This document shows, piece after piece, positions 1 through 44,815 of a DNA stretch of 44,815 nucleotides. Below the pieces are notes generated by a model, which ran no database searches, was not told where the DNA came from, and saw nothing but the letters and a program-made list of their open reading frames with translations. Position 1 is the first letter of the stretch; each line of letters begins with the position of its first letter. The stretch is from Candidatus Saccharimonadales bacterium. GTDB taxonomy: Bacteria > Patescibacteriota > Saccharimonadia > Saccharimonadales > UBA10212. The position numbers and the translations under genes were made by a program. The stretch spans positions 1 to 44,815 of the forward strand of contig JBBDZU010000003.1 of the NCBI GenBank assembly GCA_040900055.1. Direction: 5' to 3'.

Positions 1-607
1 GCTGGCCCGCTGAAACTTCTGTCGAAGTTTTCGCGGGCGAAGGAGCAATAACCTGGCCGGGAGAATGCGATAAGGCAGCTGTAGGGCTGGGGTGGAAGAT
101 ATTATTAGTTTGTAGTTTGTAGTTGGTAGACGGGGCTGCACTAGATAAAGCAGACGGTTTGGGAGGAATTTGTTCTGGTCTGACTGGGATGGTACCCCTG
201 AAGGCGGTGGTTTGGGGAGTACTGCTAGCCAGCGGTTGCGGTGGAGAAGCTGGTCTGACGGCTGTTGGAGGAGCATAGGGCTTAGGTATGGGTATAGAGG
301 AGAGGTTGAGGGGCGCTGTCCCGCCTATACTTCCTTGGGAGTTTGTGCTGGGAGCTGGAGATGACGGTGGTCTGGGAGGTAAGGTAGCAGTAGTTGGAGC
401 TGCAGTGGCAGTCTCCTCGCCTATGAAGCCTCTCTCTAGGTGGCCCGGGGTGGAGAGTTTATTTTCTATAGAGTGTTCTAGGTGGTGGAGTGCTTTTTTT
501 GCTCGGTGTAGACGCATCCGACAAGAGGTCGAGCATGTTTTAGCGTTACTCCTAGACTTAAAAACTGTCTCACAGCCAGGACAAAGTTTAGTTACTGCGC
601 GCGCCAT
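1..607 (-). CDS. Partial CDS running off the left window edge: N-terminal Cys4 zinc-ribbon-like segment followed by a long Pro/Ser/Thr/Ala-rich low-complexity region
   Basis: Absent from the ORF track because no stop lies inside the window. Hand translation of the minus strand from ATG 607..605 gives MARAVTKLCPGCETVFKSRSNAKTCSTSCRMRLHRAKKALHHLEHSIENK..., then about 170 stop-free P/S/T/A-rich codons to position 1. Plus-strand ORFs 170..364 and 288..707 are its antisense shadows. Confidence 0.45.
   Translation of the reverse strand, partial: MARAVTKLCPGCETVFKSRSNAKTCSTSCRMRLHRAKKALHHLEHSIENKLSTPGHLERGFIGEETATAAPTTATLPPRPPSSPAPSTNSQGSIGGTAPLNLSSIPIPKPYAPPTAVRPASPPQPLASSTPQTTAFRGTIPVRPEQIPPKPSALSSAAPSTNYKLQTNNIFHPSPTAALSHSPGQVIAPSPAKTSTEVSAGQ
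106..129. repeat. Heptad tandem repeat TAGTTTG TAGTTTG TAGTTGG TAG (site 1 of 4)
   Basis: Direct reading. Shares the 15-mer gtttgtagttggtag with site 21576..21605. On the plus strand, TAG falls in all three frames. This site lies inside the minus-strand partial ORF. Confidence 0.6.
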
Positions 608-647
608 TTATTTTATTTATGTTTTTGTTAGCTTAAAGCTAGTTAAA

Positions 648-675
648 AGTATAAGCGCTTTCGTAACGCTGTCAA
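648..675 (-). promoter_or_regulatory. Candidate sigma70-type promoter for the 1..607 ORF
   Basis: The minus strand reads TTGACA (675..670), a 16-nt spacer, then TATACT (653..648), about 40 nt upstream of the ATG at 607. Confidence 0.35.
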
Positions 676-731
676 GCTGTAAAAACATAACAAAACGTAA
701 CGTTTAAGCGTCAATTAATCTCAGAGAATGT

Positions 732-3665
732 TTAACCTTGGCGGCTAAGATGAATACTGACTTCGTGACCGTCTATTTTAAGGTTCTCATTGTATTTTGC
801 TTTCTCACCCTGCTCCAGCTCAGCAACAACCAGGGTCTCGTCATAAATAGTCTTTTTGAAACGATTAAGGGCACCTGCCAGGCCAGGATCTTCCATGTAG
901 ATCCGTATCCGTATCCGGTCTTCGACATTAAAGCCAGCATTTTTACGGGCGCTTTGGACCGCTCTAATTAAATCACGGGCTATTCCTTCAGCCTTTAGCT
1001 CGTCTGTAAGTTTGGTATCTAATTTAACTTCCCCGTTCTTTGCCCATTTAACTTCTTTGACATTAAGTTCTTCAGCAATAATACCCTCAAAAGCCGACAT
1101 ATTAGCAATATCGAGGCTTAAGCTGACCGACCCTAAAGGTTGGCGCACCTTAATACCGGCTTTAGCTCGCTGAGACAGTCCTTCGCTGATGGCATTTCTG
1201 ACTATTTGCATATCAGATAGCAGTTTCTGACTAGCCTTATTTGGCGGGTTAACAGAGGGCCAATCGCTTAAATGGACAGATTTAGGCAGTTTCGTGCCCT
1301 TAATCAATCCTCGCCATATTTCATCTGTTAAAAAAGGTGCGAACGGCGCTAGAAGCTGGCAGGTTTGCAGCAGTACGTGATGCAAAGTGGCATAGGCGTT
1401 TTGTTTGTCGCTATCATCCTCACTTTTCCAAAAGCGGCGACGACACCGGCGGATATACCAGTTGCTAATATCATCAACTAGTCCGAAGATCGCCTCTAGA
1501 GAGTGGGCTAAGCGGAAACTATCGGCATTTTTAGTTGCAATAGCTGTGGCCTCGTCTAATCTGGCCAGGATCCAGTGATCTAAAAGGTTGCTCGATGTTG
1601 TTCGCTTTAACTCACTAGGTTGCCACTTATCTAGTTCAGAGTAGGTTTTAAAGAAGCGGTAGCTATTAAATAGCGTAAGTAGGATATTACGTTGAACATC
1701 CGTGACGCCAGCGCGATTAAAACGTAGATAATCGGCTGTTTCGGTAGCTTGGACGCTAGACATAAGATAAAGCCGCCAGGCATCAGCACCCTCTTTGTCG
1801 AAAACTTCTTCGTTAGGCGGATAATTACGAAGGCGTTTGCTTAGTTTTTGACCATCTGCGGCTAGGATAATGCCGTTTACCACTACGTTTTTATAAGCCG
1901 GTCGGTTAAATAAGATAGTCGAAATGACGTGCTGAACGTAGAACCAAAGGCGGGTTTGATCAAGCCCCTCGGTTACAAAATCGGCCGGAAAAGTTTGATC
2001 AAAGAGCTTTTTATTCTCAAATGGATAGTGTATTTGAGCTACCGGCATTGCTCCTGACTCAAACCAGCAATCCAGCACTTCTTCAATACGTTTATAGGTT
2101 CTGCCATCTTTTTTGATGGTAATTTTGTCTATAAACGGCCGGTGCAAATCCAACGACCCCTCGGTCTGCAAGACCCTTTCCACTTCATCTTTACCAGCTA
2201 GCTTCTTAAGCTCGGCTATAGATGAAATAACTATAAAGTCATCTGGATTATCGACGTTTTGCCAGATTGGCATAGGGGCTCCCCAGTAGCGATTGCGCGA
2301 AATCGCCCAATCGCGGGACCCTTCCAGCCACTGACCAAAACGCCCGTTTTTTATATTAGCCGGCATCCAGTTAATTTCGGCAGCGGTTTTAAGCATATCT
2401 TGTTTAACTTTAGTAACTTCTACAAACCAAGTGGTGGTGGCAAAGTACATTAGGGGCGTATCGCAGCGCCAGCAAAAAGGGTAAGTATGAGGCGCTTCTT
2501 CTGCCGCAAAGATCCGCGAAGCCTTAGTTAGATCGGCTATGATATGTGCATCTGCCTCTTTAAAAAAGAGGCCGATGACCTTGCTTGGACCTATTACTAA
2601 ATGCCCGGTTTTATCAACACTCTCGATAAGTGGCAAGTCGTGTTTAAGGCCTAGATTTAAGTCTTCTTCACCGTAGCGAGGGGCGATGTGTAATATCCCG
2701 GTGCCGTCTTCCAGGTCAACCCCGGCCGAACCGTAAACTTGGAAGGCATTTTTTAGCTTATCGGAACCTGCTTTTGGCTGGTAGAGTGCCTCATATTTTT
2801 GACCGATAAGATCTTTACCAGTAGCTGTTTTTAAGATCTGATAGTCGTTTTGGCGAAGATCCAGCACATCTAAGCGTTCCTTGGCTAAGATTAGAGTAGA
2901 CCCATCTGTTTTAAGCTTCACATAAGCGTAATCGGCAGCTGGGTCCACCGCTAAAGCAGCATTTGCCGGCAGAGTCCACGGTGTAGTGGTCCAGACTAGG
3001 AAGTATGTCTTTGGCTGTCCTTTTAGCGGAAATAAAACAAATACGCTAGGATCTACGACGTCATCTTTATAGCCCTCGTTTAATTCAAAGTTTGATAGTG
3101 GCGTTTCGCAGCGCGGGCAGTACGGTAAAGATTTAAACCCCCGGTATAGCAGGCCTTTTTGGTGAATTTGGCTAAGAACCCACCAAACACTTTCGGTGTA
3201 ATTGGTGTCTACTGTCGCATAATAGTTCTGGTAGTCGCTCCAGCGACCAATCCGATTTAAGAAGTCTTCCCACTGGTCTTTATAGCGGAAAATCGAGGCC
3301 CTACAGGCATCGTTGAATTTTTCTAGGCCTAAATCCTCGATCTGTTTTTTACCGGAGACACCAAATTGTTTTTCAACATCATATTCTACTGGTAGACCAT
3401 GACAATCCCAGCCATTGCGGCGTGGCGTATAGTAGCCCCGCATGGTTTTATAACGTAAAACCGAGTCTTTAATAGTCGTAACTAGGGAGTGACCAAAGTG
3501 CGGTAAACCGTTAGCAAAGGGCGGGCCGTCGTTGAAATTAAAGCGCGGTTTGCCCTGACGATTCTCCAGGCTTTTGGCAAAAGTCTGTTCTTTTTGCCAA
3601 GTTTTGAGCAAATTTTCTTCAAGGTACGCAAATTCGGATTTGCCTTCTGCCTTTTTAGAACTCAT
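732..3665 (-). CDS. ileS: Isoleucyl-tRNA synthetase (type 2-like)
   Basis: 977-aa ORF. HIGH-type motif PPFANGLPHFGHSL, KMSKS-type motif KLSKRLRNYPP, a large CP1-sized insertion, and class Ia anticodon-binding C-terminal region. Confidence 0.95.
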   Translation of the reverse strand: MSSKKAEGKSEFAYLEENLLKTWQKEQTFAKSLENRQGKPRFNFNDGPPFANGLPHFGHSLVTTIKDSVLRYKTMRGYYTPRRNGWDCHGLPVEYDVEKQFGVSGKKQIEDLGLEKFNDACRASIFRYKDQWEDFLNRIGRWSDYQNYYATVDTNYTESVWWVLSQIHQKGLLYRGFKSLPYCPRCETPLSNFELNEGYKDDVVDPSVFVLFPLKGQPKTYFLVWTTTPWTLPANAALAVDPAADYAYVKLKTDGSTLILAKERLDVLDLRQNDYQILKTATGKDLIGQKYEALYQPKAGSDKLKNAFQVYGSAGVDLEDGTGILHIAPRYGEEDLNLGLKHDLPLIESVDKTGHLVIGPSKVIGLFFKEADAHIIADLTKASRIFAAEEAPHTYPFCWRCDTPLMYFATTTWFVEVTKVKQDMLKTAAEINWMPANIKNGRFGQWLEGSRDWAISRNRYWGAPMPIWQNVDNPDDFIVISSIAELKKLAGKDEVERVLQTEGSLDLHRPFIDKITIKKDGRTYKRIEEVLDCWFESGAMPVAQIHYPFENKKLFDQTFPADFVTEGLDQTRLWFYVQHVISTILFNRPAYKNVVVNGIILAADGQKLSKRLRNYPPNEEVFDKEGADAWRLYLMSSVQATETADYLRFNRAGVTDVQRNILLTLFNSYRFFKTYSELDKWQPSELKRTTSSNLLDHWILARLDEATAIATKNADSFRLAHSLEAIFGLVDDISNWYIRRCRRRFWKSEDDSDKQNAYATLHHVLLQTCQLLAPFAPFLTDEIWRGLIKGTKLPKSVHLSDWPSVNPPNKASQKLLSDMQIVRNAISEGLSQRAKAGIKVRQPLGSVSLSLDIANMSAFEGIIAEELNVKEVKWAKNGEVKLDTKLTDELKAEGIARDLIRAVQSARKNAGFNVEDRIRIRIYMEDPGLAGALNRFKKTIYDETLVVAELEQGEKAKYNENLKIDGHEVSIHLSRQG

Positions 3666-3673
3666 CCCTTAAA

Positions 3674-3949
3674 CTATACCAAGTAAGCGTCGATTTCGCT
3701 TACTTGGGGTAGAAGGTCGGCCGAAGTCCCTCCCTGCCAAAGGTTTTGCAATGCTCCGTCAGCTGCTATAACTAAAACTGCTGGGTAACGCGTTACGTCG
3801 TACAAACGAGCCATTTCGGCCCCTTGCTTAGTGTCTAGGCTAACTAGTTCGATGCTTCTGCCTGGGTGACGGGCGTGGTATTCCCGAGCATAATCTATAA
3901 CCCTGCCCTCGTACTCACTCTTGGGATGATAAAGCGCCGCAATCCGCAT
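3674..3949 (-). CDS. Small hypothetical protein, possibly thioredoxin-fold-like without a CxxC motif
   Basis: 91-aa ORF ending 9 nt upstream of the ileS start, so it looks operonic. The segment RYPAVLVIAADG resembles the thioredoxin-fold beta3 region. No catalytic cysteines. Confidence 0.55.
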   Translation of the reverse strand: MRIAALYHPKSEYEGRVIDYAREYHARHPGRSIELVSLDTKQGAEMARLYDVTRYPAVLVIAADGALQNLWQGGTSADLLPQVSEIDAYLV

Positions 3950-3952
3950 AAC

Positions 3953-3983
3953 TAGTTTCTAGTTTAGAGTTTTTAGTTTATAG
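3953..3983. repeat. Heptad tandem repeat TAGTTTC TAGTTTA GAGTTTT TAGTTTA TAG (site 2 of 4)
   Basis: Direct reading. Lies immediately beside the start codon (3949) of the 91-aa gene. Confidence 0.55.
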
Positions 3984-4185
3984 AGTCGAGAGTGCTTTGC
4001 TACTTTTAGCCGTAAAAGTAGCACAAAAGCTCTGGGCGTAGGCTCGGCTGATGCTAGCACTAGTCAAAAGACACAAACATGCCTGCGGAACGCAAGCGGC
4101 CCTCATTCCTTCAGACAGTCCTCGGCATTATTAAGTTGATGCTTTTGACGTGCTTAGCTCAGGCTCGCCTACATGCCCAATTTAT

Positions 4186-4421
4186 GGGTCCGGGCATAAG
4201 GAGTTAACCTGAGTAGTCTGTTGTTTATTAAAGAGGCGTACTTGGTCGCGAGGACTGTTTGAGCCCCTCACCATTTCCAGTGAAAATGGTGAGGGTGAGA
4301 TCCACAGCGAGCCCTGCCTGCCGGCAGGCAGGCTGTTTTAAACAACCGCTACTCAAGCTTGGCGACGCGCCCGGCGGTTTGCCACACTTTGCCGTTCAAA
4401 GTGTGAAAATTGTATTCTTGG
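4186..4421. ncRNA. Candidate structured RNA / paralogous repeat, copy 1 (unknown class, strand unresolved)
   Basis: Sits in a 504-bp gene-free gap. It shares an 18-nt 5' block (gggtccgggcataaggag) and a 50-nt 3' block (ggcgacgcgcccggcggtttgccacactttgccgYtcaaagtgtgaaaat) with 41977..42189. The interiors diverge but keep hairpins at matching positions. Lengths are collinear: 216 nt without the 20-bp palindrome versus 213 nt. Confidence 0.35.
4313..4332. repeat. 20-bp perfect palindrome CCTGCCTGCCGGCAGGCAGG (copy 1)
   Basis: Identical to 40333..40352. It is present in copy 1 of the RNA-like element but absent from the homologous point of copy 2 (gcgagc|ctgtt). Confidence 0.85.
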
Positions 4422-4453
4422 CGCCACCTTTACGGCTAAAGGTGGCAAGAAGT

Positions 4454-7306
4454 TTAGCTACAACCTGTTGTACTGCCACAGGCAGTACAGACGTAACAGC
4501 TGCCGGCTCGTTGGGTCTGGTTGCCACAGTTGAAGCACATTGGGGCAGAATCATCCATAACGGCCGACTTCTTGGATGGCTGCTCATCAGTTTTCTGGGA
4601 AATTAGTTCGGTATCCATGGTGCTGGCAGTGGCAATAGTGGAATCGGTAACAGCTGGTTCGGCCTCACTAAAATCGGTTATGGTCCCGACTTCTTGAGCA
4701 ATTTCGGTCTCGGCCACCGGTGTAGATGTAAGCAAGCTGGTCTGAGTTGCCGGCATATCCTCAAGCGAAGCTAGTCCCAGCTCTACGCGATCATCAAACG
4801 ACAGATAAGTCATTGCTAGACGCCTAAAGATGTAGTCAATTAAAGAAGAGGCTGTGCGAATATCCGGATCGGAAGTGATACCGGTTGGCGGAAAACTCAT
4901 GTGGCTAAAACTGCGTACGTAGGCTTTAAGAGGCACTCCGTACTGCAGACCGTAGCTAATGCTGATGGCAAAGGCATCGATTAGACCTCTAAGCGTGGAA
5001 CCGTGCTTAGAAGTACTAATAAATAGTTCTCCTGGAATACCATCCTCGTACTCGCCGACTGTAAAGAAACCTTTAGAATCAGCTACTCTAAAGCTAAAAG
5101 TTTTGGAGTTTCTAACTTTTGGTAATTCCCGCCTGACCGCCCCGCGGATTATGACAGCGTCATTGACAGCTTGGGCAGAAGCCATCGCAGCGACTGCCGG
5201 CCCAGCTAACGGTGCGTCTGCGCCGTCTTTTTTAGCCATTGATAGCGGTTGAGCAACCTTACAGTTATCACGGTAGATAGCTATGGCTTTTAGACCCATC
5301 TTCCAGGCATCTAAGTGTAGCTGCTCGACTTCTTCGACAGTTACTTCTTCGGGCATATTAACTGTTTTAGAAATGGCCCCTGATATAAAAGGCTGCACCG
5401 CCGACATCATCTTGACATGCCCTAGGTAGTGAATAGCATTATCGCCCATCGAACAGGCAAAGACTTTGAGGTGTTCATCTTTAAGATGAGGTGCCCCGAT
5501 TATAGTTTTTTCTACATCAATATAGTTAACAATGTCTTCAGTCTGGGCTCGATTATAGCCCAGGGCCTTTAAGGCTCTGGGCACAGTTTGATTGACTATG
5601 CTCATAGTCCCCCCGCCAACCAGTTTTTTGACTTTAACCAGTCCTAGGTCTGGTTCGATGCCAGTGGTATCACAGTCCATCATTAAGCCGATAGTCCCAG
5701 TTGGTGCCAAAACGGTGGCCTGGCTGTTACGTACACCGTAGCGACTATTAAGTTCGACTGCTTCATCCCAAGCACTAGCTGCAGCACTTAGCAGCTCTTC
5801 CGAGACATAGGCTGGGTCGATCTTTTTAACTTCATCACGGTGCATCTTTAGAACCTTAGCGACAGCCTCGCGGTCCTTGTGGTAGCCGGCAAAAGGTCCA
5901 ACCGTTTTAGCTATTTTGGCGCTAGTAGCATAAGCTTCACCGGTCATCAGGGCAGTTATAGCCGCCGCTTGGGCTCTGCCTTCATCGGAGTCATAAGCCA
6001 AGCCCTGAGCCATTAAAAGCGCTCCTAGATTGGCGTAGCCTAGGCCTAGCTCCCGGTAAGCCCGAGCGTTTTTGGTGATGGACTTAGTGGGATATTCGGA
6101 ATAGCCAACCAGTATTTCTTGCGCCGTAAAGACCATCTCGACGGTGTGCCTAAAGGCCTCGATGTCAAAACTATGGTCATCGTTTAGGTATTTAAGCAGG
6201 TTAATTGAGGCTAGGTTACAAGCTGAATTATCTAGGTGCATGTATTCGCTACAGGGGTTTGAGGCATTAATTCGGCCAGCGTTGGGAGCGGTATGCCAGA
6301 GGTTAACTGTGGTGTCAAACTGCATGCCTGGATCGGCACACTCCCAAGCTGCTTCAGCAATTTGACGAAATAGCTGGCGAGCTTTAACTGCAGCTACAGT
6401 CTTAGCGTCTTTGACAGCTTTTAGATCCCAGTTATCGTCTGCCTCGACAGCCTTCATAAAGTCATCGGTAACTCGTACCGAATTGTTGGCGTTTTGATAC
6501 TGTACAGAAAAGAAATCCTTGCCGTCTAGGCTCATATCAAAGCCGGCAGTTTCTAGCGCCCTAGCTTTACGCTCTTCGATAGCCTTGCACCAAATAAAAT
6601 CTTCTATATCAGGATGATCAACGTTTAGGATAACCATTTTGGCGGCCCGGCGTGTTTTGCCACCGCTTTTAATCGTACCGGCTGAAGCATCGGCCCCGCG
6701 CATAAAACTAACTGGACCAGAAGAAGTGCCCCCACTGCCGCCTAGCCGTTCTTTGGAAGACCGTAATTTGCTTAAATTAATACCCGACCCCGATCCGCCT
6801 TTAAAGATAATGCCTTCCTCGGTGTACCAGTTTAGGATAGATTCCATGGTATCTTCGATGCCTAAAATAAAGCAGGCGCTAGCTTGTTGAGCTCGTCCCT
6901 TGGCGCCAATATTAAACCAAACTGGTGAGTTGAAGGCTGCTCTTTGAGTTGCCAAAATATATTTAAGCTCCTGACGGAAATCTTCGGCCACTTCTTTGGT
7001 TTCAAAGTAGCCCTCGCTGGTGCCTTGACGAGTGATAGTATCTACCACCCTGTCGATTAATTGCTTTAGAGAGCTTTCGCGCTCAGGCGTCCCAGGGGTA
7101 CCGGTAAAGTACTTCTGGGCCACTATATTAATGGCATTTAACGACCAGCTAGCCGGAAATTCAACTGATTTTTGCTCAAAGACGGGCTTTTTTGTGGCCG
7201 GATTAGAAATTAAAGAGTCGCGCTTGACCCACTTTGAATGATCGTAAGCTTTTGTCCCCGGCTTGGTAAAAACTCTTTTAACTTTGGTTTTTACTTGAAT
7301 TGCCAT
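4454..7306 (-). CDS. nrdJ: Class II (adenosylcobalamin-dependent) ribonucleotide reductase
   Basis: 950-aa ORF. RNR core motifs NPCSEY, ACNLASINL and TGIEPD. C-terminal Cys cluster CFNCGNQTQRAGSCYVCTACGSTTGC, typical of monomeric NrdJ. nrdR lies immediately upstream. Confidence 0.92.
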   Translation of the reverse strand: MAIQVKTKVKRVFTKPGTKAYDHSKWVKRDSLISNPATKKPVFEQKSVEFPASWSLNAINIVAQKYFTGTPGTPERESSLKQLIDRVVDTITRQGTSEGYFETKEVAEDFRQELKYILATQRAAFNSPVWFNIGAKGRAQQASACFILGIEDTMESILNWYTEEGIIFKGGSGSGINLSKLRSSKERLGGSGGTSSGPVSFMRGADASAGTIKSGGKTRRAAKMVILNVDHPDIEDFIWCKAIEERKARALETAGFDMSLDGKDFFSVQYQNANNSVRVTDDFMKAVEADDNWDLKAVKDAKTVAAVKARQLFRQIAEAAWECADPGMQFDTTVNLWHTAPNAGRINASNPCSEYMHLDNSACNLASINLLKYLNDDHSFDIEAFRHTVEMVFTAQEILVGYSEYPTKSITKNARAYRELGLGYANLGALLMAQGLAYDSDEGRAQAAAITALMTGEAYATSAKIAKTVGPFAGYHKDREAVAKVLKMHRDEVKKIDPAYVSEELLSAAASAWDEAVELNSRYGVRNSQATVLAPTGTIGLMMDCDTTGIEPDLGLVKVKKLVGGGTMSIVNQTVPRALKALGYNRAQTEDIVNYIDVEKTIIGAPHLKDEHLKVFACSMGDNAIHYLGHVKMMSAVQPFISGAISKTVNMPEEVTVEEVEQLHLDAWKMGLKAIAIYRDNCKVAQPLSMAKKDGADAPLAGPAVAAMASAQAVNDAVIIRGAVRRELPKVRNSKTFSFRVADSKGFFTVGEYEDGIPGELFISTSKHGSTLRGLIDAFAISISYGLQYGVPLKAYVRSFSHMSFPPTGITSDPDIRTASSLIDYIFRRLAMTYLSFDDRVELGLASLEDMPATQTSLLTSTPVAETEIAQEVGTITDFSEAEPAVTDSTIATASTMDTELISQKTDEQPSKKSAVMDDSAPMCFNCGNQTQRAGSCYVCTACGSTTGCS

Positions 7307-7502
7307 TATTTTTTACCCCTGTTTACCGTTTTTAGTTTGTTTTTTAAATTTTTATCTTGCCCTGAGCTAGCCGGACCTCTCCTTGTCTATCTATATCAGA
7401 CTTTTGGGGAGTGACCACCCTTTGCTCCTCTAGACGTTTTTTATATTAATCCAAAAACAACGTCCAAAGCAACAAGAAACTTTAACTTAACGTTCTAGTT
7501 TC

Positions 7503-8009
7503 TTAGGATTTGGTTTGAGCTTTTTTCGATCCCTTGGTGGCCGCACGTTCACGTGTTTTGCCCTGCCTTATGCGCGATAATTCTCTTTCAAAGCCAGTTA
7601 TGTCGCGGAATTTGCGATAAACGCTGGCAAACCGCACATAAGCTACTTCGCTAAGGGCCGGCAGGCCGGCCATAACCAGTTCTCCGATATCAACTGAGGA
7701 TACTTCTGGCTCACCGCGACCATATAGTTCTCGCTCGATAGAAGCTACAAAGCCTTCCAACTGCTGATGAGTCACGGACGTCTTCTCGGTGGCCTGCTGA
7801 AGGCCAGCTTGCAACTTATCGCGGCTAAATAGCTGCCGGGTGCCGTCGCGCTTAACTACTACCAGTGATGGCCTCTCTAGCCGCTCATAGGTAGTAAAAC
7901 GATTACCACAGTTTAGACACTGGCGGCGGCGGCGGGTAGCTTCACCATCCGCTACATCGCGTGATTCGATAACCTTAGAATCGGTTGATTGACAATTGTG
8001 ACACTTCAC
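7503..8009 (-). CDS. nrdR: Transcriptional repressor NrdR
   Basis: 168 aa. N-terminal zinc ribbon MKCHNCQSTDSKVIESR...CLNCGNRFTTYERLE followed by an ATP-cone. GTG start with AAGGA 9 nt upstream. Confidence 0.95.
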   Translation of the reverse strand: MKCHNCQSTDSKVIESRDVADGEATRRRRQCLNCGNRFTTYERLERPSLVVVKRDGTRQLFSRDKLQAGLQQATEKTSVTHQQLEGFVASIERELYGRGEPEVSSVDIGELVMAGLPALSEVAYVRFASVYRKFRDITGFERELSRIRQGKTRERAATKGSKKAQTKS

Positions 8010-8048
8010 TTACACGGTCCTTTTTTGCTCAAATCTTTAAGGTACAAT

Positions 8049-8104
8049 CACTACATCTAGTGTTTGTAGACCCAATATTAACTCTACTTATAGTGCTTAT
8101 GCAA
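8049..8104 (-). promoter_or_regulatory. Two NrdR boxes overlapping a candidate promoter upstream of nrdR
   Basis: Near-palindromes cactacatctagtgt (8049..8063) and actctacttatagtg (8081..8095) have starts 32 bp apart. On the minus strand, TTGCAT (8104..8099), an 18-nt spacer and TAATAT (8080..8075) bracket the distal box. Confidence 0.6.
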
Positions 8105-8142
8105 GAATTTTCTGGTGTATTAATCACAAAGATCTTAGCCAA

Positions 8143-9495
8143 TTAACTCTTCTGGCTTTTCTTTTTACCAGATGAGCCCTTTTTCGGCTGATCTTCAGTT
8201 GCGGCCTCGGGTTCGGAAGTTCGCTCCTCATCACTAGTTTTTGGGTTGGGGACGTTGATAGCTTTTTTACCTCGAATGACTCGTCTGAGGAATGATGGTT
8301 TATCGAGCTCTTGCTCGTACCTGTCTGCACTCCTGCTCTCTTCGTCTGGCAGCGACCAGATGTTAGCCTGTTCATCACTATGAAAATCATGGGCTTGGGC
8401 TTCTGTAACAGCCGCCAAATCGGCATCTAAGTCGGCAGAAGCAGCCTCATCGATATGGGCATCCAGTGAGGAGGCCGGCTCTAGATCGCCTTGGGTCTGG
8501 CGGATTAGCTCGGCCGTTTTAGCGTCACGGCTGGCGAAATAGGAAGCATCAAAACCGGTGGCAATCACCGTTACAATAATTTCACCCTCAAGGTCGGGGT
8601 TAATAGAAGCTCCAAAAATAATGTTGGCTTCTGGATCGGCAGCAGCCGTGATAGTTTCGGCAACCGTGTTGATTTCGTGCATGGACATATCGTGGCCGCC
8701 AATGACGTTAAATAATACACCCCGGGCACCATCGATAGAGACTTCCAGAAGAGGCGAAGATATGGCTTGTTGAGCAGCGTCGACAGCGCGGTTATCACCA
8801 CTAGCGCGGCCGATACCCATCAAAGCCGAACCAGCATTACTCATAACTGTCTTAACATCGGCAAAATCAAGGTTAATTAGACCGTGAACTGTAATTAAAT
8901 CGGATATACCCTGCACCCCTTGCCGTAACACGTCATCGGCTACCTTGAAAGCTTCAAGCAGCGGGGTACGCCGGTCAATAGTCTGGAGTAGCCTATCATT
9001 GGGGACGATAATTAAGGTATCGACATTTCCCCTTAGTTTCTCAATAGCCTCTTCGGCGATTCGGCGTCTTTTTTCACCTTCGAACGCAAACGGCTTGGTG
9101 GCGAAACCAATGACCAAAGCACCACTGTCTTTAGCGATTTTAGCCACAATATGGCCGGCACCGCTACCTGTACCCCCGCCAGCTCCAATGGTGACAAAAA
9201 CCATGTCACCATTCTTTAGGGCATTTTCGACTTCTTCAGCCGACTCTTCGATAGCTTTTTGGCCGATTTCTGGGTCAGCACCAGCACCCAAGCCTTTAGT
9301 AGTTTCTTGTCCAATATGGATTTTTCGGCCGGCCTTATTATGGTGCAATGCCTGAGCGTCGGTATTAACTGCTACAAATTCTACTCCGCTTACGCCAGCA
9401 TCAACCATTCGGTTAATGGCCGCGCCGCCGGCACCACCAACGCCAACGACCTTAATTGATGCAAAAGTTTCTACTGCTGGCTCAACTTGAGGCAT
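8143..9495 (-). CDS. ftsZ: Cell division GTPase FtsZ
   Basis: 450 aa. Tubulin signature [26 protein letters not shown], and a long acidic/basic C-terminal linker. Confidence 0.97.
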
Positions 9496-9636
9496 GGTTT
9501 TTTAACTTCCCTTAAATCCTTTTGAAGCGACCTTATTTAGCTTCAGTCATTATATATTAACGCCGTCGGCGAACGCAATTATTGCTCACTAAAATTTCCA
9601 AAACCGACAGTATAAATAGCTACTAGATTGTCGAAC

Positions 9637-10875
9637 TTAGCGTCGACGTAATCGACTAAAAAAATTGTTCAGCGAGCTGTTAACAGATTGGGTAATACCG
9701 CCCAAGCTATCAACATAGCTAGCGTTCTGAGCAGGTCCAAGATACATATCAAGTAGCATCAAACCCACGGCCGGTGCGAAAATTAGTTCATCTAACCCAT
9801 CTACTACCCTCTCAATGTGGCCGGTGGTGCCTAATCTTGCAGGCAGTTCTAGGCAATGTTTGGCAGACTCCACGATTCCAGGAAGCTTTGATGTACCGCC
9901 CACTAACACCACCCCGCCCGGCAGTTTGCGTGAACGGTGAGCAGCCTTAAACTCTTTATCAACAAACTCAAATATTTCCTCTATTCGAGCTTCCACGACA
10001 ATCCTAATCGTCTCCTTGTCGAATTTATGCTCGTGGCCGTCTTTGGATAGCCTTACCTGCCCCGAGGCTGCTGGCTCTAAGCTGGCGTGTTTAACTTTAA
10101 CTATTTCTGCAATATCTAGGTCGGTTTTTAAACCTATAGCTAGATCGTTAGTTAGGTGATTGCCCCCTAAGGGCACCACGGCTATATGCTCTATTTCGCC
10201 ATCTTCGATAATCACTAAATTTGTAGTAGCCGCGCCGATGTCGACTACCGCTACGCCCGAATCTTTCTGGTTACGACTTAGCGTTGCTTCGGCGGCAGCT
10301 AAACTAGTCACCGTCCTGTGCGACGGCTTAACCTCGGCTTTATCTAGGACCTGATCCAAGCCTCTGAGCGCTGGTGTGGAAGCCGTAAGTATGTGGGTGT
10401 CGACTTCTAACCTAACCCCGTGCATCCCGACCGGATCTTTTATGTTTTCGGCGCCGTCTAAACGGTAGTTTTTGGCAAAGACTTGAATGATATCTTTATT
10501 TGGAGGCAACGCAATTGTGGCAGCAGCTTCCTCAACTCGCAAGCGGTCTTCATCAGTAATTTGGCGGTTGGGCGAACTAATAGCTATGACGCCTTGGGAA
10601 TTAAGCCCCTCAACATGCGAACCGTTAACATTCACAGTGGCGGCTTTTATATCGCGGCCAGACATTCGCTCGGCTTCGGAAATAGCACTAGAAACAGCCA
10701 TGCAGATCTCGTCTATATGGGAGACATTACCCTTACGCATTCCAGAATTGGGGACGGACGAAAAACCAATAACAGTAGGCAAGGAATCATCGCCGCTCAA
10801 TTCTCCAACCACGCAGCGTACAGCGCTAGTTCCTATATCCAGTCCAACAAAGTACGAAAATTTATCGTCATTCAT
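9637..10875 (-). CDS. ftsA: Cell division protein FtsA
   Basis: 412 aa. Actin-fold phosphate motifs GLDIGTSAVRCVVG, DIGAATTNLVI and VLVGGTSKLPGI. Sits directly upstream of ftsZ. Confidence 0.93.
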   Translation of the reverse strand: MNDDKFSYFVGLDIGTSAVRCVVGELSGDDSLPTVIGFSSVPNSGMRKGNVSHIDEICMAVSSAISEAERMSGRDIKAATVNVNGSHVEGLNSQGVIAISSPNRQITDEDRLRVEEAAATIALPPNKDIIQVFAKNYRLDGAENIKDPVGMHGVRLEVDTHILTASTPALRGLDQVLDKAEVKPSHRTVTSLAAAEATLSRNQKDSGVAVVDIGAATTNLVIIEDGEIEHIAVVPLGGNHLTNDLAIGLKTDLDIAEIVKVKHASLEPAASGQVRLSKDGHEHKFDKETIRIVVEARIEEIFEFVDKEFKAAHRSRKLPGGVVLVGGTSKLPGIVESAKHCLELPARLGTTGHIERVVDGLDELIFAPAVGLMLLDMYLGPAQNASYVDSLGGITQSVNSSLNNFFSRLRRR

Positions 10876-10945
10876 TTTTGGTTGATTGTTTGTGTCATAG
10901 CTGCCTGTCAGCAGTATAACGCTAGCGGTAACCTCAGGGCAAGCG

Positions 10946-11674
10946 CTAGGCTAGAGGCCATAGTGTGGTTAGAATTTCGGCACCATCTTGGGTGATTAGC
11001 ACGGTGTGTTCAAAATGAGCGCCCAATGAGCCATCCCGCGTTATTACAGTCCAGCCGTCTTTTAAAATTTCGATTTGCCAGTCACCTAAAGTAGCCATCG
11101 GCTCAATAGCAATAGTCATGCCGGCCGATAAGACCGGTCCGGTACCGGCTACACCGTAGTTAGGGATATTGGGATCCTCGTGAATAGCGTAGCCTACGCC
11201 GTGGCCAACCAAATCGCGAATTATGCCTAACCGGTGTTTATTCAAAACGTCCTGCACCGCTGCCGATATATCGCCAACTCTAGTGCCGCTGCCAGATATA
11301 GCAGCAATTCCGGCATCGAGCGCAGCTTTGGTGCCAGCAACAAGCCTCCTGCTAGCCTCAGGGGGCGATCCGCCAGCAATTACAGTTACAGCTGAGTCGA
11401 CTATCATGCTCCGGTAACCGACAGTAAGATCTAATTTAACGACGTCGCCGGATTTAATAGGCGTTTTTGGGGGACGGCCATGAACGATAGCTTGATTAAC
11501 AGAAATGCACATAACATCTGGAAAGTTCTCGTATCCAAGTAGCACCGGCAAAAGGCCGGCCGTTTTAATCTTTTTAGCTGCTTGTGCAGAAATATCGGCA
11601 GGCACTGCTCCAGGTTCAACCATTTCGACCAGCTCCTTTAAGATTTGGGCTAGCTTTTGGCCGCCAGTGCGCAT
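10946..11674 (-). CDS. map: Type I methionine aminopeptidase; true start probably lies upstream of the first ATG
   Basis: 242 aa from the first ATG. Metal-ligand context VHG, DLTVGY, GHGVG, IEPM, FEHT. The 14 codons upstream (IATARAKTATELAA) continue the conserved IKTxxEIxxMR N-terminus but contain no ATG, GTG or TTG. Confidence 0.9.
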   Translation of the reverse strand: MRTGGQKLAQILKELVEMVEPGAVPADISAQAAKKIKTAGLLPVLLGYENFPDVMCISVNQAIVHGRPPKTPIKSGDVVKLDLTVGYRSMIVDSAVTVIAGGSPPEASRRLVAGTKAALDAGIAAISGSGTRVGDISAAVQDVLNKHRLGIIRDLVGHGVGYAIHEDPNIPNYGVAGTGPVLSAGMTIAIEPMATLGDWQIEILKDGWTVITRDGSLGAHFEHTVLITQDGAEILTTLWPLA

Positions 11675-11716
11675 AGCCGCAAGTTCCGTGGCTGTTTTGG
11701 CTCTCGCTGTTGCTAT

Positions 11717-12169
11717 TTAAGACTCCAGAGCTTCTTTGACCAGGCGTGAAACTGCTGCACCATCGGCTCGTCCCTGCGCTTTGGCCATAACTGCGCCAAT
11801 TATCTTGCCCATGTCGGTAGGTGAATGGTGTCCGATTTTTTGCAATTCGGTGTCTATAAGACTCTTTAGCTGGTCTTCCGTCATAACTTGCGGCAAGTAC
11901 TGCTCAATGACAGCTTTTTCGGTCATTTCTTGTTCGGCACGAGCAACCTCACCTGCTTTTTGGTAAATCTCGGCGGTTTCGGCTCGCTTTTTAGCCTCGC
12001 GCCGCAAAATTTGCTGAAACTGGCTATCTGATAGGTCACCGGTCTGGCCTTTTTGGCTTGATTCGTACTTTAGCGTGGCTTTAAAAGTCTTTATGGTTTC
12101 TGCTAAACGCTTGTCGCCTGCCAGCAGAGCTTTTTTTATATCTTGATCCATTTGTTCCAGCATAGGCAT
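11717..12169 (-). CDS. GatB/YqeY-domain protein
   Basis: 150 aa. MLEQMDQDIKKALLAGDKRLAETIKTFKATLKYE matches the YqeY family N-terminus as I recall it. Helical, charged composition. Confidence 0.75.
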   Translation of the reverse strand: MPMLEQMDQDIKKALLAGDKRLAETIKTFKATLKYESSQKGQTGDLSDSQFQQILRREAKKRAETAEIYQKAGEVARAEQEMTEKAVIEQYLPQVMTEDQLKSLIDTELQKIGHHSPTDMGKIIGAVMAKAQGRADGAAVSRLVKEALES

Positions 12170-12267
12170 ATTATCCTATATTCTCCCTTCCTCCGGAAGA
12201 GCAGCCCGACAAAATGTGGACCATTTTGTCGGCGCGATGAGAAACCGTGAAAGGGTTTCTCATAGGT

Positions 12268-12480
12268 TTATCTCCCTAGTTTTAACTTCTTAATTTTAGC
12301 TAGTTTACGCTGACGGCGGACAATAGCTTTTTGGCGGCGTTCGCTTTTGCTTAGCGGCTTCTCAAAGTACTGGGCCTGTTTTGCTTGCGCCAATACGCCA
12401 GCCTGCTGGACCTTGCGGTTGAAGCGCCGAAGCAAGTTTTCAACCGACTCTTTGGAATCTTTTCTAGTAATCTGGATCAT
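12268..12480 (-). CDS. rpsU: 30S ribosomal protein S21
   Basis: 70 aa, basic. ESVENLLRRFNRKVQQAGVL...SERRQKA is the typical S21 pattern. Confidence 0.9.
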   Translation of the reverse strand: MIQITRKDSKESVENLLRRFNRKVQQAGVLAQAKQAQYFEKPLSKSERRQKAIVRRQRKLAKIKKLKLGR

Positions 12481-12777
12481 CTAAAGCTGATTGCGTCTTT
12501 GTTGGGTGGCCCGCTGGGACTTTAAGACAATACTTTGAAGTTCCTTAAAGATGGGGAAATGTTTATTGGTGTAATAAATCTTAGTGTTACTTTGACGCTC
12601 CGAAATTAAAAAACCAATTTTTTCTAATCGCTTTAGCTCACGCTGGATGTTGCCGGCGTCTTCTTTTATAAGTTTAGCCAGCCCTCTAACATGGGTTTTA
12701 AAGTCAGGATATTTAGCATAAACCACAATGATTTTGCGACGAACCCTTGAAGTAATGAAAGTATCTAGCATGACCAC
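12481..12777 (-). CDS. Winged-helix DNA-binding protein (ArsR-like fold), hypothetical regulator
   Basis: 98 aa. HVRGLAKLIKEDAGNIQRELKRLEKIGFLISERQSNTKIYY looks like HTH plus wing. Its stop codon abuts the rpsU start codon. Confidence 0.55.
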   Translation of the reverse strand: MVMLDTFITSRVRRKIIVVYAKYPDFKTHVRGLAKLIKEDAGNIQRELKRLEKIGFLISERQSNTKIYYTNKHFPIFKELQSIVLKSQRATQQRRNQL

Positions 12778-12874
12778 CTATTGTTATTGCGACAACGTAA
12801 ATTATAGCCAAGCCAGACGAGCTTTGCAACCAGTCGTAACTCCTCAAATTTAAAACACGCTACAATTAAAGAAC

Positions 12875-14806
12875 ATGCGCTACTTCGAGGTGCTGATAGC
12901 CGACGGCCGCTACCATGGAGACTTACCACTTACCTATAGCTTTGATACGCAGTTAAAACCTTTCAATATTGTTACGGTTCCTCTGCGCCAGCGCCTGGTT
13001 AGCGGTTTTGTATTTAAAGAGGTAAAAAAGCCCGATTTTCCTATTAAGTCGATTAAAAACTTACTTAGCGATCAACCTCTGCCGACCCATTGCTTAGATC
13101 TAGCTAGGTGGTTAAGCAGCTATTACTCCTCAAGTTTAGGGGAAGCTTTAAGACAATTTGCACCTGCCAGAGCCGCCGTTAAGACCGCTCCTGCCTACAA
13201 ACTAAAGAGTTGGGATTTACAAGCAGATCTAGAAGCTAAGCTAGCTCCCGACCAGCAAAAAGCCCTAGCCCAAATTGCTAAAAACAAGAGTCAAACTATT
13301 CTACTGCATGGCGAAACTGCTAGCGGTAAAACGCGGATCTATTTAGAGCTAGCTAAGCAAACTCTCAAAAAAGGTAAAGGTGTGCTGCTACTAACTCCGG
13401 AAATATCTTTGACTGCCCAGCTGGTTGATAATGTTAAGAAACAACTGTCAGGTCCCGTGATAGTTGTGCATTCCCAACTAAGCGTTGCCGAGCGTCAAAA
13501 ACTTTGGCTAGCAATCTTGGAAGCTAAAGAGCCGGTTACGGTAGTTGGCCCTCGGTCAGCTTTGTTTTATCCAGTTAGTAACCTTGGGCTAATAGTGCTA
13601 GATGAAGCTCATGAACCCGCCTATAAGCAGGACCAGTCGCCTTATTACAGTGCCCTACGCGTGGCTAGTTATTTGGGCAATCTATGCCAAGCTAAGGTTG
13701 TTTTAGGTTCAGCTACTCCACAGGTCAACGATTATTATCTGGCAAAACAAAATAAGGCAGTTATTAAAATGGGCCGCTTGGCCAGAGCCACTAATCCGGT
13801 AGCAACAGACGTTATTGACCTAAAAAGTCGTCAAAATTTTACCAAACACCCGCATTTATCAAATCAACTAATTGATGCAATTAATGCAACGTTATCAGCC
13901 AAAAAACAGATTATGCTTTATCTAAATCGCCGCGGCTCAGCCAGAATTATCCTTTGCAATAGCTGCGGTTGGCAGGCTAGTTGCCCAAACTGCGACGTTG
14001 GCCTAGTCTATCACGCAGACGAACACCGAATCCGCTGTCATATTTGCGGTCATAACGAAACCTTGCCGATTGCCTGCCCCAAGTGCCGCAACCCCGACGT
14101 CTTATATAAAAGTGTCGGCACTAAGGCTATAGCCGATGATTTATCGCGCCTTTTCCCCCAGAGCCATATTAGCCGATTTGATAGTGATAACGTAAGAGGT
14201 GAGCGCTTAAATGAGCTGTTTGATGAGATACGAAGTGGCAGTATCGACATTTTAGTTGGGACCCAGTTACTGGCCAAGGGCTTAGATCTGCCAAAATTGT
14301 CGCTTGTCGGTATTTTATCCGCTGAAACTTCCCTATCCCTGCCAGACTACACCGCCGAAGAAAGGGCTTTTCAACTGCTTTATCAAGTTATGGGACGAGT
14401 AGGGAGGGGACACGGTCAAGGCCAGATCATTATTCAAAGCTACCAACCGGAAAGTTTGGTGATTAAGGCAGCGGTTAACCGCGATTTTGAGCTGTTTTAT
14501 CAAAAGACACTAGCTACCCGCCAGCAGTTTCGGTTTCCGCCCTATTCTTATCTTTTACAGCTAACTTGTAAAAGGTCTTCGGCGGCGGCGGCCAAAGCGG
14601 CCGCTGGAAAGCTAAAAACAAACTTATCGGCCTTGAACCTGCCAGTAGAGATAGTCGGCCCTACACCAAGCTTTTATGGGCGTCGTGGCATGAAATACTA
14701 CTATCAACTGGTCGTCAAAAGCAAAAATCGAGGGGACCTGCTAAAGCTAGCTCAGGCTACCCCGCCTGATTGGCGCGTCAACCTAGACCCTATCGACCTG
14801 CTTTAA
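12875..14806 (+). CDS. priA: Primosomal protein N' (replication restart helicase PriA)
   Basis: 643 aa. Walker A GETASGKT, DEAH-like LDEAHE, and a Cys-rich zinc-binding insert CNSCGWQASCPNCDVGLVYH...CHICGHNETLPIACPKC. Confidence 0.92.
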   Translation: MRYFEVLIADGRYHGDLPLTYSFDTQLKPFNIVTVPLRQRLVSGFVFKEVKKPDFPIKSIKNLLSDQPLPTHCLDLARWLSSYYSSSLGEALRQFAPARAAVKTAPAYKLKSWDLQADLEAKLAPDQQKALAQIAKNKSQTILLHGETASGKTRIYLELAKQTLKKGKGVLLLTPEISLTAQLVDNVKKQLSGPVIVVHSQLSVAERQKLWLAILEAKEPVTVVGPRSALFYPVSNLGLIVLDEAHEPAYKQDQSPYYSALRVASYLGNLCQAKVVLGSATPQVNDYYLAKQNKAVIKMGRLARATNPVATDVIDLKSRQNFTKHPHLSNQLIDAINATLSAKKQIMLYLNRRGSARIILCNSCGWQASCPNCDVGLVYHADEHRIRCHICGHNETLPIACPKCRNPDVLYKSVGTKAIADDLSRLFPQSHISRFDSDNVRGERLNELFDEIRSGSIDILVGTQLLAKGLDLPKLSLVGILSAETSLSLPDYTAEERAFQLLYQVMGRVGRGHGQGQIIIQSYQPESLVIKAAVNRDFELFYQKTLATRQQFRFPPYSYLLQLTCKRSSAAAAKAAAGKLKTNLSALNLPVEIVGPTPSFYGRRGMKYYYQLVVKSKNRGDLLKLAQATPPDWRVNLDPIDLL

Positions 14807-14847
14807 TAGCCTTTCGCCCTAAACTGTCGGTAGGCTATACTAACCCC

Positions 14848-15423
14848 GTGGCCACTAAAGAAGCTATTATCAGTCTGCCGAATCAAAAATTGAGGCAAAA
14901 ATCTCAAAAAGTTGGATTGATCACCCCGGAAATCCAAGCTGTAATTTCCGACATGAAGAGTTCAACCCTAGACTGGGAAGCTACACGAAAACACGAGGTT
15001 GGTGTGGCTTTAGCAGCTATCCAAATTAATCGGCCGCTAAAAATTATTATTATCCGCAACAATTTCGATGACAAAAAACGAAGGAGCTTCTCCGTTTACC
15101 TCAACCCCCAGATCGTCAAACTGGAGGGCGATATTACCGAAGATTTTGAAGGCTGCCTAAGCGTGGAGGGTATTTACGGCAAAGTACCGCGCTATAGTAA
15201 AGTTAGGGTCAAAGCCTTAAATGAGCGCGGCGAGCCCGTTCGCCTAAAAGCCGAGGGCTTTTTGGCACGCGTTCTGCAGCACGAAATTGACCACACCAAA
15301 GGGCTTATGTTCGTCGATCACATTAAAAATAATCCGCAGGCCTTTTATAGGCTAACCAAGGACGGCAAATTAACCGCCGCCCCATATAAGATAATTAAAA
15401 ATGCTCACATTTTTAGCGATTAG
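14848..15423 (+). CDS. def: Peptide deformylase
   Basis: Motifs GVALAAIQI, EGCLS and HEIDH. The track ORF starts at a TTG (14770) inside priA. The GTG at 14848 (VATKEAIISLPNQKLRQK) fits the family N-terminus better. Confidence 0.88.
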   Translation: MATKEAIISLPNQKLRQKSQKVGLITPEIQAVISDMKSSTLDWEATRKHEVGVALAAIQINRPLKIIIIRNNFDDKKRRSFSVYLNPQIVKLEGDITEDFEGCLSVEGIYGKVPRYSKVRVKALNERGEPVRLKAEGFLARVLQHEIDHTKGLMFVDHIKNNPQAFYRLTKDGKLTAAPYKIIKNAHIFSD

Positions 15424-15465
15424 GCTAGTTTTGTTGCGACGCTGCGAAGCGCAAGCGAGGCGTAT

Positions 15466-16437
15466 ATGAAATACGGTGAGCGCGCACCGCAAAGCGGCAA
15501 AACGAAAATAGCCAATAGGCTAGCGGCGCAGCCCGCTTCGCTGGCTGGCAGGCTGGCCGGCGCTAAAGATGTGAGGCTGGTGTTTTTCGGGACGGAAAAC
15601 TTTAGCGCACCTACGCTTTCTGCGCTAATTGGCCAAGGCTGGCCAATTTTAGCCGTGGTAACCAAACCAAATGCTAAGCAAGGCCGTGGCCAAAAGCTGG
15701 CAGTTCCGCCCGTCAAAAAAATTGCTCTAAGGGCCGGCCTAAGGGTCTTTCAGCCGGGTAAAGTGGCCGATATTGAGGCTGATTTGGCTAAATTAAGGCC
15801 TACTCACGGTGTTTTAGTGGCATATGGGCAAATTATCCCAGATTCGATCCTCAAGCTGTTCCGCGGCGGTATTATTAACCTCCACCCTTCGTTACTGCCT
15901 AAATACCGAGGGCCCTCGCCCATTGAGGCGGCCATCTTAAACGGCGACAAACAAACGGGCTTGTCTTTAATGCGTTTAACTGCCGGTATGGACGAAGGGC
16001 CGGTTTACTACCAGTCGGTCTTAAAGCTAAAAGGTTCAGAGAATCGCCTGGAACTATCTAAAAAAATGGCCAAAATGGGCGCTGACCGGCTTATCGAGAG
16101 ACTGCCGCAGATTATTGATGGCCGCCTAAAACCGGTGCCTCAGGACAATTCTAAAGCTACTTATACTCCTTTGCTTAAAAAAGAGGACGGAGCAGTTAAC
16201 TTTAGCCAACCAGCCGAGGTTATTGAACGCCAAATTAGGGCTTATTTAGGCTGGCCTAGAAGCCGCGCCACAATCTTCGGAAAAGAGGTAGTAATCACTA
16301 AAGCCAGTCTTGTTAAAGATAGAACCACGGGCTTAGTCATCCAGTGTAACCCCGGGCTATTGCAAATCGAGGAGCTTATCGCTCCCAGCGGCCGGACGAT
16401 CTCTGGAGTTGAGTTTATCAGAGGTTATTCGCTTTAA
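15466..16437 (+). CDS. fmt: Methionyl-tRNA formyltransferase (start uncertain: ATG 15466 with GAGG SD, or GTG 15571)
   Basis: VFFGTENFSAPTL N-terminus, HPSLLPKYRG motif, and a C-terminal beta-barrel domain. The first 35 codons are an atypical GC-rich extension. Confidence 0.9.
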   Translation: MKYGERAPQSGKTKIANRLAAQPASLAGRLAGAKDVRLVFFGTENFSAPTLSALIGQGWPILAVVTKPNAKQGRGQKLAVPPVKKIALRAGLRVFQPGKVADIEADLAKLRPTHGVLVAYGQIIPDSILKLFRGGIINLHPSLLPKYRGPSPIEAAILNGDKQTGLSLMRLTAGMDEGPVYYQSVLKLKGSENRLELSKKMAKMGADRLIERLPQIIDGRLKPVPQDNSKATYTPLLKKEDGAVNFSQPAEVIERQIRAYLGWPRSRATIFGKEVVITKASLVKDRTTGLVIQCNPGLLQIEELIAPSGRTISGVEFIRGYSL

Positions 16438-16790
16438 GTCGTACCGTGGCCGACTTCAGACGGCTTCGATTCACCGCCAGCCAATGTAGCGTCGACTATA
16501 GCCGGCGCCTGGGCTTTTATTTCAGCTTTTAGCTTTTCTAATTCGTCAGCTACCACTTTTTTGTAGTCTGGAAAGTTGGTTTCTAGCCATTTGAGTGCCC
16601 CTTGCTCGTCATTTCGGTCGATAAAACCCTCAAACTCGTCTAGCTGGTCGTCGCTCATTTGTTCGGCCAGCTTCATACCAACCCGCAACTCTAGCGTTTC
16701 GTAAATATGTGACAGCATTTTGTTCTTCTCTTCTGGCGGTAGGGCCGCCAGACCGAGTTGAGCTAGTAAATCCTCATCAAGCTTAAACAT
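16434..16790 (-). CDS. Acidic hypothetical protein (resembles the family I recall as DUF5663)
   Basis: 118 aa. MFKLDEDLLAQLGLAALPPEEKNKMLSHIYETLELRVGMKLAEQMSDDQLDEFEGFI. Convergent 4-nt overlap with fmt. Confidence 0.5.
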   Translation of the reverse strand: MFKLDEDLLAQLGLAALPPEEKNKMLSHIYETLELRVGMKLAEQMSDDQLDEFEGFIDRNDEQGALKWLETNFPDYKKVVADELEKLKAEIKAQAPAIVDATLAGGESKPSEVGHGTT

Positions 16791-16835
16791 TTACTTTTAT
16801 TTTACACTTTTTACTGGCTTAGCTAAATTATCTTC

Positions 16836-17037
16836 CTAACGGGATAGACGATCTCGAATAAACTCTTCTACATTTGGAGGCCACTCGGCAGGCCCCGGGC
16901 TACTAATGCCAACGTCGCCTTGCATACGTACATAGGTGTCATCATTTGTGTAAAACTTCTGAGAATCTTTTCTTTAAATCTGGTGACAACCGTTCATTAG
17001 ATATTCTGACGATTACTTCACCCGACACTTGGGCCAT
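16836..17037 (-). pseudogene. Possible frameshifted small ORF (about 66 aa if repaired)
   Basis: ATG at 17037 with GAGG 7 nt upstream gives MAQVSGEVIVRISNERLSPDLKKRFSEVLHK*. Shifting one frame in the A-run (ttaaagaaaagatt) continues as KDSQKFYTNDDTYVRMQGDVGISSPGPAEWPPNVEEFIRDRLSR*. The span is 202 nt, which is 3n+1. Confidence 0.25.
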
Positions 17038-17066
17038 TTCACTACCTCACATACGTTAGCAATATA

Positions 17067-17093
17067 AGATTATTGCCCATCTGACAATAATCT
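17067..17093 (-). terminator. Hairpin downstream of infB (candidate terminator)
   Basis: 9-bp stem agattattg/caataatct with a 9-nt loop, followed on the minus strand by tatatt. About 35 nt after the infB stop. Confidence 0.4.
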
Positions 17094-17126
17094 ACCTCTG
17101 CAAAGAAGTGGCGTCAATTAAATTTA

Positions 17127-18887
17127 TTACAGGGTGCGAGTTTTGGTTTCTCGTGAGAATAGTTCGATGCGGTCGTTTTCGGCAACTTCTACGCGAGTCT
17201 CGGAACGAAAACTTAAGCCGCACATTTCGCCTTTTTGGACTTCTTTAACATCTTGCGGTCCACGCTTTAGGCTAATTACTTCTAAATTGTCAGCCATTAG
17301 CTCCTTGTCGCGGTAAACTCGCGCTTGCGCTGGCAAGCTCAACTTGCCTTTTGTTACTTCGCCGCCGCAAATCACTTCGGACTTGGTAATTTTAAAGATG
17401 CCTTTAACAACTAGCGTACCCAGACTTTCTTCTACTACTTCTGGAGCTAATAGAGATTCCATTTCTTTTTTAGCATCGTCAATTAACTCATAGATGACGG
17501 TATAAAGCCGCACCGGCACTTTGTCGCGGTGAGCCAGCTGCTTAACGTGGGTTGGCAGGCTTACGTGAAACCCGTAAATAACAGCGCCAGATGTAGCCGC
17601 GGTATGGACGTCACTTTCGTTAATGACTCCCACGCCGGAGCCCACCACTCTGACGGCTACTTCCTCGTTATCTAAGGTCTTCAAACTGTTAATTACTGAG
17701 GTTAAAGAGCCTTGAACATCAGCTTTAACAATAATATTAAACTCGCTTAAGTCTGTCGATCGGCTCATAGCCCTAAGTAGCTCGCTGCCGGTAGTTGCCG
17801 TAGTCGAGCTGCCAGAATCTTGGCGCAGAGAGCCAATTTGGCTAGCTCGTTCTTTAGCTTCCTTCTCGGATTTAGCGGAATCAAACTCATCCCCAAATTC
17901 TGGCAAAGACTTTAAGCCGGTAATAATAACTGGGGTAGATGGCCCGGCTGTTTTCAGAGGCTTGCCGCCTGGGGCTTCCATATTGCGGATTTTGCCGTAG
18001 GTAGCCCCTACTGCCAAATAGTCGCCGGCAGTTAATGTGCCCTGTTCCACCAAGGCAATAGCCACCGGGCCACGGCCTTTTTCCATGTGCGACTCAATTA
18101 CTAGACCGGCTGCCGGGCCCTCGGCGTCGGCCTTGAGCTCTTCAACATCAGCGACTAGTAGCACCATATCTAGAAGTTCATTTATGCCCTCTTTGGTCTT
18201 AGCCGATACGGGTAATACAATGGTGTCGCCACCGTAATCTTCAGGGAGTAGTTCTATCTCTGATAATTGCTGTTTTAAACGATTAATATCCGCGCCGGGT
18301 TTATCCATTTTGTTGGCTGCCACAATTATTTTTACGCCAGCTTGCTTAGCAAAACGCACCGCTTCTACGGTTTGTGGCTTAACACCGTCATCGGCAGCCA
18401 CCACTATAACCACCAAGTCTGTTAGTCGGGCGCCGTGTTCACGCAATGCCGCAAAGGCTTCGTGGCCTGGCGTATCTAAAAAGGTTAAAAGCCGGCTATT
18501 ATGCTCAACTTGATAAGCGGACAAGTGCTGGGTAATGCCGCCGGACTCGCCTTTTACGATATCGGCACCGCGGATAGCGTCAAGCAGACTGGTTTTACCA
18601 TGGTCAACATGCCCCATCATGGCCACTACCGGTGGACGTGTTTTAGCATTTTTAGACACCTCCCTTTTAGCACGTGCCGGTGTGGCCGAGTGGTCTTTTT
18701 TGACTAGTTCATCCTCAAGACCCAGCTCGCCCACTACAATTTGAGCCGTATCAAAGTCTATCTTCTCGTTAACGGTAGCCATCACCCCGTTTTTAAAAAG
18801 TTCAGCTATTAGTTTAGAGACCGGAATTGATAGGCGCTCGGCCAAGTCGCCAACAGTGACAGTCTCGTCAATTTCGTACTTGGCCAT
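17127..18887 (-). CDS. infB: Translation initiation factor IF-2
   Basis: 586 aa. G-domain motifs [14 protein letters not shown] and NKMD, plus the IF-2 C-terminal beta-barrels. Confidence 0.95.
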
Positions 18888-18890
18888 GAT

Positions 18891-20066
18891 TTACTCCTTT
18901 GGGTCGTCATTTTTAGCAAGCTTGGGCTTGTCTTTGGTCTGGACCTTAGCTTTGGGTTTGGGCTCGGCCTTAGCCTTAGATTTAGCTTTAGCCTTGGGCA
19001 CAACATCCTTGAGGCTTAGGGCTATCTTGCGATTTTCGGTATCAATGTCTATAACTTTGAACTTTTTACGCTCGTTTAGCTTAAAAATCTCTTCTGGGTC
19101 AATGCTCTCGTCGTCACTCATCTCGGACACATGGACTAGGGCCTCTACAGACGGGCTAAGTTGAACAAATGCTCCAAATGGCGTAATACGGGTAATTTTG
19201 CCCTCGGTAACGTCGCCTTTTTTAAATTCTTTGACCTCCGACAACCAAGGATCGTCGGCCATTTGCTTAATCGATAGGCTCAATCGGTCTTTATCAATAG
19301 CAATGATTTTGGCTTTAATCTTTTCGCCCATTTTAACGTACTTGCCGGGGTCCTCGACTCTCTCCCAGGATATTTCCGAGATGTGCACCAGCCCTTCAAT
19401 GCCGTCAACATTCACAAAGGCGCCAAAATCTATGACTCCGGTAACTACGCCCTCAACAATATCGCCGATTTTTAACTTGGTAAGACGTGATTGCATATCG
19501 TCACGGATCGCTTCTTTTTCAGAAAAAATTAATTTATTATCCTTGCGGCTCACGTCTAAGATGCGTACTCTAAGCGGCTTGCCGACCAATGCACCTAGTT
19601 TGGTTAAGATTTCGTCTTTATCGGAGTCAGATACCCTGGGGTAATGTTCGGCAGCCAGTTGGCTAACTGGCAAAAATCCGCGAATACCTTCAAGTTCTAT
19701 CAGTAAGCCGCCCCGGTTGGCGTCATGGGCGCTAACCTCAATGATTTCTTGTTCCTCAGACAGTCTTTGCAGTTCGCCCCAACCGCGGTCTTTGGCCGCC
19801 CGTCTCATGGAAAGTAAGGCGTAGCCTTCGTCCAGCTCTGGATCAACAATACTAGCGGTAATTTTTTCGCCTTCTTTTAGTTCACCCTGGCCTACTTCGC
19901 GGCGGTAAATTACGCCGACGCCATTTGGTCCCAAATCTAACCAAACTTCATGTTTTCGGACAGAAGTTATTGTGCCTTCTACAACATCTCCGGCTTTAAG
20001 ATGCTGGGTTTTACTGCTAGCTAGCAGTTCGTCCATGGTAAGGCTTTTAGAGACTGTTTTAGGCAT
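18891..20066 (-). CDS. rpsA: 30S ribosomal protein S1 (four S1 domains)
   Basis: Repeated S1 OB-fold pattern (G-x-V-x-G-x-V...GAFV). The ATG at 20066 (MPKTVSK) has AAGGGAG 8 nt upstream. The track's GTG at 20093 is just the longest ORF. Lys/Ala/Pro-rich tail. Confidence 0.9.
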   Translation of the reverse strand: MPKTVSKSLTMDELLASSKTQHLKAGDVVEGTITSVRKHEVWLDLGPNGVGVIYRREVGQGELKEGEKITASIVDPELDEGYALLSMRRAAKDRGWGELQRLSEEQEIIEVSAHDANRGGLLIELEGIRGFLPVSQLAAEHYPRVSDSDKDEILTKLGALVGKPLRVRILDVSRKDNKLIFSEKEAIRDDMQSRLTKLKIGDIVEGVVTGVIDFGAFVNVDGIEGLVHISEISWERVEDPGKYVKMGEKIKAKIIAIDKDRLSLSIKQMADDPWLSEVKEFKKGDVTEGKITRITPFGAFVQLSPSVEALVHVSEMSDDESIDPEEIFKLNERKKFKVIDIDTENRKIALSLKDVVPKAKAKSKAKAEPKPKAKVQTKDKPKLAKNDDPKE

Positions 20067-20278
20067 GAAGAAGTTACTCCCTTTCAACACCACAAGTGGC
20101 GATAGATGTATTTCCGCTAAATATTCTTAAAGTTAATAAAGCAGATTATCCTAATTGTAAGGTGTTATTTATCTTTTGTAAAGATAAGTAGCCGGTAGCT
20201 TTTAGCTGGTAGCTATTTGCCGCTGCTATCTGCTACTTGGCTAATGACTAACAGCTGCCAAGTTGGTAGACTTGGCAT

Positions 20279-21094
20279 ATGTATCTGGCTGTAGATGTTG
20301 GGGGGAGCAAGACCTTATTAGCCCTTTTTACTCAAGATGGAAAAATTGTAAATAAGCTAAGAATTATCACTAACCCCAACTACCAGGGATTTATCAAGGA
20401 GATAGCTGAGTCAATTGAGATCTTGAAAGATGCAAAAAGTCTATCGGCGGCCGCTATAGCTATCCCGGGCCTAGTTGACAGGTCTCGTGGTATTGGCAAA
20501 AGCTTTGGCAACCTCCCATGGCATAACGCTCCAGTAAAAAAAGACATCGGCATGCTTGTCGGCCACGTTCCTGTTTTGGTAGAAAACGACTCGAACCTAG
20601 CTGGTTTGAGCGAGGCGCTGCTAGTTCATTATAAGTATAAAAAGGTCGTTTATCTAACCGTTGGCACAGGAATTGGCGGTGGAATTATCATAAATGGTAA
20701 GATTGATGCCGATTTTTTAGACAGCGAACCCGGCCAAATGATCCTAAACTATAAGGGGAAGCTTAAAAAATGGGAGGACTTCGCTTCAGGTCGGGCATTT
20801 AAAACCCGTTACGGTAAAAGGGCCAGCGAAGTTACCGACCAAGCTATATGGCAGGAGTTCTCTCAAGCGTTGGCTTTAGGCTTAAATGAGCTTATTGCTA
20901 CCCTAACGCCGGATGTGGTAATTATCGGGGGTGGCGTTGGCACGTACTTTAACAAATTTGGCCATTTTCTCATCCAAGAGCTGAAGAAATTTGAATCCGA
21001 TATGATTAAAATACCGCCAATTACTAAAGCTAAACGGCCCGAGGAGGCAGTTTTATATGGTTGCTATGACTTCATCCGCCAAAATCTCGCCTAA
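20279..21094 (+). CDS. ROK-family sugar kinase (glucokinase-like)
   Basis: 271 aa. Motifs DVGGSKT, ENDSNLAGLSE and GTGIGGGII. Lacks the ROK zinc cysteine motif. Confidence 0.75.
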   Translation: MYLAVDVGGSKTLLALFTQDGKIVNKLRIITNPNYQGFIKEIAESIEILKDAKSLSAAAIAIPGLVDRSRGIGKSFGNLPWHNAPVKKDIGMLVGHVPVLVENDSNLAGLSEALLVHYKYKKVVYLTVGTGIGGGIIINGKIDADFLDSEPGQMILNYKGKLKKWEDFASGRAFKTRYGKRASEVTDQAIWQEFSQALALGLNELIATLTPDVVIIGGGVGTYFNKFGHFLIQELKKFESDMIKIPPITKAKRPEEAVLYGCYDFIRQNLA

Positions 21095-21584
21095 AGCCCA
21101 ATCGGCCCAAGGTTTAACCTCTCCGGCGGCCTTAATTGCGCGGCTTATGAAGGATTTCCCGAATGCTAACTTCAAGGTTGGCCCACGGGATTATTGGTCG
21201 CCTAAAAATCAAACTATCACTTATAACCCTAGCCAACCCTGGAAAAAATTTTATTATGGGGTTTTGCATGAACTAGCTCATGCCCTGCTCGATCATTCGA
21301 CCTATAAGAGTGATTTTGAACTGCTTAAACTAGAGAGCGATAGTTGGGATTTGGCTCTCAAAATGGGCAAGAAGTACAGCTTGCCTATCAGCCCCGACCA
21401 CATTCAAAACTGTTTAGACACCTACCGCGATTGGCTAGATAGACGCAGCACTTGTCCAAACTGTGGCACCCACGCGACCCAAAAAGACTCCAGGCGCTAC
21501 CACTGTTTCAATTGTCGAACCGTTTGGCAAGTAAGTAATCGCCGGTTTGCCCGTCCCTACCGACGCATGATTACCAGTTTGTAG
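21057..21584 (+). CDS. HExxH metallopeptidase-like protein (ImmA/IrrE-like) with C-terminal zinc ribbon
   Basis: 175 aa. HELAHALLDH motif and CPNCGTHATQKDSRRYHCFNCRTVW. The start is uncertain because the ORF overlaps the ROK gene by 38 nt. Confidence 0.5.
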   Translation: MVAMTSSAKISPKAQSAQGLTSPAALIARLMKDFPNANFKVGPRDYWSPKNQTITYNPSQPWKKFYYGVLHELAHALLDHSTYKSDFELLKLESDSWDLALKMGKKYSLPISPDHIQNCLDTYRDWLDRRSTCPNCGTHATQKDSRRYHCFNCRTVWQVSNRRFARPYRRMITSL

Positions 21585-21605
21585 TTGGTAGTTTGTAGTT
21601 TATAG
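21576..21605. repeat. Heptad repeat AGTTTG TAGTTGG TAGTTTG TAGTTTA TAG (site 3 of 4); left arm of the inverted repeat around the four-helix-bundle gene
   Basis: Direct reading. About 25/30 complementary to 21972..22007. Confidence 0.65.
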
Positions 21606-21613
21606 TGACGGAC

Positions 21614-21975
21614 ATGGCCATAGGCTCATTTAGAGACCTTACAGTGTGGCAAAAATCCATGGATCTGGTTATAGGTGTCTATAAAGTGACAGCTCAACTA
21701 CCCAAGGCCGAAAACTTTGGTCTGGCTAGCCAAATCCAACGAGCCAGCGTATCGATACCCTCTAATATCGCCGAAGGCAGTAAGCGTAGTAGCAGAGCCG
21801 ACTTTAGGCAGTTTTGCATGATGGCGATGGGCTCAGCGGCCGAGCTGGAAACCCAGCTGCTACTAGTAAAAGACTGTACCCCGACCTGGCCGTTGACGTT
21901 GTTTTGGAAGAATTAACTGAAATCCAAAAAATGCTCAGTAGTTTGATTAAAGGCTTGGGCTCTCCTCGTAGCTAA
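21614..21975 (+). pseudogene. Four-helix-bundle protein ('23S rRNA intervening sequence protein' family) with an apparent 1-nt frameshift
   Basis: FRDLTVWQKSMDLVIGVYKVT...IQRASVSIPSNIAEGSKRSSRADFRQF...GSAAELETQLLLVKD is characteristic of the family. Near 21875 the frame breaks. The +2 frame continues with the expected C-terminus YPDLAVDVVLEELTEIQKMLSSLIKGLGSPRS* and ends at 21975. This could also be a sequencing error. Confidence 0.7.
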
Positions 21976-22007
21976 ACTACCCACTACAAACTAAAAACTA
22001 CAAACTA
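21972..22007. repeat. Heptad repeat in inverted orientation (site 4 of 4); right arm of the inverted repeat
   Basis: The reverse complement reads TAGTTTG TAGTTTT TAGTTTG TAGTGGG TAGTTTA. Confidence 0.65.
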
Positions 22008-22184
22008 TTGAAAAGCTTAAGCACTTTGATGTATTAATAACTACGTCTTACTGCTTGAGCCTATTGACACAAGAATTATAAAATGATAGCATTACCATAG
22101 TTTCGCGAAAAATCAAAAAAGGGCTATATGTCCCTTTTTTTATCGCGAAGAAATGTGGGAGCATTAACTACAAGGGAGGCTATT

Positions 22185-22382
22185 ATGGCTGGAACTCCAA
22201 CTGGCGGCGCAAAAGCCGCAGCCACTAACAAGCAAAAGTACGGCAAAGATTTTTACGCTCGAATTGGTTCTATGGGCGGTAAACTAGGTCGCACCGGCGG
22301 TTTCTACGCTAACCGTGAGCTAGCTCGTCAAGCTGGCCAGTTAGGCGGACGTCTTAGTCGTCGAACTAAAAAAGTAGCTTAA
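22185..22382 (+). CDS. Small basic KGG-repeat / general-stress-like protein
   Basis: ATG at 22185 is preceded by AAGGGAGG. GGFYANRELARQAGQLGG and SMGGKLGRTGG resemble the KGG stress-protein repeat. Confidence 0.55.
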   Translation: MAGTPTGGAKAAATNKQKYGKDFYARIGSMGGKLGRTGGFYANRELARQAGQLGGRLSRRTKKVA

Positions 22383-22399
22383 AAGTTACTTAATTATAG

Positions 22400-22429
22400 A
22401 AAAGATCCGATTTATTCGGGTCTTTTTTA
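22400..22429 (+). terminator. Rho-independent terminator after the KGG-like gene
   Basis: 11-bp stem aaaagatccga/tcgggtctttt (one G-U pair), loop tttat, followed by a T-run. Confidence 0.65.
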
Positions 22430-22460
22430 TATTTTACGGTCTTAGTTTTTTAAATAGGGT

Positions 22461-22780
22461 TTAGACCTGCAATCGGGCAGCAATTGCAAATTGTAGAAAA
22501 TACCGTTCTAAATCATCAGGCGTAGACTTATATTGGTTGTCGCCAAATACAAAATCACAAAAAATCTCTTTTGATCTGGCTATTTCGGTGCCGAGGCCAT
22601 ACCAACGCTTGTCTGCTAGGGTCAGCTCAAACAGCTCAAGCGCTCTGTTTGCAGCTGCCACTTATCAGTTTCGTCTTTTGCATTTAGTGTCCGGCCTACT
22701 TCGCTGCCAATATTCCCCATTTGTTCAACCAAGCTTAATTCTTGCCACCTTCCAGCAACTAATGACTTATGCCGGGGCAT
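22461..22780 (-). CDS. Hypothetical protein split into two overlapping frames (52-aa ORF 22622..22780 plus 66-aa ORF 22461..22661)
   Basis: ATG at 22780 lies 1 nt after the stop of the upstream gene and gives MPRHKSLVAGRWQELSLVEQMGNIGSEVGRTLNAKDETDKWQLQTERLSCLS*. The track ORF (GTG 22661) continues in another frame: AAANRALELFELTLADKRWYGLGTEIARSKEIF... Confidence 0.4.
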
Positions 22781-22781
22781 A

Positions 22782-23087
22782 TCAATACTTAAGCTTTACG
22801 CCGGTTTTTTCAGCAATCTGCATGAGCCAGCGCTCGTAGCGTGCGAGTTGTGCATCTCGGGCTGCGTTGTCGGCCTCAATATTGCCCAGTCTCCTTAAAA
22901 ATTTATCTAGCGTTTTAACCAGCCAATCATACTTATTATTTAGCTCGGCTATACCTGCTTCGATTTTATTAAACCTGTCATCTACTCGTTGAGAGAAGTC
23001 TTGAATAACAACAGACAAATCATCAACCGCTCGGTCAACGATTTGTTGGACGTCCTTTTTGGTTGCGAACTCCGCCATTAAACTCAT
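22782..23087 (-). CDS. Coiled-coil hypothetical protein
   Basis: 101 aa with heptad-like charged/hydrophobic periodicity. No recognisable motif. Confidence 0.55.
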   Translation of the reverse strand: MSLMAEFATKKDVQQIVDRAVDDLSVVIQDFSQRVDDRFNKIEAGIAELNNKYDWLVKTLDKFLRRLGNIEADNAARDAQLARYERWLMQIAEKTGVKLKY

Positions 23088-23211
23088 TATACCATTTTTA
23101 TTCGCACCATTTAGATACTTCTACTTAAGCGATTAACAACTACAGACACGTGTTTGTCTATTTGTCCATATATGCATAGAGTAGTCAATACCTATGCAAT
23201 AACACCGATAA

Positions 23212-23226
23212 ACCCTCCCAATTTTA
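23212..23226. repeat. Left arm of a perfect 15-bp inverted repeat flanking the GIY-YIG gene
   Basis: accctcccaatttta is the exact reverse complement of 23499..23513. Confidence 0.85.
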
Positions 23227-23249
23227 CATTTTGATGATAACATTAAATA

Positions 23250-23501
23250 ATGTTCTACGTTTACCTCCTACAGAGTCAATCGAACCCAAAAAAATTATAC
23301 GTAGGCTACACTTCTTTTCTTGAAGACCGGTTGACACAACACAACACGGCCGAGAAAGGGTTCACTGCTAGATTTCAGCCGTGGAAGATTATTTACTACG
23401 AGGCTTACCTAAATCGAGCGGATGCTATTGAGCGCGAAAAGCAGTTCAAGATCCACGGGAACGTCATGGTTCGGCTGAAATCAAGACTGCACTTGACCTA
23501 A
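23250..23501 (+). CDS. GIY-YIG nuclease superfamily protein (stand-alone, UPF0213-like)
   Basis: 83 aa. FYVYLLQS...KLYVGYTSFLEDRLTQHN...REKQFK is the classic GIY...YVG...R...N/E pattern. Confidence 0.8.
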   Translation: MFYVYLLQSQSNPKKLYVGYTSFLEDRLTQHNTAEKGFTARFQPWKIIYYEAYLNRADAIEREKQFKIHGNVMVRLKSRLHLT

Positions 23502-23513
23502 AATTGGGAGGGT
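23499..23513. repeat. Right arm of the perfect 15-bp inverted repeat (overlaps the GIY-YIG stop codon)
   Basis: taaaattgggagggt. Confidence 0.85.
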
Positions 23514-23553
23514 CTACTTTTGCAAATTGAGGTTTGAGCAGATCTAAAACACT

Positions 23554-24009
23554 CTACTGGTCGGTTTGACCGCTGCTTGTGCCGCTGCCGATATTTAGAG
23601 GGGCTATGTTAATGACCTTATCAATTGCTGGGCGGTAAAGAACAGCCAAACGAGCCTGGGTGTAGATTAAAACTTTGTCGCCGTTTTCTGCCTTAGCAAA
23701 GAATGTCTGGCTCTTTAGTTTAGAGACGTCGCTAACGGTCGCCAAAGTTGGCGTCTCGTTAGCCGGCAAAGCTACCAGCTTGCTAACTTTTGCCACTGTT
23801 TGGTCCACGGCGGCACGGGCGGCTGCCTGGGGGTCGCTGGCTAATCTGTCGGCCTCATTTTGGGCTTGCACCCATTTAACGGCAAAGAAGACCGCCAAAA
23901 CGACAATTATTAACGTGGCAAGTGACGCCCACAGGCGGCGGCGAGTCATCCGCCCGTTTTTATCAGTCATCGGGTTCCAGTTGTTAAATCTATTGATATC
24001 TGCGCTCAA
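23554..24009 (-). CDS. N-terminally membrane-anchored hypothetical protein (last gene of the surface cluster)
   Basis: 151 aa. RRRLWASLATLIIVVLAVFFAVKWV is a single TM helix; a small extracytoplasmic domain follows. Confidence 0.55.
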   Translation of the reverse strand: MSADINRFNNWNPMTDKNGRMTRRRLWASLATLIIVVLAVFFAVKWVQAQNEADRLASDPQAAARAAVDQTVAKVSKLVALPANETPTLATVSDVSKLKSQTFFAKAENGDKVLIYTQARLAVLYRPAIDKVINIAPLNIGSGTSSGQTDQ

Positions 24010-24073
24010 TTTAGTCCTCCTTTATTTGCTTCAGTTACGCTTAAGTTTAACCAATTACTATTACTGACGCAAG

Positions 24074-24712
24074 CTATTGATTACGAGGATAGAGCCGGAT
24101 GGTAGCAAAGTTAAAGCCGTCAGATTCTAGCCACAAATTACCCTCGTTGGCCGGGTCAAAAAGATCAATTACTTGGCGGTTTGCTAAACCAATGGGGGCC
24201 GTTTGAGTCTTAAGCAAAGCCGGGCTGACATCACTCATAGTATTTTGATTATTAACTCTTATAAAAGTGCCTGTTGGGCAATAAGCCACGTATTCGGTGT
24301 CCCGCTGGCAATTGCGCAGTAATAGCTCTTTGCCATCATCGCCCTGGTATCTTACATAAACGTCGTATGTTCCGGCGGGCACAGACAACACCCGCCCAAC
24401 GCCATCAACAGAAAAACTGTTGGCCTTTTTCGCAAATACCTTTTGATTAGCCGCTTTAAGCTGAACCTGACGCGGGCCAACGTCATTTAACGATTGTCCT
24501 TGCACCAACCCCGCTTCAAAATAAGATCCTGCCAGTTTATTTCCAGCTTTGCTGGAAAAACTAACACCGTTTGAATTTGAATTATCTAGTAGCGAATTAC
24601 TTTTTAAACTAAAACCGCTCAGCGCCGCTGTGCCGCTGATTGCTGTACCCAGCACTACTCCCAGAACAATCAAACCGCGGCGGGAAGACAGCTTCCGTCG
24701 CCTGGGGAGCAT
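24074..24712 (-). CDS. Secreted or membrane-anchored hypothetical protein
   Basis: 212 aa. Basic N-terminus plus hydrophobic segment (RRGLIVLGVVLGTAISGTAAL). Start is 4 nt from the stop of the upstream gene. Confidence 0.55.
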   Translation of the reverse strand: MLPRRRKLSSRRGLIVLGVVLGTAISGTAALSGFSLKSNSLLDNSNSNGVSFSSKAGNKLAGSYFEAGLVQGQSLNDVGPRQVQLKAANQKVFAKKANSFSVDGVGRVLSVPAGTYDVYVRYQGDDGKELLLRNCQRDTEYVAYCPTGTFIRVNNQNTMSDVSPALLKTQTAPIGLANRQVIDLFDPANEGNLWLESDGFNFATIRLYPRNQ

Positions 24713-24715
24713 AGA

Positions 24716-25924
24716 TCAGGAGTCGCCTTTAGCGAAGTAGATGTCGGTACCGGTCTCGGTCGGGTTAGTTTGTTCCCAAACAATGTAAAACCGGTTGCCT
24801 ACATGTACTAAAGCCGGCTCGCGCGCATTACGCGCCGGCCCGCCTATTGGGTCCGGACGATTCCACCTAGAGCCGCCGTTTTTAGACTCTACGGAGAAAT
24901 TCTGATTAAACTGAGTACCGCCGCTAAAAGATTCTTCACTCCAAGCCAGCGAAACTTGCCCGCCCTTAGGGGCAGACAGCGTCGGCCCGGAAGAAATAGT
25001 GGCAGGGTCGGCAGAACGATTTGCAACCAGCTCAAAACTGGCTCCGGCATTTAGCGAGCGTCGCCAAAAAATGTCGCCGCCGGAAGCATAACGGGTTTCC
25101 CACGCTACATGCACTCGGCCGCCGCCGTCAATAACAGCTGTTGGCTCTATTTCTACATCTGTAGAAGTTGTCATCCGCTGGGCGGGGCTAAAGGTGGCCC
25201 CACCATCCGCAGAACGGGAATAATAAATCCTGGAACTGCCCTGCCAAGCGATATGGATGGCGCTGGTGTTAGCCACAACCACCGGATTAGTGTCAAACCG
25301 AGTCTGGTTAGAGATATTCTTAGGTGTCTCAAAGCTACTGCCGGCATCATTGGATTTGGCATAATAAATTTCGCAGTTTGAGGGGCATTCAGTCCAGGCT
25401 ACATGCAATCTGTTACCGCCCAGGTCTTCCTCTACATATATATTGGCGGCAAAAGAACTGGCGGCACTGTTGCTAACATTGGTCACTGCCGACCAGTTAA
25501 GCCCATCGTCAACCGAGCGAGCGTACATTATGTCCACTTGGCTGCCAAACTCATGCCAAGCCACATGCACTTGATTGCTTTTGTCGGATGCCACCGAGAT
25601 AGAAGGTTCTAAAGAAGTTACTCCCGGGCTATTAGAAATGTTTACTGGTGCCGAAAAGGTTACTCCATTATCGGTTGATCTGACATAGTAAATTTCTCTG
25701 TCTGTCTCGCTGCCCGAGCCGTCGTATAAAGTGGCCGCCCAAACTACATGCACCAAATTGTCACCCGCCACGGCTATTGCCGGGTTGTGGCCTTCTATCA
25801 AATCGCCCGAAATTTTAAGCGGTGGTGCAAAGGTTGCCGCCAGCGCCGTGCCAGGAAAAGCCAAAATCAACATTGCAGCAACTAGTGTGTATACGGCCCT
25901 AAAGAAAGTTGGCATAAGCGTCAT
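24716..25924 (-). CDS. Secreted BNR/Asp-box repeat protein (sialidase-like six-bladed beta-propeller)
   Basis: Signal peptide MTLMPTFFRAVYTLVAAMLILAFPGTALA. Four canonical Asp-boxes (STDNGVTF, SVDDGLNW, SNDAGSSF, SADGGATF) and two degenerate ones (SLNAGASF, SKNGGSRW). Each blade carries an (V/L/I)H(V/I)AW strand. Confidence 0.75.
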   Translation of the reverse strand: MTLMPTFFRAVYTLVAAMLILAFPGTALAATFAPPLKISGDLIEGHNPAIAVAGDNLVHVVWAATLYDGSGSETDREIYYVRSTDNGVTFSAPVNISNSPGVTSLEPSISVASDKSNQVHVAWHEFGSQVDIMYARSVDDGLNWSAVTNVSNSAASSFAANIYVEEDLGGNRLHVAWTECPSNCEIYYAKSNDAGSSFETPKNISNQTRFDTNPVVVANTSAIHIAWQGSSRIYYSRSADGGATFSPAQRMTTSTDVEIEPTAVIDGGGRVHVAWETRYASGGDIFWRRSLNAGASFELVANRSADPATISSGPTLSAPKGGQVSLAWSEESFSGGTQFNQNFSVESKNGGSRWNRPDPIGGPARNAREPALVHVGNRFYIVWEQTNPTETGTDIYFAKGDS

Positions 25925-25959
25925 TATATAACTGCAAAATATTAATAAGCAATAGCAGA

Positions 25960-28512
25960 TTAATTGCCTATAGCGGTACCGCCTACGATATTAGTGCCGC
26001 CCTCTATTCTTACTTCTAATGAAGCCGTCGTAAAACTAAAAATAGCCGAACTTGAGCTAAATATGTTAGAACCCCCAGGATCAATCGCATAAGCTCGCCA
26101 CCAATACTGAGTATTAGGGTCCAAAGGGGGATGAAGATAACGGTGCATTGCCATCGTTGATCCGCTAATTGTTGAGGAGCCAGTATATGCACTCCCGATT
26201 TGCTGGTCTTGGTTAAACCAGCCGCTTTGTGAATCGACCTGATTAATAGTTCTAACAATTGACGAACAGTTGCTAGTAGAACAAACGTCGATTTTGTACT
26301 GCAAGTAGTCATTATCGGCATCAGTGGTTCGCAGTTGAAATTCCGGCCTGGTCGTAAGGTTTGTAATCGTATCAGCCGGTAGTGAAAGAGTGGGGGCCGC
26401 CGGAGGACTTTGAGTATCTCCTACCGTAGCTGTAGGATATTCACAAACTGCCGACGAGCCATTCTTGGTGCAACTGCTCTGCTCTGTTCCACTCGTATTT
26501 TTTATCTGGTACCGTAGCAAAGGATTTAGGTCGGTTAAGCTACCGCCGCTGGCACTAGCGCCAAGGTCATAAACTCTAAAATAATATGTGCCGGCTGAAG
26601 CGCCATTGTTCTGAAGGGTATAGTCGTACTCTCGCACTGTGCTTGCTGAATGGTCAGAGTTAGCAGCAGCAGCCGTGCCGTTTTCCACGGCATTCCCATT
26701 AGCGGTAGAGCCTGTCAAAAGGCTTGATGGCACAGCCGCATCGTCTGTCAGCCCGCCGTCGGCATAGCGCCAGGCCGTGCCACTGCCTTGTGCTCCTACG
26801 TCAGTCCATGTGCACGAAAGTGAATCAGGGCAGCCAGCTCCGGTGCTGTATTGCAGTTTTTTCCTCGTATCTGTCTGGCTCATGCCGCCGGCTTCTTTTA
26901 GGTTAAATCTGAGTCTAACACTGTTATTATTTGAAATGGTCGCAGTTGTGCTTTCAGCGGCTAAAGCTGTGGTTGGATTACCAGCCGTAATCTCGTCATC
27001 GTACCAGCGCCAGTTCATACTCCAGGCCGCGTATGGTTTGTAGGTAAACGACCAGGCTCTTTGGGCGTGCTGTGTGTTGACGCTACAGCCTGAAGTGGTT
27101 GTAATTGTCGAGTTCTCCATGTTGGTCGAAATTAATGATTCAAAACTGCTGCCGCCCCACTCCTGGGCACGGATGGCACAGTCAATATCGTCTTTTATAT
27201 TCATAATTTCATCTGAATTAGGAGATGCAAAAAGCTGGTGCCCATTGATTGTATCGACATTATTTCCGGTTGCGTTGAACCATCCACTGAAACCGGTGCC
27301 GTTCGTCCAAGTGTTATAGCTATTTGCCAGAGTACCCGTAGTAACGAACAAGGCTTGAGGAGTGCCGGTGTTGGCCTTCTCCCATGCCACCGATAAATTT
27401 TCTCCAGTTAGGTTGGGGGGAGCTTGATCAGAGCCGCTGGTCCAATCTGCGGTAGAACCATCGGATTTCCAAATCCTCGGAGAGACATTTAATCCGAAGC
27501 CCGCGAGAGTTTCCTCCCAACCATCAAATAGGGCGATGCGATTGCTAAGTGGATGTGAAGCTAGCTTAACCCAATACCAGTTGTAGTCATCTTCGATACC
27601 GCCTAGTCCTACTACAATGGAAAGTGCCCCACCCCACCCCACCCCAGTTGAAGTCCGATACAACAAAGTTCCGGCGTTAATAATAGAAAAATATTCTCCA
27701 TATGTGATCATGGCTGTACCCGACAGTGTTTCCCAGGCAACGTCGAATGGTCTAGTTGTAATTGAGGAAAGATTCGTGCTAACGACTTTGTCATCAGTGG
27801 TCGACCAAGCAGTGCCGGTCCAGCGTGTTACATAAAGGTCATTGTTCGTATCCGAGACAGCTAATAATATTTCGTTACTGCGCTTGTCGCCCATTTGTTC
27901 ACCGTAGGCGGCTAGTTTTACCCACCTAGGACTACCTGTAAGTGAAGTTGTGCCGTCGTTTAGTGTTATGTCATTCGTACCGTCCGTTGGCGCGCAGTTA
28001 CTGACCGGCCCCCAGGAAGTACCATCATACAGACAGTAATAGAGCTTCCCCGTAACGCCATTACTGCCATAAACCACCATGGCACGACCCGATTGTTGCT
28101 CATAGGCAATATCAAAAGCTTGGGTGACAGTGTTAGTGGGAAGCACCGTGGTGTTCCACTGGGAGGTCATGTCTCCCGCAGCACTACAGGCATCCACACA
28201 CTTTAGTATATCCAGCCGTCCGTCCGCTTTTTGTTGGCCGATAATTTTTTCCTGCCTCATGGGAGCAGCTTTAGCTGCTACAAACTGGATGGCACTTGAT
28301 GTGGTTGAGGTGCCATTAATTTCACTTCCCATCGAGCCAGGGGATCCGGAGGTATAAGTTTGGAATTTTTGTTGACCAAGATTGGCAGCATCTCCATAAA
28401 AATGCACCCCGTCATTATTCACAGCAGCTTGGATGTGCGGCAGGAAATACCATAAAAACATCCCAGTGATCGCAAAAGATAATAAAATCGTAAGCTTGCG
28501 GCGTAGCTTCAT
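25960..28512 (-). CDS. Large secreted or anchored protein: Trp/Tyr-rich propeller-like repeats plus C-terminal Ig/FN3-like domain
   Basis: ATG at 28512 (MKLRRKLTILLSFAITGMFLW) has GGGAG 7 nt upstream and lies 1 nt after the giant gene's TAA. The track start 28533 overlaps that gene by 20 nt. C-terminus reads ...TRPEFQLRTTDADNDYLQYKIDV...YWWRAYAIDPGG. Confidence 0.7.
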   Translation of the reverse strand: MKLRRKLTILLSFAITGMFLWYFLPHIQAAVNNDGVHFYGDAANLGQQKFQTYTSGSPGSMGSEINGTSTTSSAIQFVAAKAAPMRQEKIIGQQKADGRLDILKCVDACSAAGDMTSQWNTTVLPTNTVTQAFDIAYEQQSGRAMVVYGSNGVTGKLYYCLYDGTSWGPVSNCAPTDGTNDITLNDGTTSLTGSPRWVKLAAYGEQMGDKRSNEILLAVSDTNNDLYVTRWTGTAWSTTDDKVVSTNLSSITTRPFDVAWETLSGTAMITYGEYFSIINAGTLLYRTSTGVGWGGALSIVVGLGGIEDDYNWYWVKLASHPLSNRIALFDGWEETLAGFGLNVSPRIWKSDGSTADWTSGSDQAPPNLTGENLSVAWEKANTGTPQALFVTTGTLANSYNTWTNGTGFSGWFNATGNNVDTINGHQLFASPNSDEIMNIKDDIDCAIRAQEWGGSSFESLISTNMENSTITTTSGCSVNTQHAQRAWSFTYKPYAAWSMNWRWYDDEITAGNPTTALAAESTTATISNNNSVRLRFNLKEAGGMSQTDTRKKLQYSTGAGCPDSLSCTWTDVGAQGSGTAWRYADGGLTDDAAVPSSLLTGSTANGNAVENGTAAAANSDHSASTVREYDYTLQNNGASAGTYYFRVYDLGASASGGSLTDLNPLLRYQIKNTSGTEQSSCTKNGSSAVCEYPTATVGDTQSPPAAPTLSLPADTITNLTTRPEFQLRTTDADNDYLQYKIDVCSTSNCSSIVRTINQVDSQSGWFNQDQQIGSAYTGSSTISGSTMAMHRYLHPPLDPNTQYWWRAYAIDPGGSNIFSSSSAIFSFTTASLEVRIEGGTNIVGGTAIGN

Positions 28513-28513
28513 C

Positions 28514-31500
28514 TTATTGCTCCCTGTCCTCATCGCTTAGAGTAACTGCCGCATTTTTAATCGCCGTGGCTAGCCAGCTAAAGTTAATGTCCTCGGTTGC
28601 GGTTTTGTTCAGGTAGATGGTAAAGCCGCTGGCAGTCACATTGCCGACGGCGTAGCTATAGCCGCCTTCAACTAATCTCTGCTGCTTAGCTTCGGCGGTG
28701 TCTGCGCCGTCGGCGGAATCTTCCAGTTCAAAGTTGGCAACCACAATCGGTGGCTGCTCGTATGGCGAGCTGAATTTAATTTGCACTTTGGCGGCGCCTT
28801 GTTTAATTACGGCGTGGCCGCCGGCGTCTTTGTTAAATACCGCCCGTCCGTAGAAGTTAACCAGGTCGTTAAAGTCGGCTCGGCCTCTGAACTCAGCCAG
28901 CGCCATAAAGACGGACTTGCCTTTAAACAAAGCATCGCCGGTGACGGTTAAGCCGCCTTGGGTTTCCAGTTGACCAAGAGTAGTTAAGCTAACAGCCGTC
29001 ACCGGGCTGTCAAAGCTTACTTTAGTTAAATCAACTTCTTCTGGAGCGCTGTTTTGACCGGCAGCGGAATCGTCGGTTGGGACGCTACCTTCTGCCAAAG
29101 AATCAGTTTTTGTCTCCAAACTGGATATTTTACCGGCAAGAATCTCCAGCCCTTCAATCTGGTTGGCTTTAATCTTATCGGCATAAAGAGTACCCCTGAC
29201 GTACACGTCGTGATCAAAGACCGCGTCCTCACCAATAGCTGCCAAGAAATTTATCAAACCATTCTGGGCGTCCAGAGTGCCCAAGTCAGAAGTGATTGGT
29301 GGAGCATCCTTTATGTCTGAGTCATAAGGAACCTCCGTCGTAGCACTAGGATTAGACTGGCTGTTGACGGGGGGATCATCAGTCCAGACTCGGAAGTAAT
29401 CAATCTGTAAATCAAAGGACGTACTCACGGTAGTGCTAATCATTGCAGCCACTCCAAGGGCTGACGTAACGCCGCTCGGGTTGGCCGTCCCGCAGTCGGT
29501 AAAATTGATCCCGTTCGAGATATCAGGGTCTACCTTGAACCGAACCACCGTCGAACTCTCCACAATCATTTCAAGTAGGGCAAACTGGGTCGTCGAAACG
29601 GCCACTCCACACGCGACATCAATATTTGATCCGCTAGCGGGATTGACTCTGCCTACCCAGTTACCACCATCGGCGTTAGTAAAGTAGACGCCCTCTGCTG
29701 GCTCAGCATTAGTGGTATGGTTACCCCAAAGGCCCACCCAGGTATCGCCATCTGCCGCTGCCCGTGTAGGTTTGGCTTTCACCAGTGTCCGCGGAAGATT
29801 CGACACGCTTGTAATAAGCGATGAGTTGCCGATAGCAGTCCCCATGAAGATTAAACAACCGGTAGAAGCAGCGGAATTGAGACGTGCGTAACTTACCGCC
29901 CCCTCTATCACGCCAAAGGTGCAAGCAGTAATCTCATCAGTTTTCCAGCGCTGGTCATCACCAAATACCAAGCTCTCAGCCGTCGAGTTTGCAATCTCAA
30001 AATTAAAATCTTGGCTGAAGTAGCCGTCATAAGACACGAAGCCGCGTGTACTCCGGGCAAAGCCGTATTTATTGACGCCAAAAATTTCTGAACCTAGGTC
30101 ATCTTCAATCGTGAGTGGCAGACCGCCATTCGCGATCTGAGAGACATCTACTACTATCTTTAAACCATTTCCTGTATAGGCACCCGCGTCGGCGGCGTCC
30201 ATAGTGATCTGCAGGCCGTCGCCGGCGAACGTGCCGCCGGTAGCCGGATTTACTGTAAGTTGCAATAAATCCAAAGTATGAGCAGCATTAGAGGTTTCAG
30301 TAATTACAACTGGTACCCCGCCAGCAGTTTCAATGGTGGCCCCGGAATCGTAGGCGGTTTGTAAACTTCCGCCTCCGCAGCCGGTACAAGAAGCCACAGT
30401 TAGAGCGCCAGCTGAAGTTAAGCTGGCGTTAGTGAACGAGAATATGTTGCTACCTGCTGTAGTGCCGCCAATCAATGTGTCCCAGCCAGTACCTATATTT
30501 AGGGCTACTTCGGTTACGTTTGCATTTCCGCCGCTGAGGTTGGCAATGTCTATGCCTCGTAAAATGTCACTGTCTGCGCCAGTATCCACTGAAGTTACGT
30601 CTATATTAAGGGCCGAAACAGTATCGGCGGTCGCATCATTCCCCAGCGTCAGGTTAATATCCTGCAAAGAACCGGTGTTGGTGACCGTACAGCTGCTGCT
30701 GCAGAATTTAAAGTTGCTATCATCGTCCAAAGCCAGCACCAAATCACCCGTACCGCCAGGCGTTATTGTGACATCTGAATCGGTACCTGATTGGATAGTG
30801 ATTGGCCCGGAACCAGTGCCGACCCTAACCGTACCGGCAGAGGCACTATAAACGGCTTCGCCGCTTTCGTATTTAATCAGCGCGTAATCGGTTGGCGAGG
30901 CAATGTTTTCAAAGATTCGAAGTTCACTGGATGAAGTATTAAAGGCCAGACCGTTATTGCCGCTGGCATCCTGAATCACAAACCCCGTTGTGCTATCGCC
31001 GTCGGCTTTAAACAGGAATTCAGTGGCACTGCTTGGCTGAATGGTCAGCATGTTGTCGCCGTTGCTTTGGATTTCGAACTTACTGGTTGAGCCAGTGGCG
31101 ATATTGAACAGAAAATCAGGATCAGTTGCCACGTCTGGAGCGTTAATTACCAAGTTTTTACCAGTGGCCAGATCAATCGTGGCTGGGCTGGTGGAGTTAT
31201 TATAGACCTCTTGGAGTGTGGCAGAACCGGCACCGCCTGTATCAAGGTCAGTGACTGTACCGTTTTGGCATTTTTTCAGTTTTCCGTCGGTAGAATTAGC
31301 CCAAACCGCGTACAAGCCGGCACCGCAGGTTGGGTTGCCGGCCTCTTCGGTAAATTCCAGATAGTCATTGCCGCTAGCGTTACCGATGCTAACTAACTCG
31401 TCAAAGGCAGAACTGCCCATAACGGTGGTTAAAGCGCCGGCTTTGGAAATATTCACGGCATTGGCGTTAGTAGTTCCTATATCTACGTTGGCCGCCCCGC

Positions 31501-34500
31501 CAGCATCGACCGTCAGGATATTAGCGCCGCCAGATGAAACTGTTAGAGCTCCGCTACCCGTATAGCTTTGCCCGGCAGCTACAGTTACCGTCCCGGCATT
31601 CGAAACGTCAAAGTTAGTGGCATTAATTAGATTAGTGAATGTGCCGGTGAAGGTTAAACCATTGGTGATAGCCCCGGCAGTTCTAATAATTTCAATACCG
31701 TTTGTTAAAGTACCCGTCCCAGTTTGTCCTACTATAAGCCCGGAAGTTACCGTTTCGGCAGCGTTAGCATTGTTTAGATAAGCCAGTGCTGTTGGCACTC
31801 CAAAGTTGGCGCCATTATCAGTGTTGGTAACTGATAAGCCATAGCCATAGCTACCACCAACAATCTCATTATGCGTTAAGTTAATGGCTAACGATGTTTC
31901 AGACGCGGCTCCCGTATAAGTAGAGTTTAACTTGACATTGGAGTCGTCATCTAAAGTAAAAATAGCATCGCTAGCACCATTAGGTTGTACAGTGACCCCG
32001 CCACTATCATCGAACGTAGCAAAAGCAGTTCCGCCGTCACGAATTTCAAAGTCTGCGGTACCGCTTAAGTTGAACCAAACATCTCCTACGTCGGTGCCGC
32101 CGGCTGTCACTTGAAGTGGTGAGGCGGTTGAGGTAGCTAAAGTTACTAACTCAAGCAGGGCTTGCTGGTCCTGAGTACCGGAGGTCGAGGCGCTGGATTC
32201 TGAGATTGTTAGCCCTGAATCTATAGCCGCACTTGTAAAGTCCCAGTTCCAGAAGACGGAGTTAGCATTTGAATCTTGGGCAGTGCCTTCGCCAGTCGCG
32301 GCGGTAATTTGATCCAAGCGCGTAGTAGTGGAATTATCATCCGCTGCACAGGCCCAGCCGCCGGCATCGGTCCACTTAAGCAGTTCGTTGTCGGCACAGG
32401 TTTCAATCATTGACAGGCCGCTGGCATCAACCTGCAGGCCGGTGGCGACCGCCAGCGAGTTGCCCAGGTCAAGAGTGATGGAATCAGCGGCCGCTGTAAT
32501 GCCATCGCCAGCGCCAACCGCTAGAGTTGGCGTAGAACCTTCGCCGCTGGCATCACCGGTGAGACCTGCCCCAGCTGTGATGGTAGCTACATAGTCGTTA
32601 CTCGTTTCGCTACCCAGCGCAATACCGTCATCCAGGGCATTTAATTCAGCGGCTGAAATAAATGTGCCGTTATTGTCAAAAATATTGTCCCAGTTGGCCC
32701 CTATGCGAAAAGCATTGGTAGTACCGGTCGGATTGGTTATGCCGGCTATGTCAATTGCCGACACTCTGTCGCCGGCTTCGGTAGCTCCGGCCGGGTCAAC
32801 CACCAGCCGTATACCGGCGTTATCCCTATCACCGACTGCCGCGGCAGTCACCAGATTAATCTGCAGGCCATCTACCTGATCAGTAACCGTACCCTGCCCG
32901 CTGTTAGAAGCCAAAATTAAGTCGTTAACAGGTGCTGTAGGTGCTGTAACGTGCAGAATAGCGCTGGGCGTGGCCGTACCGATGCCTACTAAGCCGCCGT
33001 TCTGCTGCAGGATAATGTAGCCTTTGGAAACATTGGCCGTGGAATCCAGAATCAAGTCCTCGCCGGCAGCCGTACCACCAAAGAGTGATTGCCCGCCGCT
33101 GCGGCCGGCCAATAAGGCGTATTGGCTGTGATCGTCATCTGCCAGCCCGGACAGCGCGCCGTGATCGGTAACCACCGAGCCGCTAAAGAAGGTTTCAAAG
33201 GCCGTTTCCACCCTGGAGGCACTAGCGGCGTTTTTTTGGAACAATACCCGACCGATCAGGGTGGATAGGTCGCTGATACGTTCCGGCACCGCGGCCGGCG
33301 CGTTAGCATCCTGGGCTTCGGCCAAGCTGGAATATTGATTTTGATCATAAACAGACAGCAGCTTGCCACTATTTTGGACATAGAACCATTGGGCTGAGTA
33401 GTAATTATCAGTTAAGGTCGCGAGCGTACCGGAGCCATCGTCATATTGAGTATTATTCCACTGGGTTTGGGCGGATTCTTTAATATAGCCGCCAGAGCCG
33501 TTGCGGTAGTAACGGTCAAAAGTATCAGTGCCTGAAGTGTCGATGGCGGCAATGTCAAATTCGTTTAGCCGGTCCCATAATTTTCCGGCGCTGACCGTTA
33601 GGTTGCGGGTGCCGGTTTCGCCTATGATCAGGCCACCGGTTCTTTTGTCGCGCACAAAGGGGTTGGTGCCGTAAAAACGCTCGATAACGTTGGTAGCTGC
33701 GTCGCCCGTCCACTGCGGATTATTGGTAATGTGCAGGGTGCCGCCTTCGTTAATCACGACTCCCAGCGGGAATTCGGTGTCATAATCCCAGGTGTCGGCG
33801 GCCTTTATAAATACCTGAGGTGAACCGGCGTTATATTGAACACCGACGTATCGTTTGCTGTTAGCCGGAATGGCTATGCCGCTAGCGGCTGCCCAGTCAA
33901 AGAACTTCAATTCGGCTATGTCGTCGTCGGTTGCCCTAATTAACCCTGTGCCGGCGCTGACGTTTATGTTACCGCTACCGGCATCAGTAATAACTCCGCC
34001 GGTAATTCGCCCAGGTGAAGGCACTTGATTAAAGAAATGCTGCAGGGTGGAATATGTCGAGCCGGCCACGCGTGTCAGCGGAATAGCGTTCCAGGCGGCG
34101 ATTGATTGGCCGGCTAGCTGAAAATTGGTAGCCGTGGCAGTGCCGGCTATGTCGGCACTGCCGTCGACTTCTAGTCCGCCTTGGACAAATAGGTCGTTAT
34201 CATCGGCTACCAAGCCGCTGTTAGCACTGCCGCCACTGTTGGCAATGGCGTTATAGGTTAGGCCGGCAGCCACGCCGCCGATTGCCAATACATCACCGTC
34301 ACTAAATATAATATTGCCCAACCCGGCATTTAAGGTCAAATTGCCAGCCGCGCCCGAAGCTAATGTTAGCCCTCCGGCGCCGGTGATATTACCGGTGTTA
34401 GTCAGATTACCGCTGGTATCAATCCTCAAACCGGTGGAATTTAAGCTAAAGGTATCTAGATTATCGATGCTGCCCAGGGTAATAGTGTCCGCTCCGGCTT

Positions 34501-37500
34501 CATTAATAAGTACCGAAGCGTTAAAGGTATGGTCAGCCGTCCAGGTAAAAACAAAATCCTGGTCAACCCTTACGGCATCACCACTGATCTCCAGGCCATC
34601 GCCGGTTGAAACATCCAAGGCATCGCCGTTGGCGGCTAAGCCGCTACCGGCTAACGCCGTTTCATCAATATTAAAGGTAACAGTATCGTCAGCTGAGCCG
34701 TTAATAGTTAAGTTAGTGCCACTGGCGGCCAGTACCAGGGTATCTGTAGTAGAATCCGCAACGGCGTCAGTACCGCTAACATCTATGGTGGTGAAGGCGT
34801 TGCCGTGGGTGTCGGTATCAGTGTCTACATCTGGCTGGCAAGCCCAGACGTCGGAGGTCTCATTCCACTTGAGGATTTCAGTGTCACCACAGCCCTGCAG
34901 CAAAGTCAAACCGCCAGCCAGGATTTCCATACCTGAGCCGGAAGAAGTAGTAGTGCTAAGCGCATTACCGCTAGCTTGCAAGGTTAAGGCAATGTCATCG
35001 GTATTAGCGACTATTCCTCCGTTGGCGGATACTATATTAATAGTAGGAGTACTGCCCTCGCCTGTGGCGTTGCCCGTTAAACCGGCGCCAGCCGTGAAGG
35101 AAGCTACATAATCATTGGTGGTGTCAGCGCCCAGAGCGACAGCATTCAAACCAACAGTTAACCCAGCACTAAAGGAGCCGGTTATGTCGCCGGTCGCCGG
35201 TGATTCACCGACGTTTACGTATACCGGATCAAGCGTGCCGCTGTAATTAGCACTAGATAATAAAGTACCGCTGCTGCCGGACAGCGTAAAGGTGCTGTCG
35301 GCCGCTAAATCACCGACGTCCAAAATCGCGAAGAAGCTGGGCGAAGCACCGCTTTCTAGAAGTTTTAATTCGCTGCTGGAATTATTTAAAACAATGTCAA
35401 AAGCGCCGGTTTGGCTCCAATCGGCGCTCAAGGGCCCCAGAGCTACAGCGTCCGAACTTATCTGGATACCGTTACCGGTGGTAATGTCCAAGCCATCTAC
35501 ATTTGCTACCAGCCCGGCGCCGGCTAAGACACTCTCTACTAGATTAAGAGTAACTGTATCCGTCGCTGAATCGCCGGTAATCGTCAGATTAGTGCCGCTA
35601 GCGGCCAAATTGAGCGTATCGGTTGAACTGTCGGCTACCGGATCAGTGCCGGCCGGCGTATTGATAGTTTCAAAGGTGTTTGCCCCGCCGCCACCAGCAT
35701 TATCAGAAGCACATCCCCAGCTAAAGCCGGTGTTGTCCCATTTTAGAACGTCGCCTTGGGAACAACCACGGAGCAACGAAAGTTCACTGCCAGCCAGCTC
35801 AAGTCCCGAAACTGAAGATGCTGTCGCTCCGTCAGCGGCTGTGGTATCTAATTTAATTTCTATAGTATCAGCATTAACGGCAATTCCGTTACCTGCGCCT
35901 ACCGCCAAGGTTGGAGTACTGCCCTCGCCGGTAGCATTCCCGGTCAAACCGCCGCCAGCTGTAAAGCTAGCTACATAATCATTAGTGGTATCAGCGCCCA
36001 AAGCCACAGAATTGGGGTCAATCGTCCAGATTGTGCCCGAACCCGAAACACTAATATCTCCTTTATCGCCATCAGAAACTCCTCCACCTCCGCCACTGTT
36101 GTCATCAGTACTACAAGCCCATGCCGAACTGTTCCACTTAAGAATTTCGCCGGAACTACAGCCGCCGATAAGACGCACTCCGTTGCTTGAAACCTCTAGT
36201 CCGGAGTTTGAGTCAAGCGTTGTTGTGGTTCCCGTTGTTAATATATCTACAGCTATGCTGTTGTCGGCGAGGCTGATACCTTCTCCCGCGCCCACCTTGA
36301 TAGTAACAGCGCCTTTATCGCCGCCTCCAGCCAGACCATCTCCGGCTATAATCTCCGTTATTGATGATCCTGTTGTAGTATTTCCATCAATCTTTATACC
36401 AGCGGCCAGTTTCTCAGAAGTGATCGAGCCGTCAGCAATGTCCTCTGTTGTAATACTCGCATCAATTATGTCTGTTCCGTCAATGGGCAGTATAGCTAGG
36501 TCGCCGTTTTCATTACCTGGCTCCCGGCCGTCTACGAAATCGCTATTTAAGTTCACTATCAACCCTTGATCCTCAAGCGCCAGCTTATCGCTGTCAAAAT
36601 ATAATGTATAAAGCGGCTGGACTTTGCCTTGGGCATCAGGCTGAAACACCTGGTTAACATCTGCAAACTGCAAATTTCTAGTAGCCACGGCATACTTTTT
36701 GTCATCTATCAGGTTAACGAATAGTAGTGACAGCTTTACCAGCGGCCTAAGATCGTCCTTCCAACCCCTGTGGTCTACATACTTTAAGCCGTTGTCTACT
36801 TTAAGGCCCGTATTAATCTGGGTAGTAGCTGATTTAACATCAGCACCTTGGTCTCCAGGAATAAGCGACAAGCCAAAAGTTTTGGCTGTCGAACTGGGAT
36901 TTATAAGAAAAGCCGCGGTTAAGGCGATAATAGCTGCCCCGAGCGGGATCAAAACTACTCCCAATATCCCAAAGCCAAGCAACACCCTTCTGCGCAGCCG
37001 ATGAATATTTGTATGGTGTTCGGTTACCAGATGGCGAACCGCCAGCCCCGTCCCCGGCTGCTTCTCCGTAGGTTCTTTGTCTTCATCTGCGGTTTGAAGC
37101 GCTTCTTCCAAATTAGAAGCTTTGAGCGGTTCCAAAACCTCTTCCTCGATTTCTTTTTGGCGGATAAAGTATTCGGAGTTTAAGAACTTCTCTAGGGTTT
37201 TGCGATCGTAACGGCGCTCGTTGTGCCCGTTTCTTATGGGTGATATTAAACCTTTACCCTCCAGCCTGCGTAGTGTAGAAGACGAGATCTTCAGCATTTT
37301 GGCGGCTTCGGAAATGCTAAGCGGCTGATTTAGCTTAGCTCTTTCCAGCTCCTCGATGGAGAAGTATCGATTCTTGCCGTCAGGCCGCGTAGATTTTAAG
37401 ACGCCAGCTTTGTCCCAACGTCTAACTGTATCAATCGAAACACCCAATATAGCAGCTGCCTGGCTAATAGAAACCAGGCTCTTAGACTTTGCGTCGCCAT

Positions 37501-37612
37501 TTAGGCCGTTTGTCATTTTTAGGTTTTTGTTATTGTTTCTAAGCTTAGAACACGTTTTTGTATATATAATGTGTTCAAGGATAAGTGTAGCAATATGCTT
37601 ATGCCTATGCAA
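28514..37612 (-). CDS. Giant (~3,000 aa) single-pass membrane protein: two N-terminal MerR-type HTH domains, one TM helix, then a repeat-built extracellular fibre ending in ConA-like and H-type-lectin-like domains
   Basis: A single uninterrupted ORF; the likely ATG is at 37516 (MTNGLNGD). HTHs at aa ~46-92 and ~98-145 (nt 37178..37477). TM helix at nt 36905..36988. Four Cys-bracketed LKW modules. C-terminal IDYFRVW jelly-roll end and an H-lectin-like tail. Confidence 0.85.
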   Translation of the reverse strand: MHRHKHIATLILEHIIYTKTCSKLRNNNKNLKMTNGLNGDAKSKSLVSISQAAAILGVSIDTVRRWDKAGVLKSTRPDGKNRYFSIEELERAKLNQPLSISEAAKMLKISSSTLRRLEGKGLISPIRNGHNERRYDRKTLEKFLNSEYFIRQKEIEEEVLEPLKASNLEEALQTADEDKEPTEKQPGTGLAVRHLVTEHHTNIHRLRRRVLLGFGILGVVLIPLGAAIIALTAAFLINPSSTAKTFGLSLIPGDQGADVKSATTQINTGLKVDNGLKYVDHRGWKDDLRPLVKLSLLFVNLIDDKKYAVATRNLQFADVNQVFQPDAQGKVQPLYTLYFDSDKLALEDQGLIVNLNSDFVDGREPGNENGDLAILPIDGTDIIDASITTEDIADGSITSEKLAAGIKIDGNTTTGSSITEIIAGDGLAGGGDKGAVTIKVGAGEGISLADNSIAVDILTTGTTTTLDSNSGLEVSSNGVRLIGGCSSGEILKWNSSAWACSTDDNSGGGGGVSDGDKGDISVSGSGTIWTIDPNSVALGADTTNDYVASFTAGGGLTGNATGEGSTPTLAVGAGNGIAVNADTIEIKLDTTAADGATASSVSGLELAGSELSLLRGCSQGDVLKWDNTGFSWGCASDNAGGGGANTFETINTPAGTDPVADSSTDTLNLAASGTNLTITGDSATDTVTLNLVESVLAGAGLVANVDGLDITTGNGIQISSDAVALGPLSADWSQTGAFDIVLNNSSSELKLLESGASPSFFAILDVGDLAADSTFTLSGSSGTLLSSANYSGTLDPVYVNVGESPATGDITGSFSAGLTVGLNAVALGADTTNDYVASFTAGAGLTGNATGEGSTPTINIVSANGGIVANTDDIALTLQASGNALSTTTSSGSGMEILAGGLTLLQGCGDTEILKWNETSDVWACQPDVDTDTDTHGNAFTTIDVSGTDAVADSTTDTLVLAASGTNLTINGSADDTVTFNIDETALAGSGLAANGDALDVSTGDGLEISGDAVRVDQDFVFTWTADHTFNASVLINEAGADTITLGSIDNLDTFSLNSTGLRIDTSGNLTNTGNITGAGGLTLASGAAGNLTLNAGLGNIIFSDGDVLAIGGVAAGLTYNAIANSGGSANSGLVADDNDLFVQGGLEVDGSADIAGTATATNFQLAGQSIAAWNAIPLTRVAGSTYSTLQHFFNQVPSPGRITGGVITDAGSGNINVSAGTGLIRATDDDIAELKFFDWAAASGIAIPANSKRYVGVQYNAGSPQVFIKAADTWDYDTEFPLGVVINEGGTLHITNNPQWTGDAATNVIERFYGTNPFVRDKRTGGLIIGETGTRNLTVSAGKLWDRLNEFDIAAIDTSGTDTFDRYYRNGSGGYIKESAQTQWNNTQYDDGSGTLATLTDNYYSAQWFYVQNSGKLLSVYDQNQYSSLAEAQDANAPAAVPERISDLSTLIGRVLFQKNAASASRVETAFETFFSGSVVTDHGALSGLADDDHSQYALLAGRSGGQSLFGGTAAGEDLILDSTANVSKGYIILQQNGGLVGIGTATPSAILHVTAPTAPVNDLILASNSGQGTVTDQVDGLQINLVTAAAVGDRDNAGIRLVVDPAGATEAGDRVSAIDIAGITNPTGTTNAFRIGANWDNIFDNNGTFISAAELNALDDGIALGSETSNDYVATITAGAGLTGDASGEGSTPTLAVGAGDGITAAADSITLDLGNSLAVATGLQVDASGLSMIETCADNELLKWTDAGGWACAADDNSTTTRLDQITAATGEGTAQDSNANSVFWNWDFTSAAIDSGLTISESSASTSGTQDQQALLELVTLATSTASPLQVTAGGTDVGDVWFNLSGTADFEIRDGGTAFATFDDSGGVTVQPNGASDAIFTLDDDSNVKLNSTYTGAASETSLAINLTHNEIVGGSYGYGLSVTNTDNGANFGVPTALAYLNNANAAETVTSGLIVGQTGTGTLTNGIEIIRTAGAITNGLTFTGTFTNLINATNFDVSNAGTVTVAAGQSYTGSGALTVSSGGANILTVDAGGAANVDIGTTNANAVNISKAGALTTVMGSSAFDELVSIGNASGNDYLEFTEEAGNPTCGAGLYAVWANSTDGKLKKCQNGTVTDLDTGGAGSATLQEVYNNSTSPATIDLATGKNLVINAPDVATDPDFLFNIATGSTSKFEIQSNGDNMLTIQPSSATEFLFKADGDSTTGFVIQDASGNNGLAFNTSSSELRIFENIASPTDYALIKYESGEAVYSASAGTVRVGTGSGPITIQSGTDSDVTITPGGTGDLVLALDDDSNFKFCSSSCTVTNTGSLQDINLTLGNDATADTVSALNIDVTSVDTGADSDILRGIDIANLSGGNANVTEVALNIGTGWDTLIGGTTAGSNIFSFTNASLTSAGALTVASCTGCGGGSLQTAYDSGATIETAGGVPVVITETSNAAHTLDLLQLTVNPATGGTFAGDGLQITMDAADAGAYTGNGLKIVVDVSQIANGGLPLTIEDDLGSEIFGVNKYGFARSTRGFVSYDGYFSQDFNFEIANSTAESLVFGDDQRWKTDEITACTFGVIEGAVSYARLNSAASTGCLIFMGTAIGNSSLITSVSNLPRTLVKAKPTRAAADGDTWVGLWGNHTTNAEPAEGVYFTNADGGNWVGRVNPASGSNIDVACGVAVSTTQFALLEMIVESSTVVRFKVDPDISNGINFTDCGTANPSGVTSALGVAAMISTTVSTSFDLQIDYFRVWTDDPPVNSQSNPSATTEVPYDSDIKDAPPITSDLGTLDAQNGLINFLAAIGEDAVFDHDVYVRGTLYADKIKANQIEGLEILAGKISSLETKTDSLAEGSVPTDDSAAGQNSAPEEVDLTKVSFDSPVTAVSLTTLGQLETQGGLTVTGDALFKGKSVFMALAEFRGRADFNDLVNFYGRAVFNKDAGGHAVIKQGAAKVQIKFSSPYEQPPIVVANFELEDSADGADTAEAKQQRLVEGGYSYAVGNVTASGFTIYLNKTATEDINFSWLATAIKNAAVTLSDEDREQ

Positions 37613-37913
37613 GTGTTATTCAATACCTAGGCAGCCTATCTGTGTCGGCTTGCCACTTAGGTGTTACAGGGTACAGTTATCCACATATGCAAAGCTTAGC
37701 CAGGGGCTTTTGCCCGGCCTGAACCTATGCAAACATTGCTCAAATCGTTAAAAACCGCGCCTCACGACATGCTAAAAATATCAACCCGCTTGGTCCTGGC
37801 AACCCCTGTTTTGAACAACTCTTGCCTAGGTATGAGTAAGCCATCCAGCGTTATAAAAATGGTCAGGTGTGCGCGCCTAAACCAGCTTTGAACCTGATAT
37901 ATAATATAAAGAA

Positions 37914-38267
37914 ATGAAAAAGGTTGAAAACGTTGATGATTATATTGCGGCCTACCCTCCCGCCACAGCCAAACTGCTAAATGAAATCAGACAAATTATC
38001 CGTTCAGCGGCGCCTGAGGGCACCGAGAAAATCAGCTATGGGATTCCCGCCTATAGCTTAAATCGGCGATTGATCTATTTTGGCGCCTTTAAGAACCACA
38101 TCAGCCTCTTCCCGGCTTCATCTACAGCCATAGAAGCCTTTAAAAAAGACTTGGCCGGTTACCAAACTTCGCGCGGTACTGTCAGGTTGCCGCTGGATCA
38201 GCCGCTACCAACTAAGCTTATTAGAAGAATTGTAGAATTTAGAGTAAAAGAACTCGCTGAAAAATAG
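37914..38267 (+). CDS. DUF1801 (YdhG-like) domain protein
   Basis: 117 aa. VDDYIAAYPPATAKLLNEIRQIIRSAAPEGTEKISYGIPAY...FKNHISLFP is the typical DUF1801 pattern. Confidence 0.7.
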   Translation: MKKVENVDDYIAAYPPATAKLLNEIRQIIRSAAPEGTEKISYGIPAYSLNRRLIYFGAFKNHISLFPASSTAIEAFKKDLAGYQTSRGTVRLPLDQPLPTKLIRRIVEFRVKELAEK

Positions 38268-38423
38268 CTGGGAAAGATTTTTGCCGATATATCGGTGTCA
38301 CTAGATAGTGCCACATCAAAGAATAACCATAAAAATGATGCGCCGTGGAGCTTGAGCCTGATCTCTCGAGCCCAAGCTCCACGGTATTAAGGGGATAATC
38401 CCCCATTGATCAGCACCTCTGGA

Positions 38424-38849
38424 TCACTGATTGACGCGGTGGCACACTCTCATACTCCGCCAGTTCTTGGTAAAGGCCGAGACGTAGTTGAGCGCACTGC
38501 ACATGTGGCCAGTGCGCATGTGCCGGTTGATGGGGATGACATCGCCGCCTCCGGTAGAGCTTCCCTTGTGATACGGCCCTTTGTAGAGGGCGTACCTGTA
38601 CCAACTGCGCGTGTAAAACTCGGCGGTGATATACCAGTCCCCGATCTCCGTGCCGCCGCCCCAGTTGCCGGTCACGCTGTTAACCCACGTGCCGCCTCCC
38701 GAGATGTAGACGCAATACTGCGGAGGTCCGTAGTTGGGGTTGCCGAAGGCGCAGCCCCAGGCTGAAGCAGAAGCTGACGGCGCGGCCGCGAGTGCTGCCG
38801 CGAAAACGGCAAGGATGGCAGCCAACCGTAGTGGACGATAGAACTGCAA
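38424..38849 (-). CDS. Small secreted Gly/Trp/Tyr/Cys-containing protein encoded in a GC-rich islet
   Basis: Likely TTG start at 38849, 8 nt after AGGAGG. Signal peptide-like RPLRLAAILAVFAAALAAAPSASASA. Four 60-nt lines I counted by hand gave 53-72 percent GC, against 37-50 percent in flanking lines. Confidence 0.6.
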   Translation of the reverse strand: MQFYRPLRLAAILAVFAAALAAAPSASASAWGCAFGNPNYGPPQYCVYISGGGTWVNSVTGNWGGGTEIGDWYITAEFYTRSWYRYALYKGPYHKGSSTGGGDVIPINRHMRTGHMCSALNYVSAFTKNWRSMRVCHRVNQ

Positions 38850-39073
38850 GGTTACCACCTCCTAGTCGATCATTATTGAGAACAGCGCGTCGCAGCCTGG
38901 CCACCGTCAGGCTGGATCATGCTGTTCTCAGTGAAGTGCTGTATCGTTTTAAGTGCTGTCCTACAGTCGAATCCGTAGAACTAATTGCATGATATAACTT
39001 TTTCGTTGGGAGTAAAGACACTACCTTCCCCCTCATGCTTGCGTAATAAAATTAAGGTGGTTATTCTACTTTG

Positions 39074-39547
39074 ATGAAAGAAGTTCTTGAGAAAGACGGA
39101 GGTGGTGAATATATCCAATCTTTAGATCTTAAAGCTAGGGTTGATAAAGCGAAAGAAGCCCTAAGTTTAGGTAATGTAGCAACAGCAGCTTACCTGCTTG
39201 ATGCGGATGAAGAAACAGTCTTACGTGTAGCCGGTTACCTAATACCAGAATCTGCCAAAACGCCGACCGAATCTGAGCAAGAGAGGCACGATTCACTCCG
39301 TCAAATGGGCGAATTTCTTAGAGCTCGGAGGAAAGAGAAACACTTATCCCTAAGAGAATTGGGTAAGCTCTCTGGTGTTAGCAAATCGCAGATTCACAAT
39401 ATAGAAAGCGGCTATCACCCCGAGACTGGCAGGCCGATTCAGCCTACATTAAAAACTCTAGAGAATCTTGCCTGGGGTTTAGGCGTTGATAAGAATGAAT
39501 TATTTGCCATGGCTGGGTATGAGGCGAGTGAGGAGGACGAGGAATAA
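39074..39547 (+). CDS. XRE-family HTH transcriptional regulator with an N-terminal extension
   Basis: LRARRKEKHLSLRELGKLSGVSKSQIHNIESG...TLENLAWGLGVDKNELF is a Cro/C1-type HTH. Acidic C-terminus. Confidence 0.75.
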   Translation: MKEVLEKDGGGEYIQSLDLKARVDKAKEALSLGNVATAAYLLDADEETVLRVAGYLIPESAKTPTESEQERHDSLRQMGEFLRARRKEKHLSLRELGKLSGVSKSQIHNIESGYHPETGRPIQPTLKTLENLAWGLGVDKNELFAMAGYEASEEDEE

Positions 39548-39723
39548 ACCTCAAACCTTACCTCTTTGAGTGTTGTTTTTAGGCCAAAACACCTCGAGAA
39601 TAGCTCCGCAAGGTAAAAAGAGGTGGGCTCTATCCCCCTTCATAACTAAAGTGCTTGTGTTTTCTGGCAATATGTGATATATAGTAGGCGTCCATAAAAT
39701 ATAAAAATGGAAAAGAAATAAAA

Positions 39724-40191
39724 ATGAGTAAAGACTTAAACCCGCAACCAGTTCCTGAAGCTATACGTCATTTGGATTTTGAGCCCCAGTACGCCAAAGA
39801 TCGACAGATCCTCGATAAGATGAATAGCTCTGGTGAAAGCCCTGAGGCGGCTGAAATCCGCAGTGAAGCCGAGGCTGGCGTCTACTCCGCTGCTGAACCA
39901 GTAACTGAAGAAGCAAATTCGATCGAGCACAGTCGTAAATTCCCTGCCGAGATGGCAATAGAGTACATCGCAATTAAAGATCCAGAAAAAGCAGCACGAG
40001 TATGCTCTGAGATAGATAGACACCTAGAGAAATTATACGAGCAAGCCGAGGAAGTTACCGATTGGAACCCAGCAGTTGTTACAGCCTACATGCGTGCCGC
40101 ATATGGAACAGGGTATGACGATTCAGCCGTGGATCCTCAGGGTGAATTTTACAAGCGACTAGGATACCGTCATCCTCTGCAGGGTGCCTAG
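39724..40191 (+). CDS. Acidic hypothetical protein
   Basis: 155-aa ORF with no recognisable motif, followed by the hairpin that opens repeat unit A. Confidence 0.5.
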   Translation: MSKDLNPQPVPEAIRHLDFEPQYAKDRQILDKMNSSGESPEAAEIRSEAEAGVYSAAEPVTEEANSIEHSRKFPAEMAIEYIAIKDPEKAARVCSEIDRHLEKLYEQAEEVTDWNPAVVTAYMRAAYGTGYDDSAVDPQGEFYKRLGYRHPLQGA

Positions 40192-40232
40192 GCTCCCTTT
40201 ACTCTTCCAAAATCACATACTTCCTGTCATCC

Positions 40233-40427
40233 AAAGATAAAGCCCCCCGTTTCCGGAGGGCTTTATATAATTCGGCACCTCAGCACTAAAATCTTGATGC
40301 TCCATAATCTGATTGCAGGCTGCTCCGCTCAGCCTGCCTGCCGGCAGGCAGGGTTTTAGTAGCTGGACAGGTTTATCCAGCACCAACGTGATGGTGCTGT
40401 GGCCCCTCCAGGCGTATAATCGGGGAT
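40233..40427. repeat. Island repeat unit A: GAAA-tetraloop hairpin, 5S-3'-end-like core, conserved 100 nt, then a promoter-like end
   Basis: 40233..40332 matches 42432..42531 at 98/100 positions. Core ataattcggcacc (40267..40279) also occurs at the 5S 3' end (43183..43195). Unit A carries the 20-bp palindrome and a 33-nt insertion relative to unit B. Confidence 0.85.
40333..40352. repeat. 20-bp perfect palindrome CCTGCCTGCCGGCAGGCAGG (copy 2)
   Basis: Identical to 4313..4332. Absent from the homologous point of unit B (ctcag|gccttagtag). Confidence 0.85.
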
Positions 40428-40850
40428 ATGGCTAAATACAAAAAATCGATCTTGCTTCTTATATTAGCCTTATGTGCATTCGCGCTAGGTTCCTTAGTGG
40501 AAGATGCCGCTTTTTTATCTTTAATAGCCTTTATCGCCTTTATAGTTATGGCTGTTAAAAGAGCTTATGCTGCCTCTGATACTTCTAGATCAAAAGTTAT
40601 TTTAATATCTATCTTAAGCACCGTTCTAGTCGTGCTTTTTATTATTGGATTTACCTACATGAACCCCCCTCAGTGCCCGGATAAGTACACCCAGGCTCAA
40701 ATCGACGCAGCCAATGGTAGTTGTATAATCGGTGCTAATATTGGAATCGGCTTATATTTCATGTTTATCGTAGTGCCAGTAGCGGTCCTTGTATCTGTGC
40801 TTTGGATTAAAATACTATTTTCGGCTAAAAAACCAGGAGAGAAAGCCTAA
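40428..40850 (+). CDS. Multi-pass small membrane protein
   Basis: 140 aa with about four hydrophobic helices. The ATG lies 7 nt after a TATAAT, so the transcript may be leaderless. Confidence 0.6.
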   Translation: MAKYKKSILLLILALCAFALGSLVEDAAFLSLIAFIAFIVMAVKRAYAASDTSRSKVILISILSTVLVVLFIIGFTYMNPPQCPDKYTQAQIDAANGSCIIGANIGIGLYFMFIVVPVAVLVSVLWIKILFSAKKPGEKA

Positions 40851-41023
40851 TTTAAGAGGGCTCTATCCCTCAAGCCCTAATTCTTGAAGACTCGAAGTAG
40901 GGATATTCTTCCTCTTCTCGCTCAGGAATTACAGCTGGGCAAGCCTTTTTTATCCTGTGGAGTTCGAAGACTATTCCACTGGGTCCCCGTCCGAGCGTAT
41001 AATTGCAGCTATAAGGAGTGTAT

Positions 41024-41350
41024 ATGGAAATACTAATAGGCTTAGCTGGCTTAATCGTTGGCCTTTTCTTGTGGTCAAATATTTATGGAGGGCTTTTTGC
41101 TACTCTACCAATCGTCATGAAATTAAAGAAGTCGGGAGATATAAAACAGATAAAGTGGGGGCAACTTCTTGGCTCAGTAGTGTTAGCTTCACTTATCCTG
41201 TTAGCCGCAGCTATATGGGTTAAACCATTCTTCGCAGGAGCGGTGGTCGCAGGCGCTATAATGCTGTTCAATATTGGAAAGCTTCGAGGTGAAGCGAGAG
41301 AGAATATCAAAAGAGATTATCCAGAGATTAGCTCCCATGACAAAAAATAA
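41024..41350 (+). CDS. Small membrane protein
   Basis: ATG at 41024 is preceded by AAGGAG (the track's GTG is at 41018). Three hydrophobic segments. TATAAT at 40998..41003. Confidence 0.6.
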   Translation: MEILIGLAGLIVGLFLWSNIYGGLFATLPIVMKLKKSGDIKQIKWGQLLGSVVLASLILLAAAIWVKPFFAGAVVAGAIMLFNIGKLRGEARENIKRDYPEISSHDKK

Positions 41351-41564
41351 CATCCCGCCAATATATATAGGCAAGACTTTCAGGGAGGACGCTTGGGATG
41401 ATGATAAAAATGAATTTTTTAGCTTATCAAACGAGAAAAAATGGGAATGGGGTTATTGGGTCGAGGAGCAAGCAACTAAATTCAACTTCAAAGTTGGCTT
41501 TATCACTGGGATAAGTTTGAGTTTAATTATTTTTTTACTTAGTCTTGGACTTTTAGCTGATTAA
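41337..41564 (+). CDS. Small protein with a C-terminal TM helix
   Basis: ATG at 41337 overlaps the end of the preceding gene. MTKNNIPPIYIGKTF...ISLSLIIFLLSLGLLAD. Confidence 0.5.
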   Translation: MTKNNIPPIYIGKTFREDAWDDDKNEFFSLSNEKKWEWGYWVEEQATKFNFKVGFITGISLSLIIFLLSLGLLAD

Positions 41565-41596
41565 TTTTGGATTCGGACTCCAGAAACAGGGGTAGC

Positions 41597-41953
41597 TTAG
41601 CCTTTTTTCATTTTGTGCATCATTACTGCTGTCTTTCTTATTTCCTTCGAAGATTGATCATTATCTCCACGAGCGACATTGATTGATATTCTAGAAATCT
41701 CCTTCTCGCGAGCGATTAAATAGATAGCAGCACTAAGTATTATCGTTCCTAAAGGCAATCCATATTTAATAAGCTTATTTTCTGCGGGTAACAATGAAAA
41801 ACCTATTATTAAACCCAACAGAAGAAAAAATAATACTGCCTTAATGGAAGACCAAGTTGCCCAGCCAGGTTTATCCATGGAGTCTTTTGGAGCAAGCCAA
41901 GCCATCCAACTGGCAAGTAATAACACTATGCTTAAGATAATCCATCCTATCAT
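41597..41953 (-). CDS. Small membrane protein (track ORF trimmed to the internal ATG)
   Basis: MIGWIILSIVLLLASWMAWLAP... has three TM segments. The 71 upstream codons of track ORF 41597..42166 cover RNA-like repeat copy 2 and look non-coding. Confidence 0.55.
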   Translation of the reverse strand: MIGWIILSIVLLLASWMAWLAPKDSMDKPGWATWSSIKAVLFFLLLGLIIGFSLLPAENKLIKYGLPLGTIILSAAIYLIAREKEISRISINVARGDNDQSSKEIRKTAVMMHKMKKG

Positions 41954-41976
41954 ATATGGATAATAGCATGGCTCAC

Positions 41977-42189
41977 GGGTCCGGGCATAAGGAGCCGGCC
42001 CGAACAGATGTTGTGCTTGAACAGGCGCCCTTGGGCGCGAGAGCTGTTTGACGAACAAAGTTGCCAGCGGCAAGTTTGTGAGGAGTTCTCGAGCGAGCCT
42101 GTTCAGCACTAACAGATGTATCGAGGCGGCGACGCGCCCGGCGGTTTGCCACACTTTGCCGCTCAAAGTGTGAAAATATTGCTTCTTGG
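41977..42189. ncRNA. Candidate structured RNA / paralogous repeat, copy 2
   Basis: Shares its 5' block (41977..41994) and 3' block (42128..42177) with 4186..4421. Long-range helix gtgcttgaacagg (42013..42025) / cctgttcagcac (42098..42109). Terminal hairpin acacttt/aaagtgt. Confidence 0.35.
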
Positions 42190-42197
42190 AAAGAAGT

Positions 42198-42380
42198 TTA
42201 AGCCTTTTTACTTTTGGGTTTGATATGCCAATACCAATATGTAATTAGCCCGAGGATGTTTAGGAGAACACCGACCCAAATCCATACCGAAGGATTCTCT
42301 AACTTTCTTTTCTTGGCATCCTGGTACATCCAAAGGCCTAACGCAAGCCCTACTACGAGGTCGATAAATAGCCAGTTCAT
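42198..42380 (-). CDS. Small two-TM membrane protein (PLD-nuclease N-terminal 'PLDc_N'-like)
   Basis: 60 aa. LFIDLVVGLALGLWMYQDAKKRKLENPSVWIWVGVLLNILGLITYWYW matches the pattern I recall for PLDc_N small membrane proteins. Confidence 0.55.
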   Translation of the reverse strand: MNWLFIDLVVGLALGLWMYQDAKKRKLENPSVWIWVGVLLNILGLITYWYWHIKPKSKKA

Positions 42381-42431
42381 ATTTTTCCTTTCTGCTTATC
42401 TAGAGGTGATAATAGCAGTTTTAACAGCAAA

Positions 42432-42573
42432 AAAGATAAAGCCCCCCGTTTCCGGAGGGCTTTATATAATTCGGCACCCCCGCACTAAAATCTTGATGCT
42501 CCATAATCTGATTGCAGGCTGCTCCGCTCAGGCCTTAGTAGCTGGACAAGCCCTCCAAGCGTATAATTAAGGG
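42432..42573. repeat. Island repeat unit B (shortest, insertion-free version)
   Basis: See unit A. The minus-strand reading gives ...ggtgccgaattatataaagccctccGGAAAcggggggctttatctttttt, a well-formed intrinsic terminator. Confidence 0.85.
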
Positions 42574-42801
42574 ATGGAAGGATCTCCAAACCCTGAAGAA
42601 CAGAATCCTGGGCAAGAAATTGCAGATGTTTTATCGCGCCTAGGAGAAGAATATGGTTTTGACTCAGAGACATGCGAAGAAATCGCTGCTATGCCCTTTT
42701 CAGATGCATTCGAAACTGCCTACAGCTATCTTTCTCAAGCTGGGCTTGACCCGGACGAAATTCTTGACGAATTCATGGAAGAGCCCACAGACCAAGAATA
42801 A
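42574..42801 (+). CDS. Small acidic hypothetical protein
   Basis: 75 aa, very acidic. The ATG lies 6 nt after TATAAT (42562..42567). Confidence 0.5.
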   Translation: MEGSPNPEEQNPGQEIADVLSRLGEEYGFDSETCEEIAAMPFSDAFETAYSYLSQAGLDPDEILDEFMEEPTDQE

Positions 42802-42864
42802 TCACAGCCTATTCCTTTTACCTTTGTGCTTGAAAAAGGTAAGTTAGTATAGTTTTATACATCT

Positions 42865-43143
42865 ATGAGATTAAATCCGTTTGAAACCCCACAAGGCATC
42901 CAAATAACCCGAGAGCCAGTATCTAGATTACGGCCGCACTACACCAAGTACCATCCAGTCCCCATGATGGTTCCTCAAGAGGGAGTTAGAATTTCTGCAA
43001 GTAATGAAATTACCGCTCTACACGAAACAGTTTGGCCAGTCGAAATACCCCTAGTACCCCCCACCTTAAAAGAAAGTCTTAATTTACTGCGGCAAAAACG
43101 TACAGCCGCAAAGTTAGGTTCCGCAGTGATCAGTCTTCAATAA
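42865..43143 (+). CDS. Hypothetical protein
   Basis: 92-aa ORF with no motif, followed by the bidirectional hairpin at 43160..43175. Confidence 0.45.
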   Translation: MRLNPFETPQGIQITREPVSRLRPHYTKYHPVPMMVPQEGVRISASNEITALHETVWPVEIPLVPPTLKESLNLLRQKRTAAKLGSAVISLQ

Positions 43144-43150
43144 GAGTGCA

Positions 43151-43180
43151 AAAGAAAAACCACCCTTTCGGGTGGTATTT
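43151..43180 (-). terminator. Intrinsic terminator of the rRNA operon (after 5S); probably bidirectional
   Basis: The minus strand reads ccaccc-GAAA-gggtgg followed by tttttcttt. Confidence 0.7.
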
Positions 43181-43185
43181 CTATA

Positions 43186-43302
43186 ATTCGGCACCGTGCT
43201 ATTTTCCCAGGGCTAAAACCCAAGTATTGTAACCGCTGCTGGGCTTAACTGCTGTGTTCGGTATGGGAACAGGTGTTTCCCCAGCGCCATGGGCACCGAC
43301 CT
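43186..43302 (-). rRNA. rrf: 5S ribosomal RNA
   Basis: The minus strand reads ggtcggtgcccatggcgctggggaaacacctgttcccataccgaacacagcagttaagcccagcagcggttacaatacttgggttttagccctgggaaaatagcacggtgccgaa. It has the CCGAAC...GUUAAGC loop C region, and helix I pairs UCGGUGCC with GGUGCCGA. Ends are +/-3 nt. Confidence 0.9.
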
Positions 43303-43927
43303 GAACTTTGTAACGCTTTCCCTGCCGGCCGGCGAAGCCGGCCGCTCCGGAAAGCTCTTGGTGAATCGCGGTGTCAATAACGCTGCGGCTCTCACTCACC
43401 GTATGTTGAATACGCTTCGTTCGAGTCCTCGCTAGTTCCTAGCGCTCCACTCGAGTACAAATCTCAGGACAGTGTCCAGACAAAGTACAATATGTTGTTA
43501 AACAAACGACAAAGTAGTCATGGCTACCTCTGTTGGCTCGTAAGCCAGCAAAGTATAGATGATTACCAATAGCTAGTCAATACACTTTTTACGACTATGA
43601 ACTAAACCATAAAGTTTACCTCATAGCCGCTCATAAAAAGTCAATTGGCCGTTAGTATACCTCAGCTGAATGCATTACTGCACTTACACTTAGTACCTAT
43701 CAAACTCGTAGTCTTCGAGTGGCCTATGGGGAAATCTAATCTTGAGGCCAGCTTCGCGCTTAATATGCTTTCAGCGCTTATCTGTTCCGCACTATAGCTA
43801 CCCGGCAATGCTCCTGGTGGAACAACCGGTACACCAGAGGTGCGTTCGTCCCGGTCCTCTCGTACTAGGGACAACTCCTCTCAAATTTCCTAACGTCCAC
43901 AGCGGATATAAACCGAACTGTCTCACG

Positions 43928-44691
43928 CGTGTCATTCCACCATTACTGGCGGCACGGACTATATCTTCACCCTTTCCGCCGGATGGCGGACGAGGGGTCG
44001 ACGTATTATAGGCCACTAGTTGTGGATCCTATCTCATCTATTAAGGGCTGCTTAATAGATTCAGTCTCTACGGGGACAGAAATTGTTTGTCTCTCAAAAA
44101 ATGTTATGACTTTGGCGCTGGTGATCGTTCTCTTCTTGGAGTAATTGAACCTGGCTGTTTTATCAACCAGCTGGCTCAATTTGATCAGTTGCGATTTGGT
44201 CATCTCACGCTGCCTAGGATGGGCCTTAATTATCTTAAGGACATCCTTAGCTAACTGTTTCTTGAGTCGAAGATAAGGATAAAAGAGGTTTAACAAACTC
44301 TCTACTTCCCTTAAGCCAACTATGGTGTATTCGGTCATGCCGTCTCGGCGTGCTCGAATATAGCCAAAGCCTAGCTGCTTCTTCAGCCAAAGAAGAAATT
44401 CTTGATGGATAGTTTTTTGATAGAAAACTATACTGACTCTTATCTGATAACCCAGCTTGTAATCTTTGCGTTGTACAAGTTGAGCGATGATAGAGCCATC
44501 GCCATCTAAAAATCCAGCTATGTAGGCTTTTTCTTCGTTAGACAAGACGATTTTGTCTTCCCTCGGTATTGCCCTTCGGATCGTTCGGCGATCCGAGTCG
44601 GGTTTCACCGATATTAGTCGAATGTTGATACTGTTGGTGCGATGTACACCAGTATCTTACTACTTTTCAGTAGTAGAACGCAATGTAATTT
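43928..44691 (-). mobile_element. Group I intron inserted after U2593 (E. coli numbering) of 23S rRNA
   Basis: The conserved GGGUUyAGAACGU|CGUGAGACAGUUCGG is split by 764 nt. The upstream exon ends in U and the insert ends in G, as group I splicing requires. The insert carries a LAGLIDADG ORF. Confidence 0.8.
44006..44608 (-). CDS. Single-motif LAGLIDADG homing endonuclease, I-CreI-like
   Basis: 200 aa. EEKAYIAGFLDGDGSIIAQLVQRKDYKLGYQIRVSIVFYQKT...FLLWLKKQLGFGYIR compares with I-CreI LAGFVDGDGSIIAQIKPNQSYKFKHQLSLTFQVTQKT...FLDKLVDEIGVGYVR (from memory). Encoded inside the intron. Confidence 0.88.
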   Translation of the reverse strand: MKPDSDRRTIRRAIPREDKIVLSNEEKAYIAGFLDGDGSIIAQLVQRKDYKLGYQIRVSIVFYQKTIHQEFLLWLKKQLGFGYIRARRDGMTEYTIVGLREVESLLNLFYPYLRLKKQLAKDVLKIIKAHPRQREMTKSQLIKLSQLVDKTARFNYSKKRTITSAKVITFFERQTISVPVETESIKQPLIDEIGSTTSGL

Positions 44692-44760
44692 ACGTTCTGA
44701 ACCCAGCTCACGTACCACTTTAATGGGCGAACAGCCCAACCCTTGGAAGATGCTCCTCCT

Positions 44761-44795
<35 letters not shown>

Positions 44796-44815
44796 AGCGC
44801 CGTCTATGTGAACTA

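Follow-up and report, generated by a model that had tools for sequence, protein, structure and literature searches.

A new family of dispersed, structured non-coding repeats in the intergenic gaps of soil and sediment Saccharibacteria

A family of dispersed, non-coding intergenic repeats, new by its sequence, was found in Saccharibacteria of soil and sediment; by its kind, it joins the structured intergenic repeats already known from bacteria. The family was recognised in a stretch of DNA of 44,815 nt, here called the window, and its units measure about 175-270 nt. With roughly even confidence, we read the element as an intergenic repeat of the bcr1/REPIN kind that is structured, non-autonomous and probably mobile, and rank after this reading, in that order, a family of small-RNA genes, the RNA part of an RNA-guided transposon and an unselected duplication. 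The mobile-repeat reading is favored because the element is multi-copy and occupies non-orthologous sites that are empty in relatives, because inverted and nested units occur and ends are sharp beside unrelated flanks, because near-identical copies recur in samples with widely diverged host proteins, and because no promoter-like site lies upstream of copy 1 or copy 2. The genomes of Saccharibacteria, as of other CPR bacteria, are tiny and densely packed, and are thought to be poor in repeats and in known regulatory RNAs. The repeat family is notable because, in spite of this compactness, the element fills about 450 nt of a 504-nt gene gap.

The copies in the window and their parts are listed in Table 1. 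The 18-nt 5' block (GGGTCCGGGCATAAGGAG) occurs exactly twice, at 4186 and 41977, against a chance expectation of 0.03 matches even at 3 mismatches, and the 50-nt 3' blocks of copies 1 and 2 (c1 and c2) are identical at 49 of 50 positions, confirming the claim of an earlier sequence-only reading that two diverged, collinear copies share both blocks. The interior helices named in that reading were located where it had placed them, and the match in length that it described after removal of the 20-nt palindrome from copy 1 was also found (205 and 201 nt when measured up to where the 3' block ends), with ends that are exact and an interior identity of only about 60-70%. The copy-2 hairpin acaaagttgcc/ggcaagtttgt does exist, but with one GxG mismatch within its stem. 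The earlier description also has to be revised. The bounds proposed there (4186-4421 and 41977-42189) are too narrow, since the likeness continues beyond the 3' block through a small hairpin, H2, to 4453 and 42196; and, instead of a two-copy element, this is a dispersed repeat with at least three members in 45 kb (c1, c1' and c2), more in the same genome and others at non-orthologous sites elsewhere. The 504-nt gene-free gap around copy 1, to which the same reading had drawn attention, is real and among the largest in the window, but it also holds the third, inverted and diverged copy (c1').

Table 1. Coordinates of the element copies and of their parts in the window
Feature	Position	Strand	Remarks
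Copy 1 (c1)	4186-4453	+	GGGTCC through the end of H2; 208.6 bits with model R1, 252 bits with model R2
Copy 2 (c2)	41977-42196	+	full element; 137.5 bits with R2, a model built without c2
Copy c1'	3994-4184	-	diverged member, head-to-head with c1
c1 P1 5' strand CCGGGC	4190-4195	+	partner GCCCGG 4369-4374; C-G changed to U-A in c1'
c1 GGAG	4200-4203	+	opposite CGAC 4363-4366; G-C, tandem G.A/A.G, G-C; read from sequence and folds
c1 apical core AGGCGTACTTGGTCGCGAGGACTGTTTGA	4234-4262	+	signature CGAG..CTGTYTGA
c2 apical core AGGCGCCCTTGGGCGCGAGAGCTGTTTGA	42023-42051	+	conserved apex
c1 hairpin P6	4265-4295	+	perfect 12-bp stem
c2 hairpin P6	42055-42079	+	11 pairs, one GxG
Palindrome CCTGCCTGCCGGCAGGCAGG	4313-4332	+	20 nt, perfect; inserted in the 3' strand of P5a; missing from copy 2
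c1 3' block	4361-4410	+	in order: GGCGACGC, P1 3' strand, CGGTTTGC, H1 (4383-4405), GAAAAT
c2 3' block	42128-42177	+	P1 3' strand 42136-42141, hairpin H1 42150-42172
c1 H2 (TTCTTG/CAAGAA)	4415-4452	+	loop nests a second H1-like hairpin, 4423-4446

On the plus strand, the element folds into a long rod that opens with GGGU and the helix P1 (CCGGGC/GCCCGG), followed by an internal loop, AUAA/GC. The pairing of the 5' and 3' blocks through P1 had been anticipated from the sequence, and is present in the fold of copy 1 as well as in the RNAalifold consensus. The GGAG of copy 1 sits within the SD-like AUAAGGAG, and at the GGAG/CGAC position c1' has CGAG/CGAG, with the tandem G.A retained and the flanking pair changed. 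The rod helices P2-P5a differ in sequence between copies with their pairing kept, and the apical domain is conserved in sequence, consisting of AGGCGnnCUUGGnCGCGAGnnCUGUUUGA, hairpin P6 and GAGnUCnnnAGCGAGCC; its core is the most repeated interior part of the element in metagenome X10 (depth 66). The P6 site is hypervariable, with at least six different sequences, contigs from metagenomes X10 and X3 included, every one of them a hairpin, and the variants in these two metagenomes have compensated stems. On the 3' side of P1, CGGUUUGC is followed by hairpin H1 (CACACUUUG/CAAAGUGUG), GAAAAU and hairpin H2 (42182-42196 in c2). H1-like hairpins are present in the window only alongside copies of the element, one per copy, and the same module of H1, H2 and nested hairpin is carried by three other contigs of the source metagenome (X1).

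The alignment of c1 and c2 gave 54 pairs with RNAalifold, 12 of them with two-sided and 2 with one-sided changes, and none broken; in slid controls, which displaced the 3' partners by 1-3 columns, pairing was 32-44% and double changes numbered 0-1. Compared with dinucleotide shuffles, the plus-strand fold has z scores of -4.0 (c1) and -4.9 (c2). When four members were aligned (c1, c2, c1' and a copy from the relative L135, described below), 95.9% of the cells were paired and 23 of the 54 pairs showed double changes, compared with only 2-4 double-changed pairs in the slid controls, although pair counts from this alignment and from that of c1 with c1' lean toward the model, to which both alignments were partly fitted. 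A 394-nt contig from X10, a full-length homologue of the element, has three consecutive compensated pairs in P4 (42015-42017 with 42105-42107), a fourth pair there (42018/42104) that is re-registered after a 1-nt deletion, and joint changes in P6 at 42061/42073 and 42065/42069; among the P6 variants, a change of 42060 from G to C or T mends the GxG mismatch of copy 2. A three-sequence MAFFT alignment was structurally too poor to serve for modelling. By pair counts (12 of 54 in two copies, 23 of 54 in four members), the covariation that the sequence-only reading had proposed to look for is present, and a conserved fold with compensatory changes, a generic mark of structured non-coding RNA, is apparent in these partly model-fitted alignments. 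The step taken in that reading from such a pattern to a functional RNA holds in part: compensation keeps the fold, and the likeness is not due to chance, but the pattern is also seen in bcr1 and REPINs and is thus no proof of an RNA gene.

The same counts already contradict the simplest explanation, namely that the copies are plain duplicated DNA or an ordinary cluster of terminator hairpins whose overall fold is unselected, which we consider highly improbable. H1, H2 and the nested hairpin are indeed terminator-like and come right after stop codons, but the pairing of 100% and 95.9%, with many double changes, against 32-47% in slid controls is not what plain duplication would leave, and the combination of a diverged interior with exact ends, the restriction of H1-like hairpins to the copies and the recurrence of the family in many metagenomes speak against it as well.

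Left of copy 1, the adjoining 158 nt do not serve as spacer but belong to the inverted element c1'. The minus strand of c1' folds into the same rod and 3' hairpin (-79 kcal/mol, z -4.9), and R1, the covariance model built from the two copies, matches it over its full length (13.5 bits, E 0.0026, filters off); its global alignment to c1 and c2 gives a z of 3.4 in sense and of about 0 in antisense orientation. P1 of c1' is formed on this strand by 4180-4175 with 4037-4032, the core CGAGGACTGTCTGA lies at 4114-4101 and the H1-like hairpin at 4023-3998, and the parts in common with c1 and c2 are GGGCAT, CCTGAG, CGAGGACTGTCTGA (13/14), TGAGGG, GCCC and the H1-like hairpin. In a structure-fitted alignment of c1 and c1', 94% of the cells pair and 12 pairs are double-changed, of which P1 has one and H1 four. 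At the level of sequence comparison, c1' is the first covariation support for these two helices, which are invariant between c1 and c2. Between the 5' ends of c1' and c1, which are turned toward one another, lies only the AT-rich spacer AATTTAT of a few nucleotides. A 43-aa ORF with a hydrophobic stretch (4079-4210, plus strand) runs antisense to c1' and into the 5' block of c1. Lacking a ribosome-binding site and not conserved as a frame in the other copies, it is probably spurious.

Further copies were found in X1, where contigs present in single copy have a word depth of 27-28. There, word depth rises to about 110-134 for the 5' block, about 240 for the 3' strand of P1 and 334-444 for H1, which puts the 3' hairpin at 12-16 times single-copy depth, copy numbers being based here on assembler word depth in a metagenome and not on a closed genome. 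Public X1 contigs end inside the element blocks. Two further long copies have genome depth (about 27): contig c3 (365 nt), whose 5' flank is 87% like 4103-4197 and so has an inverted partner there too, and contig c4 (351 nt), in which a c1'-type unit begins 10 nt past a 5' block. A seeming short form without interior (a joint from 4197 to 4369 in X1) was rejected, as the same contig continues past 4197 with a diverged interior. Pieces 80-100% identical to the element, with 31-mers shared with the element only, occur in more than 20 other metagenomes from soil, rhizosphere, permafrost, groundwater and freshwater, and the family as a whole recurs across these sample types and sediment. These pieces start sharply at GGGTCC beside unrelated flanks, and the matches in X7-X10 have 41977 or 41980 as their first and 42176 or 42196 as their last position, again with unrelated flanks. 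In a permafrost contig, an element of the copy-1 type has the palindrome CCTGCCTGCCGGCAGGCAGG in the position known from copy 1. The collection of homologues that the sequence-only reading had called for thus comprises at least three members in the window, c3 and c4 in X1, more than 20 metagenomes and the relative L135. Within the source population, no site was seen to vary in the presence of a copy, which counts against mobility.

NrdJ places the host in the Saccharibacteria/Saccharimonadales (CPR), and the closest NrdJ outside the window, among 5.8 billion proteins searched, has 80% identity. The gene order nrdR-nrdJ-(small ORF)-ileS is conserved among relatives, and the gap after nrdJ, which is 504 nt here, measures 36-60 nt in L132, L133, L134/L135 and L136; in L108-L112 it spans 195-610 nt of DNA unrelated to the element. 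A covariance model built from c1 and c1' (R2) found one member in the relative L134/L135 (20.4 bits, E about 5e-5 to 9e-5), located in the map-ftsA gap, which in the window is 70 nt long. This copy has the GGGTCCGGGCAT start, a different rod, a recognisable core, a P1 with a G.U pair, two double changes in H1 and a compensated H2. No further copy was found by R1 and R2 scans of about 1.7 Mb of other loci, and none in 80 nrdJ-linked metagenome loci searched by blastn, nhmmer, regular expressions and both covariance models. Matches in L048, L030 and L034 proved to be coding sequence and not the element, and a stretch 3' of nrdJ in L109 resembles the element by eye, with a weak fold (z -2.1) and no match to the models. 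Genome contigs scanned with the 20-mer GACGCGCCCGGCGGTTTGCC gave chance matches in high-GC taxa only, none with the 5' block or hairpin; viral contigs scanned with three patterns gave nothing or chance matches, phage and plasmid collections gave no match to the element, and a chimeric six-frame 'protein' query for spurious ORF calls over other copies had no match. The map-ftsA (L135 5545-6422, also L134) and nrdJ-next-gene gaps are short in most relatives and enlarged in some (L108, L109, L110, L112) by inserts unrelated to one another, namely small ORFs, hairpins or the element, and both look like recurrent insertion hot spots.

The ends of the element are sharp, with the start at GGGTCCGGGCAT, and have no terminal inverted repeats: the beginning (GGGTCCGGGCAT...) and the end (...GGAAAGAAG) are not inverted copies of each other, and the sole inverted pair near them is the subterminal 6-bp P1. 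Neither was a target-site duplication, in the form of a direct repeat, found in the flanks of c2, the L135 copy or the metagenome copies. YTAT precedes GGG in five of seven independent 5' flanks, the flanks of c2, X8 and L135 ending in CAC, TTT and GTG, respectively, and the upstream flanks of different copies are otherwise unrelated. Among the window genes there is no transposase, reverse transcriptase, nuclease or Cas gene, and no TnpB, IscB, Y1 or DEDD; the neighbors of the copies are nrdJ, a 91-aa ORF, IleRS, and small membrane or unknown ORFs. Three of these observations weigh against the mobile-repeat reading: the window lacks a gene for a mobilising enzyme, the element has neither terminal inverted repeats nor target duplication, and YTAT is the only regularity at the junctions. 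Moreover, we know of no full-length autonomous parent of the element.

Directional ends of this type are also familiar from RNA-guided systems. HEARO/omega-RNA (IscB-TnpB) elements and PATEs are directional, lack inverted ends and duplications, have a hairpin near the right end and reach many copies, and the left ends of IS200/IS605 elements adjoin a tetranucleotide target motif. The element could accordingly be the ORF-less RNA part of an RNA-guided transposon, of the IscB/TnpB omega-RNA (HEARO) or IS110 bridge RNA kind, with its protein encoded elsewhere in the genome. It shares with HEARO and PATEs its directionality, an RNA-like scaffold and a possible tetranucleotide at the left junction, and its mobile look, the sharp ends without inverted repeats or duplication, the scaffold conserved with covariation and the YTAT in the left flanks, which recalls the IS200/IS605 target motif, all agree with such an origin. 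We nevertheless think it improbable, given that neither HEARO nor any other Rfam model matches, that no TnpB, IscB, Y1 or DEDD gene or other ORF of such a system accompanies the element in the window, and that the variable segments are paired together and not exposed as guides. Of the IS200/IS605-type features, the right-end hairpins are present as H1/H2; the absence of a local hairpin near the left end counts against the transposon origin.

In copy 1 the stop codon of nrdJ (4454-4456), and in copy 2 that of a 60-aa ORF (42198-42200), is 1 nt from the end of H2. Copies 1 and 2 and the L135 copy are all placed tail-to-tail with a convergent gene, H2 lying 1-2 nt from the stop codon, and on the strand of the convergent gene H2 is followed by a U-run; judged from its sequence, the H2 module looks like a terminator for the abutting gene, e.g., nrdJ. 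Wobble pairs on the plus strand, which are A-C mismatches on the minus strand, occur in P2 and P3 of c1, in the P6 variants and in P1 of the L135 copy and c1', and the plus fold of c2 is better than the minus fold by 13 kcal/mol. The plus strand is therefore the better candidate for the folded strand, a modelled assignment that is tentative because strand energies of c1 do not discriminate between plus and minus. In c1, c2 and the L135 copy, the genes around the element are encoded on the strand other than the putative folded one, and GC skew indicates that the folded strand does not serve as the lagging-strand template. This speaks against selection acting on DNA single strands at replication forks, and counts against the mobile-repeat reading.

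These features could be explained if the copies were an independent family of small-RNA genes, with plus-strand transcripts that start from promoters of their own and end at H1/H2 as a terminator shared by both directions. By analogy with 6S, Y or SRP RNAs, such a rod RNA would act in trans, e.g., by binding or sequestering a protein through its base and apex. Compensatory changes in every helix, a base and apex kept in sequence with stems kept only in pairing, the wobbles in P2, P3, P6 and P1 together with the better plus fold of c2, the tail-to-tail position in all three copies with a convergent neighbor, and a folded strand other than that expected if single strands at the replication fork were involved are in line with this explanation; in particular, an apical core that is the most conserved interior part, beside stems that are the least, is the pattern of a functional RNA and an argument against the mobile-repeat reading. 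However, a promoter consensus scan around c1 and c2 revealed no promoter-like site, the upstream flanks of the copies are unrelated, and the starts of c1 and c1', a few nucleotides apart in opposite directions, leave no room for outside promoters. The non-orthologous locations with empty sites in relatives, the nested and truncated units and the undiscriminating strand energies of c1 point in the same direction, and small-RNA genes are, in our judgement, a possible but rather unlikely account.

Searches against known families gave no assignment. Of Rfam 15, whose models include RNase P, SRP, tmRNA, 6S, HEARO, riboswitches and ribozymes, only 5S and 23S pass the gathering threshold in the window, and around c1, c2 and c1', in a search to E <= 10, the best match has an E of 1.1, all matches there being unrelated and far below threshold; the description of the element as unclassified by the sequence-only reading therefore holds. 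Protein coding was rejected, with a 34-aa ORF with SD in copy 2 only, a copy-1 frame without start codon and no synonymous-site bias. RNase P, SRP, tmRNA and 6S RNAs were dropped for lack of their defining features and of Rfam matches, and hammerhead, attC and type I toxin for lack of defining features. A retron non-coding RNA was discarded, as no reverse-transcriptase gene is adjacent, and so was a CRISPR array with H1 as its repeat, since H1 is single in each copy and X1 contigs with H1 continue into long unique sequence.

Among known repeats, bcr1, a repeat of about 155 bp from the Bacillus cereus group that is treated as a special class among mobile sequences, resembles the element in being short, non-coding and dispersed in gene gaps, at locations not conserved between relatives, and in a fold maintained by base-pair compensatory changes (PMC3184786). 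It differs in sequence and phylum, in its flanking 5-bp direct repeats and in its fold, which consists of two independent stem-loops as opposed to one long rod with two 3' hairpins; in addition, bcr1 is known to be transcribed, whereas the element is known here from its sequence. REPINs are hairpins with conserved ends whose spacer is kept paired by compensatory changes (PMC3116915). REPs and REPINs are like the element in that a small palindrome (here H1) is the most repeated part and inverted doublets occur (c1'/c1 and the c3 pair). REPINs, however, are 70-110 nt long and built from REPs of about 25 nt, compared with about 200 nt for the element, which is asymmetric, with different 5' and 3' blocks, has an apex conserved in sequence where the REPIN spacer is free, and is complete as a singlet (c2 and the L135 copy); REPs are mobilised by RAYT transposases, and no RAYT gene was seen in the window. 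Since both bcr1 and REPINs show compensatory change (PMC3184786, PMC3116915), such change is no argument against mobility.

Classical MITEs (Correia, ERIC, RUP, BOX) share with the element their size, intergenic site, hairpins and modular or nested variants, and some of them adjoin gene 3' ends, a position common to the element, and affect mRNA stability or termination (PMC3184786). As in MITEs, the element is short and non-coding and has several dispersed copies (window, X1 and L135), but the terminal inverted repeats and target-site duplications (e.g., TA) by which classical MITEs are defined are absent from it. Rod RNAs such as 6S, long SRP and Y RNA are similar in their length of about 200 nt, closing stem, conserved apical or basal domain and free stems; they are single- or few-copy syntenic genes with promoters, whereas the element is dispersed, nested and variable in site.

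On the favored reading of a mobile structured repeat, new copies would arise as insertions into gene gaps and, with neither terminal inverted repeats nor target duplication, insertion may depend on a single-strand/HUH-type or other trans-acting enzyme. The invariant base (P1, GA motif and H1) and the apical core could be the parts recognised by this machinery or by a host protein, the remainder of the rod being required only to stay paired. Once inserted, H1/H2 might act as a two-way terminator or as a stabiliser of the RNA end of the abutting gene, a role that would explain the tolerance of repeats in a very compact genome. There is also a slim chance that the RNA itself is the unit of dispersal or the working part of a new system. 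This idea is suggested by borders that are transcript-like, with a GGG start and an end just after a terminator-like hairpin, by a folded strand that coincides with neither the sense strand of the locus nor the single strand of the replication fork, and by a base and apex with the invariance typical of protein-binding sites. A mobile structured RNA specific to CPR bacteria and copied back into DNA by a trans-acting reverse transcriptase would fit, as would the scaffold RNA of an undescribed RNA-guided enzyme.

For genome work, the element is a marker for assembly breaks, public contigs of the source sample ending in it. It is also a candidate source of terminators and of plasticity in gene gaps, and a tractable entry point to the enzyme or RNA-binding protein by which the invariant base and apex would be recognised. 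Should it turn out that the RNA is what acts, it would represent a class of mobile or protein-binding RNA not described before, from a phylum of which little is known.

Several other features of the window were recorded. The palindrome CCTGCCTGCCGGCAGGCAGG is also present at 40333-40352, and thus forms an extra insert in two unrelated repeats; it occurs in copy 1 and not copy 2 of the element, and in copy A (40233...) and not copy B (42432...) of the second repeat, and behaves like a tiny mobile palindrome. This second repeat (about 100-190 nt; 40233-40420 and 42432-42575) is 98% identical over its first 100 nt and lies upstream of small plus-strand ORFs (40428-40850 and 42574-42801). TATAAT boxes and a strong terminator on the minus strand lie within it, copy A has a 30-nt hairpin insert, and the first 46 nt of the repeat are like the 3' end of 5S rRNA and its terminator (compare 43150-43195). 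The 3' part of the 23S rRNA (43632-44815, minus strand) is interrupted by a group I intron at about 43936-44701, with a sub-threshold Rfam Intron_gpI match (28.4 bits, E 7e-5) and an ORF for a LAGLIDADG homing endonuclease (44006-44608, minus strand). A TAGTTTGTAGTTTGTAG-type motif is found in both orientations just 5' of gene starts (101-129, 3948-3976, 20184-20212, 21570-21606 and 21976-22007) and may be a promoter-region or regulator-binding motif. Finally, a 3032-aa ORF (28514-37612, minus strand) with internal repeats of about 100 nt at 32526, 35043 and 35910 probably encodes a giant surface protein.

Follow-up and report, generated by a model that had tools for sequence, protein, structure and literature searches.

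A giant membrane-anchored surface fibre of a Saccharimonadales bacterium with two winged helix-turn-helix units, and a conserved box upstream of its gene that suggests self-regulation

The window analysed here is a stretch of 44,815 nt from a Candidatus Saccharimonadales bacterium (GenBank assembly GCA_040900055.1, contig JBBDZU010000003.1). It carries a giant gene that is chromosomal, in a cellular genome, with genes for rRNA, FtsZ and IF-2 nearby. The parts of this gene and the genes downstream of it are as follows.

28514..37516, minus strand: giant-protein coding sequence, 3,000 aa from ATG 37516, stop codon at 28514-28516
37331..37471, minus strand: winged HTH unit 1, MerR/HTH_17 type (aa 16-62; recognition helix ...SIDTVRRWDK, wing RPDGKNRYF; from Pfam, AF2, Foldseek and invariant residues)
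37175..37321, minus strand: winged HTH unit 2 (aa 66-114; recognition helix ...SSSTLRRLEG, wing RNGHNERRY; from Pfam, a SoxR HTH match, AF2 and Foldseek)
37091..37174, minus strand: conserved helix after unit 2 (aa 115-142; family motif FLNSEYF.RQKE.EE..LEP; from an AF2 model and conservation)
36902..36985, minus strand: single predicted transmembrane (TM) helix, preceded by RLRRRV, N-in (aa 178-205; from hydropathy, AF2 and charge bias)
36404..36901, minus strand: conserved juxtamembrane ectodomain common to giant-type family members (aa 206-371; alignment A1)
33191..34057, minus strand: phage tail-fibre-like globular domain (aa 1154-1442; PHROG phrog_5668 'tail fiber protein', E 2.4e-48)
28565..28786, minus strand: C-terminal H-type lectin domain (aa 2911-2984; Pfam PF09458, E 1.9e-6, 28.3 bits against a cut-off of 24)
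25960..28533, minus strand: 857-aa secreted or anchored protein, its start overlapping the end of the giant ORF by 20 nt
24074..25924, minus strand: BNR-repeat protein (402 aa) and 212-aa signal-anchored protein, oriented as the giant gene
23554..24009, minus strand: n151, a small single-pass membrane protein (TM and ~100-aa ectodomain)

An earlier note on this DNA had described a single uninterrupted ORF (28514..37612, minus strand; 3,032 codons counted from a TTG at 37612) with a probable ATG at 37516, and ORF calls and translation bore this out. Residues are numbered here from the ATG; the earlier note counted from the TTG, and its numbers are higher by 32. Such an ORF might also result if assembly or annotation had joined a small MerR gene to a distinct giant surface-protein gene, as giant repetitive genes are error-prone in metagenome assemblies, and closely related fibres without HTHs do exist. 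However, a separate Logan assembly contig, SRR27977660_5880 (35.9 kb), encodes the identical 3,000-aa protein, and dozens of independent genomes preserve the HTH-linker-TM-juxtamembrane region in collinear form, including the linker that joins the HTHs to the TM. With the plan of HTH-HTH-TM and large ectodomain recurring in many independent genomes, the fusion reading is essentially refuted, and the giant ORF is no assembly artefact. Its product is best read as a type-II (N-in) single-pass membrane protein with a cytoplasmic HTH pair and an extracellular fibre of ~2,800 aa.

The two MerR/HTH_17 domains that the same note had placed near the N-terminus were recovered by Pfam as two MerR / MerR_1 / HTH_17 stretches, aa 16-62 and 66-114 (E 7e-20, 1e-18 and 5e-16, all beyond the curated cut-offs), and AF2 and Foldseek gave winged HTH folds. 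Unit 1 was modelled at pLDDT >90, and unit 2 matched the SoxR HTH at E 1e-3. In Foldseek the units matched BldC, Xis and RacA at rmsd 1.0-1.8 A: each superposed on BldC (6ama/6amk) at 1.2-1.3 A with TM-scores of 0.74-0.79, and Pukovnik Xis (4j2n) at 1.0 A, with RacA (5i44) and the SoxR HTH also matching. Against the curated BldC model the giant protein scored 26 bits, below the cut-off of 77 bits. As modelled, each unit is a minimal BldC/Xis-like winged HTH of ~48 aa, without the MerR coiled coil or effector domain. Of the earlier suggestion that two HTHs replace the MerR dimer, the presence of two HTHs in one chain stood; because the units look BldC/Xis-like and lack a coiled coil and effector domain, a covalent BldC-like pair on repeated boxes appears to be the better analogy. 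The MerR DNA-contact residues were invariant or nearly so in 13-54 homologues, both in HTH1 (T30, R32, R33, W34, R44, G47, K48, R50) and in HTH2 (T81, L82, R83, R84, R95, E100, R101, Y103). An acidic disordered linker (aa 143-155) follows the helix after HTH2.

The TM segment reached a Kyte-Doolittle value of 2.67, and a second TM is not predicted because the runner-up segment reached only 1.68. K and R residues flanking the helix numbered 4 on the N side versus 1 on the C side, and the N side was the more basic in 47 of 55 family members. One TM with cytoplasmic HTHs, proposed earlier from the positive-inside rule, is in agreement with these values, as is the description of the remaining ~2,800 aa as rich in G, A, T, S, D and N without a further hydrophobic segment, which composition and hydropathy upheld. 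The TM contains Gly and Pro and has a conserved outer end, LT..FL..P..T. The AF2 monomer model of the juxtamembrane region had low confidence. The fibre is probably trimeric, trimerisation being drawn only from tail-fibre homology, and the H-type lectin is likely its glycan-binding tip, through which it may bind glycans or a host.

The 20-nt overlap suggests that the 857-aa protein gene is probably co-transcribed with the giant gene, and together with the BNR-repeat and 212-aa protein genes the group looks like a surface-protein operon. By tblastn, n151 had matches beside or near a giant gene, mostly just downstream, in 13 loci, and its gene was also present at 4 of 4 giant loci without HTHs; n151 accompanies giant fibre genes with or without HTHs.

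HTH-HTH-TM proteins are a widespread, uncharacterised family of Patescibacteria. In a collection with one genome per species (185,579 species), 347 of 600 pattern-matched stretches were confirmed as relatives, and E<=1e-10 was reached by 332 cluster representatives. The earlier note knew of no characterised example; our literature search likewise found no published characterisation, but the plan is no one-off. The genome survey which that note proposed found it in Patescibacteria genomes by the dozen, the ectodomain ranging in size from a small SH3 domain up to >3,700 aa. Automatic database names of the members are 'MerR family DNA-binding transcriptional regulator' and 'excisionase family DNA binding protein'. 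ORFs of at least 1,000 aa were present in 28 of 58 analysed loci, the complete ones measuring 2,491-3,119 aa. Short forms are SH3 proteins of ~300 aa with the same HTH-HTH-TM cassette and boxes, and one member, P0006, has four HTH pairs ahead of its TM, i.e. up to eight units. Close fibre homologues carry plain signal anchors instead of HTHs, and giants of equal size without HTHs exist. As the same cassette is also found on the small SH3 domain, fibre and HTH module are, by their sequences, separable cassettes. Fibre relatives contain collagen repeats, beta-helix and Peptidase_S74 domains.

The DNA upstream of the giant gene contains a repeated box, which has the following copies in the window.

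37604..37631, minus strand: compact operator-like element CCTAGGTA-ttgaataacact-TGCATAGG, with 12 nt between its two boxes, 88-115 nt upstream of the ATG
37684..37732, minus strand: two further sense-strand boxes 40 bp apart, TTGCATATG (37684-37692) and TTGCATAGG (37724-37732)
37823..37830, plus strand: opposite-orientation box TGCCTAGG, ~310 nt upstream of the ATG
23171..23199, minus strand: second box pair TTGCATAGGT-N10-CTATGCATA, ~85-110 nt upstream of a 101-aa coiled-coil ORF (22782-23087)

Five boxes fell in the 400-bp region upstream of the giant gene versus three in the other 44 kb, and the compact element has the same form as the family consensus. The box at 37823..37830 sits in the intergenic region common to the giant gene and a divergent DUF1801 gene. 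The pair at 23171..23199 may be another target of the same regulator.

Across the family loci the box, TGCMTAGG(T), was ~48-fold enriched upstream of family genes: the density of TGCMTAGG was 2.62/kb in the 430 nt upstream versus 0.054/kb in the rest of the loci, with 0.295/kb in other intergenic DNA and ~0.05/kb in Markov simulations. An unbiased 8-mer count of the upstream regions returned ATGCATAG, TGCATAGG and GCATAGGT as its top three, in 25-32 of 58 regions. The box often forms a palindrome of 28-30 bp, ACCTAKGCA-N12-TGCMTAGGT; both arms (at least 13 of 16 arm positions matching, exact 12-nt spacer) were found in 29 loci, whose consensus is a near-perfect 30-bp palindrome (alignment A3). 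The alternative form is direct repeats 11 or 22 bp apart, and the spacing of boxes in the same orientation has its peak at 22 bp, which is what two BldC protomers cover (PMC5859096). No strict box lay within 430 nt in 21 of 58 loci, and the 6-nt core was present in 54 of 58. When metagenomes were scanned blindly with the DNA pattern alone, the family HTH1 signature was encoded downstream of 19 of the 31 instances, the ATG usually 6 nt after the element, and the other 12 had no family gene following. No box was found in four related giant-fibre loci without HTHs (14-17 kb each): the box tracks the HTH cassette, not the fibre. DNA binding by the HTHs, as proposed earlier, is plausible in view of this association and the invariant contact signature.

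The HTHs might instead be a protein-interaction module, with the palindrome acting as an RNA hairpin that sequesters the SD or as a binding site for some other regulator. RodZ shares the HTH-TM-ectodomain plan. Small soluble MerR_1 and HTH_17 genes are found close to short-form genes, and the boxes might be bound by a regulator other than the giant protein. The compact element shares part of its 3' arm with an SD-like AGG located 4-7 nt ahead of the ATG, and as RNA the palindrome can form a hairpin, which leaves room for a translational role. However, the 71.6% of cells that can pair do not exceed the 72.0% in shuffles, the palindrome showed no excess of RNA covariation and no Rfam match, and some boxes form phased direct repeats a long way from any start codon. 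The invariant MerR contact residues, a box that follows the cassette, and a window without a small MerR gene beside the giant gene further argue against this reading, which we consider very unlikely.

We favour, with a probability of about 0.55, a membrane-tethered, self-regulating DNA-binding fibre, whose own HTH cassette probably binds the conserved upstream box. The HTH-HTH cassette would bind repeated TGCMTAGG(T) boxes in its own promoter/5' region while membrane-anchored, and the number or state of fibres already in the envelope would feed back on transcription of the fibre operon. Our guess is that repression is the likelier sign, because the usual place of the element is downstream of the likely promoter and ahead of the start codon. 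With a cell diameter of only a few hundred nm, the nucleoid would be within reach of a regulator held in the membrane; ToxR and CadC reach it from the membrane in larger cells. The 12 blind instances without a family gene and the 21 family loci without a strict box weigh against self-regulation. If true, the surface fibre of an ultra-small (CPR/Patescibacteria) bacterium regulates its own gene.

A structural tether would use the same DNA contacts in another way: the cassette would anchor its own locus to the membrane, as RacA does, or hold the 9-kb gene at the translocon (transertion), the giant protein being made and exported co-transcriptionally rather than its transcription regulated. RacA (5i44) belongs to the closest structural matches. 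Boxes are concentrated at the 5' end of the gene itself, for instance in the non-coding leaders of 0.7-1.7 kb with 3-5 boxes at L008, L009 and L025, and the four HTH pairs of P0006 would suit array binding. Yet the cassette and boxes also occur with the SH3 forms of ~300 aa, whose export requires no special help, the HTH-less giants reach equal size, and the low box density outside promoter regions differs from RacA's many origin-proximal sites. A tether thus seems quite unlikely.

It is possible, though unlikely, that the fibre is a trans-envelope sensor of host or surface contact (by lectin tip, tension or oligomerisation) and controls a set of contact-dependent genes through release of the cassette by regulated intramembrane proteolysis or through altered DNA affinity. 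A link from cell-surface or host contact to DNA binding, direct or after proteolytic release, was the main idea of the earlier note. The topology resembles that of ToxR/CadC-type one-component regulators. The DNA-binding cassette is constant and the ectodomain varies from SH3 to giant fibre, as sensors vary in one-component systems; the Gly, Pro and conserved outer end of the TM point the same way, and boxes before other genes (the 12 of 31 blind instances and the second pair in the window) would fit a regulon. One short-form gene has a Peptidase_M50 gene 3 kb away, but this was seen in only 1 of 3 short-form loci examined, no protease was consistently linked and a cleavage motif was not found. 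We also know of no mechanism by which a signal would pass along a ~2,800-aa fibre through a single TM helix. Sensing is compatible with the self-regulating fibre and does not exclude it.

Among known systems, BldC of Streptomyces and Xis-type excisionases share the ~48-aa winged HTH without coiled coil or effector domain (rmsd 1.0-1.3 A). BldC protomers line up head-to-tail on 9-bp direct repeats, two to every 22 bp (PMC5859096), comparable to the recurrence of family boxes at 11 and 22 bp, although the BldC box, AATT-N4-C, differs in sequence. In contrast to BldC and Xis, the giant protein fuses two units (up to eight in P0006), is membrane-anchored and has an ectodomain. Canonical MerR, SoxR, CueR and BmrR share the HTH signature and fold and a palindromic operator, predicted in the family; the giant protein lacks their long dimerisation helix and C-terminal effector domain and is not soluble, and their operators lie in a 19-20-bp promoter spacer, a placement that is at most putative for the family element.

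ToxR / CadC / TcpP-type regulators bind DNA while membrane-anchored, and likewise lead from a cytoplasmic DNA-binding domain at the N-terminus through one TM to an extracytoplasmic domain. Theirs, however, is an OmpR-type winged HTH with a small periplasmic sensor, whereas the family has tandem MerR/Xis-type units and ectodomains from SH3 to a >3,700-aa fibre. CadC is also reported to be activated by proteolysis (PMC11484849). RodZ, too, has a cytoplasmic HTH, a single TM and an extracytoplasmic domain, but its HTH is Xre-type and binds MreB, not DNA, and the giant protein matched the RodZ HTH family HTH_25 in Pfam at E only 0.36. RacA, the Bacillus subtilis chromosome anchor, holds specific DNA sites at the membrane or pole with a MerR-like winged HTH, a role that is putative for the giant protein; unlike it, RacA is a soluble coiled-coil dimer that reaches the membrane via DivIVA and has many origin-proximal GC-rich sites. 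TraN of pIP501 (Enterococcus type IV secretion) binds double-stranded DNA and has two Xis/MerR-like HTH units per polypeptide (4p0y among the structural matches), but is soluble and small, and its units are arranged differently, as the poor overall superposition (rmsd ~11.5 A) indicates.

Eukaryotic MYRF is a membrane protein that unites a DNA-binding domain with a trimerising module derived from phage fibres (PMC3742443), and its Peptidase_S74 chaperone domain also occurs in fibre relatives of the giant protein. In MYRF the S74 is found on the same side of the membrane as the DNA-binding domain, which it sets free by self-cleavage, whereas the giant protein has no S74 domain and its fibre is on the membrane side opposite the cassette. 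With phage long tail fibres and giant CPR surface proteins, giant putative adhesins having been reported in Patescibacteria (PMC11809585), it shares the phrog_5668 domain and the H-type lectin tip; unlike them it is chromosomal and joins an N-terminal TM anchor to a cytoplasmic DNA-binding cassette.

The gene first described in the earlier note as one uninterrupted frame was recovered as such: 28514..37612 (-) holds 3,032 codons from a TTG. Its first ATG, at 37516, yields a protein of 3,000 aa, and residues are numbered here from that ATG (the earlier note's numbers are higher by 32). An identical 3,000-aa product was called on a separate Logan assembly contig. Since the same protein thus occurs in a second assembly, and the same plan in many other genomes, an artefact of assembly or annotation can hardly be credited. 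Both proposed MerR-type HTHs were found by Pfam, with MerR, MerR_1 and HTH_17 matching at aa 16-62 and 66-114, all above curated cut-offs; for MerR (PF00376 / PF13411) the two stretches reached 71 and 67 bits, where the cut-offs stand at 28.2 and 21.6. The N-terminal winged HTH with MerR signature was also seen in a match to the SoxR HTH in the PDB. NCBIfam placed an excisionase-family DNA-binding domain above its cut-off, and HspR, BldC, SoxR and CueR as partial matches below theirs. Aa 178-205 (nt 36902-36985) form the single strong hydrophobic segment, and as the next-best window scored 1.68 against 2.67 here, the protein has one TM helix, as had been suggested. It is flanked by four K+R on the N side and one on the C side. 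The N side is the more basic one in 47 of 55 family members, which bears out the cytoplasmic placement of the HTHs. A hydrophilic N-terminus of 175 residues without a signal peptide is expected to be retained in the cytoplasm, given the limits of N-tail translocation.

The profile and structure searches proposed for the N-terminal module matched MerR-like winged HTH units of a known DNA-binding type. An AlphaFold2 model of aa 1-215, built from 54 sequences, had a mean pLDDT of 84, rising above 90 across the HTH region. It contains two winged HTH units, each strand-helix-helix-hairpin-helix, followed by a 28-residue helix (aa 115-142), a disordered acidic stretch and a long helix that includes the TM. 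When each unit of about 48 residues was compared with the PDB by Foldseek, BldC superposed at an rmsd of 1.2-1.3 A (TM-score 0.74-0.79) and the Xis of mycobacteriophage Pukovnik at 1.0 A, with RacA and the SoxR HTH also among the matches; full-length MerR proteins aligned merely loosely. Among viral models they resemble phage excisionases and MerR-like HTH proteins. The modelled HTH units are accordingly assigned as minimal MerR-like winged HTHs of the BldC/Xis kind. Alignments of 13 and of 54 homologues show little or no variation at the residues of the MerR DNA-contact signature.

A survey for the same architecture had been recommended, and the HTH-HTH-TM plan does recur across Patescibacteria genomes. 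With an alignment of the first 371 residues as query and a collection of one genome per species, at least 347 of 600 pattern-matched stretches were confirmed as relatives, and the DNA of 80 loci was retrieved. ORF extension in 59 of these gave a uniform order, two HTH signatures and then a single TM at about aa 150-290. Nine genomes contained complete ORFs of 2,491-3,119 aa, and eight further ORFs exceeded 3,400 aa and were still open where the fetched DNA ends. The family also has short forms of 290-355 aa with a C-terminal SH3_3 domain. A phmmer search with aa 1-215 against 1.84 billion cluster representatives returned 332 matches at E<=1e-10; 43 of the best 150 measured at least 1,000 aa, the longest 5,145 aa. 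Close homologues all came from Patescibacteria MAGs, namely Microgenomates (such as Woese-, Levy-, Davies- and Chisholmbacteria), Saccharibacteria and Andersenbacteria, certain records carrying plainly wrong bin labels. Their database names are automatic ('MerR family DNA-binding transcriptional regulator', 'excisionase family DNA binding protein', 'fibronectin-binding autotransporter adhesin'), and the architecture was not found in the literature on membrane-bound MerR regulators, giant Patescibacteria/Saccharibacteria proteins with HTH, or Southlakia Tn-seq.

The cytoplasmic end varies among database relatives. One of 623 aa (P0006) has eight winged HTH units, that is four pairs, ahead of the TM. 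Some giants of 3,800-4,500 aa (P0143, P0151, P0154) carry a lone MerR HTH with the TM at about aa 80, and others (P0153, P0180) a different HTH type with the TM at about aa 165-172. These variants (single MerR, third HTH type, eight units) suggest that DNA-binding N-termini on giant CPR surface proteins evolved repeatedly.

A short word, TGCMTAGG(T), here called the box, recurs ahead of the gene, and three more boxes lie elsewhere in the 44.8-kb window.

Boxes within 400 bp upstream of the ATG
37604 and 37724: box TTGCATAGG
37626: box TGCCTAGG
37684: box TTGCATATG
37823: inverted box copy

Across 58 homologous loci, the commonest repeated 9-mer in many upstream regions was a variant of the box word. 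Upstream regions totalling 24.4 kb contained 64 copies of TGCMTAGG (2.62/kb). Its density was 0.054/kb in the other 777 kb of the loci, 0.295/kb in intergenic DNA elsewhere and close to 0.05/kb in Markov simulations. Of the 58 loci, 37 had one strict box or more and 54 had the 6-nt core. In an unbiased 8-mer count the top words, ATGCATAG, TGCATAGG and GCATAGGT, appeared in 25-32 of the 58 upstream regions and outnumbered every A/T-rich 8-mer. A compact form with two arms and an exact 12-nt spacer, ACCTAKGCA-nnGnwTAAnCAA-TrCmTAGG, was found in 29 loci; its consensus, ACCTATGCATTGGTTAACCAATGCATAGGT, is a nearly perfect 30-bp palindrome. Often 4-7 nt separate its end from the start codon, but the window's own copy (37604-37631) lies about 90 nt upstream of the ATG. 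Direct box repeats 11 or 22 bp apart were seen in four loci (L004, L005, L008, L030), and boxes dispersed in non-coding leaders of 0.7-1.7 kb in three (L008, L009, L025).

Several further features accompany the box. In seven loci labelled Saccharimonadia, Saccharibacteria or unclassified Patescibacteria (L011, L022, L040, L048, L050, L051, L053), the variant ACTATGCATAAGCTTTC(TTAAC) replaces the 30-bp palindrome. Many family genes (e.g. L012, L109, L098, L100) begin with the peptide MPKSLPK, coded by ATGCCTAAATCCCTGCC and conserved at the DNA level; as similar sequence follows the element even where there is no ATG (L087, L088, L105), the cis element may reach into the first codons. A second palindrome, TTGTCAA-N3-TTGACAA followed by TATAATA, precedes the box element by about 60-100 nt in the Microgenomates loci L003, L006, L013, L016, L023 and L029, and CTTGACAA occurs in 16 of the 58 upstream regions; the palindrome could be a promoter or another regulator's site. 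Within the window, a second box pair of the TGCATAGG type, TTGCATAGGT-N10-CTATGCATA, lies at 23171-23199 (-), about 85-110 nt upstream of a 101-aa coiled-coil ORF without family match (22782-23087 (-)), which could be a further target of the same regulator.

When a metagenome collection was scanned by the DNA pattern alone, 31 instances were obtained in 30 contigs, and 19 of them had the family's HTH1 signature encoded downstream, usually with the start 6 nt past the element. Given only a handful of family genes per genome, this association between box and family gene is very strong. In the remaining 12 instances a different ORF follows, in several cases one for a membrane or secreted protein, and a small regulon is suggested by this. 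At four loci whose giant-fibre genes are closely related in the ectodomain but lack the HTH cassette, 14-17 kb of DNA per locus contained no strict box, and 450 nt of upstream sequence contained no core box. The box therefore tracks the DNA-binding cassette, not the fibre.

A different reading is that the HTHs do not bind DNA, or that the element works as RNA. A hairpin masking the SD is physically possible. However, a 13-pair hairpin on 29 aligned elements was 71.6% paired against 72.0% in column-preserving shuffles, covariation equalled the shuffle mean with more than half of the sequences unpaired at variable positions, and Rfam gave no matching family at the element, its lone spurious miRNA match falling far below the gathering score. 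Together with the near-invariance of the DNA-contact residues, these results make this alternative very unlikely. Sequence rather than pairing is conserved, which favours a predicted protein-binding DNA site. A sigma-54 promoter reading of GG-N-TGCA was discarded, the GG-to-GC spacing being off by one base and the second G not conserved in column counts. Scanning the upstream region for promoters and terminators turned up weak consensus matches only, and no promoter is assigned.

Outside the membrane, aa 1154-1442 resemble the phage tail-fibre family phrog_5668 (E 2.4e-48), and an H-type lectin scored above the Pfam cut-off at the fibre tip (aa 2911-2984). By regular expression, a Cys-loop motif, L.LL.GC..G.ILKW......W.C, occurs in four copies along the chain; self-BLAST for internal repeats gave no repeat alignments. 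No PDB entry was matched by the sequence of the 2,795-aa ectodomain, and an AF2 monomer of aa 150-470 (TM and juxtamembrane domain) had a pLDDT of 62, too low for a fold search. Searching with the ectodomain only returned 77 other giants of 1,590-4,736 aa, with collagen repeats, beta-helix, H-lectin and Peptidase_S74, the endosialidase intramolecular chaperone. By sequence, this domain set is the repertoire of trimeric phage fibres. The MerR cassette is found in only about a quarter to a third of these relatives, and in a few, one MerR HTH alone or an HTH of another type precedes the TM. The closest have a plain signal anchor at the N-terminus; their 54-57% identity applies to the best local alignment, which spans 22% of the query.

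The giant gene heads a same-strand run. Its stop is overlapped by 20 nt by the gene of an 857-aa secreted protein, followed by a BNR-repeat protein, a 212-aa anchored protein and a 151-aa single-pass protein (23554-24009 (-)). Synteny of the first three was not kept in other loci, and the 151-aa protein alone is conserved: in 13 loci it is encoded next to the giant gene or close by, mostly directly downstream, and it also lies downstream of all four HTH-less giants. Its presence with the latter marks it as a partner of the fibre, not of the HTH cassette, and it may serve in fibre assembly or anchoring. It consists of a basic N-tail, a TM and an ectodomain of about 100 aa, without a Pfam match; the loci encoding it are the window, L117-L120 and the 13 others. 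The short SH3 forms head glycosyltransferase/methyltransferase clusters, with a divergent HTH_17-PIN pair and a small soluble HspR-like MerR gene upstream. An overlapping gene comes after them in every case, encoding a multipass membrane protein of about 210 aa with a Tat-signal-like DKRxFLK motif and no relation to the 151-aa or 212-aa proteins.

Genes of the ~210-aa multipass protein behind short SH3 forms
L082, 6908-7531
L084, 6986-7630
L086, 6948-7628
and 10 other loci

The window further encodes IleRS, class II RNR, FtsZ/FtsA, PriA, IF-2, S1 and a 5S/23S rRNA locus, as a cellular genome does, and its origin is most probably patescibacterial. A prophage origin was rejected on account of these housekeeping and rRNA neighbours.

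Other features of the window
43186-43300: 5S rRNA
43632-44815 (-): 23S rRNA, 3' 430 model positions spread across 1,184 nt, about 750 nt more than the model
44006-44608 (-): 200-aa LAGLIDADG endonuclease ORF inside the 23S gene
21605-21916 (+): small ORF of the '23S rRNA intervening sequence protein' family PF05635 (gene table of locus L001)
23250-23501 (+): 83-aa GIY-YIG ORF between the surface operon and the next gene
40300-40360 (+): intergenic GC-rich inverted repeat gcaggctgctccgctcagcctgcctgccggcaggcaggg, ahead of ORF 40428-40850

Owing to the excess length and the internal ORF, the 23S gene is read as carrying an rRNA intron with a homing endonuclease; such introns are common in CPR bacteria. 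The PF05635 and GIY-YIG ORFs hint at mobile or selfish elements, and the gcaggctgctccgctcagcctgcctgccggcaggcaggg repeat may be a terminator or structured element.

We favour, with a probability of roughly 0.55, autoregulatory DNA binding, by a membrane-anchored, sequence-specific protein that would preferentially target the promoter region of its own gene. The HTH-HTH cassette would bind there while anchored in the membrane, making the surface fibre autoregulated. The sign would more readily be repression, because the compact element sits between the likely promoter and the start codon. If the fibre trimerises like its phage relatives, six winged HTH units would be gathered beneath each fibre, which suits box arrays. 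The earlier note's idea of contact sensing with release, in which host contact, clustering or proteolysis modulates binding, appears unlikely, and a structural DNA tether more so. A broader proposal, which we put forward tentatively and consider doubtful, is a class of DNA-coupled fibres: a lectin-tipped fibre of several thousand residues would be linked through one TM helix to a cassette on its own promoter, so that host engagement, by clustering, tension or cleavage, would be read at the DNA without a diffusible intermediate. Alternatively, retention of the gene at the membrane would couple its transcription with translation and export.

A large part of bacterial diversity belongs to the Patescibacteria, which live attached to host cells, and to our knowledge almost nothing is known of their surface regulation and host sensing. 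The family offers a concrete candidate regulator-operator pair: the DNA-binding cassette is conserved over the deep lineages sampled (Saccharibacteria, Microgenomates, Andersenbacteria), the box spans only 9 bp, and both are tied to the proteins likeliest to contact the host. If the protein binds the box, it would be, as far as we found in the literature, the first membrane-tethered regulator with MerR/BldC units, and a way into fibre regulation in hard-to-culture organisms. The box can be used to predict regulons straight from metagenomes, and an annotation rule follows for giant CPR proteins, in which the HTH cassette pairs with the box and the fibre with a small partner like the 151-aa protein.

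Compared with known systems, the giant protein is not a canonical MerR regulator. Canonical members have a long alpha-5 coiled-coil dimerisation helix and then a C-terminal effector-binding domain. Of the earlier MerR-regulator reading the HTH signature and fold stood, but the coiled coil and effector domain are absent, only a helix, an acidic linker and the TM following HTH2; scores against the NCBIfam equivalog models SoxR, CueR, MerR and HspR fall far below cut-offs. The canonical operator is a palindrome within the 19-20-bp spacer between -35 and -10; the compact element, which in many loci ends 4-7 nt ahead of the ATG, does not seem to be placed in that way. BldC proteins are stand-alone winged HTHs of about 50-70 aa without dimerisation and effector domains, and bind direct repeats cooperatively, head-to-tail. 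Two BldC protomers cover 22 bp (PMC5859096). The fold is alike, but the curated model (NF033787) gave 26.2 bits against a cut-off of 77 and the units here are fused and tethered; same-orientation boxes lie 11 and 22 bp apart, whereas many loci have inverted pairs instead. TraN of pIP501, a tandem Xis-like protein, was among the Foldseek matches with poor superposition. ToxR-like one-component regulators share the layout of cytoplasmic N-terminal DNA-binding domain, single TM and extracytoplasmic C-terminal domain. Their OmpR/PhoB winged helix (Trans_reg_C) is absent here, where Pfam found MerR and HTH_17 only; the protein would thus work by analogy with ToxR/CadC while lacking the domain that defines that family. 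RodZ, whose Xre-type HTH_25 binds MreB, is set apart by an HTH_25 match below cut-off (E 0.36) and by its periplasmic domain DUF4115, which Pfam did not find. Tail-fibre homology and a C-terminal receptor-binding type of domain (the H-lectin) are shared with phage tail fibre-like proteins, and relatives of the giant carry Peptidase_S74 and collagen domains. Such phage proteins form homotrimeric fibres in virions or prophages; the genes around this one serve cellular housekeeping or the cell surface, and none codes for a phage structural protein. Judged by sequence, the protein is best described as a putative membrane-tethered one-component regulator, assembled from minimal MerR-like units in tandem and carrying a giant ectodomain of the phage-fibre type. 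This architecture, uncharacterised so far, is widespread in Patescibacteria, and a candidate operator for it is now available.
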